50,392 bases of DNA from a virus (lineage: Duplodnaviria > Caudoviricetes). The position numbers and the translations under genes are program-made. Under the pieces are notes generated by a model. That model saw only the letters and a program-made list of their open reading frames with translations. It had not been told where the DNA came from and searched no databases. Where the stretch lies: positions 1-50,392 of the IMG/VR virus record IMGVR_UViG_3300048592_000543; one strand, given 5' to 3'. Positions 1-50,392 of this stretch are shown in pieces. How positions within the stretch are numbered: the stretch's first letter is position 1; the number at the start of each line of letters is the position of its first letter.

Positions 1-127
1 TTTTTCGATCATAAATTAGTTTCTCTTTCAGTCGCTGAAAATTTTGTCTTTCGTACTGTGCATGAGCTATCGAGAAATCGATCAGATATCTACAAAAAAT
101 CTCTTTTATCAAGATGGGTAGAGTCGT
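1..127. repeat. Terminal direct repeat copy 1 (circular contig overlap)
   Basis: Positions 1-127 are identical to 50266-50392; 127 nt equals a common assembler k-mer, and an ORF reads through the junction. Confidence 0.95.
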
Positions 128-180
128 TTTATTTCCATGAGATGAACAAAGTCAATTTGAGAAATAGGGAGCAAAATTGA
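1..180 (+). CDS. 3' part of the origin-spanning QueD/PTPS-like ORF that starts at 49852
   Basis: Frame 1 continues the ORF from 49852 (FFDHKLVSLSVAEN...NREQN) to TGA at 178-180. Confidence 0.7.
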   Translation, partial: FFDHKLVSLSVAENFVFRTVHELSRNRSDIYKKSLLSRWVESFYFHEMNKVNLRNREQN

Positions 181-208
181 AACGATCGTTTCAAAAAACT
201 CGAGATTT

Positions 209-253
209 GCATCAAATTTGATGCTTGACATATCACGATAATAATTTTACATT
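209..253 (+). promoter_or_regulatory. Sigma70-type promoter with abutting palindromic operator
   Basis: GCATCAAATTTGATGC perfect palindrome at 209-224, TTGACA at 225-230, 17-nt spacer, TACATT at 248-253, upstream of the recombination genes. Confidence 0.7.
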
Positions 254-288
254 TCGGAAACGTGTTAACAATAATAACGAGGATTTAC

Positions 289-1098
289 ATGCAAAACGAA
301 TATCAAATTGAGTTTATCGAATTGCCGGACAAGGACTATCGAGCGATCAACGCGCTTAATCACAGTTCGTTGAAAAACCTATTCCCGCCAAAGACACCGC
401 TTGATTTCAAGTTTTTCAAAGAACAGCCATCAAAATCAAGTGAGTCGATGGATTTCGGGACGGCAGTTCATCTTGCTGTGTTTGAACCGTCAATTGTCGA
501 GTCAAAAATTGCTGTCGCTCCTGATTGCGACAAACGAACAAAAGCAGGAAAAGATCAACACGCCGAATTTTTATTTGCGAATGAAGGAAAGATTATCATC
601 ACGCAAGAACAAGCAGACTCGATTTTATGGATTGTCGATGCTGTTGAACGACACACATTTCTACAATCAATTTTTAAAGAAAAAAGATTGAATGAAATGG
701 TAGGCAAATTTATCTGGGATGATGTGAATTGCAAGTTTAAAGCAGATTGTATTGTTCCTAGTCAAAATTTGATTATCGATCTCAAAACAACACAAGCAGG
801 ACATGATAGGGCATTTGCTCATTCTGTGCATGAGTATTGCTACCATACTCAGGCTGAATTTTATATGACTGGATGTGAGTTTATTACCGCGAACACATGG
901 GATAATTTTTTGTGGATCGCAGTAGAAAGCAAACCGCCTCATCATATTTATCTCTATGAGCCAGAAGCAACATGGTTGAATACTGCTAGAGATCAATTAC
1001 AAAATGCGATTGATCTGTATATCGAGTGTGAAAAAAATGCTTGCTGGCCAGGAGTTGAGCCAATTAAAAGAATTCTGCAAGCTCCAAAGTGGTACTGA
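289..1098 (+). CDS. RecE/exonuclease VIII-like PD-(D/E)XK exonuclease (DUF3799-like)
   Basis: Motifs DYRAINALNHSSLK, MDFGTAVHLAVFEP, CKFKAD, IIDLKTT, YHTQAEFY; start moved to ATG 289 with GAGG upstream. Confidence 0.85.
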   Translation: MQNEYQIEFIELPDKDYRAINALNHSSLKNLFPPKTPLDFKFFKEQPSKSSESMDFGTAVHLAVFEPSIVESKIAVAPDCDKRTKAGKDQHAEFLFANEGKIIITQEQADSILWIVDAVERHTFLQSIFKEKRLNEMVGKFIWDDVNCKFKADCIVPSQNLIIDLKTTQAGHDRAFAHSVHEYCYHTQAEFYMTGCEFITANTWDNFLWIAVESKPPHHIYLYEPEATWLNTARDQLQNAIDLYIECEKNACWPGVEPIKRILQAPKWY

Positions 1099-1135
1099 AA
1101 TGAATATTAAATATGAATTTGAAAGGATCAAAACA

Positions 1136-1906
1136 ATGGAAAACAAGGGAATAATTGCAAAGAAAATGTGTCTGGTGATGGATGAGATAAAAGCGATTGA
1201 AAAAAACAAACATAATCCGCAAGGGTGGAAATTTAGAGGGATTGACGATGTCTATAACGAACTACATAGCGCAATGGCAAAGCATGGGGTTTTTTGTTTG
1301 CCGATTGTAAACTGCACCATTTTCCGAGAAAAAATCAAAAGTCAAAAAGGCGCTGAAGGCTGGCACCAAATTTTAGAAATCACCTACAAATTTATGGCTG
1401 AAGATGGATCCTATGTCGAGGCTAAAACATGGGGAGAGGCTAGTGAGTATAATGCTGATAAGCTCACAAATAAATGCATGAGCGCCGCTCACAAATATGC
1501 TCTGCTACAAACATTTTTGATCCCTGTTGATGATCTTGAGGATAATGATAAAGACAATAATATTGAGCAACGACAAAATGGTAATGAGAGAGCGTCTCGG
1601 CGACAACCACCACAACAACAACAACAACAGCAGCAACGGCCGGCACAGCAACCACAGCAACCACAGCAACCACAGCAACCACAGCAACAACCAGCAAATG
1701 AAAAATTGAAGGTGATGATCGAACAGATTGTTGGATTTTTTGCAAGATACCAGATCAAACAATCTGACCTCGAGGCTTATATTGGGTGTAAACTAGAGAG
1801 CATGTCGAGAGAGCATTTTGACGCAATTAAATCGGCTAAAGAAAAAATTCTGGCTGGTGAGAATGCATTTACAATTTTTGGATTACAGGAGCATGGGCAA
1901 TGGTAA
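1136..1906 (+). CDS. ERF-family single-strand annealing protein with poly-Gln linker
   Basis: KFRGIDDVYN...KHGV and DK..NKCMSAAHKYALLQTFLIP...DND motifs; adjacent to exonuclease; AAGGA RBS before ATG 1136 (ATG 1100 is an alternative). Confidence 0.8.
   Translation: MENKGIIAKKMCLVMDEIKAIEKNKHNPQGWKFRGIDDVYNELHSAMAKHGVFCLPIVNCTIFREKIKSQKGAEGWHQILEITYKFMAEDGSYVEAKTWGEASEYNADKLTNKCMSAAHKYALLQTFLIPVDDLEDNDKDNNIEQRQNGNERASRRQPPQQQQQQQQRPAQQPQQPQQPQQPQQQPANEKLKVMIEQIVGFFARYQIKQSDLEAYIGCKLESMSREHFDAIKSAKEKILAGENAFTIFGLQEHGQW
1613..1688 (+). repeat. (CAA)5 plus five tandem copies of CACAGCAAC, encoding the Q/QQP linker
   Basis: CAA x5 at 1613-1627; 9-bp unit x5 at 1644-1688. Confidence 0.9.
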
Positions 1907-2163
1907 GTTTACCAATAAAAAGAATTTTGTGGAGATCAAAAAAATTCAGCGCGAGACATTACAGTGATGAAGATGTCATCACCATCATCTTTGATGCATT
2001 TGAGCCAGATCAGAGCATCAAAATCCCATTGCTGCTCATGTGCCGAGCATCTCATCGAGATGCCGAGAAGTGGCTAAAAACCACGTTTGATATGCAATGG
2101 GTTTATGTCTCGGACGGCAGCAATGAGATCAGCATTCGGGAGTGGTCAAAAAATGAACAGTGA
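1900..2163 (+). CDS. Hypothetical protein
   Basis: Overlaps ERF stop, GGAG upstream, operon context. Confidence 0.6.
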   Translation: MVSLPIKRILWRSKKFSARHYSDEDVITIIFDAFEPDQSIKIPLLLMCRASHRDAEKWLKTTFDMQWVYVSDGSNEISIREWSKNEQ

Positions 2164-2374
2164 ACTAGAGCCTGAACTAGACAGATATCTCAGACTTGTA
2201 TGCGAATCCGAAGAAAATATGGAAATAGCGCATAGACTAAATAAGGAATTTCCCAAAGAGATCAAAGAGATATTTGATTCTTGCAGTGAAATCTCAGAAA
2301 ATTGCCGCATAGTAAATTGTGATGTTTTTTGGCTTAGGCTGAAAGAGCTTGAGAAAAGACTAGCGATATCCTAG
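2153..2374 (+). CDS. Hypothetical protein
   Basis: ATG 2153 with GGAG upstream, coupled to previous gene. Confidence 0.6.
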   Translation: MNSELEPELDRYLRLVCESEENMEIAHRLNKEFPKEIKEIFDSCSEISENCRIVNCDVFWLRLKELEKRLAIS

Positions 2375-2387
2375 ATTTGATTCCGTT

Positions 2388-2416
2388 TTGCGAATTTTTT
2401 TTTGCTATGTCATAAT
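2388..2416 (+). promoter_or_regulatory. Putative sigma70 promoter of the replication module
   Basis: TTGCGA-17 nt-CATAAT with TG extended -10 element. Confidence 0.5.
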
Positions 2417-2485
2417 TTCGTCCGATTCAGACGAAACTATGGCGTAGCTAGTTTTTATGAAGTAATTCAATTCATTGGAGTCAAA

Positions 2486-3361
2486 ATGCTTAAAAAATGC
2501 ACAGTATTTTTGGAAGGAGTTGAGTACTCAATTGATCCGAGATTAGTTGATTTTCTTAATTTGCTGGAATACTTCGGTTTTTTTATTCGTCGCGGTGTAG
2601 AAAATCAGTGGTTTTTGAGCAAAAATTTACATCCTTGTGTAATTGCTCAGAAAAATCATGTTGGCGACACCCCCCCCAAAAGCAAAACGGTTCTCCCCCC
2701 CAGACCCCCCCACTCCGGACATCTCTCTTACTCTCATACTTATTTTTTGATCGCGCTAAGAAACGTAGTTGAAGCATCGATTTGTAAGCCCGACTCTAGC
2801 CGCGATTTATCCGAGATCTTTTTTCTTTGCGATGTTCTGGGTTCTGTCGTCTCTGTGCTATGCGTTTCTGATGAGGCTGCAAACGCTTTTTGTGCTGCGA
2901 TGGAAGCAACCGAAGGTTCGGATGGCAATGAAATTGCTACTAATGATCTGCCTGTAGTTGGTGGGTGTGTCAAGGACAAAATGAAAAGCCCTGTGAAATC
3001 GAAGAAAGAAAAAATTACCGTTTCAGAAACTGTGCAGAAAATAAGCAGCGAGTGGTTGCAATCCGCAATCAGAAAGATGCCGCATCTCAAACAGAGATTC
3101 ACACAAGAAAAATTTGAGTTGGCAGTAAATAAAATAAAAACATATACAAAAGCAAATGATGAGCAAATCTATGAGATATGGGAGTTTATCAAGAATGATC
3201 AATTTTGGTCTGATCAAGCTATATCGCCTCTTGGATTAATGCAAATTTCAAAAAACGGGAATTATAAGCTTGACAATGTACTCATCCAGATGAGATCAAA
3301 ATTGATACGAGAAAATCCGTTTTTGGAAAATGATGATGACTGGAAAAATCCATTTGTGTAG
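2486..3361 (+). CDS. Putative phage replication initiator (lambda O/DnaD-like C-terminus)
   Basis: C-terminal WEFIKNDQFWSDQAISP...KLDNVLIQM resembles phage initiator C-domains; directly upstream of a helicase-loader-like gene; GGAG RBS before ATG 2486. Confidence 0.55.
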   Translation: MLKKCTVFLEGVEYSIDPRLVDFLNLLEYFGFFIRRGVENQWFLSKNLHPCVIAQKNHVGDTPPKSKTVLPPRPPHSGHLSYSHTYFLIALRNVVEASICKPDSSRDLSEIFFLCDVLGSVVSVLCVSDEAANAFCAAMEATEGSDGNEIATNDLPVVGGCVKDKMKSPVKSKKEKITVSETVQKISSEWLQSAIRKMPHLKQRFTQEKFELAVNKIKTYTKANDEQIYEIWEFIKNDQFWSDQAISPLGLMQISKNGNYKLDNVLIQMRSKLIRENPFLENDDDWKNPFV

Positions 3362-3373
3362 ATTGGTTTCACA

Positions 3374-4003
3374 ATGAATCAAGAACAGCTTCTATTTGTT
3401 CTTCGGAGCTTTGCCGATGTGTTGCCGTATAGAGCGCCCGATTTCTCGAAAAAAACAGTTTGCTGGTATTGGTATGAGGAGTTTAAGAACTACTCTATAG
3501 ATGATTTAAAAGCTGTAGTTAGATCTCTGATAAAAAGACTGGATCATTTCCCATCGATTTCTGAGATGCATAATGCTCTTGGTAGTATTGTAATATCCGA
3601 TGAATCTCTAGCGCAAACAACATCAATATCGATTATAACAGCTATAAGAAAGTTTGGCTGGTGCAATGAAAGTGAAGCTCTTGCATATATCGGAGAATTT
3701 GGCGCAAAAGTCGTCAAAGCATATGGCGGATGGGTTTGCGTTTGTGATCATGTTACGAATGAAAATATGTCTTATTTTTCTCATCAGATAAAAGAAACAG
3801 CGCAAACAATACTGAGAACAAAAGAAAAATGCTTACCAGAATTGCCAGAAGAAACGAAAAAAATCATAGCCTGTATCGCCGAATCTGTATCAGTAGGGAG
3901 CGGAAATGAAAAAAGAACAAGAGATCCAAAAACAGATCTTAGACTGGCTCTCAAGGGAAAAGTACAAATGCTGGAAGAACTACCTTGGGCCTATGATGAT
4001 TAG
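3374..4003 (+). CDS. Putative replicative helicase loader/inhibitor (G39P-like N-terminus, DUF6475-like C-terminus)
   Basis: WYEEFKNY...FPSISEM and AIRKFG...VKAYGGW patterns; position after initiator. Confidence 0.6.
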   Translation: MNQEQLLFVLRSFADVLPYRAPDFSKKTVCWYWYEEFKNYSIDDLKAVVRSLIKRLDHFPSISEMHNALGSIVISDESLAQTTSISIITAIRKFGWCNESEALAYIGEFGAKVVKAYGGWVCVCDHVTNENMSYFSHQIKETAQTILRTKEKCLPELPEETKKIIACIAESVSVGSGNEKRTRDPKTDLRLALKGKVQMLEELPWAYDD

Positions 4004-4259
4004 AGGTGGGTATTTCGCTAAAAATAAAAATGCTGGTCAGCCCGATATTTTTGGGATGCTAAAGAATGGATCCGGTAGGCTTTTTGGTATCGAGGTCAAA
4101 ACAGAAGTAGGAAGATTATCAGATGAACAGCGGCGCGAGCTAAAAGAGCTTGAAGACGCTGGAGCGCTGATCATCATAGCTAGAGATCTTGAGACTGTAA
4201 AAACAATATTAGCAACAGGAGAGGCTAACAATGGCAATCATGCAAATTTTGATCAGTAG
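3906..4259 (+). CDS. VRR-NUC domain nuclease (Holliday junction resolvase-like)
   Basis: EQEIQKQILDWL, GQPDI, GIEVKTEVGRLSDEQ motifs; GGGAG RBS. Confidence 0.9.
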   Translation: MKKEQEIQKQILDWLSREKYKCWKNYLGPMMIRGGYFAKNKNAGQPDIFGMLKNGSGRLFGIEVKTEVGRLSDEQRRELKELEDAGALIIIARDLETVKTILATGEANNGNHANFDQ

Positions 4260-5151
4260 CGTAAAAGTGAGAAGCGATTGGAATATCAGAAAAACGCTTA
4301 TACTTCCAGATCTAAACAGCCTGAAAGCATCGATTGCAGAAATAGGTTTGCAACACCCAATCACTATAAACTCTAACAATGAACTTGTGGCTGGATATAG
4401 GCGATATGCAGCGTGTTCGGCTCTTGGGCATACAACAATACTAGCAAATGTTATGGAATTTAAAACAGAATTGCATGAGAGATTAGCGCATATTGATGAA
4501 AACCTTGAAAGCAAAACTCTCAATGAAAAAGAACTAGAAAAGGCGCTATCTGAAAGAAAAAGAATATACGAAACACTTTACCCAATATCCAAAAAAACAG
4601 GACCAAAAAAAGAAACAGAACAGCAAAAAAGCTTTGCAACAGAAACGGCAGAAAAAACCGGAATCGATGAAAGCAAAATACGAAAACTTACCAGGCGTGT
4701 CGATGATGTTACTGATGAAGTAAGAATAGCATACGAAGAAGACAAGATTAATGTATCTCAAATCGATGAAATAGTAAAACTAGACAAAGAAGATCAAAAT
4801 AAAATTCTCAAAAAAATAATAGGAACATCAATCGCAGAAACTAGATTGATTGTTAATGATTTTCTGAAAGCAAAAGCTGAAAAGCTTAAACCAAATGCTG
4901 CAAAGAAAAAGAGAAACCAGGCAGAAAATCCAATCATCGCCGATAAATTGGATGAAAGAGTCGTTGACGCAATCCTAGAATCGCAAAAAATACAACGCTA
5001 TTTATCCGGAGCAATAGGAGCAATTGACCACACTATTGGCAAAAAACTATTGCAATATTTGGATGATTCGGAGAAACAAAAATTAAGAAGAAGCATAAAA
5101 CAAGCACAAAATAGATTTGAAAAAATATTTATTGAAATTGGAGATGAATAG
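4231..5151 (+). CDS. ParB/Srx N-terminal domain protein with HTH region
   Basis: LKASIAEIGLQHPITI...LVAGYRRYAAC...IDENL motif; AEKTGIDESKIRK HTH-like segment. Confidence 0.85.
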   Translation: MAIMQILISSVKVRSDWNIRKTLILPDLNSLKASIAEIGLQHPITINSNNELVAGYRRYAACSALGHTTILANVMEFKTELHERLAHIDENLESKTLNEKELEKALSERKRIYETLYPISKKTGPKKETEQQKSFATETAEKTGIDESKIRKLTRRVDDVTDEVRIAYEEDKINVSQIDEIVKLDKEDQNKILKKIIGTSIAETRLIVNDFLKAKAEKLKPNAAKKKRNQAENPIIADKLDERVVDAILESQKIQRYLSGAIGAIDHTIGKKLLQYLDDSEKQKLRRSIKQAQNRFEKIFIEIGDE

Positions 5152-5448
5152 ATGAATGGTGAGGATGTTCGGGTTCTAATGGAATCACTAAAAAAGAACT
5201 GGCTAGATTTTAAAGATGTCGAAAAAGTAAACGTAAAACAGCTTAGTAAAGAAGTAGATATCCCAGTAACAACAATGTGGTGTCATTTTCAGGGACAAAG
5301 AAAGTGGACGCTACTACCATTTCTAAAGAGCGCTCTTTACTTCGGAGCGCTTCGCGTTGATCTCAAAAAATGCGCTCTCACAATAAAATTTCCTGTAACC
5401 GAGCAAAACAGGAGAATCCTAAAGAGATTTGGAGTAACAAAAAAATGA
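5152..5448 (+). CDS. Putative HTH DNA-binding protein
   Basis: VKQLSKEVDIPVTTMWCHFQGQRKW resembles an XRE/Cro HTH. Confidence 0.55.
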   Translation: MNGEDVRVLMESLKKNWLDFKDVEKVNVKQLSKEVDIPVTTMWCHFQGQRKWTLLPFLKSALYFGALRVDLKKCALTIKFPVTEQNRRILKRFGVTKK

Positions 5449-5885
5449 AACTAATGAAAACCCATCCATCGAAAGTTATTCTGCATTGCTCGGCAAGTCC
5501 AGATTACACTAAGCTTGATGATAAATTCGACAGCATCACCGCCGATACAATCAACGCATGGCACATTGCTAGGGGTTTCGACAAAATCGGGTATCATTTT
5601 GTTATAAGGCGGAGTGGAAAACTCGAAACAGGAAGATTTTTAGACCAATTTTCTTGTGAGATCGGCGCACACACTATCGGCCACAACAACAATTCTGTCG
5701 GGATTTGTCTTGTCGGCACAAGGAAATTTACCGATGAGCAGATGAAAACGCTTGTAAAATTGGCGATGGAGCTAAAATTGCTCTATGGGATAGGTAAAAA
5801 TGCTTGGCATGGGCATTGTGAGTTTGCGGCAAAAGAGTGTCCAGGCATTTCGATGGACTATGTCAAAAATTTATTTGATTTTTGA
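5445..5885 (+). CDS. N-acetylmuramoyl-L-alanine amidase (T7 lysozyme/Amidase_2 type endolysin)
   Basis: VILHCSA, WHIARGFDKIGYHFVI, GAHTIGHNNNSVGICLVG, HGHCEFAAKECP; ATGA overlap with upstream stop. Confidence 0.92.
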   Translation: MKLMKTHPSKVILHCSASPDYTKLDDKFDSITADTINAWHIARGFDKIGYHFVIRRSGKLETGRFLDQFSCEIGAHTIGHNNNSVGICLVGTRKFTDEQMKTLVKLAMELKLLYGIGKNAWHGHCEFAAKECPGISMDYVKNLFDF

Positions 5886-5962
5886 AAAATAAAGATTATT
5901 CTTTAACTAGGTAAAAACCTTACCTTTTAGATTTCAAATTGCGAATCTTGGGGGGGAAAAGA

Positions 5963-6172
5963 ATGATCAGAAGGATTTATATTGAAAAAGGCAGCAAAAT
6001 TTTTTTTGGGGATTCCGAAAAATCAAGAGAGCTAAATCTTGTTTGCAAAGATGCAACAATCTTGGGGAAAAGTGGGAATCAAATAAAAATTGATTCTTGT
6101 GGAAAAATAACAAGCCTTCCGTTACAAGATTTTTTTGACGAAGACGAGGAAGGAATATTTTTTGAGGTTTAA
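5963..6172 (+). CDS. Hypothetical protein
   Basis: GGGGG RBS, operon context. Confidence 0.5.
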   Translation: MIRRIYIEKGSKIFFGDSEKSRELNLVCKDATILGKSGNQIKIDSCGKITSLPLQDFFDEDEEGIFFEV

Positions 6173-6174
6173 AA

Positions 6175-6516
6175 ATGAACATCATCGAAGCTGTGACTAC
6201 CGCATCAACTCGCCAAATCGGTATTATGAATTTAGAACGTAATGAATGGATCATCATTAGCGGCGGCGCGCTTCGCTGGAAAAACAATCGCCAACCAGCA
6301 TCATTATCACCGAAGGACATCATGAGTCAAAAATGGATTACAGAAGATGATTTAATCACAGTTTCAAAGCTTCAAATCGATGAGGCATTAAGTTTTTTAC
6401 AGCCAACAAAAAATGAACAAGGCGAGCTAGATATTGTTGGTTATGAACACTTTATCGATAGTATCATGCGAGCATCGCATACTAATAAATCTCGCGTACC
6501 AGAGCCAGGAGAGTGA
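6175..6516 (+). CDS. Hypothetical protein, weak DUF2829/Tad2-like pattern
   Basis: GAGG RBS; MNIIEA start and SPKDIMSQKW motif. Confidence 0.6.
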   Translation: MNIIEAVTTASTRQIGIMNLERNEWIIISGGALRWKNNRQPASLSPKDIMSQKWITEDDLITVSKLQIDEALSFLQPTKNEQGELDIVGYEHFIDSIMRASHTNKSRVPEPGE

Positions 6517-6836
6517 AGATGAGTGATCATGCAAATGAAATGTTTTTGAAATGGAAAGAATCGTTAAATGCTGGTGATTTTTCAAAAGCGCATTATTTTG
6601 AAAGATCGTATTGGGCAATTCGCGGACAGGATACCATGCTTTCTGAATTAAAATCAGATAGACTAGATTTACAACGCAAGCTTGGAGAAGAAAAAGACCT
6701 TTCTGAAATATATGAAAAAAGAGCCGCCGATCTTACAGAAAAACTCGAAACCGTAAATGCAGCATTGCAAAAATCATCAGAACAAAATTCAGTATTGAAG
6801 CAAAATTTAGAAAAAGAGCGCTCCAAGAAAAAATAG
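6513..6836 (+). CDS. Coiled-coil hypothetical protein
   Basis: Heptad-rich E/K/L C-terminus; coupled to upstream gene. Confidence 0.65.
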   Translation: MKMSDHANEMFLKWKESLNAGDFSKAHYFERSYWAIRGQDTMLSELKSDRLDLQRKLGEEKDLSEIYEKRAADLTEKLETVNAALQKSSEQNSVLKQNLEKERSKKK

Positions 6837-6856
6837 GGGTTTAATTTATAAACCCC
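6828..6856. terminator. Intrinsic terminator at convergence of + and - genes
   Basis: GGGGTTTA/TAAACCCC stem at 6836-6856; U-tract on the - strand. Confidence 0.65.
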
Positions 6857-6894
6857 CACAATTCAGGAATATGAGATTTGATGGTGTATCAGCA

Positions 6895-7152
6895 TCATCC
6901 CATAATTTGAGCGATATTCAAGAATTTTCTATAGAGACTGTTTTTTGATTCCTGTGATTTCTCATTAAGAGTCGAATACATTCTTAGCATTTCTAGCTGT
7001 GTTTTTTGCGTTGTTGCCTTAAGCCTCGCATCATTGTCAGCAATTTGTTTTGCTATTTTTACTTCCATCTCTTTTGTGCGCTGGTTTATGCGCTCTAGCA
7101 TGTCACCAACCATGTTTTCTCTCTTTACTATTTCTTTGTATTTTACTGCCAT
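6895..7152 (-). CDS. Helical hypothetical protein
   Basis: Starts 2 nt after the CAP gene stop; coiled-coil-like composition. Confidence 0.6.
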   Translation of the reverse strand: MAVKYKEIVKRENMVGDMLERINQRTKEMEVKIAKQIADNDARLKATTQKTQLEMLRMYSTLNEKSQESKNSLYRKFLNIAQIMG

Positions 7153-7154
7153 GA

Positions 7155-7589
7155 TTACCTACTAAAAACGCAAACCCAATAATTAAGATGCATACCGCAC
7201 CCGATCTTTTCCCAAGATGGATCTAGCACAATTTGTTTGTGCTTCGGCGAATCTAGCAGTTTTTTAATAGCTTCGCTCGGCTTAATTTCATTGCACACAA
7301 TTACTTGTTCGGCTTTTGACGGCTCAAAGCCACAACGCCGCATTCTTGTGGCAAAAGAAGATCTATCAGAACCCACAGCAGAACAATATTTGTTTTTGCC
7401 GGTATCGAGAGCATGTGTTTGACTCGCGCATTGCAATTTTGAATTGATTGCGAGTGGTGCAAGATTACGATCAATTCTTTCGTAATTAAGCATTTTCTCA
7501 AACGGCATTGTATCACCTGCCAACGCAATTGTTCCGGATGAAATGAAGTAAAAAAACGAAAGAATTACCATCAAAAAAGCTTTAAACAT
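7155..7589 (-). CDS. Secreted CAP/SCP-domain protein
   Basis: Signal peptide ending ALA; LNYER...LAPL...LQCASQTHA...DSPKHKQIVLDP...IGCG...YWVCVF is the CAP pattern. Confidence 0.85.
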   Translation of the reverse strand: MFKAFLMVILSFFYFISSGTIALAGDTMPFEKMLNYERIDRNLAPLAINSKLQCASQTHALDTGKNKYCSAVGSDRSSFATRMRRCGFEPSKAEQVIVCNEIKPSEAIKKLLDSPKHKQIVLDPSWEKIGCGMHLNYWVCVFSR

Positions 7590-7701
7590 ACCATCTCCTT
7601 TTCACAAAAAATTAATTTTTATCACTCGCATTTGAGGATATGTTACGATGATAACGGCAATGTGCGCGCATATCAAATAAACTCTTTCGAAAGGTGAGAA
7701 A

Positions 7702-8256
7702 ATGGCAACCGAGCAAACATTAGACACAATCAATAATGTTAATCTCAAAGTCGTGCAAGAAGAACCATCTTGGGCAGCTGCACAACGGCAATTAGGAGCG
7801 GCGGCGCATCAAGATCGGCATGACCGCTTGTCTGAAGTCATGTACTCAGATCTTCTTGAGCATCGCAAGCATGTTAACACCCTGGCAACAACGTACCTAG
7901 GACGCATTTGTGACAACGCTAGCTCGCTGGATCCGGTTGAGGCAATCAGCATGGCCAAAGCTTTTAAAGGTGAATCTGATAGCTCAATCACTTCTCTGAT
8001 GGCCGCGCTTTCATCAGGGCAAATCGGCGGTAAAATCGCCATGACAACCCCACCGGAGACCGGTGTTACTCAAATGATTGCACAGCTAAACGCGCTCACT
8101 AACCAAAATAGCCAGAACAGCGGCACCATTGCTGCTCAAGTAATGGCGATGGCGAATGCGATGAATCACACAAACCAAAGCACAAATGCAGCAATGGTAG
8201 CTATTGCGCAAGTTTTGGCAAAATTAGCTCAGACCGTACCGCCGATTACTGGTTGA
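7702..8256 (+). CDS. RebB-like (R-body-like) protein, copy 1
   Basis: AAGGTGA RBS; N-terminal LDTINNVNLKVVQEEPSWA; Ala/Gln/Asn/Met/Thr-rich; paralog of next gene. The CDS is clear; the Reb assignment is by motif only. Confidence 0.6.
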   Translation: MATEQTLDTINNVNLKVVQEEPSWAAAQRQLGAAAHQDRHDRLSEVMYSDLLEHRKHVNTLATTYLGRICDNASSLDPVEAISMAKAFKGESDSSITSLMAALSSGQIGGKIAMTTPPETGVTQMIAQLNALTNQNSQNSGTIAAQVMAMANAMNHTNQSTNAAMVAIAQVLAKLAQTVPPITG

Positions 8257-8340
8257 TTTACCAAATTTTAACTAGGCATAAAACAATTGTTTGAATAAAC
8301 TCGCTAAAGTTTCTCTAAACAACATACGAAAGGAAAGATT

Positions 8341-8925
8341 ATGGCAACTGAGCAAACATTGGATACCGTAAACAATGTCAACATCAAAACCGTAGGCGAA
8401 GAACCAGCATGGGCAGCTGCACAACGTCAAGTGGGTAGTGCGGCGCATTTGGATCGTATGGACCGCATGTCTGAAGTGCTTTTCAGCGACTTGCTTGAGC
8501 ATCGCAAGCATATCAACTTGCTGACCACAACGTACCTGGGACGCGTTTGTGACAACGCTAGCTCGATCGATCCGGTCGAAGCTATTAGCACCGCGAAGGC
8601 TTTCAAAGGTGAATCTGATAGCTCGATCACTTCTCTGTTGGCAGCACTCGCGGCAGGGCAGATCAGCGCCAAGGTCGCCAACACCACGCCACCTGAAACT
8701 GGTATCACTCAGCTTTTTGCACAGCTGAATGCCCTCACAAACCAAAATTCACAAAATAGCGGCGCAATCGCTGCTCAGAATTTTGGCTTGTTAAATGCCA
8801 TGAACCAAACCAACCAGGCAACAAACGCAGCTATGGCGGCGATTGCTCAAGTGTTGGCAAAAATGGCACAAACCACTCCCCCAAATACCAGCAATGGCGG
8901 CGGCGGTAGCGGCGGCGTAATTTAA
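8341..8925 (+). CDS. RebB-like (R-body-like) protein, copy 2
   Basis: AAGGA RBS; LDTVNNVNIKTVGEEPAWA matches the RebB N-terminal motif in register; about 79% identical to copy 1 over the first 121 aa (hand count). Confidence 0.62.
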   Translation: MATEQTLDTVNNVNIKTVGEEPAWAAAQRQVGSAAHLDRMDRMSEVLFSDLLEHRKHINLLTTTYLGRVCDNASSIDPVEAISTAKAFKGESDSSITSLLAALAAGQISAKVANTTPPETGITQLFAQLNALTNQNSQNSGAIAAQNFGLLNAMNQTNQATNAAMAAIAQVLAKMAQTTPPNTSNGGGGSGGVI

Positions 8926-8943
8926 TCCACTTGACCACGTATG

Positions 8944-8979
8944 TTCCAGGGGCTAAAAAACCCCTGGAATTATTTTTTT
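8944..8979 (+). terminator. Intrinsic terminator after the reb-like pair
   Basis: TTCCAGGGG-8 nt loop-CCCCTGGAA followed by TTATTTTTTT. Confidence 0.8.
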
Positions 8980-8992
8980 CAGGAGAAAAATC

Positions 8993-9205
8993 ATGGATTG
9001 GCAAACAATTGCAAAACAACAGGAAGAACTATTGGCAGCTATCGAAGGATTGCAAAAAATCTTTGATCAAGCGAAAGAAGCGATAAAAATGAAACAGCAA
9101 AAAGTTTTGCAAATGCTGGCAGCGAATCAAAACGATGAAGCAAAAAACCTGGCTCAAATTCACCAGGCTCTTGACAATCTTCTAAAATCAGCAAACATCA
9201 GCTAA
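8993..9205 (+). CDS. Small Gln/Ala-rich helical protein (third gene of reb-like island)
   Basis: AGGAG RBS at 8981-8985; amphipathic helical sequence. Confidence 0.7.
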   Translation: MDWQTIAKQQEELLAAIEGLQKIFDQAKEAIKMKQQKVLQMLAANQNDEAKNLAQIHQALDNLLKSANIS

Positions 9206-9545
9206 TTTTTTTCACGTCTTTGCATGAATCAATCAGCTTCAAAATATAGCTAATCAGCCCAAGAGACTGGTTAACTATCTTTTCAACTCTTTGCTCTAGT
9301 TGATCAGATGGTAAATCAAACTCTTTTGAAAACTCAATATTCAATTCCGCTCTTTGTTCACTTGTCAAATTTTTTAGCTGCTCGCAAGCTTTCTCATAAT
9401 CGATTTCTGTTAGTTTTCGCGCTTCTCCAATAACTTTAAAAAGCTCTGGTAGGTCTTTTAAATCAACTTTTCCATCAGCAACGACTTCGCCGCCAATCGT
9501 TCCAACCCTTGCGCCAATCAATAAAATTTTCTTTAGTTCTTCCAT
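9198..9545 (-). CDS. Hypothetical phage protein
   Basis: GAGGGG RBS before MEELKK; DGKVDLKDL motif. Confidence 0.7.
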   Translation of the reverse strand: MEELKKILLIGARVGTIGGEVVADGKVDLKDLPELFKVIGEARKLTEIDYEKACEQLKNLTSEQRAELNIEFSKEFDLPSDQLEQRVEKIVNQSLGLISYILKLIDSCKDVKKIS

Positions 9546-9557
9546 TTTCTTCCCCTC

Positions 9558-9588
9558 AAAAAAATTGCCCAACTAAATTATTGGGCAA
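9558..9588 (-). terminator. Putative intrinsic terminator
   Basis: TTGCCCAA/TTGGGCAA stem at 9565-9588 with a T-run on the - strand. Confidence 0.5.
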
Positions 9589-9608
9589 AAACTAAGTTCG
9601 GATCGTTA

Positions 9609-9887
9609 TTAACTATTCATGAGAATAATTTCTATTCTTTTTAACTTTTCTTTTCGGTAATGGTCAACCATTTTTGACACGCCAAGCATCAATTCTAATT
9701 GTTCAATCATAATTTTACAATCTGCTATTTCTTCAGAAATTGAAGAAATCTTTGAAGCGTCATTGTGATTAAGCAGATATTTGCATAGTTCTTTTTGTAG
9801 TTCCGAAAACTCCTCAATCGCTTTTGTCACTTGATGAGATTTCCCATACCGCGCTATTAATCCGGCAAACATTGTTTTTTCGTCCAT
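9609..9887 (-). CDS. MazG-like nucleotide pyrophosphohydrolase
   Basis: YG...Q..KAIEEFSELQKELCK...ISEEIADCKIMIEQL, all-alpha NTP-PPase EExxE...EExD motif. Confidence 0.8.
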   Translation of the reverse strand: MDEKTMFAGLIARYGKSHQVTKAIEEFSELQKELCKYLLNHNDASKISSISEEIADCKIMIEQLELMLGVSKMVDHYRKEKLKRIEIILMNS

Positions 9888-10744
9888 AAAAACCCCATTT
9901 CGACTATTTTGGCGGCAAATAGCCATTCTATCGCCAAGTGTTCTTCGTGTTGTGAAAAATGATCGGATGACCAATTCAAGGATGTTTGATCATGTTGGAA
10001 CAAATAATCAGCCCTATATTCTCTGTTTGTTGGTAATCTGTCATTTGGAAAATATGTTGTGTTCATCAGTAGATCAATCGCATCATCTTGAGGACTGAGA
10101 GTCAGAAAATTATAAATTGCTCTATGCAAAGCATTCATCGGCTGATTTAAACAATGATGCTTCATGATTTTTATTTCTCTTTTTGTTGGAAGTCTCAAAA
10201 GAGATAGCGCGAATATGTGAAGCGCCTGGAGATGTCGCCTATAACCAGGCTGATTTGTGACTATGTTCATCGGTATTGGCCAAACCCAATCTTTAGGGCA
10301 AAAACGCATTAAAGATTTTCTGTCAGTGAAATGATAAATCGCTTCGAATATCGTTCCTCTGAGCGATGGGGTTAAATATGTTCTTGTGATGTCTCCTTTT
10401 CCCATGATCCAGCCACAAGATTCACCAAATAAAATTAGATCGTCGATAATATCGCTGCGCCTTTTGAATATGCACCACAAAAGCAATCCTAAAATCATAT
10501 CTCTCGATATCTCAGATCCCGACTCTTTGTTGCTATAGCAGTTAAATGATGGGTGTCGATGCCATTTCAAATATTTGTCTCTAGCGCTTTCGATGGGAAC
10601 ATTAACACCAGCAATTGACCACAAACAATTAAACAAAAGCCCATCGCATTTGCAAACTCTAGCCCATCCATATTTATCAAAGTTTTCTTTTCTTGATGAT
10701 AACGATAGATACAAATCAAATTTATCCATAAATTTTGATTTCAC
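9857..10744 (-). CDS. Hypothetical 295-aa protein, probably all-helical and possibly an enzyme
   Basis: Long ORF, GTGA-coupled to upstream gene; CDGLLF and ISRDMILG segments. Confidence 0.75.
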   Translation of the reverse strand: MKSKFMDKFDLYLSLSSRKENFDKYGWARVCKCDGLLFNCLWSIAGVNVPIESARDKYLKWHRHPSFNCYSNKESGSEISRDMILGLLLWCIFKRRSDIIDDLILFGESCGWIMGKGDITRTYLTPSLRGTIFEAIYHFTDRKSLMRFCPKDWVWPIPMNIVTNQPGYRRHLQALHIFALSLLRLPTKREIKIMKHHCLNQPMNALHRAIYNFLTLSPQDDAIDLLMNTTYFPNDRLPTNREYRADYLFQHDQTSLNWSSDHFSQHEEHLAIEWLFAAKIVEMGFLWTKKQCLPD

Positions 10745-10968
10745 TTATCACCGAGCCTTTCTTTAATTCTGCCGTCTATCATCGATAATTTTGTTACTAT
10801 GTGATCAAGCTTATCTCTGATGTATTCGCGCTCATTTTGCAGAGTCCTAACATTTTCAGCAAGAACATTTTGCCTAGAATAAAATTCAACAAAAGCCCAA
10901 ACAATAGGAATTGCGGCAATTGCGATGTTAACCCAACTTGTCAAGTTTTCACTTTTTTTCATTTCCAT
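10741..10968 (-). CDS. Single-TM coiled-coil protein, holin/XhlA-like candidate
   Basis: AAGGAG RBS; hydrophobic WVNIAIAAIPIVWAFVEFY followed by coiled coil. Confidence 0.5.
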   Translation of the reverse strand: MEMKKSENLTSWVNIAIAAIPIVWAFVEFYSRQNVLAENVRTLQNEREYIRDKLDHIVTKLSMIDGRIKERLGDK

Positions 10969-11065
10969 TGCTCCTTTAGATCGTAAATAATGATAGTAAG
11001 ATTTTATCACAATCGTGTTTCAATTTGTTTTACTTTGATTGCATCAATATGGCGCAAGGAGTGAA

Positions 11066-11227
11066 ATGAAAATAAGCTTCAAAAAAGAACGTATTCAAGA
11101 TGTAATCTGAATTGGTTTTTTTCTTGGATCATCGAAAGAAGAAATGGGATTTGCATTTTTATTTTTTCGATCAATTTTTTCTATCAGCATAAAAAAAACC
11201 CAGAACAACAAGGAAGTCTGGGATTGA
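11066..11227 (+). pseudogene. Possible small ORF interrupted by a TGA
   Basis: AAGGAG RBS, ATG 11066, in-frame TGA 11108-11110, frame stays open to 11227. Confidence 0.3.
11191..11222 (-). terminator. Intrinsic terminator at the end of the leftward early cluster
   Basis: CCCAGA/TCTGGG stem followed by T8 on the - strand. Confidence 0.65.
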
Positions 11228-11270
11228 AAAAGAAACAATGTATATAGAAATTTTTTCTTAACACAAAAAA

Positions 11271-11522
11271 CTATCCGCAACAACCCTTATGTTCTCCAAA
11301 GATCCTAAAAACAGGCATGGGAGATCGTTTTTTAAACTCAGCAACATCAAGTAAATTTTCGAACAACAAACACTCGTTTTCTGATATCATTTTAGCAAAC
11401 AGCGGTTTATCTATAATGCGTTGTGCAATTGATATCAGGCCCTGAACGGTAGTGTTTGGGCAATTAATAATTTTACCATCGCAATCATATAATCTATAGC
11501 CAGTTTGTTCTGAAAATCGCAT
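11271..11522 (-). CDS. Hypothetical protein
   Basis: ORF ending just before the terminator. Confidence 0.45.
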   Translation of the reverse strand: MRFSEQTGYRLYDCDGKIINCPNTTVQGLISIAQRIIDKPLFAKMISENECLLFENLLDVAEFKKRSPMPVFRIFGEHKGCCG

Positions 11523-11669
11523 ATAAAAATCTTCCGGTTGAGTGAGGAAATTTGATTTGCTAACTGAAGATAGTATGGTAGGCTTTGAAAATAATCAATA
11601 AAGATGTGCTATCAACCGGAACGAACATAGTAACCCACTCATTTTTATTTTACAACATCGGACAAAAAA

Positions 11670-11951
11670 ATGATAAATTTTTTCAGTGCAGGGAAGCACA
11701 ATTTTAGCAAGGAAGCTTGTTACATTATATCATCAATCTGCTATTACGGTTTTGCAACAATTACGATTGATGAAAAAAGCATGATATGGATAGAGGCACA
11801 AAGGCTAGAGAGAGAAGGATACATTAGAGAATATAAGCGGTATCTGAAATCAGCTTTATTTGATGAAGGTGATAGGTTTTTATCGATTCCATTTTATTGT
11901 TGCGCTATGCATGAGAATAAAAAAAAGGAAATGAATAAAATTAAATCTTGA
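11670..11951 (+). CDS. Hypothetical protein
   Basis: 93-aa ORF, no recognised motif. Confidence 0.45.
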   Translation: MINFFSAGKHNFSKEACYIISSICYYGFATITIDEKSMIWIEAQRLEREGYIREYKRYLKSALFDEGDRFLSIPFYCCAMHENKKKEMNKIKS

Positions 11952-12189
11952 CTGGATCCTTTTTAGTTCCTGTCCTAAAATATTTTCTTTGAGCTTCCCT
12001 TGCTGCGCACCCACAAGATACGATATGACCGCTTGTGAGATTCCATTTCAAAACATCTTTTATCGTTCCGCAAGAACATTTTACTTTCAAATATTTCTTG
12101 CCGCCTTTGCTTTCTCCATTGCCTATAACAACAAATCTACCATGCTTGTCGCCAATCTCTGGACAATCAGTTTTTATTTCTTCGCTCAT
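11941..12189 (-). CDS. Cys-containing DNA-binding module of the type found in phage HNH/AP2 endonucleases (no nuclease domain)
   Basis: GRFVVIG...KVKCSCGTIK.V...NLTSGHIVSCGC pattern. Confidence 0.7.
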   Translation of the reverse strand: MSEEIKTDCPEIGDKHGRFVVIGNGESKGGKKYLKVKCSCGTIKDVLKWNLTSGHIVSCGCAAREAQRKYFRTGTKKDPVKI

Positions 12190-12364
12190 GACGTTCAACA
12201 AATTCCTTTACTGCTATATAATGTTGCAAATTCATTCCTCCGCCATTTGCCCAACGTGTAATCATTTGGCGCGTGACTCTCAATTTTTCCGCAAGGCTCT
12301 GGTGAGATCCGGCAACATTCACAGCCTTGCGCACCAATATCATCGTTTCCGATAATCTCACCAC
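12167..12364 (-). CDS. Cro/XRE-like HTH protein
   Basis: AGSHQSLAEKLRVTRQMITRWANG. Confidence 0.75.
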   Translation of the reverse strand: MVRLSETMILVRKAVNVAGSHQSLAEKLRVTRQMITRWANGGGMNLQHYIAVKEFVERHERRNKN

Positions 12365-12372
12365 GTTTCACC

Positions 12373-12597
12373 TCAATCTTTAAATTTAAAATCTGTGTTG
12401 CAAATAGCGTTTATCTGTCGCAACGCCTCGTCTTCATCAGCATCTAGCCAGCCAAAATTCCAGCAACAAGACAGGTCTTCTTCATTCTTAACAAAATAAA
12501 TACTGTGACAATACACAATTCTGACAAATTTATTTCTTTGTTTTATGTATGCCTCATGCTTTTTCATGTGGAAAATATCTTCTCTATTTATCAACAT
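12373..12597 (-). CDS. Hypothetical protein
   Basis: Abuts neighbours, GAGG RBS. Confidence 0.55.
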   Translation of the reverse strand: MLINREDIFHMKKHEAYIKQRNKFVRIVYCHSIYFVKNEEDLSCCWNFGWLDADEDEALRQINAICNTDFKFKD

Positions 12598-12867
12598 TTA
12601 TATTACCTCAATTCCGTTTACTTTTGCTTTATTGAATAGAGCATTCATGCATCTATTCTCCCCCCAATATTCAAAAGCTTTTTCGTTAGAATCAGAACAC
12701 AAACCCCAATTATGGCCGCAATCACTACTTTTAATTTTTGGTATAAATTTGCCGTCTTTTTCTTCAAGGCAGCATTGAACAGTGTACTTGTCTCCTTCTT
12801 TTTTTCCATCAACTACGATCCAAGCAAAACCATGATCTAAACTAAATTCAAAACTTAAAATATTCAT
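12598..12867 (-). CDS. Hypothetical protein
   Basis: GGAG RBS before MNILSF. Confidence 0.6.
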   Translation of the reverse strand: MNILSFEFSLDHGFAWIVVDGKKEGDKYTVQCCLEEKDGKFIPKIKSSDCGHNWGLCSDSNEKAFEYWGENRCMNALFNKAKVNGIEVI

Positions 12868-12890
12868 TTTCAATTCTCCAATATTTATCA

Positions 12891-13148
12891 TCAAACCGTA
12901 AAAGTTTGCCAAGAACACTCTGGTAAACTGCTATCTTTCCTGAATCCATCGGCACCGAATTGCTCGCATTGATACCATCCAGATAGTGCTAAATTTCGCC
13001 TTATTTTCGATCCGCATTGCGGACAACAATTTGTGTTAACAATTTTGATTGCTTGTTCAATCTCTATTTGTCTTTTTTTCATGAAGCATGAATTGCAATA
13101 TCCAACATATTTTTTGCATCTTTTTCCGCATTGTTTACAAGCAGCCAT
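12891..13148 (-). CDS. Cys-rich zinc-finger-like protein
   Basis: CKQC...CNSC...CPQCG...C...C; AAGGAG RBS. Confidence 0.7.
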   Translation of the reverse strand: MAACKQCGKRCKKYVGYCNSCFMKKRQIEIEQAIKIVNTNCCPQCGSKIRRNLALSGWYQCEQFGADGFRKDSSLPECSWQTFTV

Positions 13149-13231
13149 TTTGTTATCTCCTTGTTGTTGATCAGCACATTGCTGATGTTTTAGTTATGCA
13201 TCATTTGTGATGCCAAGTAAAGCAAAAAATA
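13149..13231 (-). promoter_or_regulatory. Repeated early promoter/operator/leader, copy A
   Basis: On the - strand: TTTACT, operator GCATCA-N4-TGATGC (13198-13213), hairpin ATCAGCA/TGCTGAT, CAACAACAAGGAG RBS. Confidence 0.7.
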
Positions 13232-13241
13232 TAAGAAATAT

Positions 13242-13526
13242 TTACATGTCTTTTTCACACCATACGCAAAAGCCACCTTGTGATTCATCTGTAAATATTG
13301 AGGATTTTATTCCATAACCTGAATAATACTCATAAATTATCTTTGCCTTTAAATAGTCGTTTACAAATAGCATCATGCTCAGTTTGTTTTCTAATTCTTT
13401 TGCTCTGCTTTTACTCACACCAAATAAATGATCAAACCTTCCGTATTGCTCACCTAAAAATGATTTGCAACTTGTATCGCTTAAATACTCGATCTCTTTC
13501 CTAGAAAAGTTTAGTGATATTAGCAT
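13242..13526 (-). CDS. Hypothetical protein
   Basis: AGGAG RBS. Confidence 0.65.
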   Translation of the reverse strand: MLISLNFSRKEIEYLSDTSCKSFLGEQYGRFDHLFGVSKSRAKELENKLSMMLFVNDYLKAKIIYEYYSGYGIKSSIFTDESQGGFCVWCEKDM

Positions 13527-13660
13527 TCTATTTTCTCCTATCTGGCATTACTGCAAATATCTGATCAAGCACCAAATTTTTAGAAACATTTTCATCGGGT
13601 GATTTTTGCAGCACATTTGCTATGTGTTGATTTGGCAAGTAAAAAAACCACATTTCCGAA

Positions 13661-13795
13661 TTAATCATCATCGTAATGATCAGTTCTTTGCAAGTCATAT
13701 CTTGTTATTATAATATAACCATCTGTTGTTCTTCCCTCTATTTTAGCCTTGCCTTCGCGCACCAATTTTTGTGCGTATTTTTTTGAGATTATCAT
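13661..13795 (-). pseudogene. Probable frameshifted small gene
   Basis: MIISKKYAQKLVREGKAKIEG stops after 32 codons; another frame continues TRYDLQRTDHYDDD; upstream AACAACAAGTAGTCAAAACA-ATG is a mutated copy of the AACAACAAGGAGGCAAAACA-ATG leader. Confidence 0.4.
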
Positions 13796-13819
13796 TGTTT
13801 TGACTACTTGTTGTTACTA

Positions 13820-14137
13820 TTAAACCAGCTTTGATTCATCCCAATTTGCCCACCAAATATCAGATCTCATGCATCGTTTTAAGTAATCATCAGCTCCAAA
13901 GCCAAATCTCATTGTGCTAGTATGTTCGCACCAGAAAGCAACCAACTTGTTAGCTGCCCTTGAATATCCTTTATAAATAACATCACCGCATTTGCTTTTC
14001 ATCGCGTCATAAACAGCTTCTCTTGCCGTCTCATAGTATTTAACGCTTTCTGTTGTTCCTTCCTTGTTTGCTTTTACAACCGCATATGCAGCGCGTTTGC
14101 TATTTTTCCTGACTGGCTTTAACTCGATATTTAGCAT
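13820..14137 (-). CDS. Hypothetical protein
   Basis: AAGGAGG RBS within the repeated leader. Confidence 0.7.
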   Translation of the reverse strand: MLNIELKPVRKNSKRAAYAVVKANKEGTTESVKYYETAREAVYDAMKSKCGDVIYKGYSRAANKLVAFWCEHTSTMRFGFGADDYLKRCMRSDIWWANWDESKLV

Positions 14138-14221
14138 TGTTTTGCCTCCTTGTTGTTGCTCGGCAACCGCTGCCGATGTTTGTAATATGCATCATTAGTG
14201 ATGCCAAGTCAAGCAAAAAAA
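14138..14221 (-). promoter_or_regulatory. Repeated early promoter/operator/leader, copy B
   Basis: On the - strand: TTGACT-17 nt-CATATT, operator GCATCA-N4-TGATGC (14189-14204) in the spacer, hairpin TCGGCA/TGCCGA, CAACAACAAGGAGG RBS. Confidence 0.72.
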
Positions 14222-14252
14222 TACGCAAATGTAAAATATTTATTTGCGTATT
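14215..14252 (-). terminator. Intrinsic terminator
   Basis: ATACGCAAAT/ATTTGCGTAT stem followed by a T-run on the - strand, after gene 14266-14694. Confidence 0.65.
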
Positions 14253-14265
14253 TAAACGCGTAAAC

Positions 14266-14694
14266 CTACTTGTCTTTTCCCGTTGTTGGGCGCGTAATAT
14301 CTCTTAATATAGATCCAACTTCTTTGCAAGGCACCTTAGCTTCGATTGTTCTCTCAGTACTCCCGCCGCCTCGCGCTTCGCCGCCGACTACCCTACCATC
14401 AACTTTCACACCGCCGCCGCCGGTCGTTTTCTCCTTTATTTTTATGTAGCAATTGTCTGGATCGTGTTTCTGATCAAGATCACTAGACTCAAATGTGATT
14501 TCGATTTCATAGCCAGCTTTAACAGCATCATTAATCTGCTCAATAGCATAACTATCAAGATATTTTGATAGCTGTTCTGACATTTGATCAACATCATAAA
14601 CGCTTACAATCGTATACGTTTCTGATGTTTTCAACTCGACACTAAATGCTGTTGATGCAAACAAAAAACCAGCAACAATCAAAGAACGCATCAT
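14266..14694 (-). CDS. Secreted hypothetical protein with Gly-rich C-terminal segment
   Basis: Signal peptide MMRSLIVAGFLFASTAFS; AAGGAG RBS. Confidence 0.7.
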   Translation of the reverse strand: MMRSLIVAGFLFASTAFSVELKTSETYTIVSVYDVDQMSEQLSKYLDSYAIEQINDAVKAGYEIEITFESSDLDQKHDPDNCYIKIKEKTTGGGGVKVDGRVVGGEARGGGSTERTIEAKVPCKEVGSILRDITRPTTGKDK

Positions 14695-14775
14695 AATGAC
14701 TCCTTTTGTGAGAAATAAAAGAAATCATTATCTCCAAAAAATGATGATTGCAAGTGATTTTTTTACGATTGCGAA

Positions 14776-15162
14776 TTAGATCTGTGCCTCAAGCTTTAAA
14801 TTTTGCCCTTGATATTTTCCGCTTGCATTTATTGCAGTCACTTCGAGATACATTTTTTCTCGACTTACAGTAAGCACACCATCAACATCCTCGCTGTCAA
14901 ATGTCAACATCGCATATTTATCATGCACAGAAACGCATTCGAGTATCACACCACTTCTTTCAACGCGCTTACCGACAAACAAACTATCTGATCTCATCAT
15001 ATCTCTTGGTATCGAGTAATCGTCATTGAAAGTCACCTTTTTTATGATTGGACCAACACCAACTTTTACATATCCATACCATGCAAAATTCTCATTATCA
15101 GCATCATAAACAAGATTTATTTCACCGCCTTTGATCAATCCATTTTTCTTCACTCTGAGCAT
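14776..15162 (-). CDS. Hypothetical beta-rich protein
   Basis: GGGGG RBS, coupled to upstream gene. Confidence 0.65.
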   Translation of the reverse strand: MLRVKKNGLIKGGEINLVYDADNENFAWYGYVKVGVGPIIKKVTFNDDYSIPRDMMRSDSLFVGKRVERSGVILECVSVHDKYAMLTFDSEDVDGVLTVSREKMYLEVTAINASGKYQGQNLKLEAQI

Positions 15163-15464
15163 GTTTCCCCCTTTTGTTCTATTTCATCAGAAAAGCATAA
15201 TAAAATCATATCAGCAATTGCAAACCATTTTTTTGCAATTTCATTCGGATTAACTATAGATCCGTTTCTATCGATCTTAAATCCAGGAAAAACCGCATGA
15301 TACTTTTTAATTCTGTGTGATATTGCTGGAGATGTTTTGGAAAGTAGTTTCGCTATTTTCTTATACTGTAGACCATCTCCCATAGCTGCCAATATGATAA
15401 AATCATCGATGTCAAGCAATCTTAAATTAGAAATCTTCGGATTTTCTGTCATTCGATTTTCCAA
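15150..15464 (-). CDS. LysR-type winged HTH protein without effector domain
   Basis: LDIDDFIILAAM..GLQYKKIAKLLSKTSPAISHRIKK...IDRNG matches the LysR HTH_1 pattern. Confidence 0.7.
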   Translation of the reverse strand: MENRMTENPKISNLRLLDIDDFIILAAMGDGLQYKKIAKLLSKTSPAISHRIKKYHAVFPGFKIDRNGSIVNPNEIAKKWFAIADMILLCFSDEIEQKGETCSE

Positions 15465-16543
15465 TATTTATCTCTTTCGCTATTTATTTTCTTTAGATTT
15501 AAGCACAGCCTTGAAACATAATCAACAGCAACAAACACATGCTTTGTATACGTTCCAACGGTAAATTGCATATTGCTTGGTAGCTTGCCGTAAGAAACGC
15601 GCTCGCCTTTGTGATCCAGCCAGAATATTTCAACATCTGATTTGCTTACGTTTGCTATCGTCATATTGACTTTTCTTAGACTGTATTTGCTTTTTGCTTG
15701 CTGTTCTCCACTACAATATTGCTCCGGTGGATCAGGCGGCGGCGGATTTGGGCCTGAATCATCTCTATAGATGATGTGGCTAGTTCCAAAGCCAACGCTA
15801 TTGCATCCATAACCTATTTCCATGTAGCCGCGCTCACCCCAATTCTCAGACCAGGAGTTTTTTAAAATCCATCCTCTCTTTGTCCATCCAACCAACGTAA
15901 CAGCATGGTTGACTTGTGCCGCTAGACCGCAATAATAACCGCCCTGGTATTGCCAAAATGAATTGTCAGCATAGAGAGTAGTCCAGACAGGACCATAGCG
16001 GTAAATCGCTTCTTTGATCGAATTGATATCGTTCGAAACATCGCGCCATGATGTAAGATAATCGATTGCAGAAAGCCCAGATTTACAAGATCCATTTCTA
16101 GCAGTGTATGGATAAAGCCTTGCATCGATACCGCCTTGATACTCCTTGCCTCGATCCATATGGTAGTCATGTAGAGCCCATCCACCAGAACACCCATAGC
16201 TATCCCCATTTTTATAGCTGCAATCGACTAGATATTGCTCAGACAGATCGAGCGTTTTACCGGTTCTTAGCTTGATAACATCCTGTAAAACTGCCGTTGT
16301 TGCAAACGCATAGCAGCTACCACATTGACCTTGGTTTTCAACAGGAGTCAATCCGCTTGTGCGCCAATCAAATGATTCAGGTAATGTTGATCCGCTAGAT
16401 CTGTAAGCGTTTACATTCGGCTTGTAATCTTCTGGGACAATCAAGCCGCGAATGTTTTCGAGATTTGTGTTGTATGGATATTTCGATAGATCGTTTCCGA
16501 ATGCTATCGATGATAGAAAAATTAAAATCATGTATTTCATCAT
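15449..16543 (-). CDS. Secreted papain-family (C1A) cysteine protease with C-terminal VHL-beta-like domain
   Basis: Signal peptide; LPESFDWR, NQGQCGSCYAF, LSEQYLVDC, NHAVTLVGW, WILKNSW; Pro linker; then TIANVS..VEIFWLDHKGERVSYGKL...TYTKHVFVAVD. Confidence 0.9.
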   Translation of the reverse strand: MMKYMILIFLSSIAFGNDLSKYPYNTNLENIRGLIVPEDYKPNVNAYRSSGSTLPESFDWRTSGLTPVENQGQCGSCYAFATTAVLQDVIKLRTGKTLDLSEQYLVDCSYKNGDSYGCSGGWALHDYHMDRGKEYQGGIDARLYPYTARNGSCKSGLSAIDYLTSWRDVSNDINSIKEAIYRYGPVWTTLYADNSFWQYQGGYYCGLAAQVNHAVTLVGWTKRGWILKNSWSENWGERGYMEIGYGCNSVGFGTSHIIYRDDSGPNPPPPDPPEQYCSGEQQAKSKYSLRKVNMTIANVSKSDVEIFWLDHKGERVSYGKLPSNMQFTVGTYTKHVFVAVDYVSRLCLNLKKINSERDKYWKIE

Positions 16544-17427
16544 AAACCAATCCATCCTGAAAAAATTATTGTTCCTGATGTGTTAAAACTTGTGCAAGCA
16601 ACAGCTGCTAATGCTGTAGTATAAATATAAAATTGATCTGTTCCGCTTGTACTCATTAAGCTAATTTGTGAACCATATCCAGCAGTAGAAAATATTTGTA
16701 ATGGATAAGAATATGATGTCGATCCATATGGATCAAATGGCATTGTTATATATGTGTTTCCAGACAAAGAACCATCATTACCAGACCAAAAAACCTTACC
16801 AAATATAAAAACACCATTTCCCATTCTTACATAATAACCCTCACCAGATTGTCCAGTAAATGAACCGGAATTGCATGATATAACAGGAGTCCAAGTGTTT
16901 ACCGTATAATTTGATAATGTTGATGAACCCCCAGCAATACCGATACCATTTGCAAAATCAACTTTTCCAGTGCTTGCTATAGACATCCTCTTAAAACTAT
17001 CCGAAGTCCCCCCAGCATAAAAATCAATTCCACCGCTCGCATGTCTCGCGCCTAGAATCAATCCACCGCTCAAATTATCATCGGCAGAAAGAGAAAAAGC
17101 ATCCTGCCTAAATAGTCCATTTGTTGTATATGTAGGACCTTGAACGGTTAGCTTTGCATCTCCAGAATTTTGCCCAATCTCAATACCTGATTGTGATGAT
17201 GTTGTATTACCAGTTCCTTTAACAGCCATCGCACCACTTGTTGCCGATACAGTGCTAACACCAGAATTAGCTTCGAGAAGCTTATTGCTTTTAACCGTTG
17301 ATCCAGTAGCAGCATCTAAGATTAGATTGCCATTTGGAGCGGTGATTTTTTTATCAACTCCAAATGCTAGCATTGACGTTATTGATAGAAGCACTAACAA
17401 AAAATATTTGAATTTACTCATGATCAT
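16540..17427 (-). CDS. Tail-fibre-like protein with N-terminal signal-peptide-like segment
   Basis: G/S/T-rich shaft (KRMSIASTGKV); C-terminal YTVNTWTPVI...GYYVRMGNGVFI...FSGW receptor-binding-type domain. Confidence 0.65.
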   Translation of the reverse strand: MIMSKFKYFLLVLLSITSMLAFGVDKKITAPNGNLILDAATGSTVKSNKLLEANSGVSTVSATSGAMAVKGTGNTTSSQSGIEIGQNSGDAKLTVQGPTYTTNGLFRQDAFSLSADDNLSGGLILGARHASGGIDFYAGGTSDSFKRMSIASTGKVDFANGIGIAGGSSTLSNYTVNTWTPVISCNSGSFTGQSGEGYYVRMGNGVFIFGKVFWSGNDGSLSGNTYITMPFDPYGSTSYSYPLQIFSTAGYGSQISLMSTSGTDQFYIYTTALAAVACTSFNTSGTIIFSGWIGL

Positions 17428-17454
17428 TCTCCTTTTTTGTTTTTATAGTTCAGC
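17428..17454. repeat. 27-bp direct repeat, copy 1
   Basis: TCTCCTTTTTTGTTTTTATAGTTCAGC, identical to 18443-18469. Confidence 0.9.
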
Positions 17455-18435
17455 ATCCCAAACGATTGTTGCCGTAGTGTTTCCAGCAACGCGAGTCAAC
17501 GCGCACCCATTGCCAGCGACTAGACCAGCGGCGACTTCAAGCGATAGATAACCCTGATCGATACTGTTTGCCGTTCCTGCGATTGTAACGCCAACAGGAT
17601 TCGCGGTGTTATCGTCGTCAATGGCTTGATATACGGTAGCAAGCCCGAACGATGGAGTAGGCACCTTTCGCATTGGCACAGGAAAAACAACCGATCCCTC
17701 AAACAGTGTTGTTGACGATGCTTTGCCAACAGCGAAAACCTGCTTGTGACCATCGCCATCAGAATTCGCGCCATCCACAAAACACGATCTCAGGCAAAGC
17801 AAATAGTCATCATACTGAGTAGCACCGGCTCTTTGCCAAGGCATTGCTTCAGTCCCGATATTTAGACAAGCTTGTGTTGCTTCGATATGCTGGCCATCTG
17901 TTGGCGAACCAGTCAACGAGATGTAAGGAGCAATAGTTTTTGCTGTCGCTGGTACGGTAGCGCAAATCAAAAACCGCTTGAACATTCCAGACAATCTTGC
18001 ATAAGAAATTGCTGTAGATGCAACGGTAGTTCCAGCAAGAATTGTTGCTGGATCCGCATTAACACCCGCAACATACTTGATTAATAAATTGACATTTCCA
18101 GCAGCCAAACCAGATGATTTTCTGAGGTAAACGGAAAACACCACTTTCCTTGTCACCATCGGCAAAACCGATTCAGTTTCGATTGGCTGAAGTAACGCAA
18201 TACCAGTTCCAGCGCCTCTTGTGACGTTCTTGATTCTAACGCCATACTTATGCAATCCAATCAAACCTGGTGCTGTTGAAATATCTTGGCGCGAAACCTC
18301 TACTGATGTGTGATCGTGAGATAACCACCAGCGATCTAATCCGTAGGTGGTAGTCAATGTTTGATTTCCAGAGACAATTCGCTGTGCGGTTTCAAAGCCA
18401 GAATTCACTAAAAAGTTTTTTGTTTCGTATTTCAT
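17443..18435 (-). CDS. Tail-associated carbohydrate-binding-like protein (paralog A)
   Basis: NFLVNSGFETAQR...DRWW...FPVPMRKVP...DAEL pattern common in phage tail proteins. Confidence 0.7.
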   Translation of the reverse strand: MKYETKNFLVNSGFETAQRIVSGNQTLTTTYGLDRWWLSHDHTSVEVSRQDISTAPGLIGLHKYGVRIKNVTRGAGTGIALLQPIETESVLPMVTRKVVFSVYLRKSSGLAAGNVNLLIKYVAGVNADPATILAGTTVASTAISYARLSGMFKRFLICATVPATAKTIAPYISLTGSPTDGQHIEATQACLNIGTEAMPWQRAGATQYDDYLLCLRSCFVDGANSDGDGHKQVFAVGKASSTTLFEGSVVFPVPMRKVPTPSFGLATVYQAIDDDNTANPVGVTIAGTANSIDQGYLSLEVAAGLVAGNGCALTRVAGNTTATIVWDAEL

Positions 18436-18442
18436 TTTTATA

Positions 18443-18469
18443 TCTCCTTTTTTGTTTTTATAGTTCAGC
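18443..18469. repeat. 27-bp direct repeat, copy 2
   Basis: Identical to 17428-17454. Confidence 0.9.
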
Positions 18470-19456
18470 GTCGGCAGCTATATTACCGCCAGCGCTCCCA
18501 CCACCAGCAGTATCCCTAGATAAAGATACTCTCAAATATTCGTTTGCAGATGTTGAATATGTTGGAGTATTCAATAAATCAACGGATAAAGATAATTCTG
18601 TTAAATCAGGGTTTCTTCTCATTATAACAGGATATGGAAAAATTGGAGCCTCTGTTAAATATCCCGCATTTCCTGCTACATATCCAACATATGACCATCT
18701 TCTGTTACAAAAATACCTCTGACACAACGCAAGCTCACCACCGATAGTTTTTCCAGCGCGGATGAATGGAGCGGCAACAGAACCAATGTTGAGCATTGCT
18801 TGTGTTGCATCAACATTCTGCCCATCTGTAGGATTTCCAGCCATTTCTATATAAGCGGCAATAGTTCTTGCTGAAAACGGAACAAGTGCTGTCAATGAAT
18901 AACGCAACCAATTAGTAGATAATTCTCCGTTGGTAATAGTTTTAGATGCTAGTAAAGCTCCTGTACTCATTGTTAATGCCGAAACATCTGTAGATGATGA
19001 ATGAATTAAACCAAGCATCATATTACCAGATACTAAACCAGATGATTTTCTAAGATAGATACTGAATGTAATTGTTTTACCGACAAATGGGATTACATTC
19101 ATAGTCTCTATAACTTGCATTAGATTGATATATGTCCCAGATCCCCTTGTTGTGTTTGTTATTCTAGCATAGGCTTGCGTTCCGTTTAACCCAGGATCGC
19201 CTGTAATGTTCTGCCTACTTATAGTGACCGCTGTATGATTATGTTTTAACCACCATCTATCAATTCCATAGGTTTGTGATGTTGTTTGGTTTCCAGTTCC
19301 AATTCTCTGAGCAAAATCCATTCCCCCATTTATCAAATAATTATCCGCCGAAACATCAGGCGACAACACACTATCCGCTTGCAGGTTTTCAAGCTTTGTT
19401 GTCACTCCGGTTCTGCCGAGTATCCTGTTTAATATACCTGCTTTTGATGCAATCAT
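18458..19456 (-). CDS. Tail-associated carbohydrate-binding-like protein (paralog B)
   Basis: NYLINGGMDFAQR...DRWW...ELALCQRYF...DAEL; clearly homologous to 17443-18435. Confidence 0.72.
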   Translation of the reverse strand: MIASKAGILNRILGRTGVTTKLENLQADSVLSPDVSADNYLINGGMDFAQRIGTGNQTTSQTYGIDRWWLKHNHTAVTISRQNITGDPGLNGTQAYARITNTTRGSGTYINLMQVIETMNVIPFVGKTITFSIYLRKSSGLVSGNMMLGLIHSSSTDVSALTMSTGALLASKTITNGELSTNWLRYSLTALVPFSARTIAAYIEMAGNPTDGQNVDATQAMLNIGSVAAPFIRAGKTIGGELALCQRYFCNRRWSYVGYVAGNAGYLTEAPIFPYPVIMRRNPDLTELSLSVDLLNTPTYSTSANEYLRVSLSRDTAGGGSAGGNIAADAEL

Positions 19457-19473
19457 TTTGTTTACCTCACTAA

Positions 19474-20556
19474 TTAATTTCTTACTAATCTTATGCCATA
19501 TCCAGACCCATTTCCATTTGTGTCTTCGCCGCCGCCAGTTACTTTAATGCTTATATTTCCATTTATAAACTGTCCAGTATTGTTTGTTAGTCTAAAAGTT
19601 ACAGCATCAGACGTGTAAATGTAAGTTATTGTTGCTCCACTTTGTACAGGTGTAATAATTCCAGTTTGCAAACTTGTTGTTGATGAATTATTTTTGACTA
19701 TATCGTGATAGTAACCATAAACAACACTTCCAGCGTTACCATATCCGCCAAATCGTATTTCAATAACAGCCATGGCATAGTTATCATCAAAATACAAAAC
19801 CCAAGGATCTGTCGATGATCCTGAAGATATATTAAAACCCCTTGCATCTTCGTTATATCCCCAGTAACCGCTGTCATATCCGGACAACTTAACACCATCA
19901 TATCTTACACCAAAGGCCCTTGAATCAGTGCTAGCACCAAGCGCTGTGTACGATAAACTTGCCGATCCAGGATGATAAAGACCTAAAAAACCATCTGCTT
20001 GCGCTCCTGTATAATCCTCTAATTGGATTAGTGTTGTTTTGTATGTACTGTTTGAGTTTCTCAATCTTAATATAGAATTTGGATTTCCAGCATCATCATT
20101 AACATGCAAACTCGCCGCAGGATCATTTGTACCAATCCCCACAAATCCATTATTTTTGCCATGAAAAACTAAATTACTATTTACAGTCATACTTAAAAAA
20201 GGATTATTTGAAGGATTTTTTCCTCCCCATATTTGCCAATAATTTGTTGCTGAATTGTATCCAGATATTAATTGTTGATAATTTGCAGAGTCTGTAGTGC
20301 TTTCCAGGCGTATCATTTCATTACTGCTTGATTTAATATTAAGTGGATTAGCTGGTGTTGCCGTTCCAATCCCAACACGATTGTTGCTTGTATCAACAGC
20401 CAGCGTATTGTTGTCAAAATTCAAAACTCCAGTGATTTTTGAAATGAATGCTTGAAATTTCGCCTGATCATAAACAGCCTTATCAACAGCTGCTACCGAT
20501 AGCGCAACAAGCAAAAAGAAAAATACACCACCAAAAAATGCTTTTGTGTTTTTCAT
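19474..20556 (-). CDS. Tail-fibre-like protein with N-terminal signal-peptide-like segment
   Basis: NRVGIGTATP and GFVGIGTNDP beta-helix repeats; ATG overlaps the upstream TAA. Confidence 0.65.
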   Translation of the reverse strand: MKNTKAFFGGVFFFLLVALSVAAVDKAVYDQAKFQAFISKITGVLNFDNNTLAVDTSNNRVGIGTATPANPLNIKSSSNEMIRLESTTDSANYQQLISGYNSATNYWQIWGGKNPSNNPFLSMTVNSNLVFHGKNNGFVGIGTNDPAASLHVNDDAGNPNSILRLRNSNSTYKTTLIQLEDYTGAQADGFLGLYHPGSASLSYTALGASTDSRAFGVRYDGVKLSGYDSGYWGYNEDARGFNISSGSSTDPWVLYFDDNYAMAVIEIRFGGYGNAGSVVYGYYHDIVKNNSSTTSLQTGIITPVQSGATITYIYTSDAVTFRLTNNTGQFINGNISIKVTGGGEDTNGNGSGYGIRLVRN

Positions 20557-22949
20557 TATACAATCCTCCAATCGTCTGTTCCGTTGTAAACTAATTCGCA
20601 GCTATCACCTGCGGTAGTAAGATCCAAATCGTCACTCGCGCCATGAATCTTTTTACCGTTTCTAGCAATGCGCACATAGTCGGTTAATGACCACGTTCCA
20701 TCAAAATCAATGACACGAACCTTATCGCCAAGAGATGGATTTGCTGGCAATGTCAAAATCATTTGACCGGTAGGATTAGCAAGAACCTCATCCCATGTCA
20801 CCAACGAATATGCCGCGCTTTTAACCAGCGTTTGCCATGACTTTGCTGGAACGAAAGAAGCATTCGCGCCACAATATGCCGTCACCTTGCAATTTGTCGA
20901 ACCGCCAAGAATTGCAGCAAGTGTTTGACCGGTTTGCTGCGCGATGAGTGTTGATGATGCTTTGAGATAACTTGCAGCATCGTGTTGCTCCCAATACCCA
21001 GAGCCAAGGTCAACTTCAAGGATGAGTTTCGGAACACCAGGAAGACCATGTGAAAGTGTTGCGGCGAACATCGTATCTAGGTTAGTCGCTGTATCGATCC
21101 ATTCCTTAGCCCTTGCCGCGCTCACAGATCCTGCAAGCCCTTTGTTTAAAAGATCGAGCTTGACTGTTGATGTTGATGACTGTCCACTTAGATCGACATA
21201 AAGATCGTTTTCATCGATATCAACGATGTAGTCGAGAAGATCTCTTTTGAAATCTCCATTTGCAATCTGAGATTTCCAATCTTGATTTGCTGGCGCTAAA
21301 CCTGCATTATGCGATATTTTTGCAGCGTATACTTTCCAGATTTCATCATCAGAGAATGCATTGCCATTGCAGAAAAAGAATTCATCGATTAGACCGATAA
21401 AATAATTACCGCCTGTGTTTCTGCCAAGCTCAAAAATAGGTGTTCCAGCTGGGTTTAATCCAGCTGGCAAAACATGAGAACCAATAAGCACACTATTAAC
21501 ATATAAATAAAATGTGTTTTCACTTGCGACATATTTCAAGAGAGCGTGTAACCATTCGCTTGCCGTTAATGAATATGAATAGTTCACCTCAGTGTTTCCA
21601 GATCCATCTGTTGAGCAAACCGTTCTAAAACCTGTAGTTGTCATAAAAAGAATGAATGACCTAAATGCTCCGGCGGTATTCCACTGCGAAAAAAGAGTTT
21701 GAATACTTGCTATTGATGTCGCCTTAAACCATCCACCTGCCGTAAAATTTGTATCACCAGGATTAAAATGCGCATCGGTAGATGATAGATATTGCGAAGA
21801 ACCGTTAAACCCTGCGCATTGATCATCAACACCCATAATACCAATTTGATCAAACAAAACAGTTCCGTTATTTGTCAAATTGTGCGCTAAAGATGTGTTG
21901 CCATCATTAACAGAAGTCAAATTAAAAAAGCTTGTGTTTGCGTATGCAGCGCTAGGAAATGATCCTTGCGCGAGAACATGGCCAGCAGATACTTGATCGG
22001 CGCTACCTGTCGCGCCAACAGTTTTTTCAACACTCGCAACAAGAGGAGAAACGACGATTGAAGGCACCTGAAATTTTGCCGGATAAGTGATCACCGATGT
22101 TGTTGACCATGCCGCCGTTACCCGACGAGTAACGCCGATCTTCACATATCGGAATTGATCGATAGAATCGAAGCCAATTGTTGACAGATAGAAGTTTGTT
22201 GAAACAACAGGAATAAGCTCGCGGTTTGTTCCGGTCACTGGAATTGCTGCCGGTAATCCATATGTGTCAACATATAAATAATATGTGGTATCATCTACCG
22301 GCGTAATCAGTGAATCGAGATCAAAAGTAAGATCTTTCCCAAAATCAGACTCGGCAGTTCCAGCGCCGTCATATGTCGCTAAAATCCTACCATCAGCGGC
22401 AACAAGATAACCGCCTTTGATGACGATTGTGCCATCAGCTGCAACGCTTTGAACCTTGAAAGAGCTATCGCCGGAAGCGCCAGGAATCCACTTCTTGTCA
22501 CTTGCGCGGAAAACTAGCGCCTGTCCTTCTTCGGCACCTGTAGCGATAACATCAGCAAGCTCGTCTAAAACGATTGGATCCTGCAAAACAACAAGAGCTA
22601 TATCTTGCGTTGATCCTGTGTTGTTTGTGACTCTGATGTGCGTCTTTTCGCTGCCTGGTGTCGCCTCGATTGTCCAATCAAGAAGATCATCTCCGGATAC
22701 AAGCGTAAGCTCTCCGGTTCCAGTATTCCAAAGATAAAGATCGTAGCGAAGATCATCGAATGAGCTAACATTAAAATTGTGATCGAATGATTGACTTGCG
22801 CTATCAAGCAGGTTTTCAATCGTGAAATACCTGGCATTCATGTTGTCGCCGATTTTTGTATACAGCGCTTCTATTGAAGCATGTAGCGCGACACCCCCAG
22901 CGGTTCCTAACGCTGGATGGTCAAGCTCTAGCCTGGAAACTATTGTCAT
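20556..22949 (-). CDS. Tail protein with LamG/concanavalin A-like domain
   Basis: FNGSSQYL...FTAGGWFK...WLHALL...LYVN...GLIDEF; C-terminal TLPANPSLGDKVRVID...ELVY fibre-type domain. Confidence 0.8.
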   Translation of the reverse strand: MTIVSRLELDHPALGTAGGVALHASIEALYTKIGDNMNARYFTIENLLDSASQSFDHNFNVSSFDDLRYDLYLWNTGTGELTLVSGDDLLDWTIEATPGSEKTHIRVTNNTGSTQDIALVVLQDPIVLDELADVIATGAEEGQALVFRASDKKWIPGASGDSSFKVQSVAADGTIVIKGGYLVAADGRILATYDGAGTAESDFGKDLTFDLDSLITPVDDTTYYLYVDTYGLPAAIPVTGTNRELIPVVSTNFYLSTIGFDSIDQFRYVKIGVTRRVTAAWSTTSVITYPAKFQVPSIVVSPLVASVEKTVGATGSADQVSAGHVLAQGSFPSAAYANTSFFNLTSVNDGNTSLAHNLTNNGTVLFDQIGIMGVDDQCAGFNGSSQYLSSTDAHFNPGDTNFTAGGWFKATSIASIQTLFSQWNTAGAFRSFILFMTTTGFRTVCSTDGSGNTEVNYSYSLTASEWLHALLKYVASENTFYLYVNSVLIGSHVLPAGLNPAGTPIFELGRNTGGNYFIGLIDEFFFCNGNAFSDDEIWKVYAAKISHNAGLAPANQDWKSQIANGDFKRDLLDYIVDIDENDLYVDLSGQSSTSTVKLDLLNKGLAGSVSAARAKEWIDTATNLDTMFAATLSHGLPGVPKLILEVDLGSGYWEQHDAASYLKASSTLIAQQTGQTLAAILGGSTNCKVTAYCGANASFVPAKSWQTLVKSAAYSLVTWDEVLANPTGQMILTLPANPSLGDKVRVIDFDGTWSLTDYVRIARNGKKIHGASDDLDLTTAGDSCELVYNGTDDWRIV

Positions 22950-22952
22950 CTT

Positions 22953-23360
22953 TTATCTCCCATATGCAGAAAAATTACTTTTCATCTCATGTTCGTTTAA
23001 ATCCTCAACATCGATTTTACCGAAACGATAAACTGATATTTTTTTATTTAGCGTCCACATAACCAGAGCAACATTGATTGTTGGTGTCGGAGCCGAAACA
23101 TTTTTTAAACTAACGCCTTTGATTGCTCGCCACTGGAAAAACCTGAAATCTTGTCCTGGGCATTCAACCACCTTCCTAAGCTCTCCACTAAAGATATTTT
23201 TAGCCTCGATGAAAACCCAAGATAGACCGTTTTTATCAACACACCATGCTTGATTGGCAATATGATCACCACTATGATTCCATTTGCCAATATTGTCAGC
23301 TTTTCCATCCCAATACTCGAAACGGTAGCGAACATCAAAAATTATTGGATCGATTAACAT
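22953..23360 (-). CDS. Hypothetical protein
   Basis: ORF in the tail operon with tight coupling. Confidence 0.7.
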   Translation of the reverse strand: MLIDPIIFDVRYRFEYWDGKADNIGKWNHSGDHIANQAWCVDKNGLSWVFIEAKNIFSGELRKVVECPGQDFRFFQWRAIKGVSLKNVSAPTPTINVALVMWTLNKKISVYRFGKIDVEDLNEHEMKSNFSAYGR

Positions 23361-24073
23361 TTTTCACCAAAACTAAAAATTAATCCCTTAGCAGATTTTC
23401 TTTTTCCATTTGCTACTTCTGATATCCTTCCACAAGATAAACCAGTTTTTCTAGCAGCATCGTTGATGCTGTCATACTTCTCGCCATTAGAACAAATGAT
23501 AGTCTTTTTTTTCAAACTCAATCGTATTTTTTCTTTATGTTCTTCTGTAAGCTTTCTTCCTATCATTTTGCTATATCTTTTTAATTTTGACTCTGGAGCT
23601 TGAGAAGCTATAAACATTTTTTTAATCAAATCAGGATCTCTTTTCCTACCGCTCCAATATCTCGCTATGCTTTTTTCTGGATTATTTCTTTTGGTTTCTG
23701 ATATCAGTCTTCTTGTTTCTTCAGGTCTTTCTTTTCCAAATGTCCAGGTTTTATCCCCCTTTCTCATTTCGCTAAATATTTTGTGAGATCTTTCGTCAAA
23801 TGATCCTTTGCCATATCCACCGCTTGCAACATTGATCAAATCAGCATTGTTTTTTAATTGTTCAGATATATGGAATATTTCCCTATCAAAAGCCTGTTCT
23901 TCAGATAATCCAGACTCAAATATTTTTACTATTGGAAATGCTCCGCTAAATGTTTGATACCATCTTTTACTTCTTTGTAAAAACATATAAGCCCTATTTT
24001 TACAGCCTTTTCCAATATAACGACAATTACCAGCATCATCAAAATGACCATAAACGTAAAAGATGTTATCCAT
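23354..24073 (-). mobile_element. Free-standing GIY-YIG homing endonuclease with NUMOD3/NUMOD1-like repeats
   Basis: FYVYGH...RYIGKG...RA; EEQAFDRE...LIN; RPEETRRLISE, LTEEHKEKIR; YDSINDAARKTG...KSAKGLIF. Confidence 0.85.
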
Positions 24074-24095
24074 AATTTATCCTTTCAAAAATAAA

Positions 24096-24857
24096 TTATA
24101 GAATACCCATTCCCACCGGCAAAGTCATCAACAATTTACTAAAAGCATAAGCAAAACCGGCAATTAGACCGGCAGTGTAAGAATATGCCAGCACAATTTC
24201 CCACTGCAAAAAACCGCCATCAACTTCATCAGATCTTAGGAAAAACCTGAATCTTGGGTGAGCCCTGTCGCCTAAAACTGTATCGCCAGATTTTCCAATG
24301 CTTCCCGCAACGGGAGTCGTCGCGTCAACTTCAGTTCCGGCGTTATTATAAACCATCGCATCGGCGTGCATCGTTATTGCTGTCGCCAAGCTTCTTCCTT
24401 CACCAGCAGCCGCGCCGCCGTTGTCACCATAAATCCGCACCTGCGATCCAATCCGCGCTGGATCAAATTGATTAGCAGTTGAAACCTGCCAATCCATATC
24501 AACATGAAGACCACCAGCCAAACCATCAGCATTGTTTGGACCCGTTGATGCCGATGAATTTCCCATGTTAAGAATCGTCGTAAGATCGTTTGCAGCAGAA
24601 TCAGCGCCGCCATAAGTGAAACCAGTTCCAACACCATATTGTTGCAAAAATGTTTTGAGATCCGTGATTGGATCGATTGTAGCATCGTGACGAATGAAAA
24701 CATTTTTATGACCAGTGTTAGCTGGCTGTGAGATGATCGGCGCATACTGTCCGTTTATGCATGATCCCATGTCAATACCAACGCCATCAGGCCCTTCAAG
24801 ATCATCGTTAAAAGCCGCGCCGTTAATTGTTTCGCTTACTGTCAAAAGAACCGCCAT
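24096..24857 (-). CDS. Putative virion structural (tail tip) protein
   Basis: G/A/D/T-rich ORF in the tail module; AAGGGG RBS. Confidence 0.65.
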   Translation of the reverse strand: MAVLLTVSETINGAAFNDDLEGPDGVGIDMGSCINGQYAPIISQPANTGHKNVFIRHDATIDPITDLKTFLQQYGVGTGFTYGGADSAANDLTTILNMGNSSASTGPNNADGLAGGLHVDMDWQVSTANQFDPARIGSQVRIYGDNGGAAAGEGRSLATAITMHADAMVYNNAGTEVDATTPVAGSIGKSGDTVLGDRAHPRFRFFLRSDEVDGGFLQWEIVLAYSYTAGLIAGFAYAFSKLLMTLPVGMGIL

Positions 24858-24872
24858 TTTTTTCCCCTTTTA

Positions 24873-26846
24873 TTATTCGCCCGTTATTGTCGCGTTATAA
24901 CCGCCAACAGTTCCCGCATAGCCTGGAACATATCCAGAAAATGGACACATTTGGAAAGACCATAGCTTAACAGGTATTTTTAGCCCATCAGGATCATAAC
25001 CAATTTCTCTTATTAAACAAGGCACCAAATCATACTCGCTACTGCCTATTTTAACATCTAAATAGACCCAACCACCAATATCTCTCAGAAGTGACCGCCA
25101 TGTTAGATTACAGCCCAATATTTCAATCGTCGCCGATGCAATTTTTAGAGTTTCAACAAGCTGATCGATAACAGTATTTTGCTTGTAAAGATTAGGAAAC
25201 ACAATCTTTTTTGATATTTCCTTGCCAATTTGGGATATTGCCGCGCTGTTTCTGTAGATCGCCGTTAATCTAGCGTTCTCGTTTCGTATTGGCGAAAAAT
25301 TATAAACAGCTTGCGCTCTGTTAAAATTATTCTTGTCATCAATTGCTGTTTGAAAACTCCCCTTTTCAACGTCCCAATTTCTGATTGTATGGGTAGGCGA
25401 ATAAATAAAATTATCAAAATGGAGCGAAGAAAGCTTAAGAGTCAGATTAACATCAACGAATGACTCTAATCTAACTTGTTCTAGCATCGATAAAACATAT
25501 TGCATTGCGCCCTGCGGTTCTTGAATCCATACTCGACTTACCATTGTTGATATCGCGCTCTCTGTCGGTGTCGCTTTATCTCTGTAAGAATCCCATGAGC
25601 TATCAAAATCACCGTCAACAAGCCCGCCAAATGTTTTCAAAATATCTTTTGCTTGAGAGACAATATTATCAGTGTATGTCAAAAGATCTTTACCGACTAC
25701 GCGCACATAAAACTCATCTGACTGCTCAAAATTGTAAGCGATATAACCGCCCTCACCATCATCAACCCATGTTGTTGCTGTTCTCTGTTTGATTTCAAAT
25801 GTGCGGTTATCACCAGCTATATTTTCAATTTCTGTTGCAGGAACAAGCGAGTAGATATCATTTTTTCTCAGATAAATATTGGTTTCATCAAGATCTTTCA
25901 GAGCATTTTCACTAATTAACAATTTTACGTTTCTTGCTGTAGCTGTAGGCGCGGCCTGAAATTTGTGGATACCGCTTTGTGTTCCTGTTGTATTTACACT
26001 AGATCCGCCGAGAGATGTTGAAACCTCAAAAGTAAGATTGGCAGTAATGTTTTTGACAAAATAGTCAGTTCCTGTTGATAGTCCTGTCGGTAACGCTCCC
26101 GATGTTGTTAGCTGAATCTTGTCGCCATCCTCAAGATTATGTTCATTGCATTCAAAAATTGCTGGTGATGAGATTGTAACGGTGAAAATTCTTTCTTTGA
26201 AATCAACATGAGGATCATTGCCATTTGTGCAATATGTCGGAACAATCGCAGGATCTGGATCCAAATCCTCTAACCACGATCCATAGATGATTGGCAAAAG
26301 TTTCCCTACGTTTTTTTCCTCGATCTTTGGAAAAGATGCCTTTTGCATCGTAGTTTTTGGAAAGCTCTGATTGATTGCATCGAATTTGTCACGCGCTATA
26401 ATCGTAATGCTGGCTATAGATCTTTTAAAACCGCCAACATCAGTTATAAAACCCTCAAATATTGTCCTGTATGTTCCCGCCGATTCAGCGACACCAATAA
26501 GCACAGAAACCTTTTTCCCGATCCATCCGCCAAAGGACGCGCCGCCTGGTAGGTATTTATTGAATCTACCATCAACATTAGAAAGATCGAGTTGAACACT
26601 TGAAAATTGTAAATCAGGCGCGAGCCATTCGCCAACAGTTCTGTTAATAATAGGGAAATTTGTTAGAGCCTCATAAAATGTTTCACCAACGTATTTATTT
26701 CTGTCAGAAGCATAGATGTAACCATCTGGTGTTTCGATGTTTACAATCATCTCAAGTTTGTTTTCCAAATTGTTGGCGCAATCATCTAAAAGACCCTGGT
26801 CAAGCGTTGTTGCTGTTAGATATCTTTTTCTGTCAACATTACTCAT
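24873..26846 (-). CDS. Tail tip/hub protein with inserted beta-barrel domain
   Basis: LSNVDGRF, LPIIYG motifs; insertion TISSPA...HNLEDGDKIQLTTSGALPTGLSTGTDYFV. Confidence 0.7.
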   Translation of the reverse strand: MSNVDRKRYLTATTLDQGLLDDCANNLENKLEMIVNIETPDGYIYASDRNKYVGETFYEALTNFPIINRTVGEWLAPDLQFSSVQLDLSNVDGRFNKYLPGGASFGGWIGKKVSVLIGVAESAGTYRTIFEGFITDVGGFKRSIASITIIARDKFDAINQSFPKTTMQKASFPKIEEKNVGKLLPIIYGSWLEDLDPDPAIVPTYCTNGNDPHVDFKERIFTVTISSPAIFECNEHNLEDGDKIQLTTSGALPTGLSTGTDYFVKNITANLTFEVSTSLGGSSVNTTGTQSGIHKFQAAPTATARNVKLLISENALKDLDETNIYLRKNDIYSLVPATEIENIAGDNRTFEIKQRTATTWVDDGEGGYIAYNFEQSDEFYVRVVGKDLLTYTDNIVSQAKDILKTFGGLVDGDFDSSWDSYRDKATPTESAISTMVSRVWIQEPQGAMQYVLSMLEQVRLESFVDVNLTLKLSSLHFDNFIYSPTHTIRNWDVEKGSFQTAIDDKNNFNRAQAVYNFSPIRNENARLTAIYRNSAAISQIGKEISKKIVFPNLYKQNTVIDQLVETLKIASATIEILGCNLTWRSLLRDIGGWVYLDVKIGSSEYDLVPCLIREIGYDPDGLKIPVKLWSFQMCPFSGYVPGYAGTVGGYNATITGE

Positions 26847-28525
26847 AGTGATTCATCCACTTCTATAGAAAAATCGACATAATCAGCGCCATCACCCATG
26901 TTTAGATGGGTTTCTTCTGGCATAGTTGAAAGCTTTCCAAATACTGCAAACCGCGCTGGATCCGTTGAATCTGGTATCCAAAGGCATTTTAAAGACGTTC
27001 TTGCATAGTCGAAAACATAAACAAGATTTTCATAATTCCCCCTGCCATACGATAGCTTTTGAAAATCAAGATTAACTGCCTTTTTTAGCGATCTATCGTT
27101 CGATACGTTTGTAAAACCTTCTGTATTGACCTTGTCTGAAAAATGAATCTTGCGCTTTCTAACCTGATCAACAAAGCATTCACCTTGCAAAACAATAGAG
27201 CTACCGAAAACAATAGTTCCTATCGATAAATGATTATCTGGGTTTGTTGTATCAGAAACAATCAATCTCCAATACCTGTATTGCTTATTTGGGTATGTTG
27301 GCGCAATGTAATAGATATCTTGATTTCTGACTATTGTAATCGGTATCGATTCACCAACGGTTGAAAAGTCAGAAAAATTTGATCCCTCGAAAACTATAGC
27401 CGCCGATGTTGTGATATTGTGATTTAAAATTGCAAGCGTATCAACAGCAACACCCTGCGTTTTTTGAGTATCGCAAACGAGTATGACATACTTATCACCG
27501 TCAATAGATTGCCAACGCTGTTCGACAATATCAGTATTGAGATTTGATACAGAAAAATCCCCTGGTGCGGTTGATGTTGATGTCCAGTTTACTCCGGATA
27601 TTCCACGCGATGGGAATTCATAAAGCACACGCAAATTGTAATTGTTGTAAAGAATAAATTTTATTTGCATACCTAGTGAATATGCTCTAACGCGCTCCAC
27701 TTCCATGCCGAGCGCTTTTAAATGATCCTTAATTTGGTTTCTTATTTGCGATGCCGTAAAAGTAAGAGCCTCGATTACGCGATTAACTTCAGCGCCAATA
27801 GGAGCATCTTTTTTAAGTATCAGCCTTATTTCCATTGGACCGGCAACACAATAGCCGCCTGTCAAATATGGCGTTTCAAGATATCCTTGATTGAGATATC
27901 CTAACCCCTCGCAAGAAATATGAGGAAAGCTTTTATCCATCCTTACTTCAAAGCCCATAGATTTGGCTTTGTCGTTAATGTATCCCTTGGATTGCGCCGC
28001 ATTAGCTTTAAGCCTATCATTTATGATTCTATGCGTTTCCATTCCAAGCGGTTTTTGTGCTAATACTGTCATTTCAGACTGTAGCGCAACATAGTCGAGT
28101 TGATCTAAAAATCTAGCCTCGACTTCAAAACCAATCGGACTATCTTTTTTCATGATCAATTGTACTTCACACCCAAGCGCATGATCTTTGATCATTACGC
28201 GCTCAACTTCTAATCCCAATGTTTCAGATGCATCGCCTATGATTTTATTAATTTCAGATGCCATTTGCTTTTGACTGAAAAGTCCCGCCAATACTTCAAT
28301 ACCGATTGGTTTTTGATAATCAACTATCGAGCGTGATAGTTCCATAGCAACAGGCTTTTGATAATCAGATATGACATTTCTGATTTCCATTCCGATTGGT
28401 TTTTGCTTGTCAACAATCAATAGCCTTGTTTCCATTCCAAAGCTGTGTTGTGCGGTTCCGCCTAAATATGGTTCTTCATCTAAATATAAATTTTCTAAAT
28501 ATCCTTGTGTTTGCGGGTTTGTCAT
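26843..28525 (-). CDS. Distal tail protein with 14-15-aa N-terminal repeats and discoidin-like C-terminal domain
   Basis: Immediately after tape measure; KPIGME-type repeats; C-terminal LAILNHN...EGSN...QYRYWRL. Confidence 0.65.
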   Translation of the reverse strand: MTNPQTQGYLENLYLDEEPYLGGTAQHSFGMETRLLIVDKQKPIGMEIRNVISDYQKPVAMELSRSIVDYQKPIGIEVLAGLFSQKQMASEINKIIGDASETLGLEVERVMIKDHALGCEVQLIMKKDSPIGFEVEARFLDQLDYVALQSEMTVLAQKPLGMETHRIINDRLKANAAQSKGYINDKAKSMGFEVRMDKSFPHISCEGLGYLNQGYLETPYLTGGYCVAGPMEIRLILKKDAPIGAEVNRVIEALTFTASQIRNQIKDHLKALGMEVERVRAYSLGMQIKFILYNNYNLRVLYEFPSRGISGVNWTSTSTAPGDFSVSNLNTDIVEQRWQSIDGDKYVILVCDTQKTQGVAVDTLAILNHNITTSAAIVFEGSNFSDFSTVGESIPITIVRNQDIYYIAPTYPNKQYRYWRLIVSDTTNPDNHLSIGTIVFGSSIVLQGECFVDQVRKRKIHFSDKVNTEGFTNVSNDRSLKKAVNLDFQKLSYGRGNYENLVYVFDYARTSLKCLWIPDSTDPARFAVFGKLSTMPEETHLNMGDGADYVDFSIEVDESL

Positions 28526-31500
28526 GATCTGATTCCCTTGCTGCTAATTACAAATTCACCGTTAAGCGTTCTTCTTTTGATGTCTTCTTTGATCCTTGGC
28601 ATAAGCGTATTTCTGAAAAAAGTATCATCAATCGGCTTTGTTGTCTCGATCTCAATATTAATAGTGATATTCGGTTGCATCATCTGATTGCCAGTATTTA
28701 ATGAGTTGAGATATCCCAATCCTAGCCCTCTAGTCGCGTTTCTGTTGATAACAAATTCGCCTGGATTTAACATCGCTGGCACCTGCCCACCGAGCGCAAA
28801 TGATGGAACCAAACCGCCGCTATGAAATTTGTTTGCCTCAAACATCTTCATTACCATGTCAAACGCCTGTTTTCTGACAACATCCCAAAGACCGCCAAGA
28901 GGAGTCAAAATGTCTTTAACAACCTCAACCGGAGACGGTATTACTGTTTGATCGCCAATCGAAACGCCTTTATCAGAAATGCCTATTGTAGTTCCACCAA
29001 CTTTAATCGATCCACCCCAATATCGTTCTGGTGAAAGCCTTCCAGAAAGAACGCCGTCAACAATTGATTTGATACCCTGGTTTTCCATCATAGACCTTGG
29101 AATAATTGCCTCGCCTGGTGATAGTAGCGCTAAAACTCGATCATTAAGTTTACTGTCGCCGCCAACCAAAGCATTGCCAGGAACAAGACCGCCCTTTGCA
29201 AATGAAATAAATGGAACATCTATATTAGGCCCCATTTTGCTCAATGTTTTTTCAACAGTTCCTTGACCACTAGCTCCTTCTATATTAAACATTTTCTTAA
29301 ACAGATTGCTTGGATCTAGTTTCGCTAGCTGATCACCTAAAAGCTTTCCAATTCCTGATAAGCCATTTTTAAGACCATCCCAGATCTTTGTACCGATCCC
29401 AGAAAAAAGATTTCCGTTATCCTTGATTCCTTTGACAAGCCCATCCCAGATCTTTGTACCGATATCTTTGAGTGATTCCCAGAAGCTTGAAAACGATTTT
29501 ATAAGCCCATCCCAAACGCTTTTTATGATGTCGATGATTGTTGTTAGCGCGGCAATAACACCATCCCAAATGCCTCTTAAACCATCCCACAGTGTTTGTA
29601 GTGTTGTCAAAACATGCTGCCAAATGCCTTTTAGCCCTTCTAATAGCTGCGATCCTGTCTTTACTATGGTATCCCATACGCTTGATAGTGCTTCTATAAC
29701 TACCTTCCAGATCGATTCGAGAGCATTCCAAAGATTTGTTAGCGCTTCGATTACAATTGCCCAAAGAGCCTCAACTGCTTGCCAAACGCCTTTTAGAGTA
29801 TTGATCATTCCATCCCACAACAATTTCACAAAATCCCACAATCCGCGCCACATTCCAACAATACCATTCCAAACATCTTGTAATATTTTCAATAGTTTGT
29901 GCCACCACATGGTAAGATAGTCTACCGATTTTTTAGCTCCATCATAAATGTTATCTTTGATCTTATCAACGATATCACCTGTTGTTGCTCCTGCCTGTAA
30001 ATCCATAACAGCGAATATTTTGCTTGACTCATTTGTCAATGTTTTTGATGCCGCTCGCCATGACTTCGTTAAGTCATCACCAATCTTTTTTGTGTCAGGA
30101 CCTTTTATCGATATTCCCTTGAGAAAATCACCGAGCTTTTTAATTCCATTGACTATGCCGTTTATTATTCCATTAACAACAGCACCAACAACGCGCATCC
30201 AGGCAACCATGAGTTTGGGTATAAGCTTTATAAACGCCTGAACAAACATCCATACCATTCTTGGAGCATTATCAATTATTGACACAACAAGCTTTTCAAC
30301 GATATCTGGAATCCTATCAATAAACTTATCGATCACATTTGGTAGCTGATCAAGAAGACTTTCGAGAGCCTTTGGTAGTTCTTCGGCAGCATGATCGACT
30401 ATTGTTTCTATTATATCAGGTATTGCTTGCATAATGTTTGGAATGAAATTCTTGATAAAATCACTTAGTGACCGATTCAGGTTTTTAAATGAGTTTAAAA
30501 GAACACTTCCGAAGTTTGTAAGCTTATCGAATAAACCTGATATTTTGTCGATAAATTGCGGTATGAAATCTATTATTTTACCAATCGCATCCATAATCAT
30601 TGATGCTACATTTATTCCTGCCGTCATCATACCTAACGTGCCTTGCTGGAAAACTGTAGTCAAAGAATTAGCGGCTTCTGAACCAGCCTTCATGATGTTT
30701 TGATATTCAAAAGATGGTTGCTTTGCTAATGCAGCTTCTTTTTCTAGCTCTAAAATCTCCTTATATTTTTGTACAGTATCCTCGATTACTTGATTGCTAA
30801 TATTTAAATATCTAGCTCGTCTAACCAAAACATCTAGTGACTTAATTTGTAAATCGTAAGAATCAGAGGTCTTCTCATACTCTGTTTTTGCGCTTTCTGT
30901 GTTTTTATTATTTATCTCTGATATTTTTTCACCCAAAGAAATTAGCAATTTCATGCTTTCCTTAGATTCTTTTGTTGCTATGTATTTAGATAATTCACCT
31001 CCAGCTTTCGCTATTTCTTCATAAGCTCCTATTTGAGCGGATTTAAAAAACTCAAGTTTATCTGTTAAGTTTTCATAAGAGCTTGCCATCAAGTCAAAAC
31101 CATCTTCTCCCTCATTGAAAAAAGAAAAACCAATTTCTTCAAGCTTAATCATTTCGTCTTCTAATTTAATTATTTCATTCTTTATAAACTCAAGATATTT
31201 ATAATGAGATAATTGGTTTACAAGTTTAACCGTTTCACCGAGTGTTTTTCTTTCATCTTCTCTAAGTTTTCCAAGCCTTTCGATTCCCTTAAGCTGTTTA
31301 TACAAAAGCTTTTGCTGATCATCGGCTTGTTGATATATTATTTCTGCCTCTTGACCTGTTGTTTTTCTTATTTCATTTTGGATTTGTTTTTTAAATTCTA
31401 AGACTTTTTCTATTGTGTCTAATCTCAGTTTTTCCATATCAAGAAGATTCTGCATTTTTTGCTTTTCAAGATCAGCATATTTAGCAGCTGCTTGTTTTTC

Positions 31501-33279
31501 ATCTATATTGCTTTGTAATACAGATTCAATTTCAGTATTGATTTGTTTCTGTTTGGCCAATATCTTGTCAAACTCATCTCCTATGGTTAGCTGCCTTTGA
31601 ATCTGAGAATCAAAGCCCTTATTGATATCAGAAGCTAATTTTATAACAGTATCTCTATATGTTTGCGCTGCTTTTTTAGCTTCTTCCATTTGTTTTTTGA
31701 TAGCTTGACTTTGATTTTTCAATTTGTCGTTGAATTTATCGGCAGAATAACCAGATTTATTAAACTCATTTCCCATTCCCTTGACTATCTCAACAACGGA
31801 TCCAATCGCACCAGTGTCAAACTGTATCGAATCAGCGGTTTGCTTTATCTGATCAATCGTTTTTGATTGCTTCTCATTTAAATCATCGTAATTTGCAGCA
31901 AGATCGCCGATTGATTTTTTCGCTTTCTTTCTTAGATCATCAAGAGACATTCCAAACATATTCAGCAATTTTTCTGGAATAGCCTCGGCTACCGATTGAC
32001 TCAAATCATAGAACAGTATTTTTAGCGCAACAATTCCTTTTTCAAATTGAATCATCAAGTATGACCAAGATTGCTTGACGATATTAATCATCGTTGGTAT
32101 TTGACTTAAATTCCTAACAACAAGATCTATTGCCAAAGCTAGAATAGCTGCTTTTGCAGCGACTAAAGCAATTGGTATTGCCGCCGCAAAAAAAGCCGCC
32201 GCAACACCAGAGATTGCAGTTCCCAGCGCAACGATTGCAGCTAATATTGTAGGACCAAAATATGTTAATATTGCAGTTCCAACAGCCATTAAAATTGGTA
32301 CAAGCTTTTCAAGATGCTTAGAAGATGAATCAATCCATTCGGAAAATTCTGATATAAATTTATTTGCTTTTTCTAAAGTGGAGATCATCCAATTATAAGC
32401 ATCTCCAAGATTGAATATTTTAGATATTAATTCGCCTATTCCTTCGTATAAATTACCTAACAATATCTCTTGATATTTTTGTTTATCGGCAAGTGTTACA
32501 AGCTCTTTTTTTGAGAAGTCAGAATATTTCTTCGCAAGAATATCTATCGCTTCTCCCTGCCTAATTTGATATTGCGTTAATAGTTTTACCTCTGGTGCAT
32601 ATTGTGCTAGCTCTCCGGCCTCTCCCTTAAGTGTTGCTGCTAACTTTTGAAAAGATGCATTTAAATCATCTCCTGTCACATTGGAAAGAGATGTCGCTGT
32701 AACAATCATCTTTTCTAATAGATCATCGTTTATTCTCATAGCCTTTCCTTTTGCTATGAGATTCAAAACATATTCACCATCAACAAGAGAGTTTTTCTCA
32801 ACAGCATCGGCGAATGACTCCCACTTCTTTATTGATTCACCTATATTTTCTTCATTTATTAGCTTTAGTGTTTTTGAAAGATCATATGCGGCTTGTTCTT
32901 TTTCTTTAAATGCGCTTATCACTTTGTTTATTGGATCAATTATCGCGCTATATGCTTTTCCAGCAAGATCTAAAGCCTGATTTATAGCAATTAAACCGCC
33001 GCCAACACCGCCTAGTTTTGATCCAAAATTATTTAGAAAATCACCTGCTTTTTTTGCGGAGTTATTCATTGATTCAAAACTAGACACAACACCAGAAACG
33101 CTTTTGTTTACACCGCCAAATGCTTTACCTAATCTAGGATCAATATCAGTAAGGTTTTTTTCTATCTTGTTTCCAACGCTCAAAAGACTTTCTAAACTAT
33201 TTTTTACAGCCTCAACATTTTTTGTAGCGCCTTTTGATTCTACTGATAATTCAATCAGCATATTTTCTGTGACTGCCAT
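28522..33279 (-). CDS. Tail tape measure protein
   Basis: 1585 aa helical; Trp-periodic repeats; C-terminal FAKGG...ALLSPGE and FHSGG...AMLNPGEFV motifs. Confidence 0.92.
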   Translation of the reverse strand: MAVTENMLIELSVESKGATKNVEAVKNSLESLLSVGNKIEKNLTDIDPRLGKAFGGVNKSVSGVVSSFESMNNSAKKAGDFLNNFGSKLGGVGGGLIAINQALDLAGKAYSAIIDPINKVISAFKEKEQAAYDLSKTLKLINEENIGESIKKWESFADAVEKNSLVDGEYVLNLIAKGKAMRINDDLLEKMIVTATSLSNVTGDDLNASFQKLAATLKGEAGELAQYAPEVKLLTQYQIRQGEAIDILAKKYSDFSKKELVTLADKQKYQEILLGNLYEGIGELISKIFNLGDAYNWMISTLEKANKFISEFSEWIDSSSKHLEKLVPILMAVGTAILTYFGPTILAAIVALGTAISGVAAAFFAAAIPIALVAAKAAILALAIDLVVRNLSQIPTMINIVKQSWSYLMIQFEKGIVALKILFYDLSQSVAEAIPEKLLNMFGMSLDDLRKKAKKSIGDLAANYDDLNEKQSKTIDQIKQTADSIQFDTGAIGSVVEIVKGMGNEFNKSGYSADKFNDKLKNQSQAIKKQMEEAKKAAQTYRDTVIKLASDINKGFDSQIQRQLTIGDEFDKILAKQKQINTEIESVLQSNIDEKQAAAKYADLEKQKMQNLLDMEKLRLDTIEKVLEFKKQIQNEIRKTTGQEAEIIYQQADDQQKLLYKQLKGIERLGKLREDERKTLGETVKLVNQLSHYKYLEFIKNEIIKLEDEMIKLEEIGFSFFNEGEDGFDLMASSYENLTDKLEFFKSAQIGAYEEIAKAGGELSKYIATKESKESMKLLISLGEKISEINNKNTESAKTEYEKTSDSYDLQIKSLDVLVRRARYLNISNQVIEDTVQKYKEILELEKEAALAKQPSFEYQNIMKAGSEAANSLTTVFQQGTLGMMTAGINVASMIMDAIGKIIDFIPQFIDKISGLFDKLTNFGSVLLNSFKNLNRSLSDFIKNFIPNIMQAIPDIIETIVDHAAEELPKALESLLDQLPNVIDKFIDRIPDIVEKLVVSIIDNAPRMVWMFVQAFIKLIPKLMVAWMRVVGAVVNGIINGIVNGIKKLGDFLKGISIKGPDTKKIGDDLTKSWRAASKTLTNESSKIFAVMDLQAGATTGDIVDKIKDNIYDGAKKSVDYLTMWWHKLLKILQDVWNGIVGMWRGLWDFVKLLWDGMINTLKGVWQAVEALWAIVIEALTNLWNALESIWKVVIEALSSVWDTIVKTGSQLLEGLKGIWQHVLTTLQTLWDGLRGIWDGVIAALTTIIDIIKSVWDGLIKSFSSFWESLKDIGTKIWDGLVKGIKDNGNLFSGIGTKIWDGLKNGLSGIGKLLGDQLAKLDPSNLFKKMFNIEGASGQGTVEKTLSKMGPNIDVPFISFAKGGLVPGNALVGGDSKLNDRVLALLSPGEAIIPRSMMENQGIKSIVDGVLSGRLSPERYWGGSIKVGGTTIGISDKGVSIGDQTVIPSPVEVVKDILTPLGGLWDVVRKQAFDMVMKMFEANKFHSGGLVPSFALGGQVPAMLNPGEFVINRNATRGLGLGYLNSLNTGNQMMQPNITINIEIETTKPIDDTFFRNTLMPRIKEDIKRRTLNGEFVISSKGIRS

Positions 33280-33288
33280 TTAAAGCCC

Positions 33289-33729
33289 CTATTTTTTTAG
33301 CTTTGGCGTTTTCATACTTGAGATTTTACCATCACCTACAATCATTTTAACCCTTGAAACAAATTGAATCTGCTTATATCTTGGAACAAACCAAGAAACC
33401 TGCTCTACCCACCAATCTGGTTGATCGTTGATACCGCCATGAGTCAAGAGGATATTACCTGTTTCTGATGCTACTATTAAGAGCTTAAAAATTGAAACGA
33501 CTTCGATGTCCCACCCAGCTTTTGCCGGACAAAATCCGTAAAGCTCCCCGCCTTGGCTAATTTGAATCGGCCAAAATGCACCATCTTTTTCGGTAAAATC
33601 TTCCCGATCTTCTTGGCAACGTCTTAATTTTTTTATGGAATCTTTGCAGTTTTGGCAATCGAAAGATCGGCCTTCGGCTTTTAATCTGGAATGATCAGCA
33701 AGTGATAGCTCTGCAAGCGCTATCAGCTT
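33289..33729 (-). CDS. Tail assembly chaperone extension (gpGT-like), reached by -1 frameshift
   Basis: Start-less open frame of 146 codons (KLIALAELS...CQNC...FCP...GGINDQPDWW...PKLKK) beginning at slippery CTA AAA AAA. Confidence 0.8.
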   Translation of the reverse strand, partial: KLIALAELSLADHSRLKAEGRSFDCQNCKDSIKKLRRCQEDREDFTEKDGAFWPIQISQGGELYGFCPAKAGWDIEVVSIFKLLIVASETGNILLTHGGINDQPDWWVEQVSWFVPRYKQIQFVSRVKMIVGDGKISSMKTPKLKK

Positions 33730-34217
33730 TTTTTTAGATCGGCCTTACCCTTGTTTTGCATGACATTTTGCCGAGCAACAAAAAGATCTGAAACAATACC
33801 GGCAGCAATGAGCTTTGCGATAAAATCATCGGACGCGCCGTTATCCTCATTATGCTTCGAGAATTTGATTTTCTGGTCTTCTGGGATGTTGTCTGGATTC
33901 TTAACATCACAGAGAGCACATCTTACTTCCTCGGCCATAAATGACATTTGAAATTGCGCTTCTCCTTTTTCAAATCGCAATTGCTTGTTCTGTACTTTTT
34001 GCGCCATCTTATAAGGCAGAACCTTGCGCATTACAAATCGCGTTGGTTCATCGCCGTCAACGAATTTAAGTTTAGATTCATCAAGATCTTTTAGATAATC
34101 AGCATAAGTCTCATCGAATCCATTTTCATATGCGCTATCATCTTTGATAATAGCACCATCAATTTTTGCGATAACATCTATAAAACCATCTGAAATTTGA
34201 CTTAATGTAAGACCCAT
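33723..34217 (-). CDS. Tail assembly chaperone (gpG-like)
   Basis: Between tail tube and tape measure; GGAGG RBS; ends in A8 slippery run (33728-33735). Confidence 0.8.
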   Translation of the reverse strand: MGLTLSQISDGFIDVIAKIDGAIIKDDSAYENGFDETYADYLKDLDESKLKFVDGDEPTRFVMRKVLPYKMAQKVQNKQLRFEKGEAQFQMSFMAEEVRCALCDVKNPDNIPEDQKIKFSKHNEDNGASDDFIAKLIAAGIVSDLFVARQNVMQNKGKADLKKS

Positions 34218-34257
34218 AAAAACCTCCACAAAATGTTTCTGCTAGAATGCCATGAAC

Positions 34258-34289
34258 AAAAAAAATGCGCGACATATTTTATGCCGCGC
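34258..34289 (-). terminator. Intrinsic terminator after tail tube gene
   Basis: GCGCGGCAT/ATGTCGCGC stem plus T-run. Confidence 0.7.
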
Positions 34290-34321
34290 TGAAGTAAATC
34301 ATGGAGTCTAACAATACGCCA

Positions 34322-35563
34322 TCAAGTAAAGTGTACGCTAATCTCATCAGCAGCGTCAAACGCCGTTTGATAAGCGTTTCCGGTGAAAGTCACCGGTACG
34401 CTACCAGTATCAGGAATTGCAATCGATGGAATTGAAAATTTAACATTTGGCAATCCAACTTTCAAATAGCGCTTTGTGTTATCGCCAAGCTCTAACGTGA
34501 GATCTTGACCATCAAAGTTTTGAACAGAATTGAAAATAGCCAAAAGATTTTCATCCATATTGCTTTCGAAAGTCACCTCGGCAGTCATCCTGTTTCCGGC
34601 AACATAAAACGGAGCCTTGAGAGAATCAGAACCATAGCAATAATTGACAAGCTCATGATCGTTTGTCAGATTGACGCCAACAGATCGAGCGCACAGCGTA
34701 CCGAAACCGGTTACCGCGAAAGATCCAACAAGACCGGTTTGCGGATTGTCGATAGCCGTTGGTGTTGCTGGCTCATAATAAACCAGGTAAAGTGGCGCAT
34801 TAAGACCAGAGCCATCAGCGTCCGCCAAAACAGCACCATCAAGAGTTACAACATCGCCGACAACCGACACGATTTTCCTCGGCGTACCATCCGGAGTATC
34901 CGCGCTGCGCGTAGTCCCGTTTGCCTCGATCAACATCACCATGCCGCCGATTGCCTTTTCGAACAGTTTCCCTTCACCAGCTTGCAGCGTTACGGTGTTC
35001 GCGCCATCGTTATCCGTTGTGCTTTTACCCATGCCGATATAGAGCGCATCTTTACAAGCTCCAGACCATTCACAAGTCGCTTCGCCATCGCCTGGGAAAG
35101 TCATGTTACAACCCTGGATAAACGAGCCGCGAGCTTGCCTTGCCCATTTGTCCGAGCATTCAACAAGCGTGAATGTGAAGTTTGGAACAGCAGCGGTATA
35201 TTTTGGACCGCTAGAAATGTCTTCAGCGCCTAACATTGATTTCCACAAATTGCGCACCGCTGGATCGATCTCAGTAACACCAGGCGCAACAACAGTGTCG
35301 TCGATGTTGAAATAAGTCGAGAAGCTAAACGATGCCTCTTTTTTCTTCTTTATAATGTTGTTGTGATGCCTACCACTGCGATGTGGCGAGCTTTCAATTG
35401 GCTGAGTATGTTCGATTGATCCGCCGCCAAGCGTAAAAAAGAAGTCCGTTCCAGCTGGAGCTATAAGCTCCCCCCTTGTCGTTTCTGGTTTTAGATACCA
35501 TCGCTGTTCAAGAGCAATAGACACATTACCAGAGCCATAAATGTCTGCATAATTTTTAGCCAT
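34322..35563 (-). CDS. Major tail tube protein
   Basis: E.TRG, NLTND, R..AEVTF, LPNVKFS.P patterns; position; AGGAG RBS. Confidence 0.8.
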   Translation of the reverse strand: MAKNYADIYGSGNVSIALEQRWYLKPETTRGELIAPAGTDFFFTLGGGSIEHTQPIESSPHRSGRHHNNIIKKKKEASFSFSTYFNIDDTVVAPGVTEIDPAVRNLWKSMLGAEDISSGPKYTAAVPNFTFTLVECSDKWARQARGSFIQGCNMTFPGDGEATCEWSGACKDALYIGMGKSTTDNDGANTVTLQAGEGKLFEKAIGGMVMLIEANGTTRSADTPDGTPRKIVSVVGDVVTLDGAVLADADGSGLNAPLYLVYYEPATPTAIDNPQTGLVGSFAVTGFGTLCARSVGVNLTNDHELVNYCYGSDSLKAPFYVAGNRMTAEVTFESNMDENLLAIFNSVQNFDGQDLTLELGDNTKRYLKVGLPNVKFSIPSIAIPDTGSVPVTFTGNAYQTAFDAADEISVHFT

Positions 35564-35629
35564 TTGACAATCTCCTACTTGTCAGATTAAAAAAATAACC
35601 CATTTTTCCTAAACGGTGTTGAGATTATC

Positions 35630-36067
35630 TTAGCATGGTCTAACAAGAGATTGGTAGTAGTCAACCTGTAAGTCGATTCTTGCGGTGTAGAGTGGTTGCA
35701 GAACGTGAAGATCTGTTGTTGATCCCAAAAGCCTCATGTGAATCACTTCTTCGATGCCGAGCTTAGGATCCGCAAAAAGAGCCTGTTCGGTTTCTTCGAT
35801 TAAATCCCAAAGATCTGTTTGTTTAGGAACATAATTTGTTTTTGGACCTATGACAATTTCAACGGTAAGATTCCAGGTTTTTTTTGCTCTTGTGCGCTCA
35901 TGAAGTGAATCATCACCCAAGTCGATTATTTGCGCTGCCGGCAATTCAAACTCTTGAAAATCGCTAGCAAGGAGCTTGATAGTCTCATGGCTTGCCCAAT
36001 TATAATCGCCCATCGCTTTCAGGATTGTGATTAATTTTTCAGCAATTTGAGATCTGATCGAAGACAT
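35630..36067 (-). CDS. Tail terminator / tail completion protein
   Basis: MSSIRSQI start, DPKLG, acidic, upstream of tail tube. Confidence 0.65.
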   Translation of the reverse strand: MSSIRSQIAEKLITILKAMGDYNWASHETIKLLASDFQEFELPAAQIIDLGDDSLHERTRAKKTWNLTVEIVIGPKTNYVPKQTDLWDLIEETEQALFADPKLGIEEVIHMRLLGSTTDLHVLQPLYTARIDLQVDYYQSLVRPC

Positions 36068-36526
36068 CTATTTCCCCAAATATTCTCTAATAGTTTCAAT
36101 GATATACTTCTGAGAATCCTTCAGCGCTGGTCTAAGATACGGCCTTGGTCGCCAACGCCATTCAGACCCGCTTTTGATAATCACCCGCTTGCTTGCCCTT
36201 GGAGCCCGATCTTTCAAAGCAGCAAATATTGCCCTACGCTGCCTTTCCGTTACTTTGCCGCCGTATTCATTCATTGCAGCATATTTCACACCAAATGATC
36301 CGATGTAAACCCCCTGCGTATCGCCTTGGCGATAAAACTCCCACCGCAAAGAGTTGATCAATCTTCCAGTGTCAACCATTCTATGCCTACGCACATTGAT
36401 TTTGGCTTTTGCAATGATCATCATCGCAATTCTGAGCATTGCGTTTTTAATACTCGGAGAATCACCTGATACTTTTTCGGCGATGACATTCATGCGAGCA
36501 ATAACAAATGAGATATTGTTAGCCAT
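36068..36526 (-). CDS. HK97 gp10-like / virion morphogenesis protein
   Basis: VDTGRLINSL...YAAMNEYG...RPRPYLRPAL. Confidence 0.85.
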   Translation of the reverse strand: MANNISFVIARMNVIAEKVSGDSPSIKNAMLRIAMMIIAKAKINVRRHRMVDTGRLINSLRWEFYRQGDTQGVYIGSFGVKYAAMNEYGGKVTERQRRAIFAALKDRAPRASKRVIIKSGSEWRWRPRPYLRPALKDSQKYIIETIREYLGK

Positions 36527-37127
36527 TTCGAACCGGCGCGTTTAGGTTTGGTATTTCCATGCGCTTGTAACGATTAATTGCATCTTTTACGACTTGCGGA
36601 GCTTGCTGTAAAATTGTTACCGACTCATCGCCCTTGCCTTTTGAGGTTCTTCCGATATCCTGGTTTTGCCGGATCATGTAATAGTATGTTGTCAGCCAAA
36701 GACATGCGTTTTCAAGGTCTGATGGAACAGAAGCATAACCAGCATTATAGACTATTTTGATGTTGTTAAACCCATTTGGAAATGTGCGCGATATCAGAAC
36801 AACAGAGTTTAAATCATCTGCAATTCTGTATTGATCAGAATCAAGCGTTGTTGCTGGATCTGTAAATAGTGCTGATTGATCGATTGCTAGTGATGTAATC
36901 GAATTGATCGGCCATTCTCTTAGAACAATAATATTTCCATTCCTGCCGTGCTGATACTCAGTAATTGCTTGCGCTTTTATTTTTCTGTTCGTATCGCTTT
37001 CGATTTCTTGCGATGCCGCATTGATGCAAAACTCGACAATAGAGTCCTGGGATGTCTCACCCACCGGAATTTTTAGATAAGTTTTAGCAAATGCTAAAGT
37101 CGTTAGCGCGTTAGCGTTTAATGCCAT
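36519..37127 (-). CDS. Head-tail adaptor (gp6-like)
   Basis: LTTLAFAKTYL...INAASQEIE...YNAGY..VPSDLENAC. Confidence 0.85.
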   Translation of the reverse strand: MALNANALTTLAFAKTYLKIPVGETSQDSIVEFCINAASQEIESDTNRKIKAQAITEYQHGRNGNIIVLREWPINSITSLAIDQSALFTDPATTLDSDQYRIADDLNSVVLISRTFPNGFNNIKIVYNAGYASVPSDLENACLWLTTYYYMIRQNQDIGRTSKGKGDESVTILQQAPQVVKDAINRYKRMEIPNLNAPVRNG

Positions 37128-37383
37128 TATTTACCCCATCCTGAAACATCCCATTATCTATCTCTTTATTTGTTAGATAAAGAGCAAACCCTAGACCAAT
37201 TGCTGATGAATAACATACCAAATCAATAAAAAAACTCAATGACCATATATCGTATTCACCGCCAATAAGCTTGAAAAAAATGAATAAAAAAAGACTGACT
37301 ACCGCCATTGAATTTAGAAAAAAAATGCTATAGATAACAAAAGCCAAAAAGAAGAAAGTCATCATCTTGATCACTTTTGTCAT
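37111..37383 (-). CDS. Small membrane protein (2-3 TM)
   Basis: Very hydrophobic; ATGA coupling. Confidence 0.6.
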   Translation of the reverse strand: MTKVIKMMTFFFLAFVIYSIFFLNSMAVVSLFLFIFFKLIGGEYDIWSLSFFIDLVCYSSAIGLGFALYLTNKEIDNGMFQDGVNNGIKR

Positions 37384-37652
37384 TTTGATCGCATTGCCTT
37401 GTTTTCATAATCCTTGGAGCATTTATCTTCTTGTGGTTTTTCAGTCGGCTTTGTTCCATCTACCACTTCAAAAAATCCAGGATATCTTGAAAGAATATCA
37501 TAGGCTAATTGATCGTCAAAACGAACAACTTCACCAACGCGAACCTTCCTCGTTTCTTTTTTCCCCTCAACAATGTATTGAATAATGAGAGGCTCCTGTG
37601 ATTTGTGTGACGGCCCTTTTTTTAGAACTAGATCCATTTTCTTAGTCTCCAT
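37380..37652 (-). CDS. Hypothetical protein
   Basis: Operon context. Confidence 0.6.
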   Translation of the reverse strand: METKKMDLVLKKGPSHKSQEPLIIQYIVEGKKETRKVRVGEVVRFDDQLAYDILSRYPGFFEVVDGTKPTEKPQEDKCSKDYENKAMRSK

Positions 37653-38191
37653 TGTTTTTTCAATCTTGCTATATAAAGTTTGAGAAAACCGATTTTAGAA
37701 ATAATCTCGATCCTCTCTGAATGAACGCCGATCATACCAGATAAATTGCTTACAACACCATCATAAATTATGATTGGTTTTGCTGGACTATAGTATTTTT
37801 TCAGATTCTCATTGCTCGACTCATATGCATAAATATAATGGGTAGCGCAATCGAGAAGAACAACAAAAAGCCATGCCGTGACAAGAAAAAACCCAAGCTT
37901 TCTATCTGTGATAAAATAGCCGTTCATCTCTGAAATCCATTTGTAGCGATCAATCATTGCGATTGCTTCAATTCCCTTTTGCGTTTTCGGAATCTGTCTT
38001 ATTGATCGTGCGTTTTTCTTTTTGGCAATGATAAAACCGCCAACAGCCTTTTTTCTTTTATAAATCAAAAATGACTTTCCAGTCAGTATATAATCAATTG
38101 GGAATTTAACACCAGATAATTTATAAAACGCCTCTTGATAGTCAAGAGCCTGTGTTAGTTTTCGCGCTCGCTTAATTGAGATTTGTAACAT
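37628..38191 (-). CDS. Basic hypothetical protein, possible GNAT/acyl-synthase-like fold
   Basis: KAVGGFII...SEMNGYFI...YAYE...LKKYY spacing is reminiscent of GNAT-like folds (weak). Confidence 0.5.
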   Translation of the reverse strand: MLQISIKRARKLTQALDYQEAFYKLSGVKFPIDYILTGKSFLIYKRKKAVGGFIIAKKKNARSIRQIPKTQKGIEAIAMIDRYKWISEMNGYFITDRKLGFFLVTAWLFVVLLDCATHYIYAYESSNENLKKYYSPAKPIIIYDGVVSNLSGMIGVHSERIEIISKIGFLKLYIARLKKQWRLRKWI

Positions 38192-38658
38192 AAATGTTGC
38201 ATCTCCGGCGTTATTGCATCATCAAAATATGGATAAATGTTCAATTCATATTTTAACAAAATTTCAGCAATAGGATCTGCAATATTTGTGCAAAGGAATG
38301 TTGTTTTTGAATAATAGGGGTTTTTCTTTGGCGGATAAAGACCGATGAATCTATAAATAATTCCTTTACATATCAACCAAAACCATGCTGCAAAATTGTA
38401 TTTAGAACCGCACATATCAAAGAGAATTTCGCAGCATGTTTTTTCGTCATCGTCAGACATATCAATATAGATCGAATAAACCTCTTTGTTTATCGTATTA
38501 AACCGCTTAATTGTTTGGCATTTAAAGCCCGATGTTGAGCAATCAAAAGCAATATCTTTTTTTGGAAATAGCAAACCGACATGAGATATTTTTTCCTTGC
38601 CCAAATACTTTTGAAGCTTAGAAAGAAATTTATCATTTGTTGTATATGAAAACTTCAC
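38155..38658 (-). CDS. Permuted papain-like (YiiX/YebB-like NlpC/P60) amidase
   Basis: N-terminal SHVGL His, G.KYNF, C-terminal FLCT Cys. Confidence 0.7.
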   Translation of the reverse strand: MKFSYTTNDKFLSKLQKYLGKEKISHVGLLFPKKDIAFDCSTSGFKCQTIKRFNTINKEVYSIYIDMSDDDEKTCCEILFDMCGSKYNFAAWFWLICKGIIYRFIGLYPPKKNPYYSKTTFLCTNIADPIAEILLKYELNIYPYFDDAITPEMQHLCYKSQLSEREN

Positions 38659-39449
38659 TCTTTGTAATGCTCCAAAAAGATCTGGACACCAAAACGATTA
38701 GCATCTGTCACAACATCATGCCTTATCCTAAAGCAAATTGGAATATATGCCGGAAGTGGATCATCATTAGCAGTTCTTGAATCGATCAAAAAAACGTGTC
38801 CATTTGGGAAAAAGCGCAAATTAAGACCGCCTTGAACATACGGAACAAGCCCCATTCCAATGGCAGATAAATCAACGAAGCACCATAAATATGCCGACCA
38901 ACTTGGTGGATCCAATATCTGAACACTTGCGCCAATGCATTTGCGATCATATATCGGTGTCCATATGCAATCAGTCATATAGCAATCAGTATCAAGTCTA
39001 TCTTGAAAATCTTCATCACTTTCACTTTGACCTTGTGTAAGCTCATCACCATCAACATCATAAAATTTTAGTGTCGCATCTCCATAATCATCAGCACTAG
39101 CAACAGAACCAGCACCAGTTTCTTTTCGGTTATAAAGTGATTTATGCTTGCCCACAAAAAAATCAAAGCCCCTTGGCTCATAATGCCAAGCCTCTCCTAC
39201 AATTTGATTTTTTGTTAGTGGTAGTCCGATAGAGTCCTTTGGCTGTAGTTTTTTGTTTGAATCTGATTTGTAGTTATCTTCGAAGTCGTCAAGATCCGTT
39301 GTGTCTGAGGGATTTTTGTCAAGCATACATTCAACACAAAAATCACCATCAAAAGCTTTTAAATAATAAAATTCATTCGTCTCTATATATTGAATATTTA
39401 GGCTTCTATCGTCAACAAATCCTTTAAATGCAATCCAATTTGTTTCCAC
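38655..39449 (-). CDS. Hypothetical acidic protein (head-region)
   Basis: Long ORF coupled to neighbours. Confidence 0.7.
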   Translation of the reverse strand: METNWIAFKGFVDDRSLNIQYIETNEFYYLKAFDGDFCVECMLDKNPSDTTDLDDFEDNYKSDSNKKLQPKDSIGLPLTKNQIVGEAWHYEPRGFDFFVGKHKSLYNRKETGAGSVASADDYGDATLKFYDVDGDELTQGQSESDEDFQDRLDTDCYMTDCIWTPIYDRKCIGASVQILDPPSWSAYLWCFVDLSAIGMGLVPYVQGGLNLRFFPNGHVFLIDSRTANDDPLPAYIPICFRIRHDVVTDANRFGVQIFLEHYKE

Positions 39450-39451
39450 TT

Positions 39452-40051
39452 TTATGTCTCCAAAATGCTTACAAGACCGGCTCTAAAATTTCCATTCGAT
39501 GTTGATTTTCTAGCATATATTTTAATCGATGAATCGAATTTCATAAATGATCCGTGAGGAGATTCCCACCTTAAACCATTTGTTTCTGTAATTGAAAATC
39601 CAAGGTGGGGAGTCATTGAGTCAGCACCTACAACCTTGTAATCATAAAGAGATGTTCCCCACAAATCGTTTGTTGATATTCCTGTTGATCCCATAAAAAT
39701 AGAATTACCATCATTTTCCATCTTAATAAGCCAATTCGTATTCATTGATTCAAGCATCAAAAAAAATCCCAACAAATACCCAGATCCCTGGTATTCAAAA
39801 AGCTTTACAAATGATGTTTGAATATTCGTTCCCCTGGCAACACCACCATTTGTATCATTCATATCAAGATAGATTAGACGTTTATCAATAACTGGACGAT
39901 CATCAGAATTACCGCCTGATATATTTGCTTTGACGTGTAATCTTTCTATAGATCCATCTGTCTCGCTTGTGATCTTTGCGCCAATCGGCCAACCATTAGC
40001 CTCATCTCCCTTATATCCCTTGATAAAACTATCATCTCTATCCCATCCCAT
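39452..40051 (-). CDS. Hypothetical protein (head-region)
   Basis: GAGG RBS, beta-rich. Confidence 0.7.
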   Translation of the reverse strand: MGWDRDDSFIKGYKGDEANGWPIGAKITSETDGSIERLHVKANISGGNSDDRPVIDKRLIYLDMNDTNGGVARGTNIQTSFVKLFEYQGSGYLLGFFLMLESMNTNWLIKMENDGNSIFMGSTGISTNDLWGTSLYDYKVVGADSMTPHLGFSITETNGLRWESPHGSFMKFDSSIKIYARKSTSNGNFRAGLVSILET

Positions 40052-40052
40052 A

Positions 40053-40268
40053 TCAGACCTCTGTGATTTTGCCGTCTTTGTCGATAACTTTTTTTAGCTC
40101 TAAAATATTTGCATCCATTTTCTTTATCACGCCTGTTATTTGCGTATAAAGCCTTGTATATGTGAAAGCTTCTTTTGTTGTCATGTTCGGAAGTGTTGCG
40201 TGAGTATAGATAAAATTAACAAAATCAGAAACAGATTTAACATCTGACTCGGTAAACGTCATTGACAT
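40053..40268 (-). CDS. Hypothetical protein
   Basis: GGGGG RBS. Confidence 0.6.
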   Translation of the reverse strand: MSMTFTESDVKSVSDFVNFIYTHATLPNMTTKEAFTYTRLYTQITGVIKKMDANILELKKVIDKDGKITEV

Positions 40269-40282
40269 AAGACCCCCAAAAT

Positions 40283-40315
40283 AAAAATCCCATGCCGATG
40301 ATAGACCGACATGGG
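40283..40315 (-). terminator. Intrinsic terminator
   Basis: CCCATGTCGG/TCGGCATGGG stem plus T-run. Confidence 0.65.
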
Positions 40316-40340
40316 CATTTTCTCAAGAGCCAAAGAGTGA

Positions 40341-41021
40341 TTAGCTTAGTTCCATCACGCGTAGATCTTCACTGCTCGCGCCTGTGCGGCCAATAATCTG
40401 AGGAGCAACGCTTGCGCCAACACGCGCAACATGTTGCATTCCTGGATGCAATGGAAAACCGTTTGCCGTTGTTACGCCGGTTTTTCCCCAATAGAGCGAT
40501 TTGTTGCCTTCGTTTGCGAGCCATAGCCATTTGCGATCTGCTAATGCAGATGTTACTAAGTTAACAGCCGTGGTCGAAACAGCGGTTGCGGTGTTTTCTA
40601 TTGCTGTATCTGCCAAATCATCATCAATATCGATGTCACCAGGATTGATTACATTAACATCTAAACCATGATCGCTACCTACCGTTGTGCCTGTATAAAG
40701 CGTTGTGCCATCGCCTAAAGCAACAGAATCAGAAACGTGCGTTAGATCCCTGATATCTAAATCATCAGCGCTTACAACAACATCGTTTTGAACGCTAACC
40801 GCCAAGCTCTGCACACCGCTTTCATCCGTTGAATCGATAGCAACGCCATTGCCATCGAAAAGGCCAGCAGCGACTTGCAACCACTCACTAGAATCAATCG
40901 TCTTGGATCCGATCAAATCACCATCAGTTCCAGCGCGAACAAATGCGCCTACACTTGAGCTTGATGCTAATGTATCAGCATCTGTAGGATCGAAAACTAA
41001 TCTTTGTGTTACGCTTGCCAT
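40341..41021 (-). CDS. Putative capsid decoration/spike protein
   Basis: D/T/S-rich; DLDIRDL; C-terminal RKWLWLANEG...GFPLHPG...VMELS beta-sandwich. Confidence 0.55.
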   Translation of the reverse strand: MASVTQRLVFDPTDADTLASSSSVGAFVRAGTDGDLIGSKTIDSSEWLQVAAGLFDGNGVAIDSTDESGVQSLAVSVQNDVVVSADDLDIRDLTHVSDSVALGDGTTLYTGTTVGSDHGLDVNVINPGDIDIDDDLADTAIENTATAVSTTAVNLVTSALADRKWLWLANEGNKSLYWGKTGVTTANGFPLHPGMQHVARVGASVAPQIIGRTGASSEDLRVMELS

Positions 41022-41037
41022 GAGATCCCCCTATTTT

Positions 41038-41838
41038 TTATGACCATGACATTAGTTCTAGTCTTTGATTTGCCTTGATCGCTTGAAAATAAATTCTGGT
41101 GTTTGCTCTTTCAATGTTCTTTTTTTCAAAGATTTGACCTGGATACAAACTCCAATATTTAGTTCCGCTCTCACCAACATTATACGATAATCTGATCAAA
41201 ACCGTACCTGTATTTTGGATGATAAATTCTTTTGTGTTAGTTGGAAAATCGTAAAAATATTCGGTGTTGGCTAATAAAATAGTATAATTGTCAATGTTTG
41301 GTGTTACGCTAGGCGATAGTGTGCCGCCTGAAACAATAACCTCTAATTTCCCATTATCGCCGCGCAAAAAATAGTACTTGTTTTCAGCTTCATCATAAAC
41401 CGCAATAGCACTACCGGCGTCTGTTGTCAAAAGCGCTTCTTGTCCCTCTCGAAACGGAGCCTCTTGCGGAAATGACGATACTGCCGTGATATACACGCCG
41501 AACGTAGCATTTCCGCCCGTTATTGAGATCTCTAAAAATGCTTTGTTGTGTATTCCCGAAACAAGCCTACGGTCTGATGTATCTGATGTTGATATGAGTT
41601 TGTGCGCTGCTATATAAATTTTTTCGCCTGGCATTGATCCAGAACCAGGACCAATATCATACCATCTGCACAATATTTCAGCACCTGGATCAATTTCCTT
41701 TACCCAAAGCGTTGATAAAATACTGTTAGAGTATGTTGCGCTCTTGATGAGATAATCACCGGCCGGAAATGAAGAAACCGGAACTAGCGCAATTGTATCA
41801 TATATTCCAAGCCTGATTATTCCAGCTGCACTATTCAT
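41038..41838 (-). CDS. Putative capsid decoration protein
   Basis: Start moved to ATG 41838; C-terminal FIIQNTG...YWSLYPG...LELMSWS resembles the domain in 40341-41021. Confidence 0.55.
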   Translation of the reverse strand: MNSAAGIIRLGIYDTIALVPVSSFPAGDYLIKSATYSNSILSTLWVKEIDPGAEILCRWYDIGPGSGSMPGEKIYIAAHKLISTSDTSDRRLVSGIHNKAFLEISITGGNATFGVYITAVSSFPQEAPFREGQEALLTTDAGSAIAVYDEAENKYYFLRGDNGKLEVIVSGGTLSPSVTPNIDNYTILLANTEYFYDFPTNTKEFIIQNTGTVLIRLSYNVGESGTKYWSLYPGQIFEKKNIERANTRIYFQAIKANQRLELMSWS

Positions 41839-41854
41839 CTTTGACCCCAAATGT

Positions 41855-41889
41855 AAAAAAACGACTATCACTCATATAGCAATAGTCGC
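41855..41889 (-). terminator. Intrinsic terminator after major capsid gene
   Basis: GCGACTATTGC/GTGATAGTCGT stem plus T-run. Confidence 0.7.
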
Positions 41890-41914
41890 TCTTTTAAACC
41901 ACCAATCCTTGCGC

Positions 41915-43309
41915 TTATTTTGCGATATTGTAGCCGTATGCAACGGATTTCTCAACGGCGCCCTGCGCGTGTCCGATGAAACCGCACCGACGATAGGATG
42001 CCATCAGCCAACGATCATGATAGGGAAGATCCTGCATGACTTTGATTTGAATCGGACGACGATTGCCCAAATACCAGCGCGTCATGTTGACCAAAAGCAT
42101 TGCGCCTTGAGTCGCTGTAACGCCATCATAAACGCCGGAAGCGTTAAGATCTTCTCTCATATACTCGCTGCAAACAATCGGGATTCCCTGCCATGCTGCT
42201 AATGCACCTTGTAGCACAGTCGCCATTGGACCAAATTTGTCAACCGTGACAACGGTATCAAAATTGAGCATTTGCGTATAAACGCCGGTTCCCACGATCC
42301 AAACTAACTCCTTTTCATTCTTGCCAAACTTGCCCATCGCTGCGCGCATTGAAGTTAGTTTCGTCTCATCGGCAACGCCGTTTGTGAAATCGATCAGAAC
42401 ATTGTTTGCGCTGTTAGCGATTGCTTGTCTTCTCCAGCCCTTCCAGATTTTTTCTGCAAGATCGGCAGCACCAGCTTGCGTATCGCTGTCCAAGTGCGTT
42501 CCATCGTCGTCGCCATTGATCAGCGCCGTTTCAACAGCATTTTTTTGCGCTTTGACAACATGATCCCTGCCAGCGGCCAGAAAATCAGGAGCGGAATCCT
42601 CATTCAACTCTTCCGGAATTTCATAGTACTCAGCCAATTTAACGGCGCTAACCGTCAATTTTTTGGTAGTGAATTGGCCGGCAGTCATGATTGTGCCTTC
42701 AGTTGCTTTTCGAGCAGTCGTTCCAGCTGCAACGGCAGGAATATCAAAGGGGTTTGTTGGCATGTTGATCACTTTTACGCGCTGCTCAAGAACGCGCTCA
42801 AGCTGATACTCATCGATATATGAGCTAGAAATTGCAGTCGGCACCCATTCATCACCGCCGCCAACAACGGTTGAGCCAAACGCTTTGATCGCTGGTGCAA
42901 GGACATGCTTACCAAAATAGGTATCGAGAATGTTCGAAACGCGAGCTAATTGGATATCTGATTTAGTGTTGCCATCAAGCGGCGCGCCGTGAAACATTTG
43001 TGCGGTGAAACGCGCAATATCAACGGATTTTTTGAAATTAAGAGCAACGTGCTTCAGTTCTTCAGGAACACGCGCAAATTTTCTATCGGCAACATTGATA
43101 GAGAGCAATTCTTTCGGATGTGCAACGCCAAAATATCTAAGACAACGCGACTCATCACTATCAGAGCGCGAGCCAACAACGCCTACTTGTGATTTTAGTT
43201 TTACGTTTTCTTCTTCGAGAGCTTTTGCTTTCGTCTCGATCTCACCAATTTTCTTTTTGGTTTCTTCTTGGTCTTTTAAGATCCCTTCTAATTGTTCTTT
43301 CGTTAACAT
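41915..43309 (-). CDS. Major capsid protein (HK97 fold)
   Basis: N-terminal coiled-coil delta domain; GGDEWVPT, EELNEDS, ALINGD, GIPIVCSEYM. Confidence 0.92.
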   Translation of the reverse strand: MLTKEQLEGILKDQEETKKKIGEIETKAKALEEENVKLKSQVGVVGSRSDSDESRCLRYFGVAHPKELLSINVADRKFARVPEELKHVALNFKKSVDIARFTAQMFHGAPLDGNTKSDIQLARVSNILDTYFGKHVLAPAIKAFGSTVVGGGDEWVPTAISSSYIDEYQLERVLEQRVKVINMPTNPFDIPAVAAGTTARKATEGTIMTAGQFTTKKLTVSAVKLAEYYEIPEELNEDSAPDFLAAGRDHVVKAQKNAVETALINGDDDGTHLDSDTQAGAADLAEKIWKGWRRQAIANSANNVLIDFTNGVADETKLTSMRAAMGKFGKNEKELVWIVGTGVYTQMLNFDTVVTVDKFGPMATVLQGALAAWQGIPIVCSEYMREDLNASGVYDGVTATQGAMLLVNMTRWYLGNRRPIQIKVMQDLPYHDRWLMASYRRCGFIGHAQGAVEKSVAYGYNIAK

Positions 43310-43319
43310 GATTTTTCTC

Positions 43320-44810
43320 CTAATAAATCAATGACTTTAATCGAAGGTTTAAATCTTCCTGATTTTCCCTAATTCTACGAATAGCCTTTTTCATTTCCTC
43401 GTCGTCTTCTTCTTCGTTTTCTTGTTGCCTATTTTCTTGCCTGTTTTCTTCCCTTGTTTCTTCCTCTGTTTCTTCTTGCTGTTCATCAACCCTGATAGGC
43501 ACCTCAACCATTTTTTCCATCGACATGTTGAGCTTTTGCAATTGATCGATCACAACACCCAGAAGAACATTGGTTTGTTTCGATAAATCGATCTGAGGAT
43601 TTACAGTCTCTTGAACAGCCTCAGAACCTGTTGGAATTACGTTTTTTACCGCCTGATCATTTGCGCCTTTTGAATCTGAATTTTCATCAGATTTTTCTGG
43701 TTGTTTAACAGTTCCGCCAAATTTATTGAGGTATAACCAAGTTACCACAGCCCAATATTTTTCAGGATCTTCCCTTGAATAACCTTGATCTGCAGCTTCT
43801 TTTGCCTTTGCCCATGCTGCCTCATTTGCAACCCACGATGCTGGATTTCCCTCATCATTATTAGCGCAAGCGGAAGCCTCTGCTTGCATTTCTGCAATAG
43901 CAGATTCAACATCTTCTTTTTGCATCATTTGATCATCAGCCTTTTGCGTTTCTTCTTCTGATGATTCGGAATCATTTTCACCAGGCTTTTCTTCTTCGTT
44001 TTCACCAGGCTTTTTTTCTTCTTCTTCTTGCATCTTCTTGCCTTTGATGATTGCCTTGATCGTCGGTGTTAGATCAATTTCAATTGTTTCAACATTATCG
44101 TCATGTTTTTGGATAAATTTCCAGCAATTATCACTCTCATCAATTTTTTCTACCGAATATTTCTTTTCTGCCAGAAATTTTTTTGCTTTTTCTAAACTTT
44201 CAAACCCTTCCTTTTGCACGATCAGGCTCAATAGTTCCAGTGTACCACATGGGGAATTTTTTTTGACAGTGCTGACAATTTCTCTCTGCACATTTTTTTT
44301 GTAATTGTCCCACCATCTTCTGGCTGTTTTTGTGCGCGAATCAGATAGCGATTTCGATAGCATTGAAAATGTTGAATCTTGGTTCATCGGTATTGGCACA
44401 AATGAAATTTCTAAAAGCTCAGCATCCGTAATCCTCTTTATGTTTTCTTCTTTTGCTGAATTTTTTGGATCAAATCCAACGGAAAAAGTTTTTAGGATCC
44501 CTTCCTCAACAAGATCTCTTACAGCGGTTATTTTTTCAGTTTTGCTGTTAGAAATTTCAACTTCACAATAAAGCCCTTCTTCTTTTGGTTCGACCTTGAT
44601 TGCTTTTCCAACCGGCAAAGAACCAAAAGCCAGATCCATCCCATGATCAAAAAGAACAATCGGATTCTTTTTATAGTTATCAAGTCGCCATGCCTTAGGA
44701 TCTATAATTTCCTCGGCTCTATCAATTGTTGCGGCGTTTGCAAAACCAGCAACAACAATGCTTCCGTTCTTTTTTGATTTGACTTCAAAATTAAAATTCA
44801 ATCTATTCAT
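43320..44810 (-). CDS. HK97-type prohead protease with long acidic scaffold-like extension
   Basis: GFAN...DRAEE...NPIVLFDH...PVGK...FSVGF...LLEISFVPIPMN. Confidence 0.9.
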   Translation of the reverse strand: MNRLNFNFEVKSKKNGSIVVAGFANAATIDRAEEIIDPKAWRLDNYKKNPIVLFDHGMDLAFGSLPVGKAIKVEPKEEGLYCEVEISNSKTEKITAVRDLVEEGILKTFSVGFDPKNSAKEENIKRITDAELLEISFVPIPMNQDSTFSMLSKSLSDSRTKTARRWWDNYKKNVQREIVSTVKKNSPCGTLELLSLIVQKEGFESLEKAKKFLAEKKYSVEKIDESDNCWKFIQKHDDNVETIEIDLTPTIKAIIKGKKMQEEEEKKPGENEEEKPGENDSESSEEETQKADDQMMQKEDVESAIAEMQAEASACANNDEGNPASWVANEAAWAKAKEAADQGYSREDPEKYWAVVTWLYLNKFGGTVKQPEKSDENSDSKGANDQAVKNVIPTGSEAVQETVNPQIDLSKQTNVLLGVVIDQLQKLNMSMEKMVEVPIRVDEQQEETEEETREENRQENRQQENEEEDDEEMKKAIRRIRENQEDLNLRLKSLIY

Positions 44811-47103
44811 TTGGCTGTGCCTCGCTTTCTTGGCTTTGAAATTGTGCCATCTCTTTCGCTGGTAAAATTATGAACGTGCATCGGCAATTTATCACGTTTG
44901 CCGCGCTTCCGTTTGGATCCCTTGGAAATTCTAGCATCTCACCAGTTCTCGGTTCTCTGAATGATTTATCATGATCAACAACTTGACCATGAAGCCCCCA
45001 ATGATCGCATTTACTATCTGCATATAAGCCGCCTGGATTTCCTCTTGTGCGGTTATCTTCTGTTGAAATCCATAGCTTCTTGAGATCTGGGATTGTCTTT
45101 GAAGCTTCTTTTGTGAGATTGTTCTGACCAATTGAGAGCGCGCCTAAAACTTCAGTCCTTGAAATCCTATCGGCTCGGTACATAATCTTATCGGCGTTAG
45201 AATAGACACCAGCAATTTGATTTGCTATTTGCTGAACAGTATCAGAATTATCGATCCCTCGACGAATAATGCGATAAACATCATTCGTTGTTTTTTCATT
45301 CATCAATTCAAATGTTCTTCTGGCTCTTTTCTCCAAATCTTTTTTCATGTCGTTTTTGACTTTCTCAGTCAACTCTGGGAGTTTTTCCTCTACCCTAAAC
45401 GGCAAATCTTCGCCGAGAACATAACCAGCAATGCTTACTCCATGCGCTATTGTTTTATACTGATTAAGCCAATCGCTTGCATAGCCAGCAATTTCAGCAG
45501 CTATGATTTCTTTTATAAATTTTTCTTCTTTTGAATCTGTTTCTTTCGCTTTTTTTGGAGATGCTTTTTCGAGAATTTTATCAAGCTTTTTTATCACTGA
45601 TACTGATTGATCAGCGAAAAGCTTAACAACATTCTGTGCTATTTTTTTTTGAGGATCATTGACAGCTTTTGCGATTTCTCTTTTATGTCTTTCAAACCAA
45701 TCGCCGTTTTTTTTAATCAGAATATCGGCGGTGTTATCTTTTGTTTCTTGAGATTCAATTGCGTGAACATCTTCAATTTTATTAACTGATTTTAGATTGT
45801 CCGCGAATGTGTGAAGACCAAAAAAAGGCATTTGCTGATTTTGCGTGAATCCAGGCAATGCATCGCCGCCCTCAATCGGCGGTAGTTTGTAGAGCTTTTC
45901 CCTTACTTCATTTATTGTGTGCGTCTTCAGAAGTCCGGCAGCAATATTAGCTTTTTCAATCTCATTTTCCTTGAGGATATCAACGTTTGAATTGTCAAAC
46001 TGAACAAAATATTGATCACCTAGAAGAAGTTTGTATGATCTATTGAATTCTCCAGAAATAATATTTTGCATTGGAATGATTGTTGATGACCAGAAATTTT
46101 TCAGCGCTGTTCGATACTCCTCAGATCCCAAAGAACCAGCTGTTTGCAATCCTACCTCATGCTTAGGCACCTTAAGTAGTGATAGGATATCTTCCCTATT
46201 GAGCGTTACATAGTCCTTCAACTGCTGATCTGCAAGCGTAGCAGCTATCTGTTTAACCGTTACACCCTTGGGCAAAACCATTGTGCGCCTCTGGTTTTTC
46301 CTGCCAGTGTATGCAGCCTCAAACGATCTCAAAAGCCTTAGAGCGCTATGCTCGTTAGCCTCTCCCGTCATCTCCAAAGCATTGCCAGATGTTGCGCCTT
46401 TGAGATAGAAATTGTTGAGATATTCGCTTGTGAATCTGCCAAAAAGAACAGATTTTCTACCTGGAACAAAAGGAGAAAGACCCCAAAACATAGAATCGGG
46501 GTTTGGTCTTCGCGCATGAATAATCTCTTTTACCGGATACGTTCCCTCAAGCTCTTTTAACTGTTCCAACCAATTAAAATTGTACCTGCGATATTGCGAT
46601 AGATTTTTTTCTTTATCAAAGATCAAAAGAATTTGATTTGATGGGAGATGAAAAAGCGTTTGCCCAAATGGACCTTTCCATAAAATCCCATTACCCATAA
46701 GCACTAGGTCAACAGCGTAACAATACATTAGCTCATGATAATCTTGGAACGAATTCGGGTTATTTATCGTTTTTTGAAGTGGATGGTTTGGGGCTGGTTC
46801 AACCATCTCTTCGCCATTTTCCTTTAAGATCTTTCGATAAACAACAAGCTTTTGTGTGCTTATTTTTAATGCAACAAGATCGCAAATAACGTAAACCCAA
46901 TGCTCATCTGAGAAAAGGTTTTTCAAAGATTGCTGATCGATCAGCGCTCTTTCTTCTTCAGAAAAAACCCCCGACAAATCAGAATAATCTGTTGCATATG
47001 AGAAAGATTTTATTTCTCTTTCTGCTTGCTGATTTGTTAGCGCCGAGTATTCGCGTAAAATCTTGTTTAGCGATTTCACTTCATTGTTTTCTATAGTGTC
47101 CAT
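44803..47103 (-). CDS. Portal protein fused to MuF/SPP1 gp7-like head morphogenesis domain
   Basis: N-terminal WVYVIC...NPN...GNG...IIHAR...GLSP portal; C-terminal RISRTE...KKLW...INCRC. Confidence 0.9.
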   Translation of the reverse strand: MDTIENNEVKSLNKILREYSALTNQQAEREIKSFSYATDYSDLSGVFSEEERALIDQQSLKNLFSDEHWVYVICDLVALKISTQKLVVYRKILKENGEEMVEPAPNHPLQKTINNPNSFQDYHELMYCYAVDLVLMGNGILWKGPFGQTLFHLPSNQILLIFDKEKNLSQYRRYNFNWLEQLKELEGTYPVKEIIHARRPNPDSMFWGLSPFVPGRKSVLFGRFTSEYLNNFYLKGATSGNALEMTGEANEHSALRLLRSFEAAYTGRKNQRRTMVLPKGVTVKQIAATLADQQLKDYVTLNREDILSLLKVPKHEVGLQTAGSLGSEEYRTALKNFWSSTIIPMQNIISGEFNRSYKLLLGDQYFVQFDNSNVDILKENEIEKANIAAGLLKTHTINEVREKLYKLPPIEGGDALPGFTQNQQMPFFGLHTFADNLKSVNKIEDVHAIESQETKDNTADILIKKNGDWFERHKREIAKAVNDPQKKIAQNVVKLFADQSVSVIKKLDKILEKASPKKAKETDSKEEKFIKEIIAAEIAGYASDWLNQYKTIAHGVSIAGYVLGEDLPFRVEEKLPELTEKVKNDMKKDLEKRARRTFELMNEKTTNDVYRIIRRGIDNSDTVQQIANQIAGVYSNADKIMYRADRISRTEVLGALSIGQNNLTKEASKTIPDLKKLWISTEDNRTRGNPGGLYADSKCDHWGLHGQVVDHDKSFREPRTGEMLEFPRDPNGSAANVINCRCTFIILPAKEMAQFQSQESEAQPNE

Positions 47104-47111
47104 TTTCGTTC

Positions 47112-48494
47112 CTATAGATCATCATCAATTAACTCACTGTAATATTTCTCTAATTCTGTTTTATCCGCTTGGGATTCTTTTTGCAAATCATCAAGATATT
47201 TTATTTCCAGCGAATGATCAGAGTACATGATAGATCCGTAATAGCCAAGCACCAAACTCATAACAATATCATCATGTTTGCCAGCTGGAGCATTGTAGCT
47301 AACTGTCCCGATGGAATTTGTTTTGCATTCATAGGATTTCAGTTCATCCAACGCCATAGACCAGTTAGGGATACTCAAATCTGATTGCTCAAACCCAGTT
47401 ATCAGTTTCAGGACATATTCTGATTTTAGCGCATTGTTCCAAGTTATGCCACGGTACGGCTGATTAATATATGCCATCATGTCATCTATTGCTTCCCCGA
47501 CTCCAGTTTTATCGTGCAAGATCATTTCAACGCGCATAAATTTGCGACAAAAAAAAGAGAGCATTCTTACTTGTTCGGTGTACGGTCTTCGGTGAAAATG
47601 CATAAAACCGACGAGCTTTCTTGTTGCGATGTCGAAAGCAGTGAAGCATGAAAAATCTATCGTCTTCGCCCAATCGGCACCAACGGTAACAACACAGTGG
47701 ATTGCATTTTCTGCATACCAGCTTTTAACATCGCCGCTAATGTCAAGTGGATCACCAAAAACACAATCGGAATAACCGCTAAAAACCGTACCATCGCCGA
47801 TAAATTCAGCTAAATAATATTGCTGGTAAAGCCTCCAAGGCATTTCCTTTTTTGCGTTTTCAACGACTTGAGGATCAATAAATTTATTTTCTATTGTCCG
47901 CGCATGAATAAAAAGCTTTTCGTATGGTTTGTTGTTTTTAAAACACCACTCCATTGAATCTTTTGATTCCATGCATTTATCATAAAACCAGTTCTTGCCG
48001 AATGGATATGATATAAAGATCATCGGCCCTTTTGTTTTTGTGACCGTTGTTCTTGCCGATGCATGTACTTGTGCGGTTTGTTTTGCGGCTTCGTCAACGA
48101 CATAAGAATGAATCCCATCGCCTTCTAAACTTGATGGATTCTGACCATGCCAAAATTCAAAGCGAATATTTTGCCCTGGAAGTGTAATCGAATTATCAGA
48201 TTTGTTCTCTAATGTATCCGGCTTTCCTGGTAGGATTTTTCTGAAATACGCTTTTGGTTGCCTTGTTTGCGAATAGATCGGAGCAATCCATCGATGAACA
48301 GTATCTGGCTTTGACATTGCGTAAACAATTTGAGCAACACTTGACGAAATCGTCTTTCCAAATTTTGTACCGGCGCATATCCATATTTCTCTAATGCCAG
48401 GATAAGAAAGCGATTGGTAAATAAATTCCTGTTTTTTGGAATGCGATTCAGGCGGTTTTATTTCGATTTCATGCAATTCATTCAATGCATTCAC
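47112..48494 (-). CDS. terL: Terminase large subunit
   Basis: Walker A-like GTKFGKT, Walker B YVVDEAA, nuclease GADWA...DKTGVG...HDDIVMS. Confidence 0.92.
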   Translation of the reverse strand: MNALNELHEIEIKPPESHSKKQEFIYQSLSYPGIREIWICAGTKFGKTISSSVAQIVYAMSKPDTVHRWIAPIYSQTRQPKAYFRKILPGKPDTLENKSDNSITLPGQNIRFEFWHGQNPSSLEGDGIHSYVVDEAAKQTAQVHASARTTVTKTKGPMIFISYPFGKNWFYDKCMESKDSMEWCFKNNKPYEKLFIHARTIENKFIDPQVVENAKKEMPWRLYQQYYLAEFIGDGTVFSGYSDCVFGDPLDISGDVKSWYAENAIHCVVTVGADWAKTIDFSCFTAFDIATRKLVGFMHFHRRPYTEQVRMLSFFCRKFMRVEMILHDKTGVGEAIDDMMAYINQPYRGITWNNALKSEYVLKLITGFEQSDLSIPNWSMALDELKSYECKTNSIGTVSYNAPAGKHDDIVMSLVLGYYGSIMYSDHSLEIKYLDDLQKESQADKTELEKYYSELIDDDL

Positions 48495-48735
48495 GCGCTA
48501 AATTGTGTATCCCTTTTGGGTTTTTTAACCAGTGTCCTTTTTCATTAAACCAGTGATACTTTCCTAATAGTATCTCATGTCCGCTAATCGTTTCTACAAT
48601 TCTGCCCTTGTATTCATATTCCGGTTTTCCCTGTGCTTGTTTTCTTTCCAAAATATGTACTTTGTTACCAGCTTTAGACCAATATTTTTTTCCCACGTTT
48701 ATATATTCACCGATCACTATCGATTGTACTATCAT
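48478..48735 (-). CDS. Hypothetical protein
   Basis: Coupled ORF, VGKKY..KAGNKV pattern. Confidence 0.6.
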   Translation of the reverse strand: MIVQSIVIGEYINVGKKYWSKAGNKVHILERKQAQGKPEYEYKGRIVETISGHEILLGKYHWFNEKGHWLKNPKGIHNLARECIE

Positions 48736-48892
48736 CTTTTTTTCTCACTATTTTTGCTGCGCGAGTGATTTTTATTTCTTCTTTGGCTGTGATCGCTATA
48801 CCAACTTTTCTACCCAATTTTTTAACATACTTGATTTCGATATCGCCGATCTTTACACTATCGCCGATGTCAATGGTAGTCATCAAAGCCAT
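48707..48892 (-). CDS. csrA: CsrA/RsmA-like RNA-binding protein
   Basis: MALMTTIDIGDSVKIGDIEIK...KVGIAITAKEEIKITR aligns with CsrA ML.LTR..GE.I.IG.DI.I...VRIGI.AP..V.V.R; GAGGAG RBS. Confidence 0.65.
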   Translation of the reverse strand: MALMTTIDIGDSVKIGDIEIKYVKKLGRKVGIAITAKEEIKITRAAKIVRKKDDSTIDSDR

Positions 48893-48901
48893 TATCACTC
48901 C

Positions 48902-49408
48902 TCAAGTTTCTGAGTATTCCGCTTTGATAATATGGCCCGAAATTTCTTCTTTTACAATCTCTTGTAGCAGTGTTCCGTCTGGGGTTATCGAAGTTTTATA
49001 TGCGATGATCCGATCTTTGATTGTGTCTGGTAGGCTATTAAGATGCCTTGTGAGCGCGATTTTAACCGCCGCCAAAGATATTGCCGGATTCTCATGATCG
49101 ATCAATTCAATCAGCTTTCTAGCGGCCTTCTGTGCCGCTTCTTCAAGCAAAGAATCCGTTGTTGCTAAAATTTTTTGCAGCGCCAATCTGAACGCTGGCT
49201 TTTTACGCCTTAGCCTTATAAATGATTCTGTTGTATTAAAAATCTTAGCAAGCTTTGTCGATTTTATATCTGGATAAGATGCAATCATCTTTATCATTAG
49301 TCTGTCAAAATCATCTAGCTCAAGATAATATTCAATAGAATTTTCATTACTCGCCGTCGGTTCAAAACGGCGTGACTGTTCTGAGGTTTTTTGCGGTAAG
49401 TTAGTCAT
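48902..49408 (-). CDS. Putative terminase small subunit (HTH)
   Basis: HTH STKLAKIFNTTESFIRLRRKKPAF, then A...L..L...AISLAAVKIAL; upstream of terL. Confidence 0.6.
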   Translation of the reverse strand: MTNLPQKTSEQSRRFEPTASNENSIEYYLELDDFDRLMIKMIASYPDIKSTKLAKIFNTTESFIRLRRKKPAFRLALQKILATTDSLLEEAAQKAARKLIELIDHENPAISLAAVKIALTRHLNSLPDTIKDRIIAYKTSITPDGTLLQEIVKEEISGHIIKAEYSET

Positions 49409-49434
49409 TCGTCACGCCCTAGAGAGTTCTATTT

Positions 49435-49758
49435 TCATTTTGGCATGTCTTCGTCCCACTCGACAAGCTCATTTTCGCTCGAGTCTTCGCTGTCAACGGC
49501 CTCTAATTCCCTTGGAGCGTAAAACCGATCAACCAAAAATTTTACATTACTGCTAGCCTGTTCTTTGCCCATCTTCTCGATCTTATTCACACAAAAACTA
49601 AGTGCTTTGATCTCTTGTTGATAGTTATCTTCTTCACCACAAACCATCTTCAAAAGAGCATTCAAAACTCTTTTTCTTTGATCTTCGGACAAAGACACTA
49701 GCTTTTTCGCCATCACTTGCAAAACAGCAAACTCCATTTTTACTTGATCAACAGTCAT
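49435..49758 (-). CDS. Hypothetical protein with two-fold internal repeat
   Basis: GGGGG RBS; first gene of the late arm. Confidence 0.65.
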   Translation of the reverse strand: MTVDQVKMEFAVLQVMAKKLVSLSEDQRKRVLNALLKMVCGEEDNYQQEIKALSFCVNKIEKMGKEQASSNVKFLVDRFYAPRELEAVDSEDSSENELVEWDEDMPK

Positions 49759-49851
49759 ATAGAAAACCCCCTTTTTTCTTTCACAAATAGAAAAATCAGT
49801 TTATTCCTATGCTATTCAATTCAAAAATGCAACAAAATTGAGGTGGGTTTT

Positions 49852-50392
49852 ATGTTTACTTTTCCAGGCAATTCTCGGAATAATTTATCAAACACCAAAA
49901 AGCAAACAATCCAAAAAATATCCTACACGCCGAGCTATTTGATCCCGATATCGATCAGGCGCGTTGGAGCCGATCAGCAAATTAAAAAAACAAAAATCAC
50001 AATGACGTGCTGTTTCGAGGTTTTTTCTGAAAAATTCGATGATGAGCCATCATTTCTTTTGAATGACTTTCTCGCCAAATATCTAAAAAAATATTGGAGC
50101 GGTTTTGTTTTGTTAAATCCATCTGACCAGGAGTCGGAAGCGATCTGCAATTTCCATGATTGGAAATATAGACATATGATGAGAATAGACAGTACTAATT
50201 TCGCAAACCCTACAATCGAAAACATCTCATTAGAGCTTTATTTTTGCATAAAAATGTTGATAGATTTTTTCGATCATAAATTAGTTTCTCTTTCAGTCGC
50301 TGAAAATTTTGTCTTTCGTACTGTGCATGAGCTATCGAGAAATCGATCAGATATCTACAAAAAATCTCTTTTATCAAGATGGGTAGAGTCGT
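49852..50392 (+). CDS. Degenerate QueD/6-pyruvoyl-tetrahydropterin synthase-like protein (197 aa, continues to 180 across the origin)
   Basis: GAGGTGG RBS, ATG 49852, no stop to window end; KYW...LLNPSD...NPTIENISLEL...LVSLSVAE resembles the QueD C-terminal half. Confidence 0.6.
   Translation, partial: MFTFPGNSRNNLSNTKKQTIQKISYTPSYLIPISIRRVGADQQIKKTKITMTCCFEVFSEKFDDEPSFLLNDFLAKYLKKYWSGFVLLNPSDQESEAICNFHDWKYRHMMRIDSTNFANPTIENISLELYFCIKMLIDFFDHKLVSLSVAENFVFRTVHELSRNRSDIYKKSLLSRWVES
50266..50392. repeat. Terminal direct repeat copy 2 (circular contig overlap)
   Basis: Identical to 1-127. Confidence 0.95.

What the first reader, a model, noticed from the sequence alone, without database searches (positions are those of the whole stretch)
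7702..9205. Phage-encoded tandem of RebB-like (R-body-like) genes
Seen: two adjacent + strand paralogs (184 and 194 aa, about 79% identical over the first 121 aa by hand count) with good RBSs form an island between - strand genes. They are very rich in A/Q/N/T/M and poor in aromatics. Their N-terminus TLDTVNNVNIKTVGEEPAWA aligns without gaps to the RebB motif as I recall it (ITDSVTQVNTKVLGEAPAMA; shared D.V..VN.K..GE.PA.A). Known: Reb proteins polymerise into pH-responsive coiled ribbons (R-bodies) that rupture membranes (Caedibacter killer trait, Azorhizobium, Pseudomonas), and reb genes occur as tandem paralogs. Inference: this virion-competent phage makes its host build a divergent, longer R-body-like polymer, for example to kill or escape grazing protists or to aid lysis.
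Basis: partly seen in the sequence, partly recalled or inferred. Interest (0 to 1): 0.9.

Follow-up and report, generated by a model that had tools for sequence, protein, structure and literature searches.

The report
Phage-borne extended R-body (Reb) protein genes
A complete, uncultivated tailed-phage genome carries two tandem genes for unusually long relatives of the Reb proteins that build bacterial R-bodies, which gives sequence-level support to the old, unresolved idea that R-bodies are linked to phages.

Summary
ORFs 7702-8256 (184 aa) and 8341-8925 (194 aa) are real paralogs: 96/121 identical over the first 121 residues, 78% over 183, and dN/dS is 0.01-0.13. Pfam RebB (PF11747) does not hit them, even at E<=10. 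Homology is nevertheless solid. A profile of 15 long forms aligns to ten bona fide PF11747 proteins with hhalign probability 99.5% and E 5e-23, and Reb2 residues 3-123 cover a whole 125-aa RebB. Residues 124-184 are an extra Q/N-rich helix that ends in a duplicated Reb C-terminal module.

The window is a complete siphovirus-like genome with 127-bp direct terminal repeats. The two genes form a GC-rich unit closed by a terminator, followed by a conserved 70-aa helical gene. In distant phages the cassette sits elsewhere, for example between terminase and portal, as accessory "moron" genes do. Canonical-size Reb genes occur in 8 further IMG/VR contigs. Four tblastn queries found none in 50,697 GenBank phages, and a 2013 survey reported none in phages.

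Polymer or R-body formation and any anti-grazer role remain untested inference. Verdict: a new phage-borne variant of a known family. Interest 0.7.

The parts
7689..7698 (+). SD-like ribosome-binding site (GAAAGGTGAG) of reb-like gene 1. It lies in the 112-nt divergent intergenic region shared with the - strand CAP-domain gene.
   Evidence: Read directly from the sequence. No sigma-70-like + strand promoter was found in 7590-7701 by the consensus scan.
7702..8256 (+). reb-like gene 1 (184 aa, 19.5 kDa, pI 5.65). Reb core is residues 3-123 (7708-8070); the Q/N-rich extension with a duplicated C-terminal module is residues 124-184 (8071-8253).
   Evidence: HMM of ten PF11747 proteins: 71.1 bits. 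Internal duplication score 53 against shuffles 25.6+-4.6, reached by 0 of 1000. Mass and pI.
8328..8337 (+). SD-like ribosome-binding site (GAAAGGAAAG) of reb-like gene 2, in the 84-nt spacer between the two genes.
8341..8925 (+). reb-like gene 2 (194 aa, 20.1 kDa, pI 5.26). Reb core is residues 3-123 (8347-8709), the extension is residues 124-184 (8710-8892), and the Gly-rich tail is residues 185-194 (8893-8922).
   Evidence: hhalign residues 3-123 against RebB 8-123 of 125. HMM 81.6 bits. Duplication score 57 against 26.6+-4.5, reached by 0 of 1000. All-helical AF2 model, mean pLDDT 65.8.
8943..8980 (+). Intrinsic terminator closing the two-gene unit: a 10-bp stem with 6 GC pairs, followed by a T-run.
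   Evidence: It is the only terminator-like site found in 7400-9400.
8993..9205 (+). ORF70: a 70-aa (7.9 kDa) helical protein with its own AGGAG ribosome-binding site. A similar small gene follows the reb-like gene in several distant phages. It is a candidate accessory or assembly factor and is not a Reb homolog.
   Evidence: tblastn finds it after the reb gene in L003 (41%), L004/L005 (100%), L006 (74%) and L007 (36%). A similar 73-aa ORF in L016 is 27% identical in alignment A7. dN/dS against L006 is 0.077. The Reb HMMs score it at only 1.8-3.1 bits. Pfam and PHROGs give only weak coiled-coil-type hits.

Best explanation
The two genes encode divergent, extended members of the Reb (R-body structural protein) superfamily. 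An uncultivated siphovirus-like phage carries them as an insulated accessory ('moron'-type) unit. Each protein is a complete Reb core (residues 3-123) plus a roughly 60-residue uncharged Q/N-rich helix that ends in a second copy of the Reb C-terminal '...AK.AQTTPP.T' module. They have no signal peptide, so they stay in the cytoplasm of the infected cell. There, expressed from strong ribosome-binding sites, the two paralogs most likely co-polymerise into a Reb-type helical polymer, either an R-body-like ribbon or a related assembly. The conserved 70-aa downstream gene may help as a non-incorporated assembly factor, analogous to but not homologous with RebC. Shown: coding status, paralogy, homology to Reb, domain architecture, phage context and mobility of the cassette. 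Inferred: polymerisation, R-body morphology, pH response, the role of ORF70 and the benefit to the phage. Candidate benefits are protection of infected cells or progeny in protist phagosomes, or killing of grazers.
For: Homology to Reb:
- The A3 profile, built without any strong Pfam member, finds 241 proteins at E<=1e-3 among 1.84 billion representatives. These include bona fide RebB proteins over nearly their full length: P0065 (87.6 bits to PF11747) at 4.2e-19 and P0040 (65 bits) at 6.4e-12.
- 30 of the 145 best hits match PF11747 at E<=1e-3.
- hhalign of the 15 long forms against ten PF11747 members gives 99.5% probability, E 5.2e-23, 114 columns.
- The local HMM scores 81.6 and 71.1 bits, against 4.8 bits for the next best of 313 ORFs.

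Reb-like traits:
- Tandem paralogs.
- All-helical prediction.
- One Cys and few aromatics per protein.
- The KxxxE motif followed by Pro, as in the diagnostic set of PMC13430693 (passages read).

Real, selected genes: dN/dS is 0.01-0.13.

Accessory-cassette architecture:
- A terminator follows Reb2.
- Terminator hairpins and strong SD sites precede the homologs in other phages.
- GC is 48.7% and 51.5%, against 39.0% for the genome.
- The position varies: between TerL and portal in L003 and L016, beside tail-fibre genes in L009, beside a regulator and a PAPS reductase in L013, and here between the lysis/recombination arm and the end of the late operon.

Weak hints of transcription: two metatranscriptome contigs lie on 8242-8508 (7 differences in 267) and 8963-9210 (11 in 248).

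Precedent in print:
- R-bodies were seen with phage-like particles, and the reb plasmid pKAP298 carries phage-like genes (PMC3583457, passages).
- RebC is needed for assembly but is not incorporated (abstract of 10.64898/2026.05.21.725848).
Against: - PF11747 itself does not match either protein, even at E<=10.
- Two of the four diagnostic Reb motifs (NAV, QQ(Q)) are replaced by a charged, His-rich stretch (residues 36-60: 9 charged residues and 3-4 His).
- The proteins are 19.5-20.1 kDa, whereas known Reb proteins are 7-15 kDa (PMC13689365).
- There are only two paralogs, whereas 471 of the 671 surveyed reb-harbouring taxa carry at least 3 reb homologs in one cluster (PMC13430693).
- In L003, L016 and L024 the Reb gene lies inside or next to the packaging/head module, which would also fit a virion or assembly role.
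- The AF2 monomer model is of modest confidence (pLDDT 65.8, pTM 0.24), and no structural match exists to test the fold.
- RNA contigs cannot prove transcription, because DNA can be present in RNA libraries.
- The host is unknown, and no integrase or repressor was seen among the ORFs I scanned. Any benefit through lysogenic conversion is therefore unsupported.
Confidence: 0.55

Rival explanations
1. Reb-fold proteins have been recruited as a virion-associated or morphogenetic component, such as a scaffold-like, internal/ejection or decoration protein. They would not be a free cytoplasmic R-body.
For: In L003 and L016 the single reb-like gene, with the small helical gene, lies co-oriented between the TerL and portal homologs. 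In L024 a canonical-size Reb gene lies 38 nt upstream of TerL and portal. In L009 the copies precede a tail-fibre-like gene. The proteins are long helical, Ala/Gln-rich and likely abundant, as scaffolds and ejection proteins often are (my own knowledge).
Against: The position is not conserved, whereas true structural genes keep their synteny. In the window the genes lie about 9.6 kb, measured across the genome ends, from TerL (47112-48494), and they run antiparallel to the roughly 40-kb late operon, with their own terminator. In L003 a terminator hairpin separates TerL from the reb gene. No PHROG of any structural category matches. The homologous family is known only as a cytoplasmic polymer.
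Confidence: 0.2
2. A Reb-derived helical protein has a different, non-polymer role in host takeover, for example a soluble effector, an anti-defence protein or a membrane-active lysis helper. The Reb similarity would then reflect ancestry only.
For: Divergence from canonical Reb: no Pfam hit, loss of the NAV/QQ(Q) motifs, a charged His-rich segment and an added C-terminal extension. The genes lie 1.8 kb from the amidase endolysin (5370-5885) and next to a secreted CAP-domain moron. Most of the other phage contigs carry a single Reb gene.
Against: The whole Reb core is retained under strong purifying selection, including the N-terminal D..V..N.K...E.P motif and the C-terminal TTPP module. The extension duplicates the Reb C-terminal module rather than adding a new domain. 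Tandem paralogs and strong expression signals fit a stoichiometric structural product.
Confidence: 0.2
3. The ORFs are chance open frames, or the RebB resemblance is a compositional artefact of Ala/Gln/Asn-rich sequence.
For: The composition is biased (44% A+Q+N+T+M). There is no direct Pfam or PHROG hit.
Against: There are 40 homologs at E<=0.01, down to 32% identity, with conserved blocks. dN/dS is far below 1. Profile-profile E is 5e-23 over 114 ordered columns with position-specific motifs. The HMM separates the two ORFs from 311 others by more than 65 bits.
Confidence: 0.01

Closest known systems
RebA/RebB/RebD R-body structural proteins (Pfam PF11747 'RebB, killing trait'), known from Caedibacter taeniospiralis type 51 R-bodies, Pseudomonas aeruginosa PA14, Azorhizobium caulinodans and others
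   Same: - Homologous over the whole Reb length.
- The N-terminal D-x-V-x3-N-x-K-x3-E/D-x-P motif and the C-terminal G-Q-x3-K-x-A-x-T-P-P-x-T module are kept.
- The proteins are predicted all-helical.
- They are poor in Cys and aromatics and have no signal peptide.
- They occur as tandem paralogs.
   Different: - They fall below the Pfam model's detection.
- They are 19.5-20 kDa instead of 7-15 kDa.
- The central 'NAV...QQ(Q)' region is replaced by a charged, His-rich stretch.
- A Q/N-rich helix and a duplicated C-terminal module are added.
- There are two genes, not three or more.
- They are encoded by a tailed phage rather than a chromosome or plasmid.
- No sigma-factor or regulator gene and no recognisable toxin gene lies beside them.
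RebC of C. taeniospiralis, a small non-Reb protein needed for R-body assembly but not incorporated
   Same: ORF70 is a small (7.9 kDa) non-Reb protein encoded directly after the structural genes. A similar gene follows the reb-like gene in several lineages.
   Different: Raymann et al. found no RebC homologs outside Caedibacter (PMC3583457). ORF70 is absent after the reb-like gene in L008, L009 and L013. The binding prediction gave no verdict.
Phage 'morons': autonomous accessory transcription units inserted between conserved phage genes (concept recalled from the lambdoid-phage literature, not from a call)
   Same: The unit is flanked by terminators and has strong ribosome-binding sites. Its GC differs from the genome's (49-52% against 39%). 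Its insertion site varies among related phages.
   Different: A promoter was not identified. The phage shows no lysogeny genes among the ORFs I scanned, so this is not classical lysogenic conversion.
Canonical-size Reb genes on other IMG/VR phage contigs (L018-L025)
   Same: They belong to the same superfamily (A6 HMM E 1e-20 to 1e-48). They are phage-borne, with TerL/portal, primase/helicase or DnaB nearby. Two of the five records tested pass the Pfam RebB cut-off.
   Different: They are 106-142 aa. They lack the C-terminal extension. Most are single-copy (L025 has two). They sit in unrelated phage backbones.

Membership tests
Reb / R-body structural proteins (Pfam PF11747 RebB) | Match to the Pfam RebB HMM at or above its 24-bit gathering score | tested here: not met
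   There is no hit for either protein even at E<=10, and none in the six-frame search of the record. The Pfam model covers only 68 N-terminal positions.
Reb / R-body structural proteins (Pfam PF11747 RebB) | Full-length homology to proteins that do pass the Pfam cut-off | tested here: met
   hhalign of A2 against A6 (all ten A6 rows are at or above 24 bits) gives probability 99.5%, E 5.2e-23, residues 3-123 against 8-123 of 125. The A6 HMM scores 81.6 and 71.1 bits. The A3 profile finds P0065 at 4.2e-19 in 1.84 billion proteins.
Reb / R-body structural proteins (Pfam PF11747 RebB) | Domain-1 motifs of 'primary' Reb proteins: QITD(N), and KxxxD/E followed by a kink proline (PMC13430693) | tested here: inconclusive
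   KxxxE is present (K16-E20: KTVGE and KVVQE) and is followed by P22. QITD is represented by Q5-T-L-D8, so only Q and D are kept. The proline upstream of the motif is absent.
Reb / R-body structural proteins (Pfam PF11747 RebB) | Domain-3 motifs NAV and QQ(Q) (PMC13430693) | tested here: not met
   The aligned positions read SDLLEHRKH in both window proteins. Some relatives keep QNLVGHQQR. The paper itself says these motifs are not absolutely conserved.
Reb / R-body structural proteins (Pfam PF11747 RebB) | Small size, 7-15 kDa (PMC13689365) | tested here: not met
   The proteins are 19.47 and 20.11 kDa. The excess is the 60-70-residue C-terminal extension, a partial duplication of the Reb C-terminal module.
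Reb / R-body structural proteins (Pfam PF11747 RebB) | Several paralogous reb genes clustered together; 471 of the 671 surveyed reb-harbouring taxa have at least 3 in one cluster (PMC13430693) | tested here: inconclusive
   There are two tandem paralogs and no third Reb-like ORF among 313 window ORFs. Two copies are also seen in 4 of the 15 related loci: L004, L006, L008 and L009.
Reb / R-body structural proteins (Pfam PF11747 RebB) | All-alpha-helical, Cys-poor, aromatic-poor and cytoplasmic | tested here: met
   The AF2 model is helical (H4-75, H78-104, H107-115, H122-178) with mean pLDDT 65.8. Each protein has 1 Cys and 4-6 aromatic residues. The N-terminus MATEQTLD is not signal-peptide-like (direct reading).
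Reb / R-body structural proteins (Pfam PF11747 RebB) | Assembly into an insoluble, refractile coiled ribbon that extends on a pH or ionic trigger | not testable with these tools
   This needs expression and microscopy. No solved Reb structure exists in the PDB copy for comparison.
Phage moron (autonomous accessory unit) | Own terminator, deviating composition, and a variable insertion site among related phages | tested here: met
   Terminator at 8943-8970. GC 0.487 and 0.515 against 0.390. Different neighbours in the window, L003/L016, L009 and L013. Upstream terminators and SD sites in the homologs.
Phage moron (autonomous accessory unit) | Own promoter | tested here: inconclusive
   The consensus scan found no + strand sigma-70-like site in 7590-7701. 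The host and its promoter type are unknown.

The most novel reading that the evidence does not exclude
Tailed phages are natural carriers, and possibly the original spreaders, of R-body genes. This apparently non-temperate phage would make its dying host assemble a pH-triggered, membrane-piercing Reb polymer late in infection. Infected cells or progeny swallowed by protists would then rupture the phagosome, escaping digestion or killing the grazer. That would be a virus-encoded anti-predator device, and it would explain the 1960s-70s observations of virus-like particles attached to R-bodies. The His-rich charged segment and the Q/N-rich duplicated tail would retune the trigger and the lattice.
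Probability: 0.2. Interest if true: 0.9.

Novelty: new variant of a known kind. Interest (0 to 1): 0.7.

Why it matters
R-bodies are unusual protein machines: energy-free polymers that extend about 50-fold and pierce membranes. They are used in killer symbioses and in virulence, and they are of interest for synthetic biology.

Whether they derive from phages has been open since virus-like particles were seen on them. The 2013 genomic survey found no Reb homolog in any phage genome, and no prophage signal near reb loci (PMC3583457). The main text of the 2026 BMC Genomics survey (PMC13430693) never mentions phage.

Here a complete phage genome carries Reb-family genes, and several other uncultivated phages do too. 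These include a distinct extended subfamily that Pfam cannot see. This has three consequences:
- The phage link becomes directly testable by expressing a 1.5-kb cassette.
- The family is enlarged with a new architecture, a duplicated C-terminal module and a His-rich centre, which is useful for engineering trigger and lattice properties.
- It suggests phages as a vehicle for the extensive horizontal transfer reported for reb genes.

Tried and rejected
Direct family searches
- Pfam gave no hit and PHROGs gave only noise for both proteins. PF11747 on the six frames of the record gave nothing, and the 14 control genomes were also silent.

Structure searches
- PDB by sequence, with profile A1 and with P0040, found no Reb structure.
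- Foldseek of the AF2 model gave 0 matches against the PDB and nothing at E<=0.001 against BFVD.
- ESM Atlas gave no usable hit for Reb2 and only generic helical hairpins for ORF70.

Binding
- Complex prediction for Reb2 with ORF70 returned 'no answer' (score 0.00, controls not run). This counts neither for nor against binding.

Related sequences
- Pattern scans of the species-representative genomes found no relative of the long forms (A2) or of the 117-152-aa forms (A5). A5 also found nothing in the viral contigs. These scans use two short peptide patterns, so absence is weak evidence.
- Four tblastn queries (Reb2, P0040, P0179, L020 Reb) against 50,697 GenBank phages found no match. The low-complexity filter may hide biased sequences.
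- Megablast of 20001-45000 found no match.

Host assignment failed
- There is no tRNA.
- The best cultured-phage TerL is 29.9% identical and the best major capsid protein at most 28%.
- The listing of cluster members gave no names.

Other
- The antisense ORFs 7809-8042, 8272-8745 and 8427-8708 were rejected as shadows of the + frame.
- DNA-run shares and uncovered stretches are not used as evidence of habitat or absence.
- The sigma-70 scan gave no + strand promoter upstream of Reb1.
Full report
**1. The observation**

The window holds two adjacent + strand ORFs, 7702-8256 (184 aa) and 8341-8925 (194 aa).
- Both have purine-rich SD-like sites.
- With a third + strand ORF (8993-9205, 70 aa) they form an island between - strand genes.
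- A+Q+N+T+M make up 44% of each protein. Each has one Cys and 4-6 aromatic residues.
- The reading frames are under strong purifying selection. dN/dS is 0.129 between the paralogs, 0.038 and 0.013 against a near-identical phage (L004), and 0.06 against L006. ORF70 against L006 gives 0.077.
- The antisense ORFs listed are therefore shadows of the + frame.

**2. Is it RebB-like?**

Direct tests fail. Pfam gives no family for either protein even at E<=10, PHROGs gives only noise, and PF11747 run on the six frames of the record finds nothing.

Transitive and profile evidence is strong.
- A word-indexed search found 40 relatives at E<=0.01. Only the weakest, P0040 (122 aa), carries PF11747.
- Of the 31 members of alignment A1, 11 match PF11747 at E<=1. 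Among the ten I scanned one by one, only P0037 (24.7 bits) and P0040 (65 bits) reach the 24-bit cut-off.
- A profile built without P0040 (A3, 30 sequences) was run against 1.84 billion representatives. It found 241 proteins at E<=1e-3 and 92 at E<=1e-10.
- Of the 145 best new hits, 30 match PF11747 at E<=1e-3.
- I picked ten of these hits by similarity to P0040. Nine pass the Pfam cut-off, at 25.6-96.2 bits.
- Those nine plus P0040 form alignment A6. hhalign of the 15 long forms (A2) against A6 gives probability 99.5%, E 5.2e-23 and 114 columns, with Reb2 residues 3-123 on residues 8-123 of a 125-aa RebB.
- An HMM of A6 scores the two window ORFs at 81.6 and 71.1 bits. The next best of 313 window ORFs of at least 40 aa scores 4.8 bits.
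- Much of the similarity lies in the C-terminal half (DP.EA...G-Q...K.A.TTPP.T), which the 68-position Pfam model does not cover. This probably explains why Pfam misses these proteins.

**3. Architecture**

Residues 3-123 are a complete Reb core. Against the diagnostic motifs published in 2026 (PMC13430693, passages read):
- KxxxE followed by a proline is present (K16-E20, P22).
- QITD appears as QTLD.
- NAV and QQ(Q) are replaced by SDLLEHRKH, inside a segment (residues 36-60) with 9 charged residues and 3-4 His.

Residues 124-184 carry no acidic and one basic residue, and 16-20 Gln/Asn. This region ends in a second copy of the Reb C-terminal module.
- The local alignment score of the extension against the core is 53 (Reb1) and 57 (Reb2).
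- Shuffles give about 26+-4.5, and 0 of 1000 shuffles reach the observed score.
- The A6 HMM sees the second copy as a weak second domain.
- A similar duplication occurs in P0074, a Pfam-positive protein.

Reb2 adds a Gly-rich tail. The masses are 19.5 and 20.1 kDa, above the 7-15 kDa quoted for Reb proteins (PMC13689365). AF2 with the family alignment predicts four helices, with mean pLDDT 65.8 and pTM 0.24. There is nothing to compare this with: the PDB holds no Reb sequence, and Foldseek finds no match in the PDB or in BFVD. PMC13430693 also notes that no atomic R-body structure exists.

**4. Context**

The window is a whole IMG/VR virus record with direct terminal repeats and 100% estimated completeness. 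I found an exact 127-bp repeat.
- PHROGs identify TerS (48902-49408), TerL, a portal, a protease/scaffold-like protein, the major capsid protein, a 1585-aa tape measure and tail fibres. All lie on the - strand between 49.4 kb and 17.4 kb.
- The + strand left arm encodes a RecE-like exonuclease, an Erf-like annealing protein, a ParB-like nuclease and an amidase endolysin (5370-5885).
- Flanking the Reb island are a secreted CAP-domain protein (7155-7589, -) and a MazG-like pyrophosphohydrolase (9609-9974, -).
- None of the roughly 37 ORFs I scanned matched an integrase or a repressor. Not all ORFs were scanned, so lysogeny is not excluded.
- The phage is far from cultured phages. There is no megablast match, and the best TerL is 29.9% identical. 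The host is unknown, and there is no tRNA.

**5. The cassette behaves like a moron**

Reb2 is followed by the only terminator-like hairpin in 7400-9400 (8943-8970). The genes have 48.7% and 51.5% GC against 39.0% for the genome.

Related loci number one IMG/VR contig and 14 metagenome contigs. None was found in the species-representative genomes by pattern scan. tblastn of all window ORFs against these loci shows the following.
- L004 and L005 are the same phage type, and L006 keeps the same local order.
- In L003 and L016 the backbone is only 25-29% identical. There a single reb-like gene lies between the TerL and portal homologs, followed by a small helical ORF.
- In L008 and L009 two copies are separated by two other genes and precede a tail-fibre-like gene.
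- In L013 the gene sits beside a regulator and a PAPS-reductase-like gene.
- Two copies are visible in 4 of the 15 loci (L004, L006, L008, L009). Many of the other contigs are too short to judge.
- In most loci the upstream region shows a terminator hairpin of the preceding gene, then a strong GGAG-type SD before the ATG.

Structural genes keep their place among related phages; accessory units do not. That is my main argument against a virion role.

**6. ORF70**

A 70-81-aa helical gene follows the reb-like gene in the window, in L004/L005, and in L006 (74%), L003 (41%) and L007 (36%). A 73-aa ORF in L016 is similar in position and pattern (27% identity in A7). No such gene follows the reb-like gene in L008, L009 or L013.

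ORF70 is not Reb-like and belongs to no known family. By analogy with RebC, which is required for ordered assembly but is not incorporated (abstract of 10.64898/2026.05.21.725848), I propose that it is an assembly helper. This is inference only. The complex prediction gave no verdict.

**7. Transcription hints**

Two wetland metatranscriptome runs each contain one contig on the cassette: 8242-8508 (7 differences in 267) and 8963-9210 (11 differences in 248). The second spans ORF70 from just inside the terminator. These are contigs from relatives, and DNA carry-over cannot be excluded, so this is only a weak hint.

**8. Reb genes in other phages, and novelty**

The canonical alignment A6 finds 8 further IMG/VR contigs that carry Reb genes of 106-142 aa.
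- L024 has the gene directly upstream of TerL (E 2.6e-34) and portal (E 7.3e-44).
- L023 (a complete record with terminal repeats) has TerL, a DNA methyltransferase and a DnaB-like helicase.
- L019 (a complete record) has a primase/helicase.
- PF11747 itself matches 4 of the 5 records tested at E<=0.01, and 2 of the 5 over the cut-off.

By contrast, four tblastn queries found nothing in 50,697 GenBank phage records.

In print:
- Raymann et al. 2013 state that they found no Reb homologs in phage genomes and no prophage signal around reb loci. [quoted passage not shown]
- The 2026 phylogenetic survey never uses the word 'phage' in its main text (PMC13430693).
- The 2026 AEM paper mentions only co-purifying phage-like tubes (PMC13689365).
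- My searches for 'R-body'+'RebB'+'phage', for 'reb genes'/'bacteriophage'/'prophage'/'killing trait', for 'PF11747' and for 'R-body'/'phage-encoded'/'refractile' turned up no report of a phage-encoded Reb.
- Supplementary tables were not available to me.

**9. Mechanism and verdict**

Most likely (0.55): the phage expresses two extended Reb paralogs in the cytoplasm, and they co-assemble into a Reb-type polymer. Why a phage would want this is open. The most attractive idea is protection of infected cells or progeny against protist digestion. It builds on two published points: R-bodies act in acidified phagosomes and can deliver toxins (PMC13733733, passages), and phage-like particles were historically seen on R-bodies. 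No recognisable toxin gene lies beside the cassette.

The rivals are a virion or assembly role (0.2), a non-polymer role for a Reb-derived helix (0.2), and artefact (0.01).

The finding is a new, phage-borne, extended variant of a known family. The homology is established and the function is not.

Noticed in passing
window 7155-7589 (-): A 144-aa protein with a clear N-terminal signal peptide and a CAP/SCP domain (Pfam PF00188, E 8.5e-11; PHROG 'moron' category). It is transcribed divergently from the reb cassette and is 97% conserved in L004. It is a second accessory gene in the same island, with unknown role.
   Followed up: partly
L008 826-3087 and L009 2846-5104: Two reb-like copies are separated by a secreted Cys-rich protein of 151-156 aa and a protein of 224-226 aa that contains an 'AHELI' (HExxH-like) stretch. 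This is a different cassette layout from the window's, and it has no ORF70.
   Followed up: partly
L024 7908-11927; L003 5690-10540; L016 17-3628: Reb-family genes recur right at the terminase/portal junction in three unrelated phage backbones: upstream of TerL in L024, and between TerL and portal in L003 and L016. This could be a favoured moron insertion site or a hint of a packaging- or head-related role.
   Followed up: partly
window 1-127 and 50266-50392: An exact 127-bp direct terminal repeat. The genome has no detectable DNA similarity to any of 50,697 GenBank phages, and TerL is at most 30% identical to cultured phages (the best is a Tunturiibacter phage). This is a deep-branching, hostless lineage.
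   Followed up: partly
window 44803-47103 (-): The 766-aa portal ORF matches both portal PHROGs (N-terminal two thirds) and 'head morphogenesis' PHROGs (residues about 470-760). This suggests a fused portal and SPP1 gp7/Mu F-like head-morphogenesis protein.
   Followed up: no
window 28522-33279 (-): The 1585-aa tape measure protein also matches an endolysin PHROG (phrog_971, E 7e-12) in residues about 1130-1400, so it may carry a cell-wall-degrading domain.
   Followed up: no
protein P0074 (152 aa): A Pfam-positive RebB-family protein from a metagenome also has a duplicated C-terminal '...K.AQSTPPET' module. C-terminal module duplication is therefore recurrent in the superfamily and not unique to the phage forms.
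   Followed up: no
window 8242-8508 and 8963-9210: Contigs from two wetland metatranscriptome runs lie on the start of Reb2 and on ORF70. The ORF70 contig begins inside the terminator hairpin and ends 5 nt after the stop codon, which is compatible with a separate ORF70 transcript. Contigs cannot show transcript ends.
   Followed up: partly
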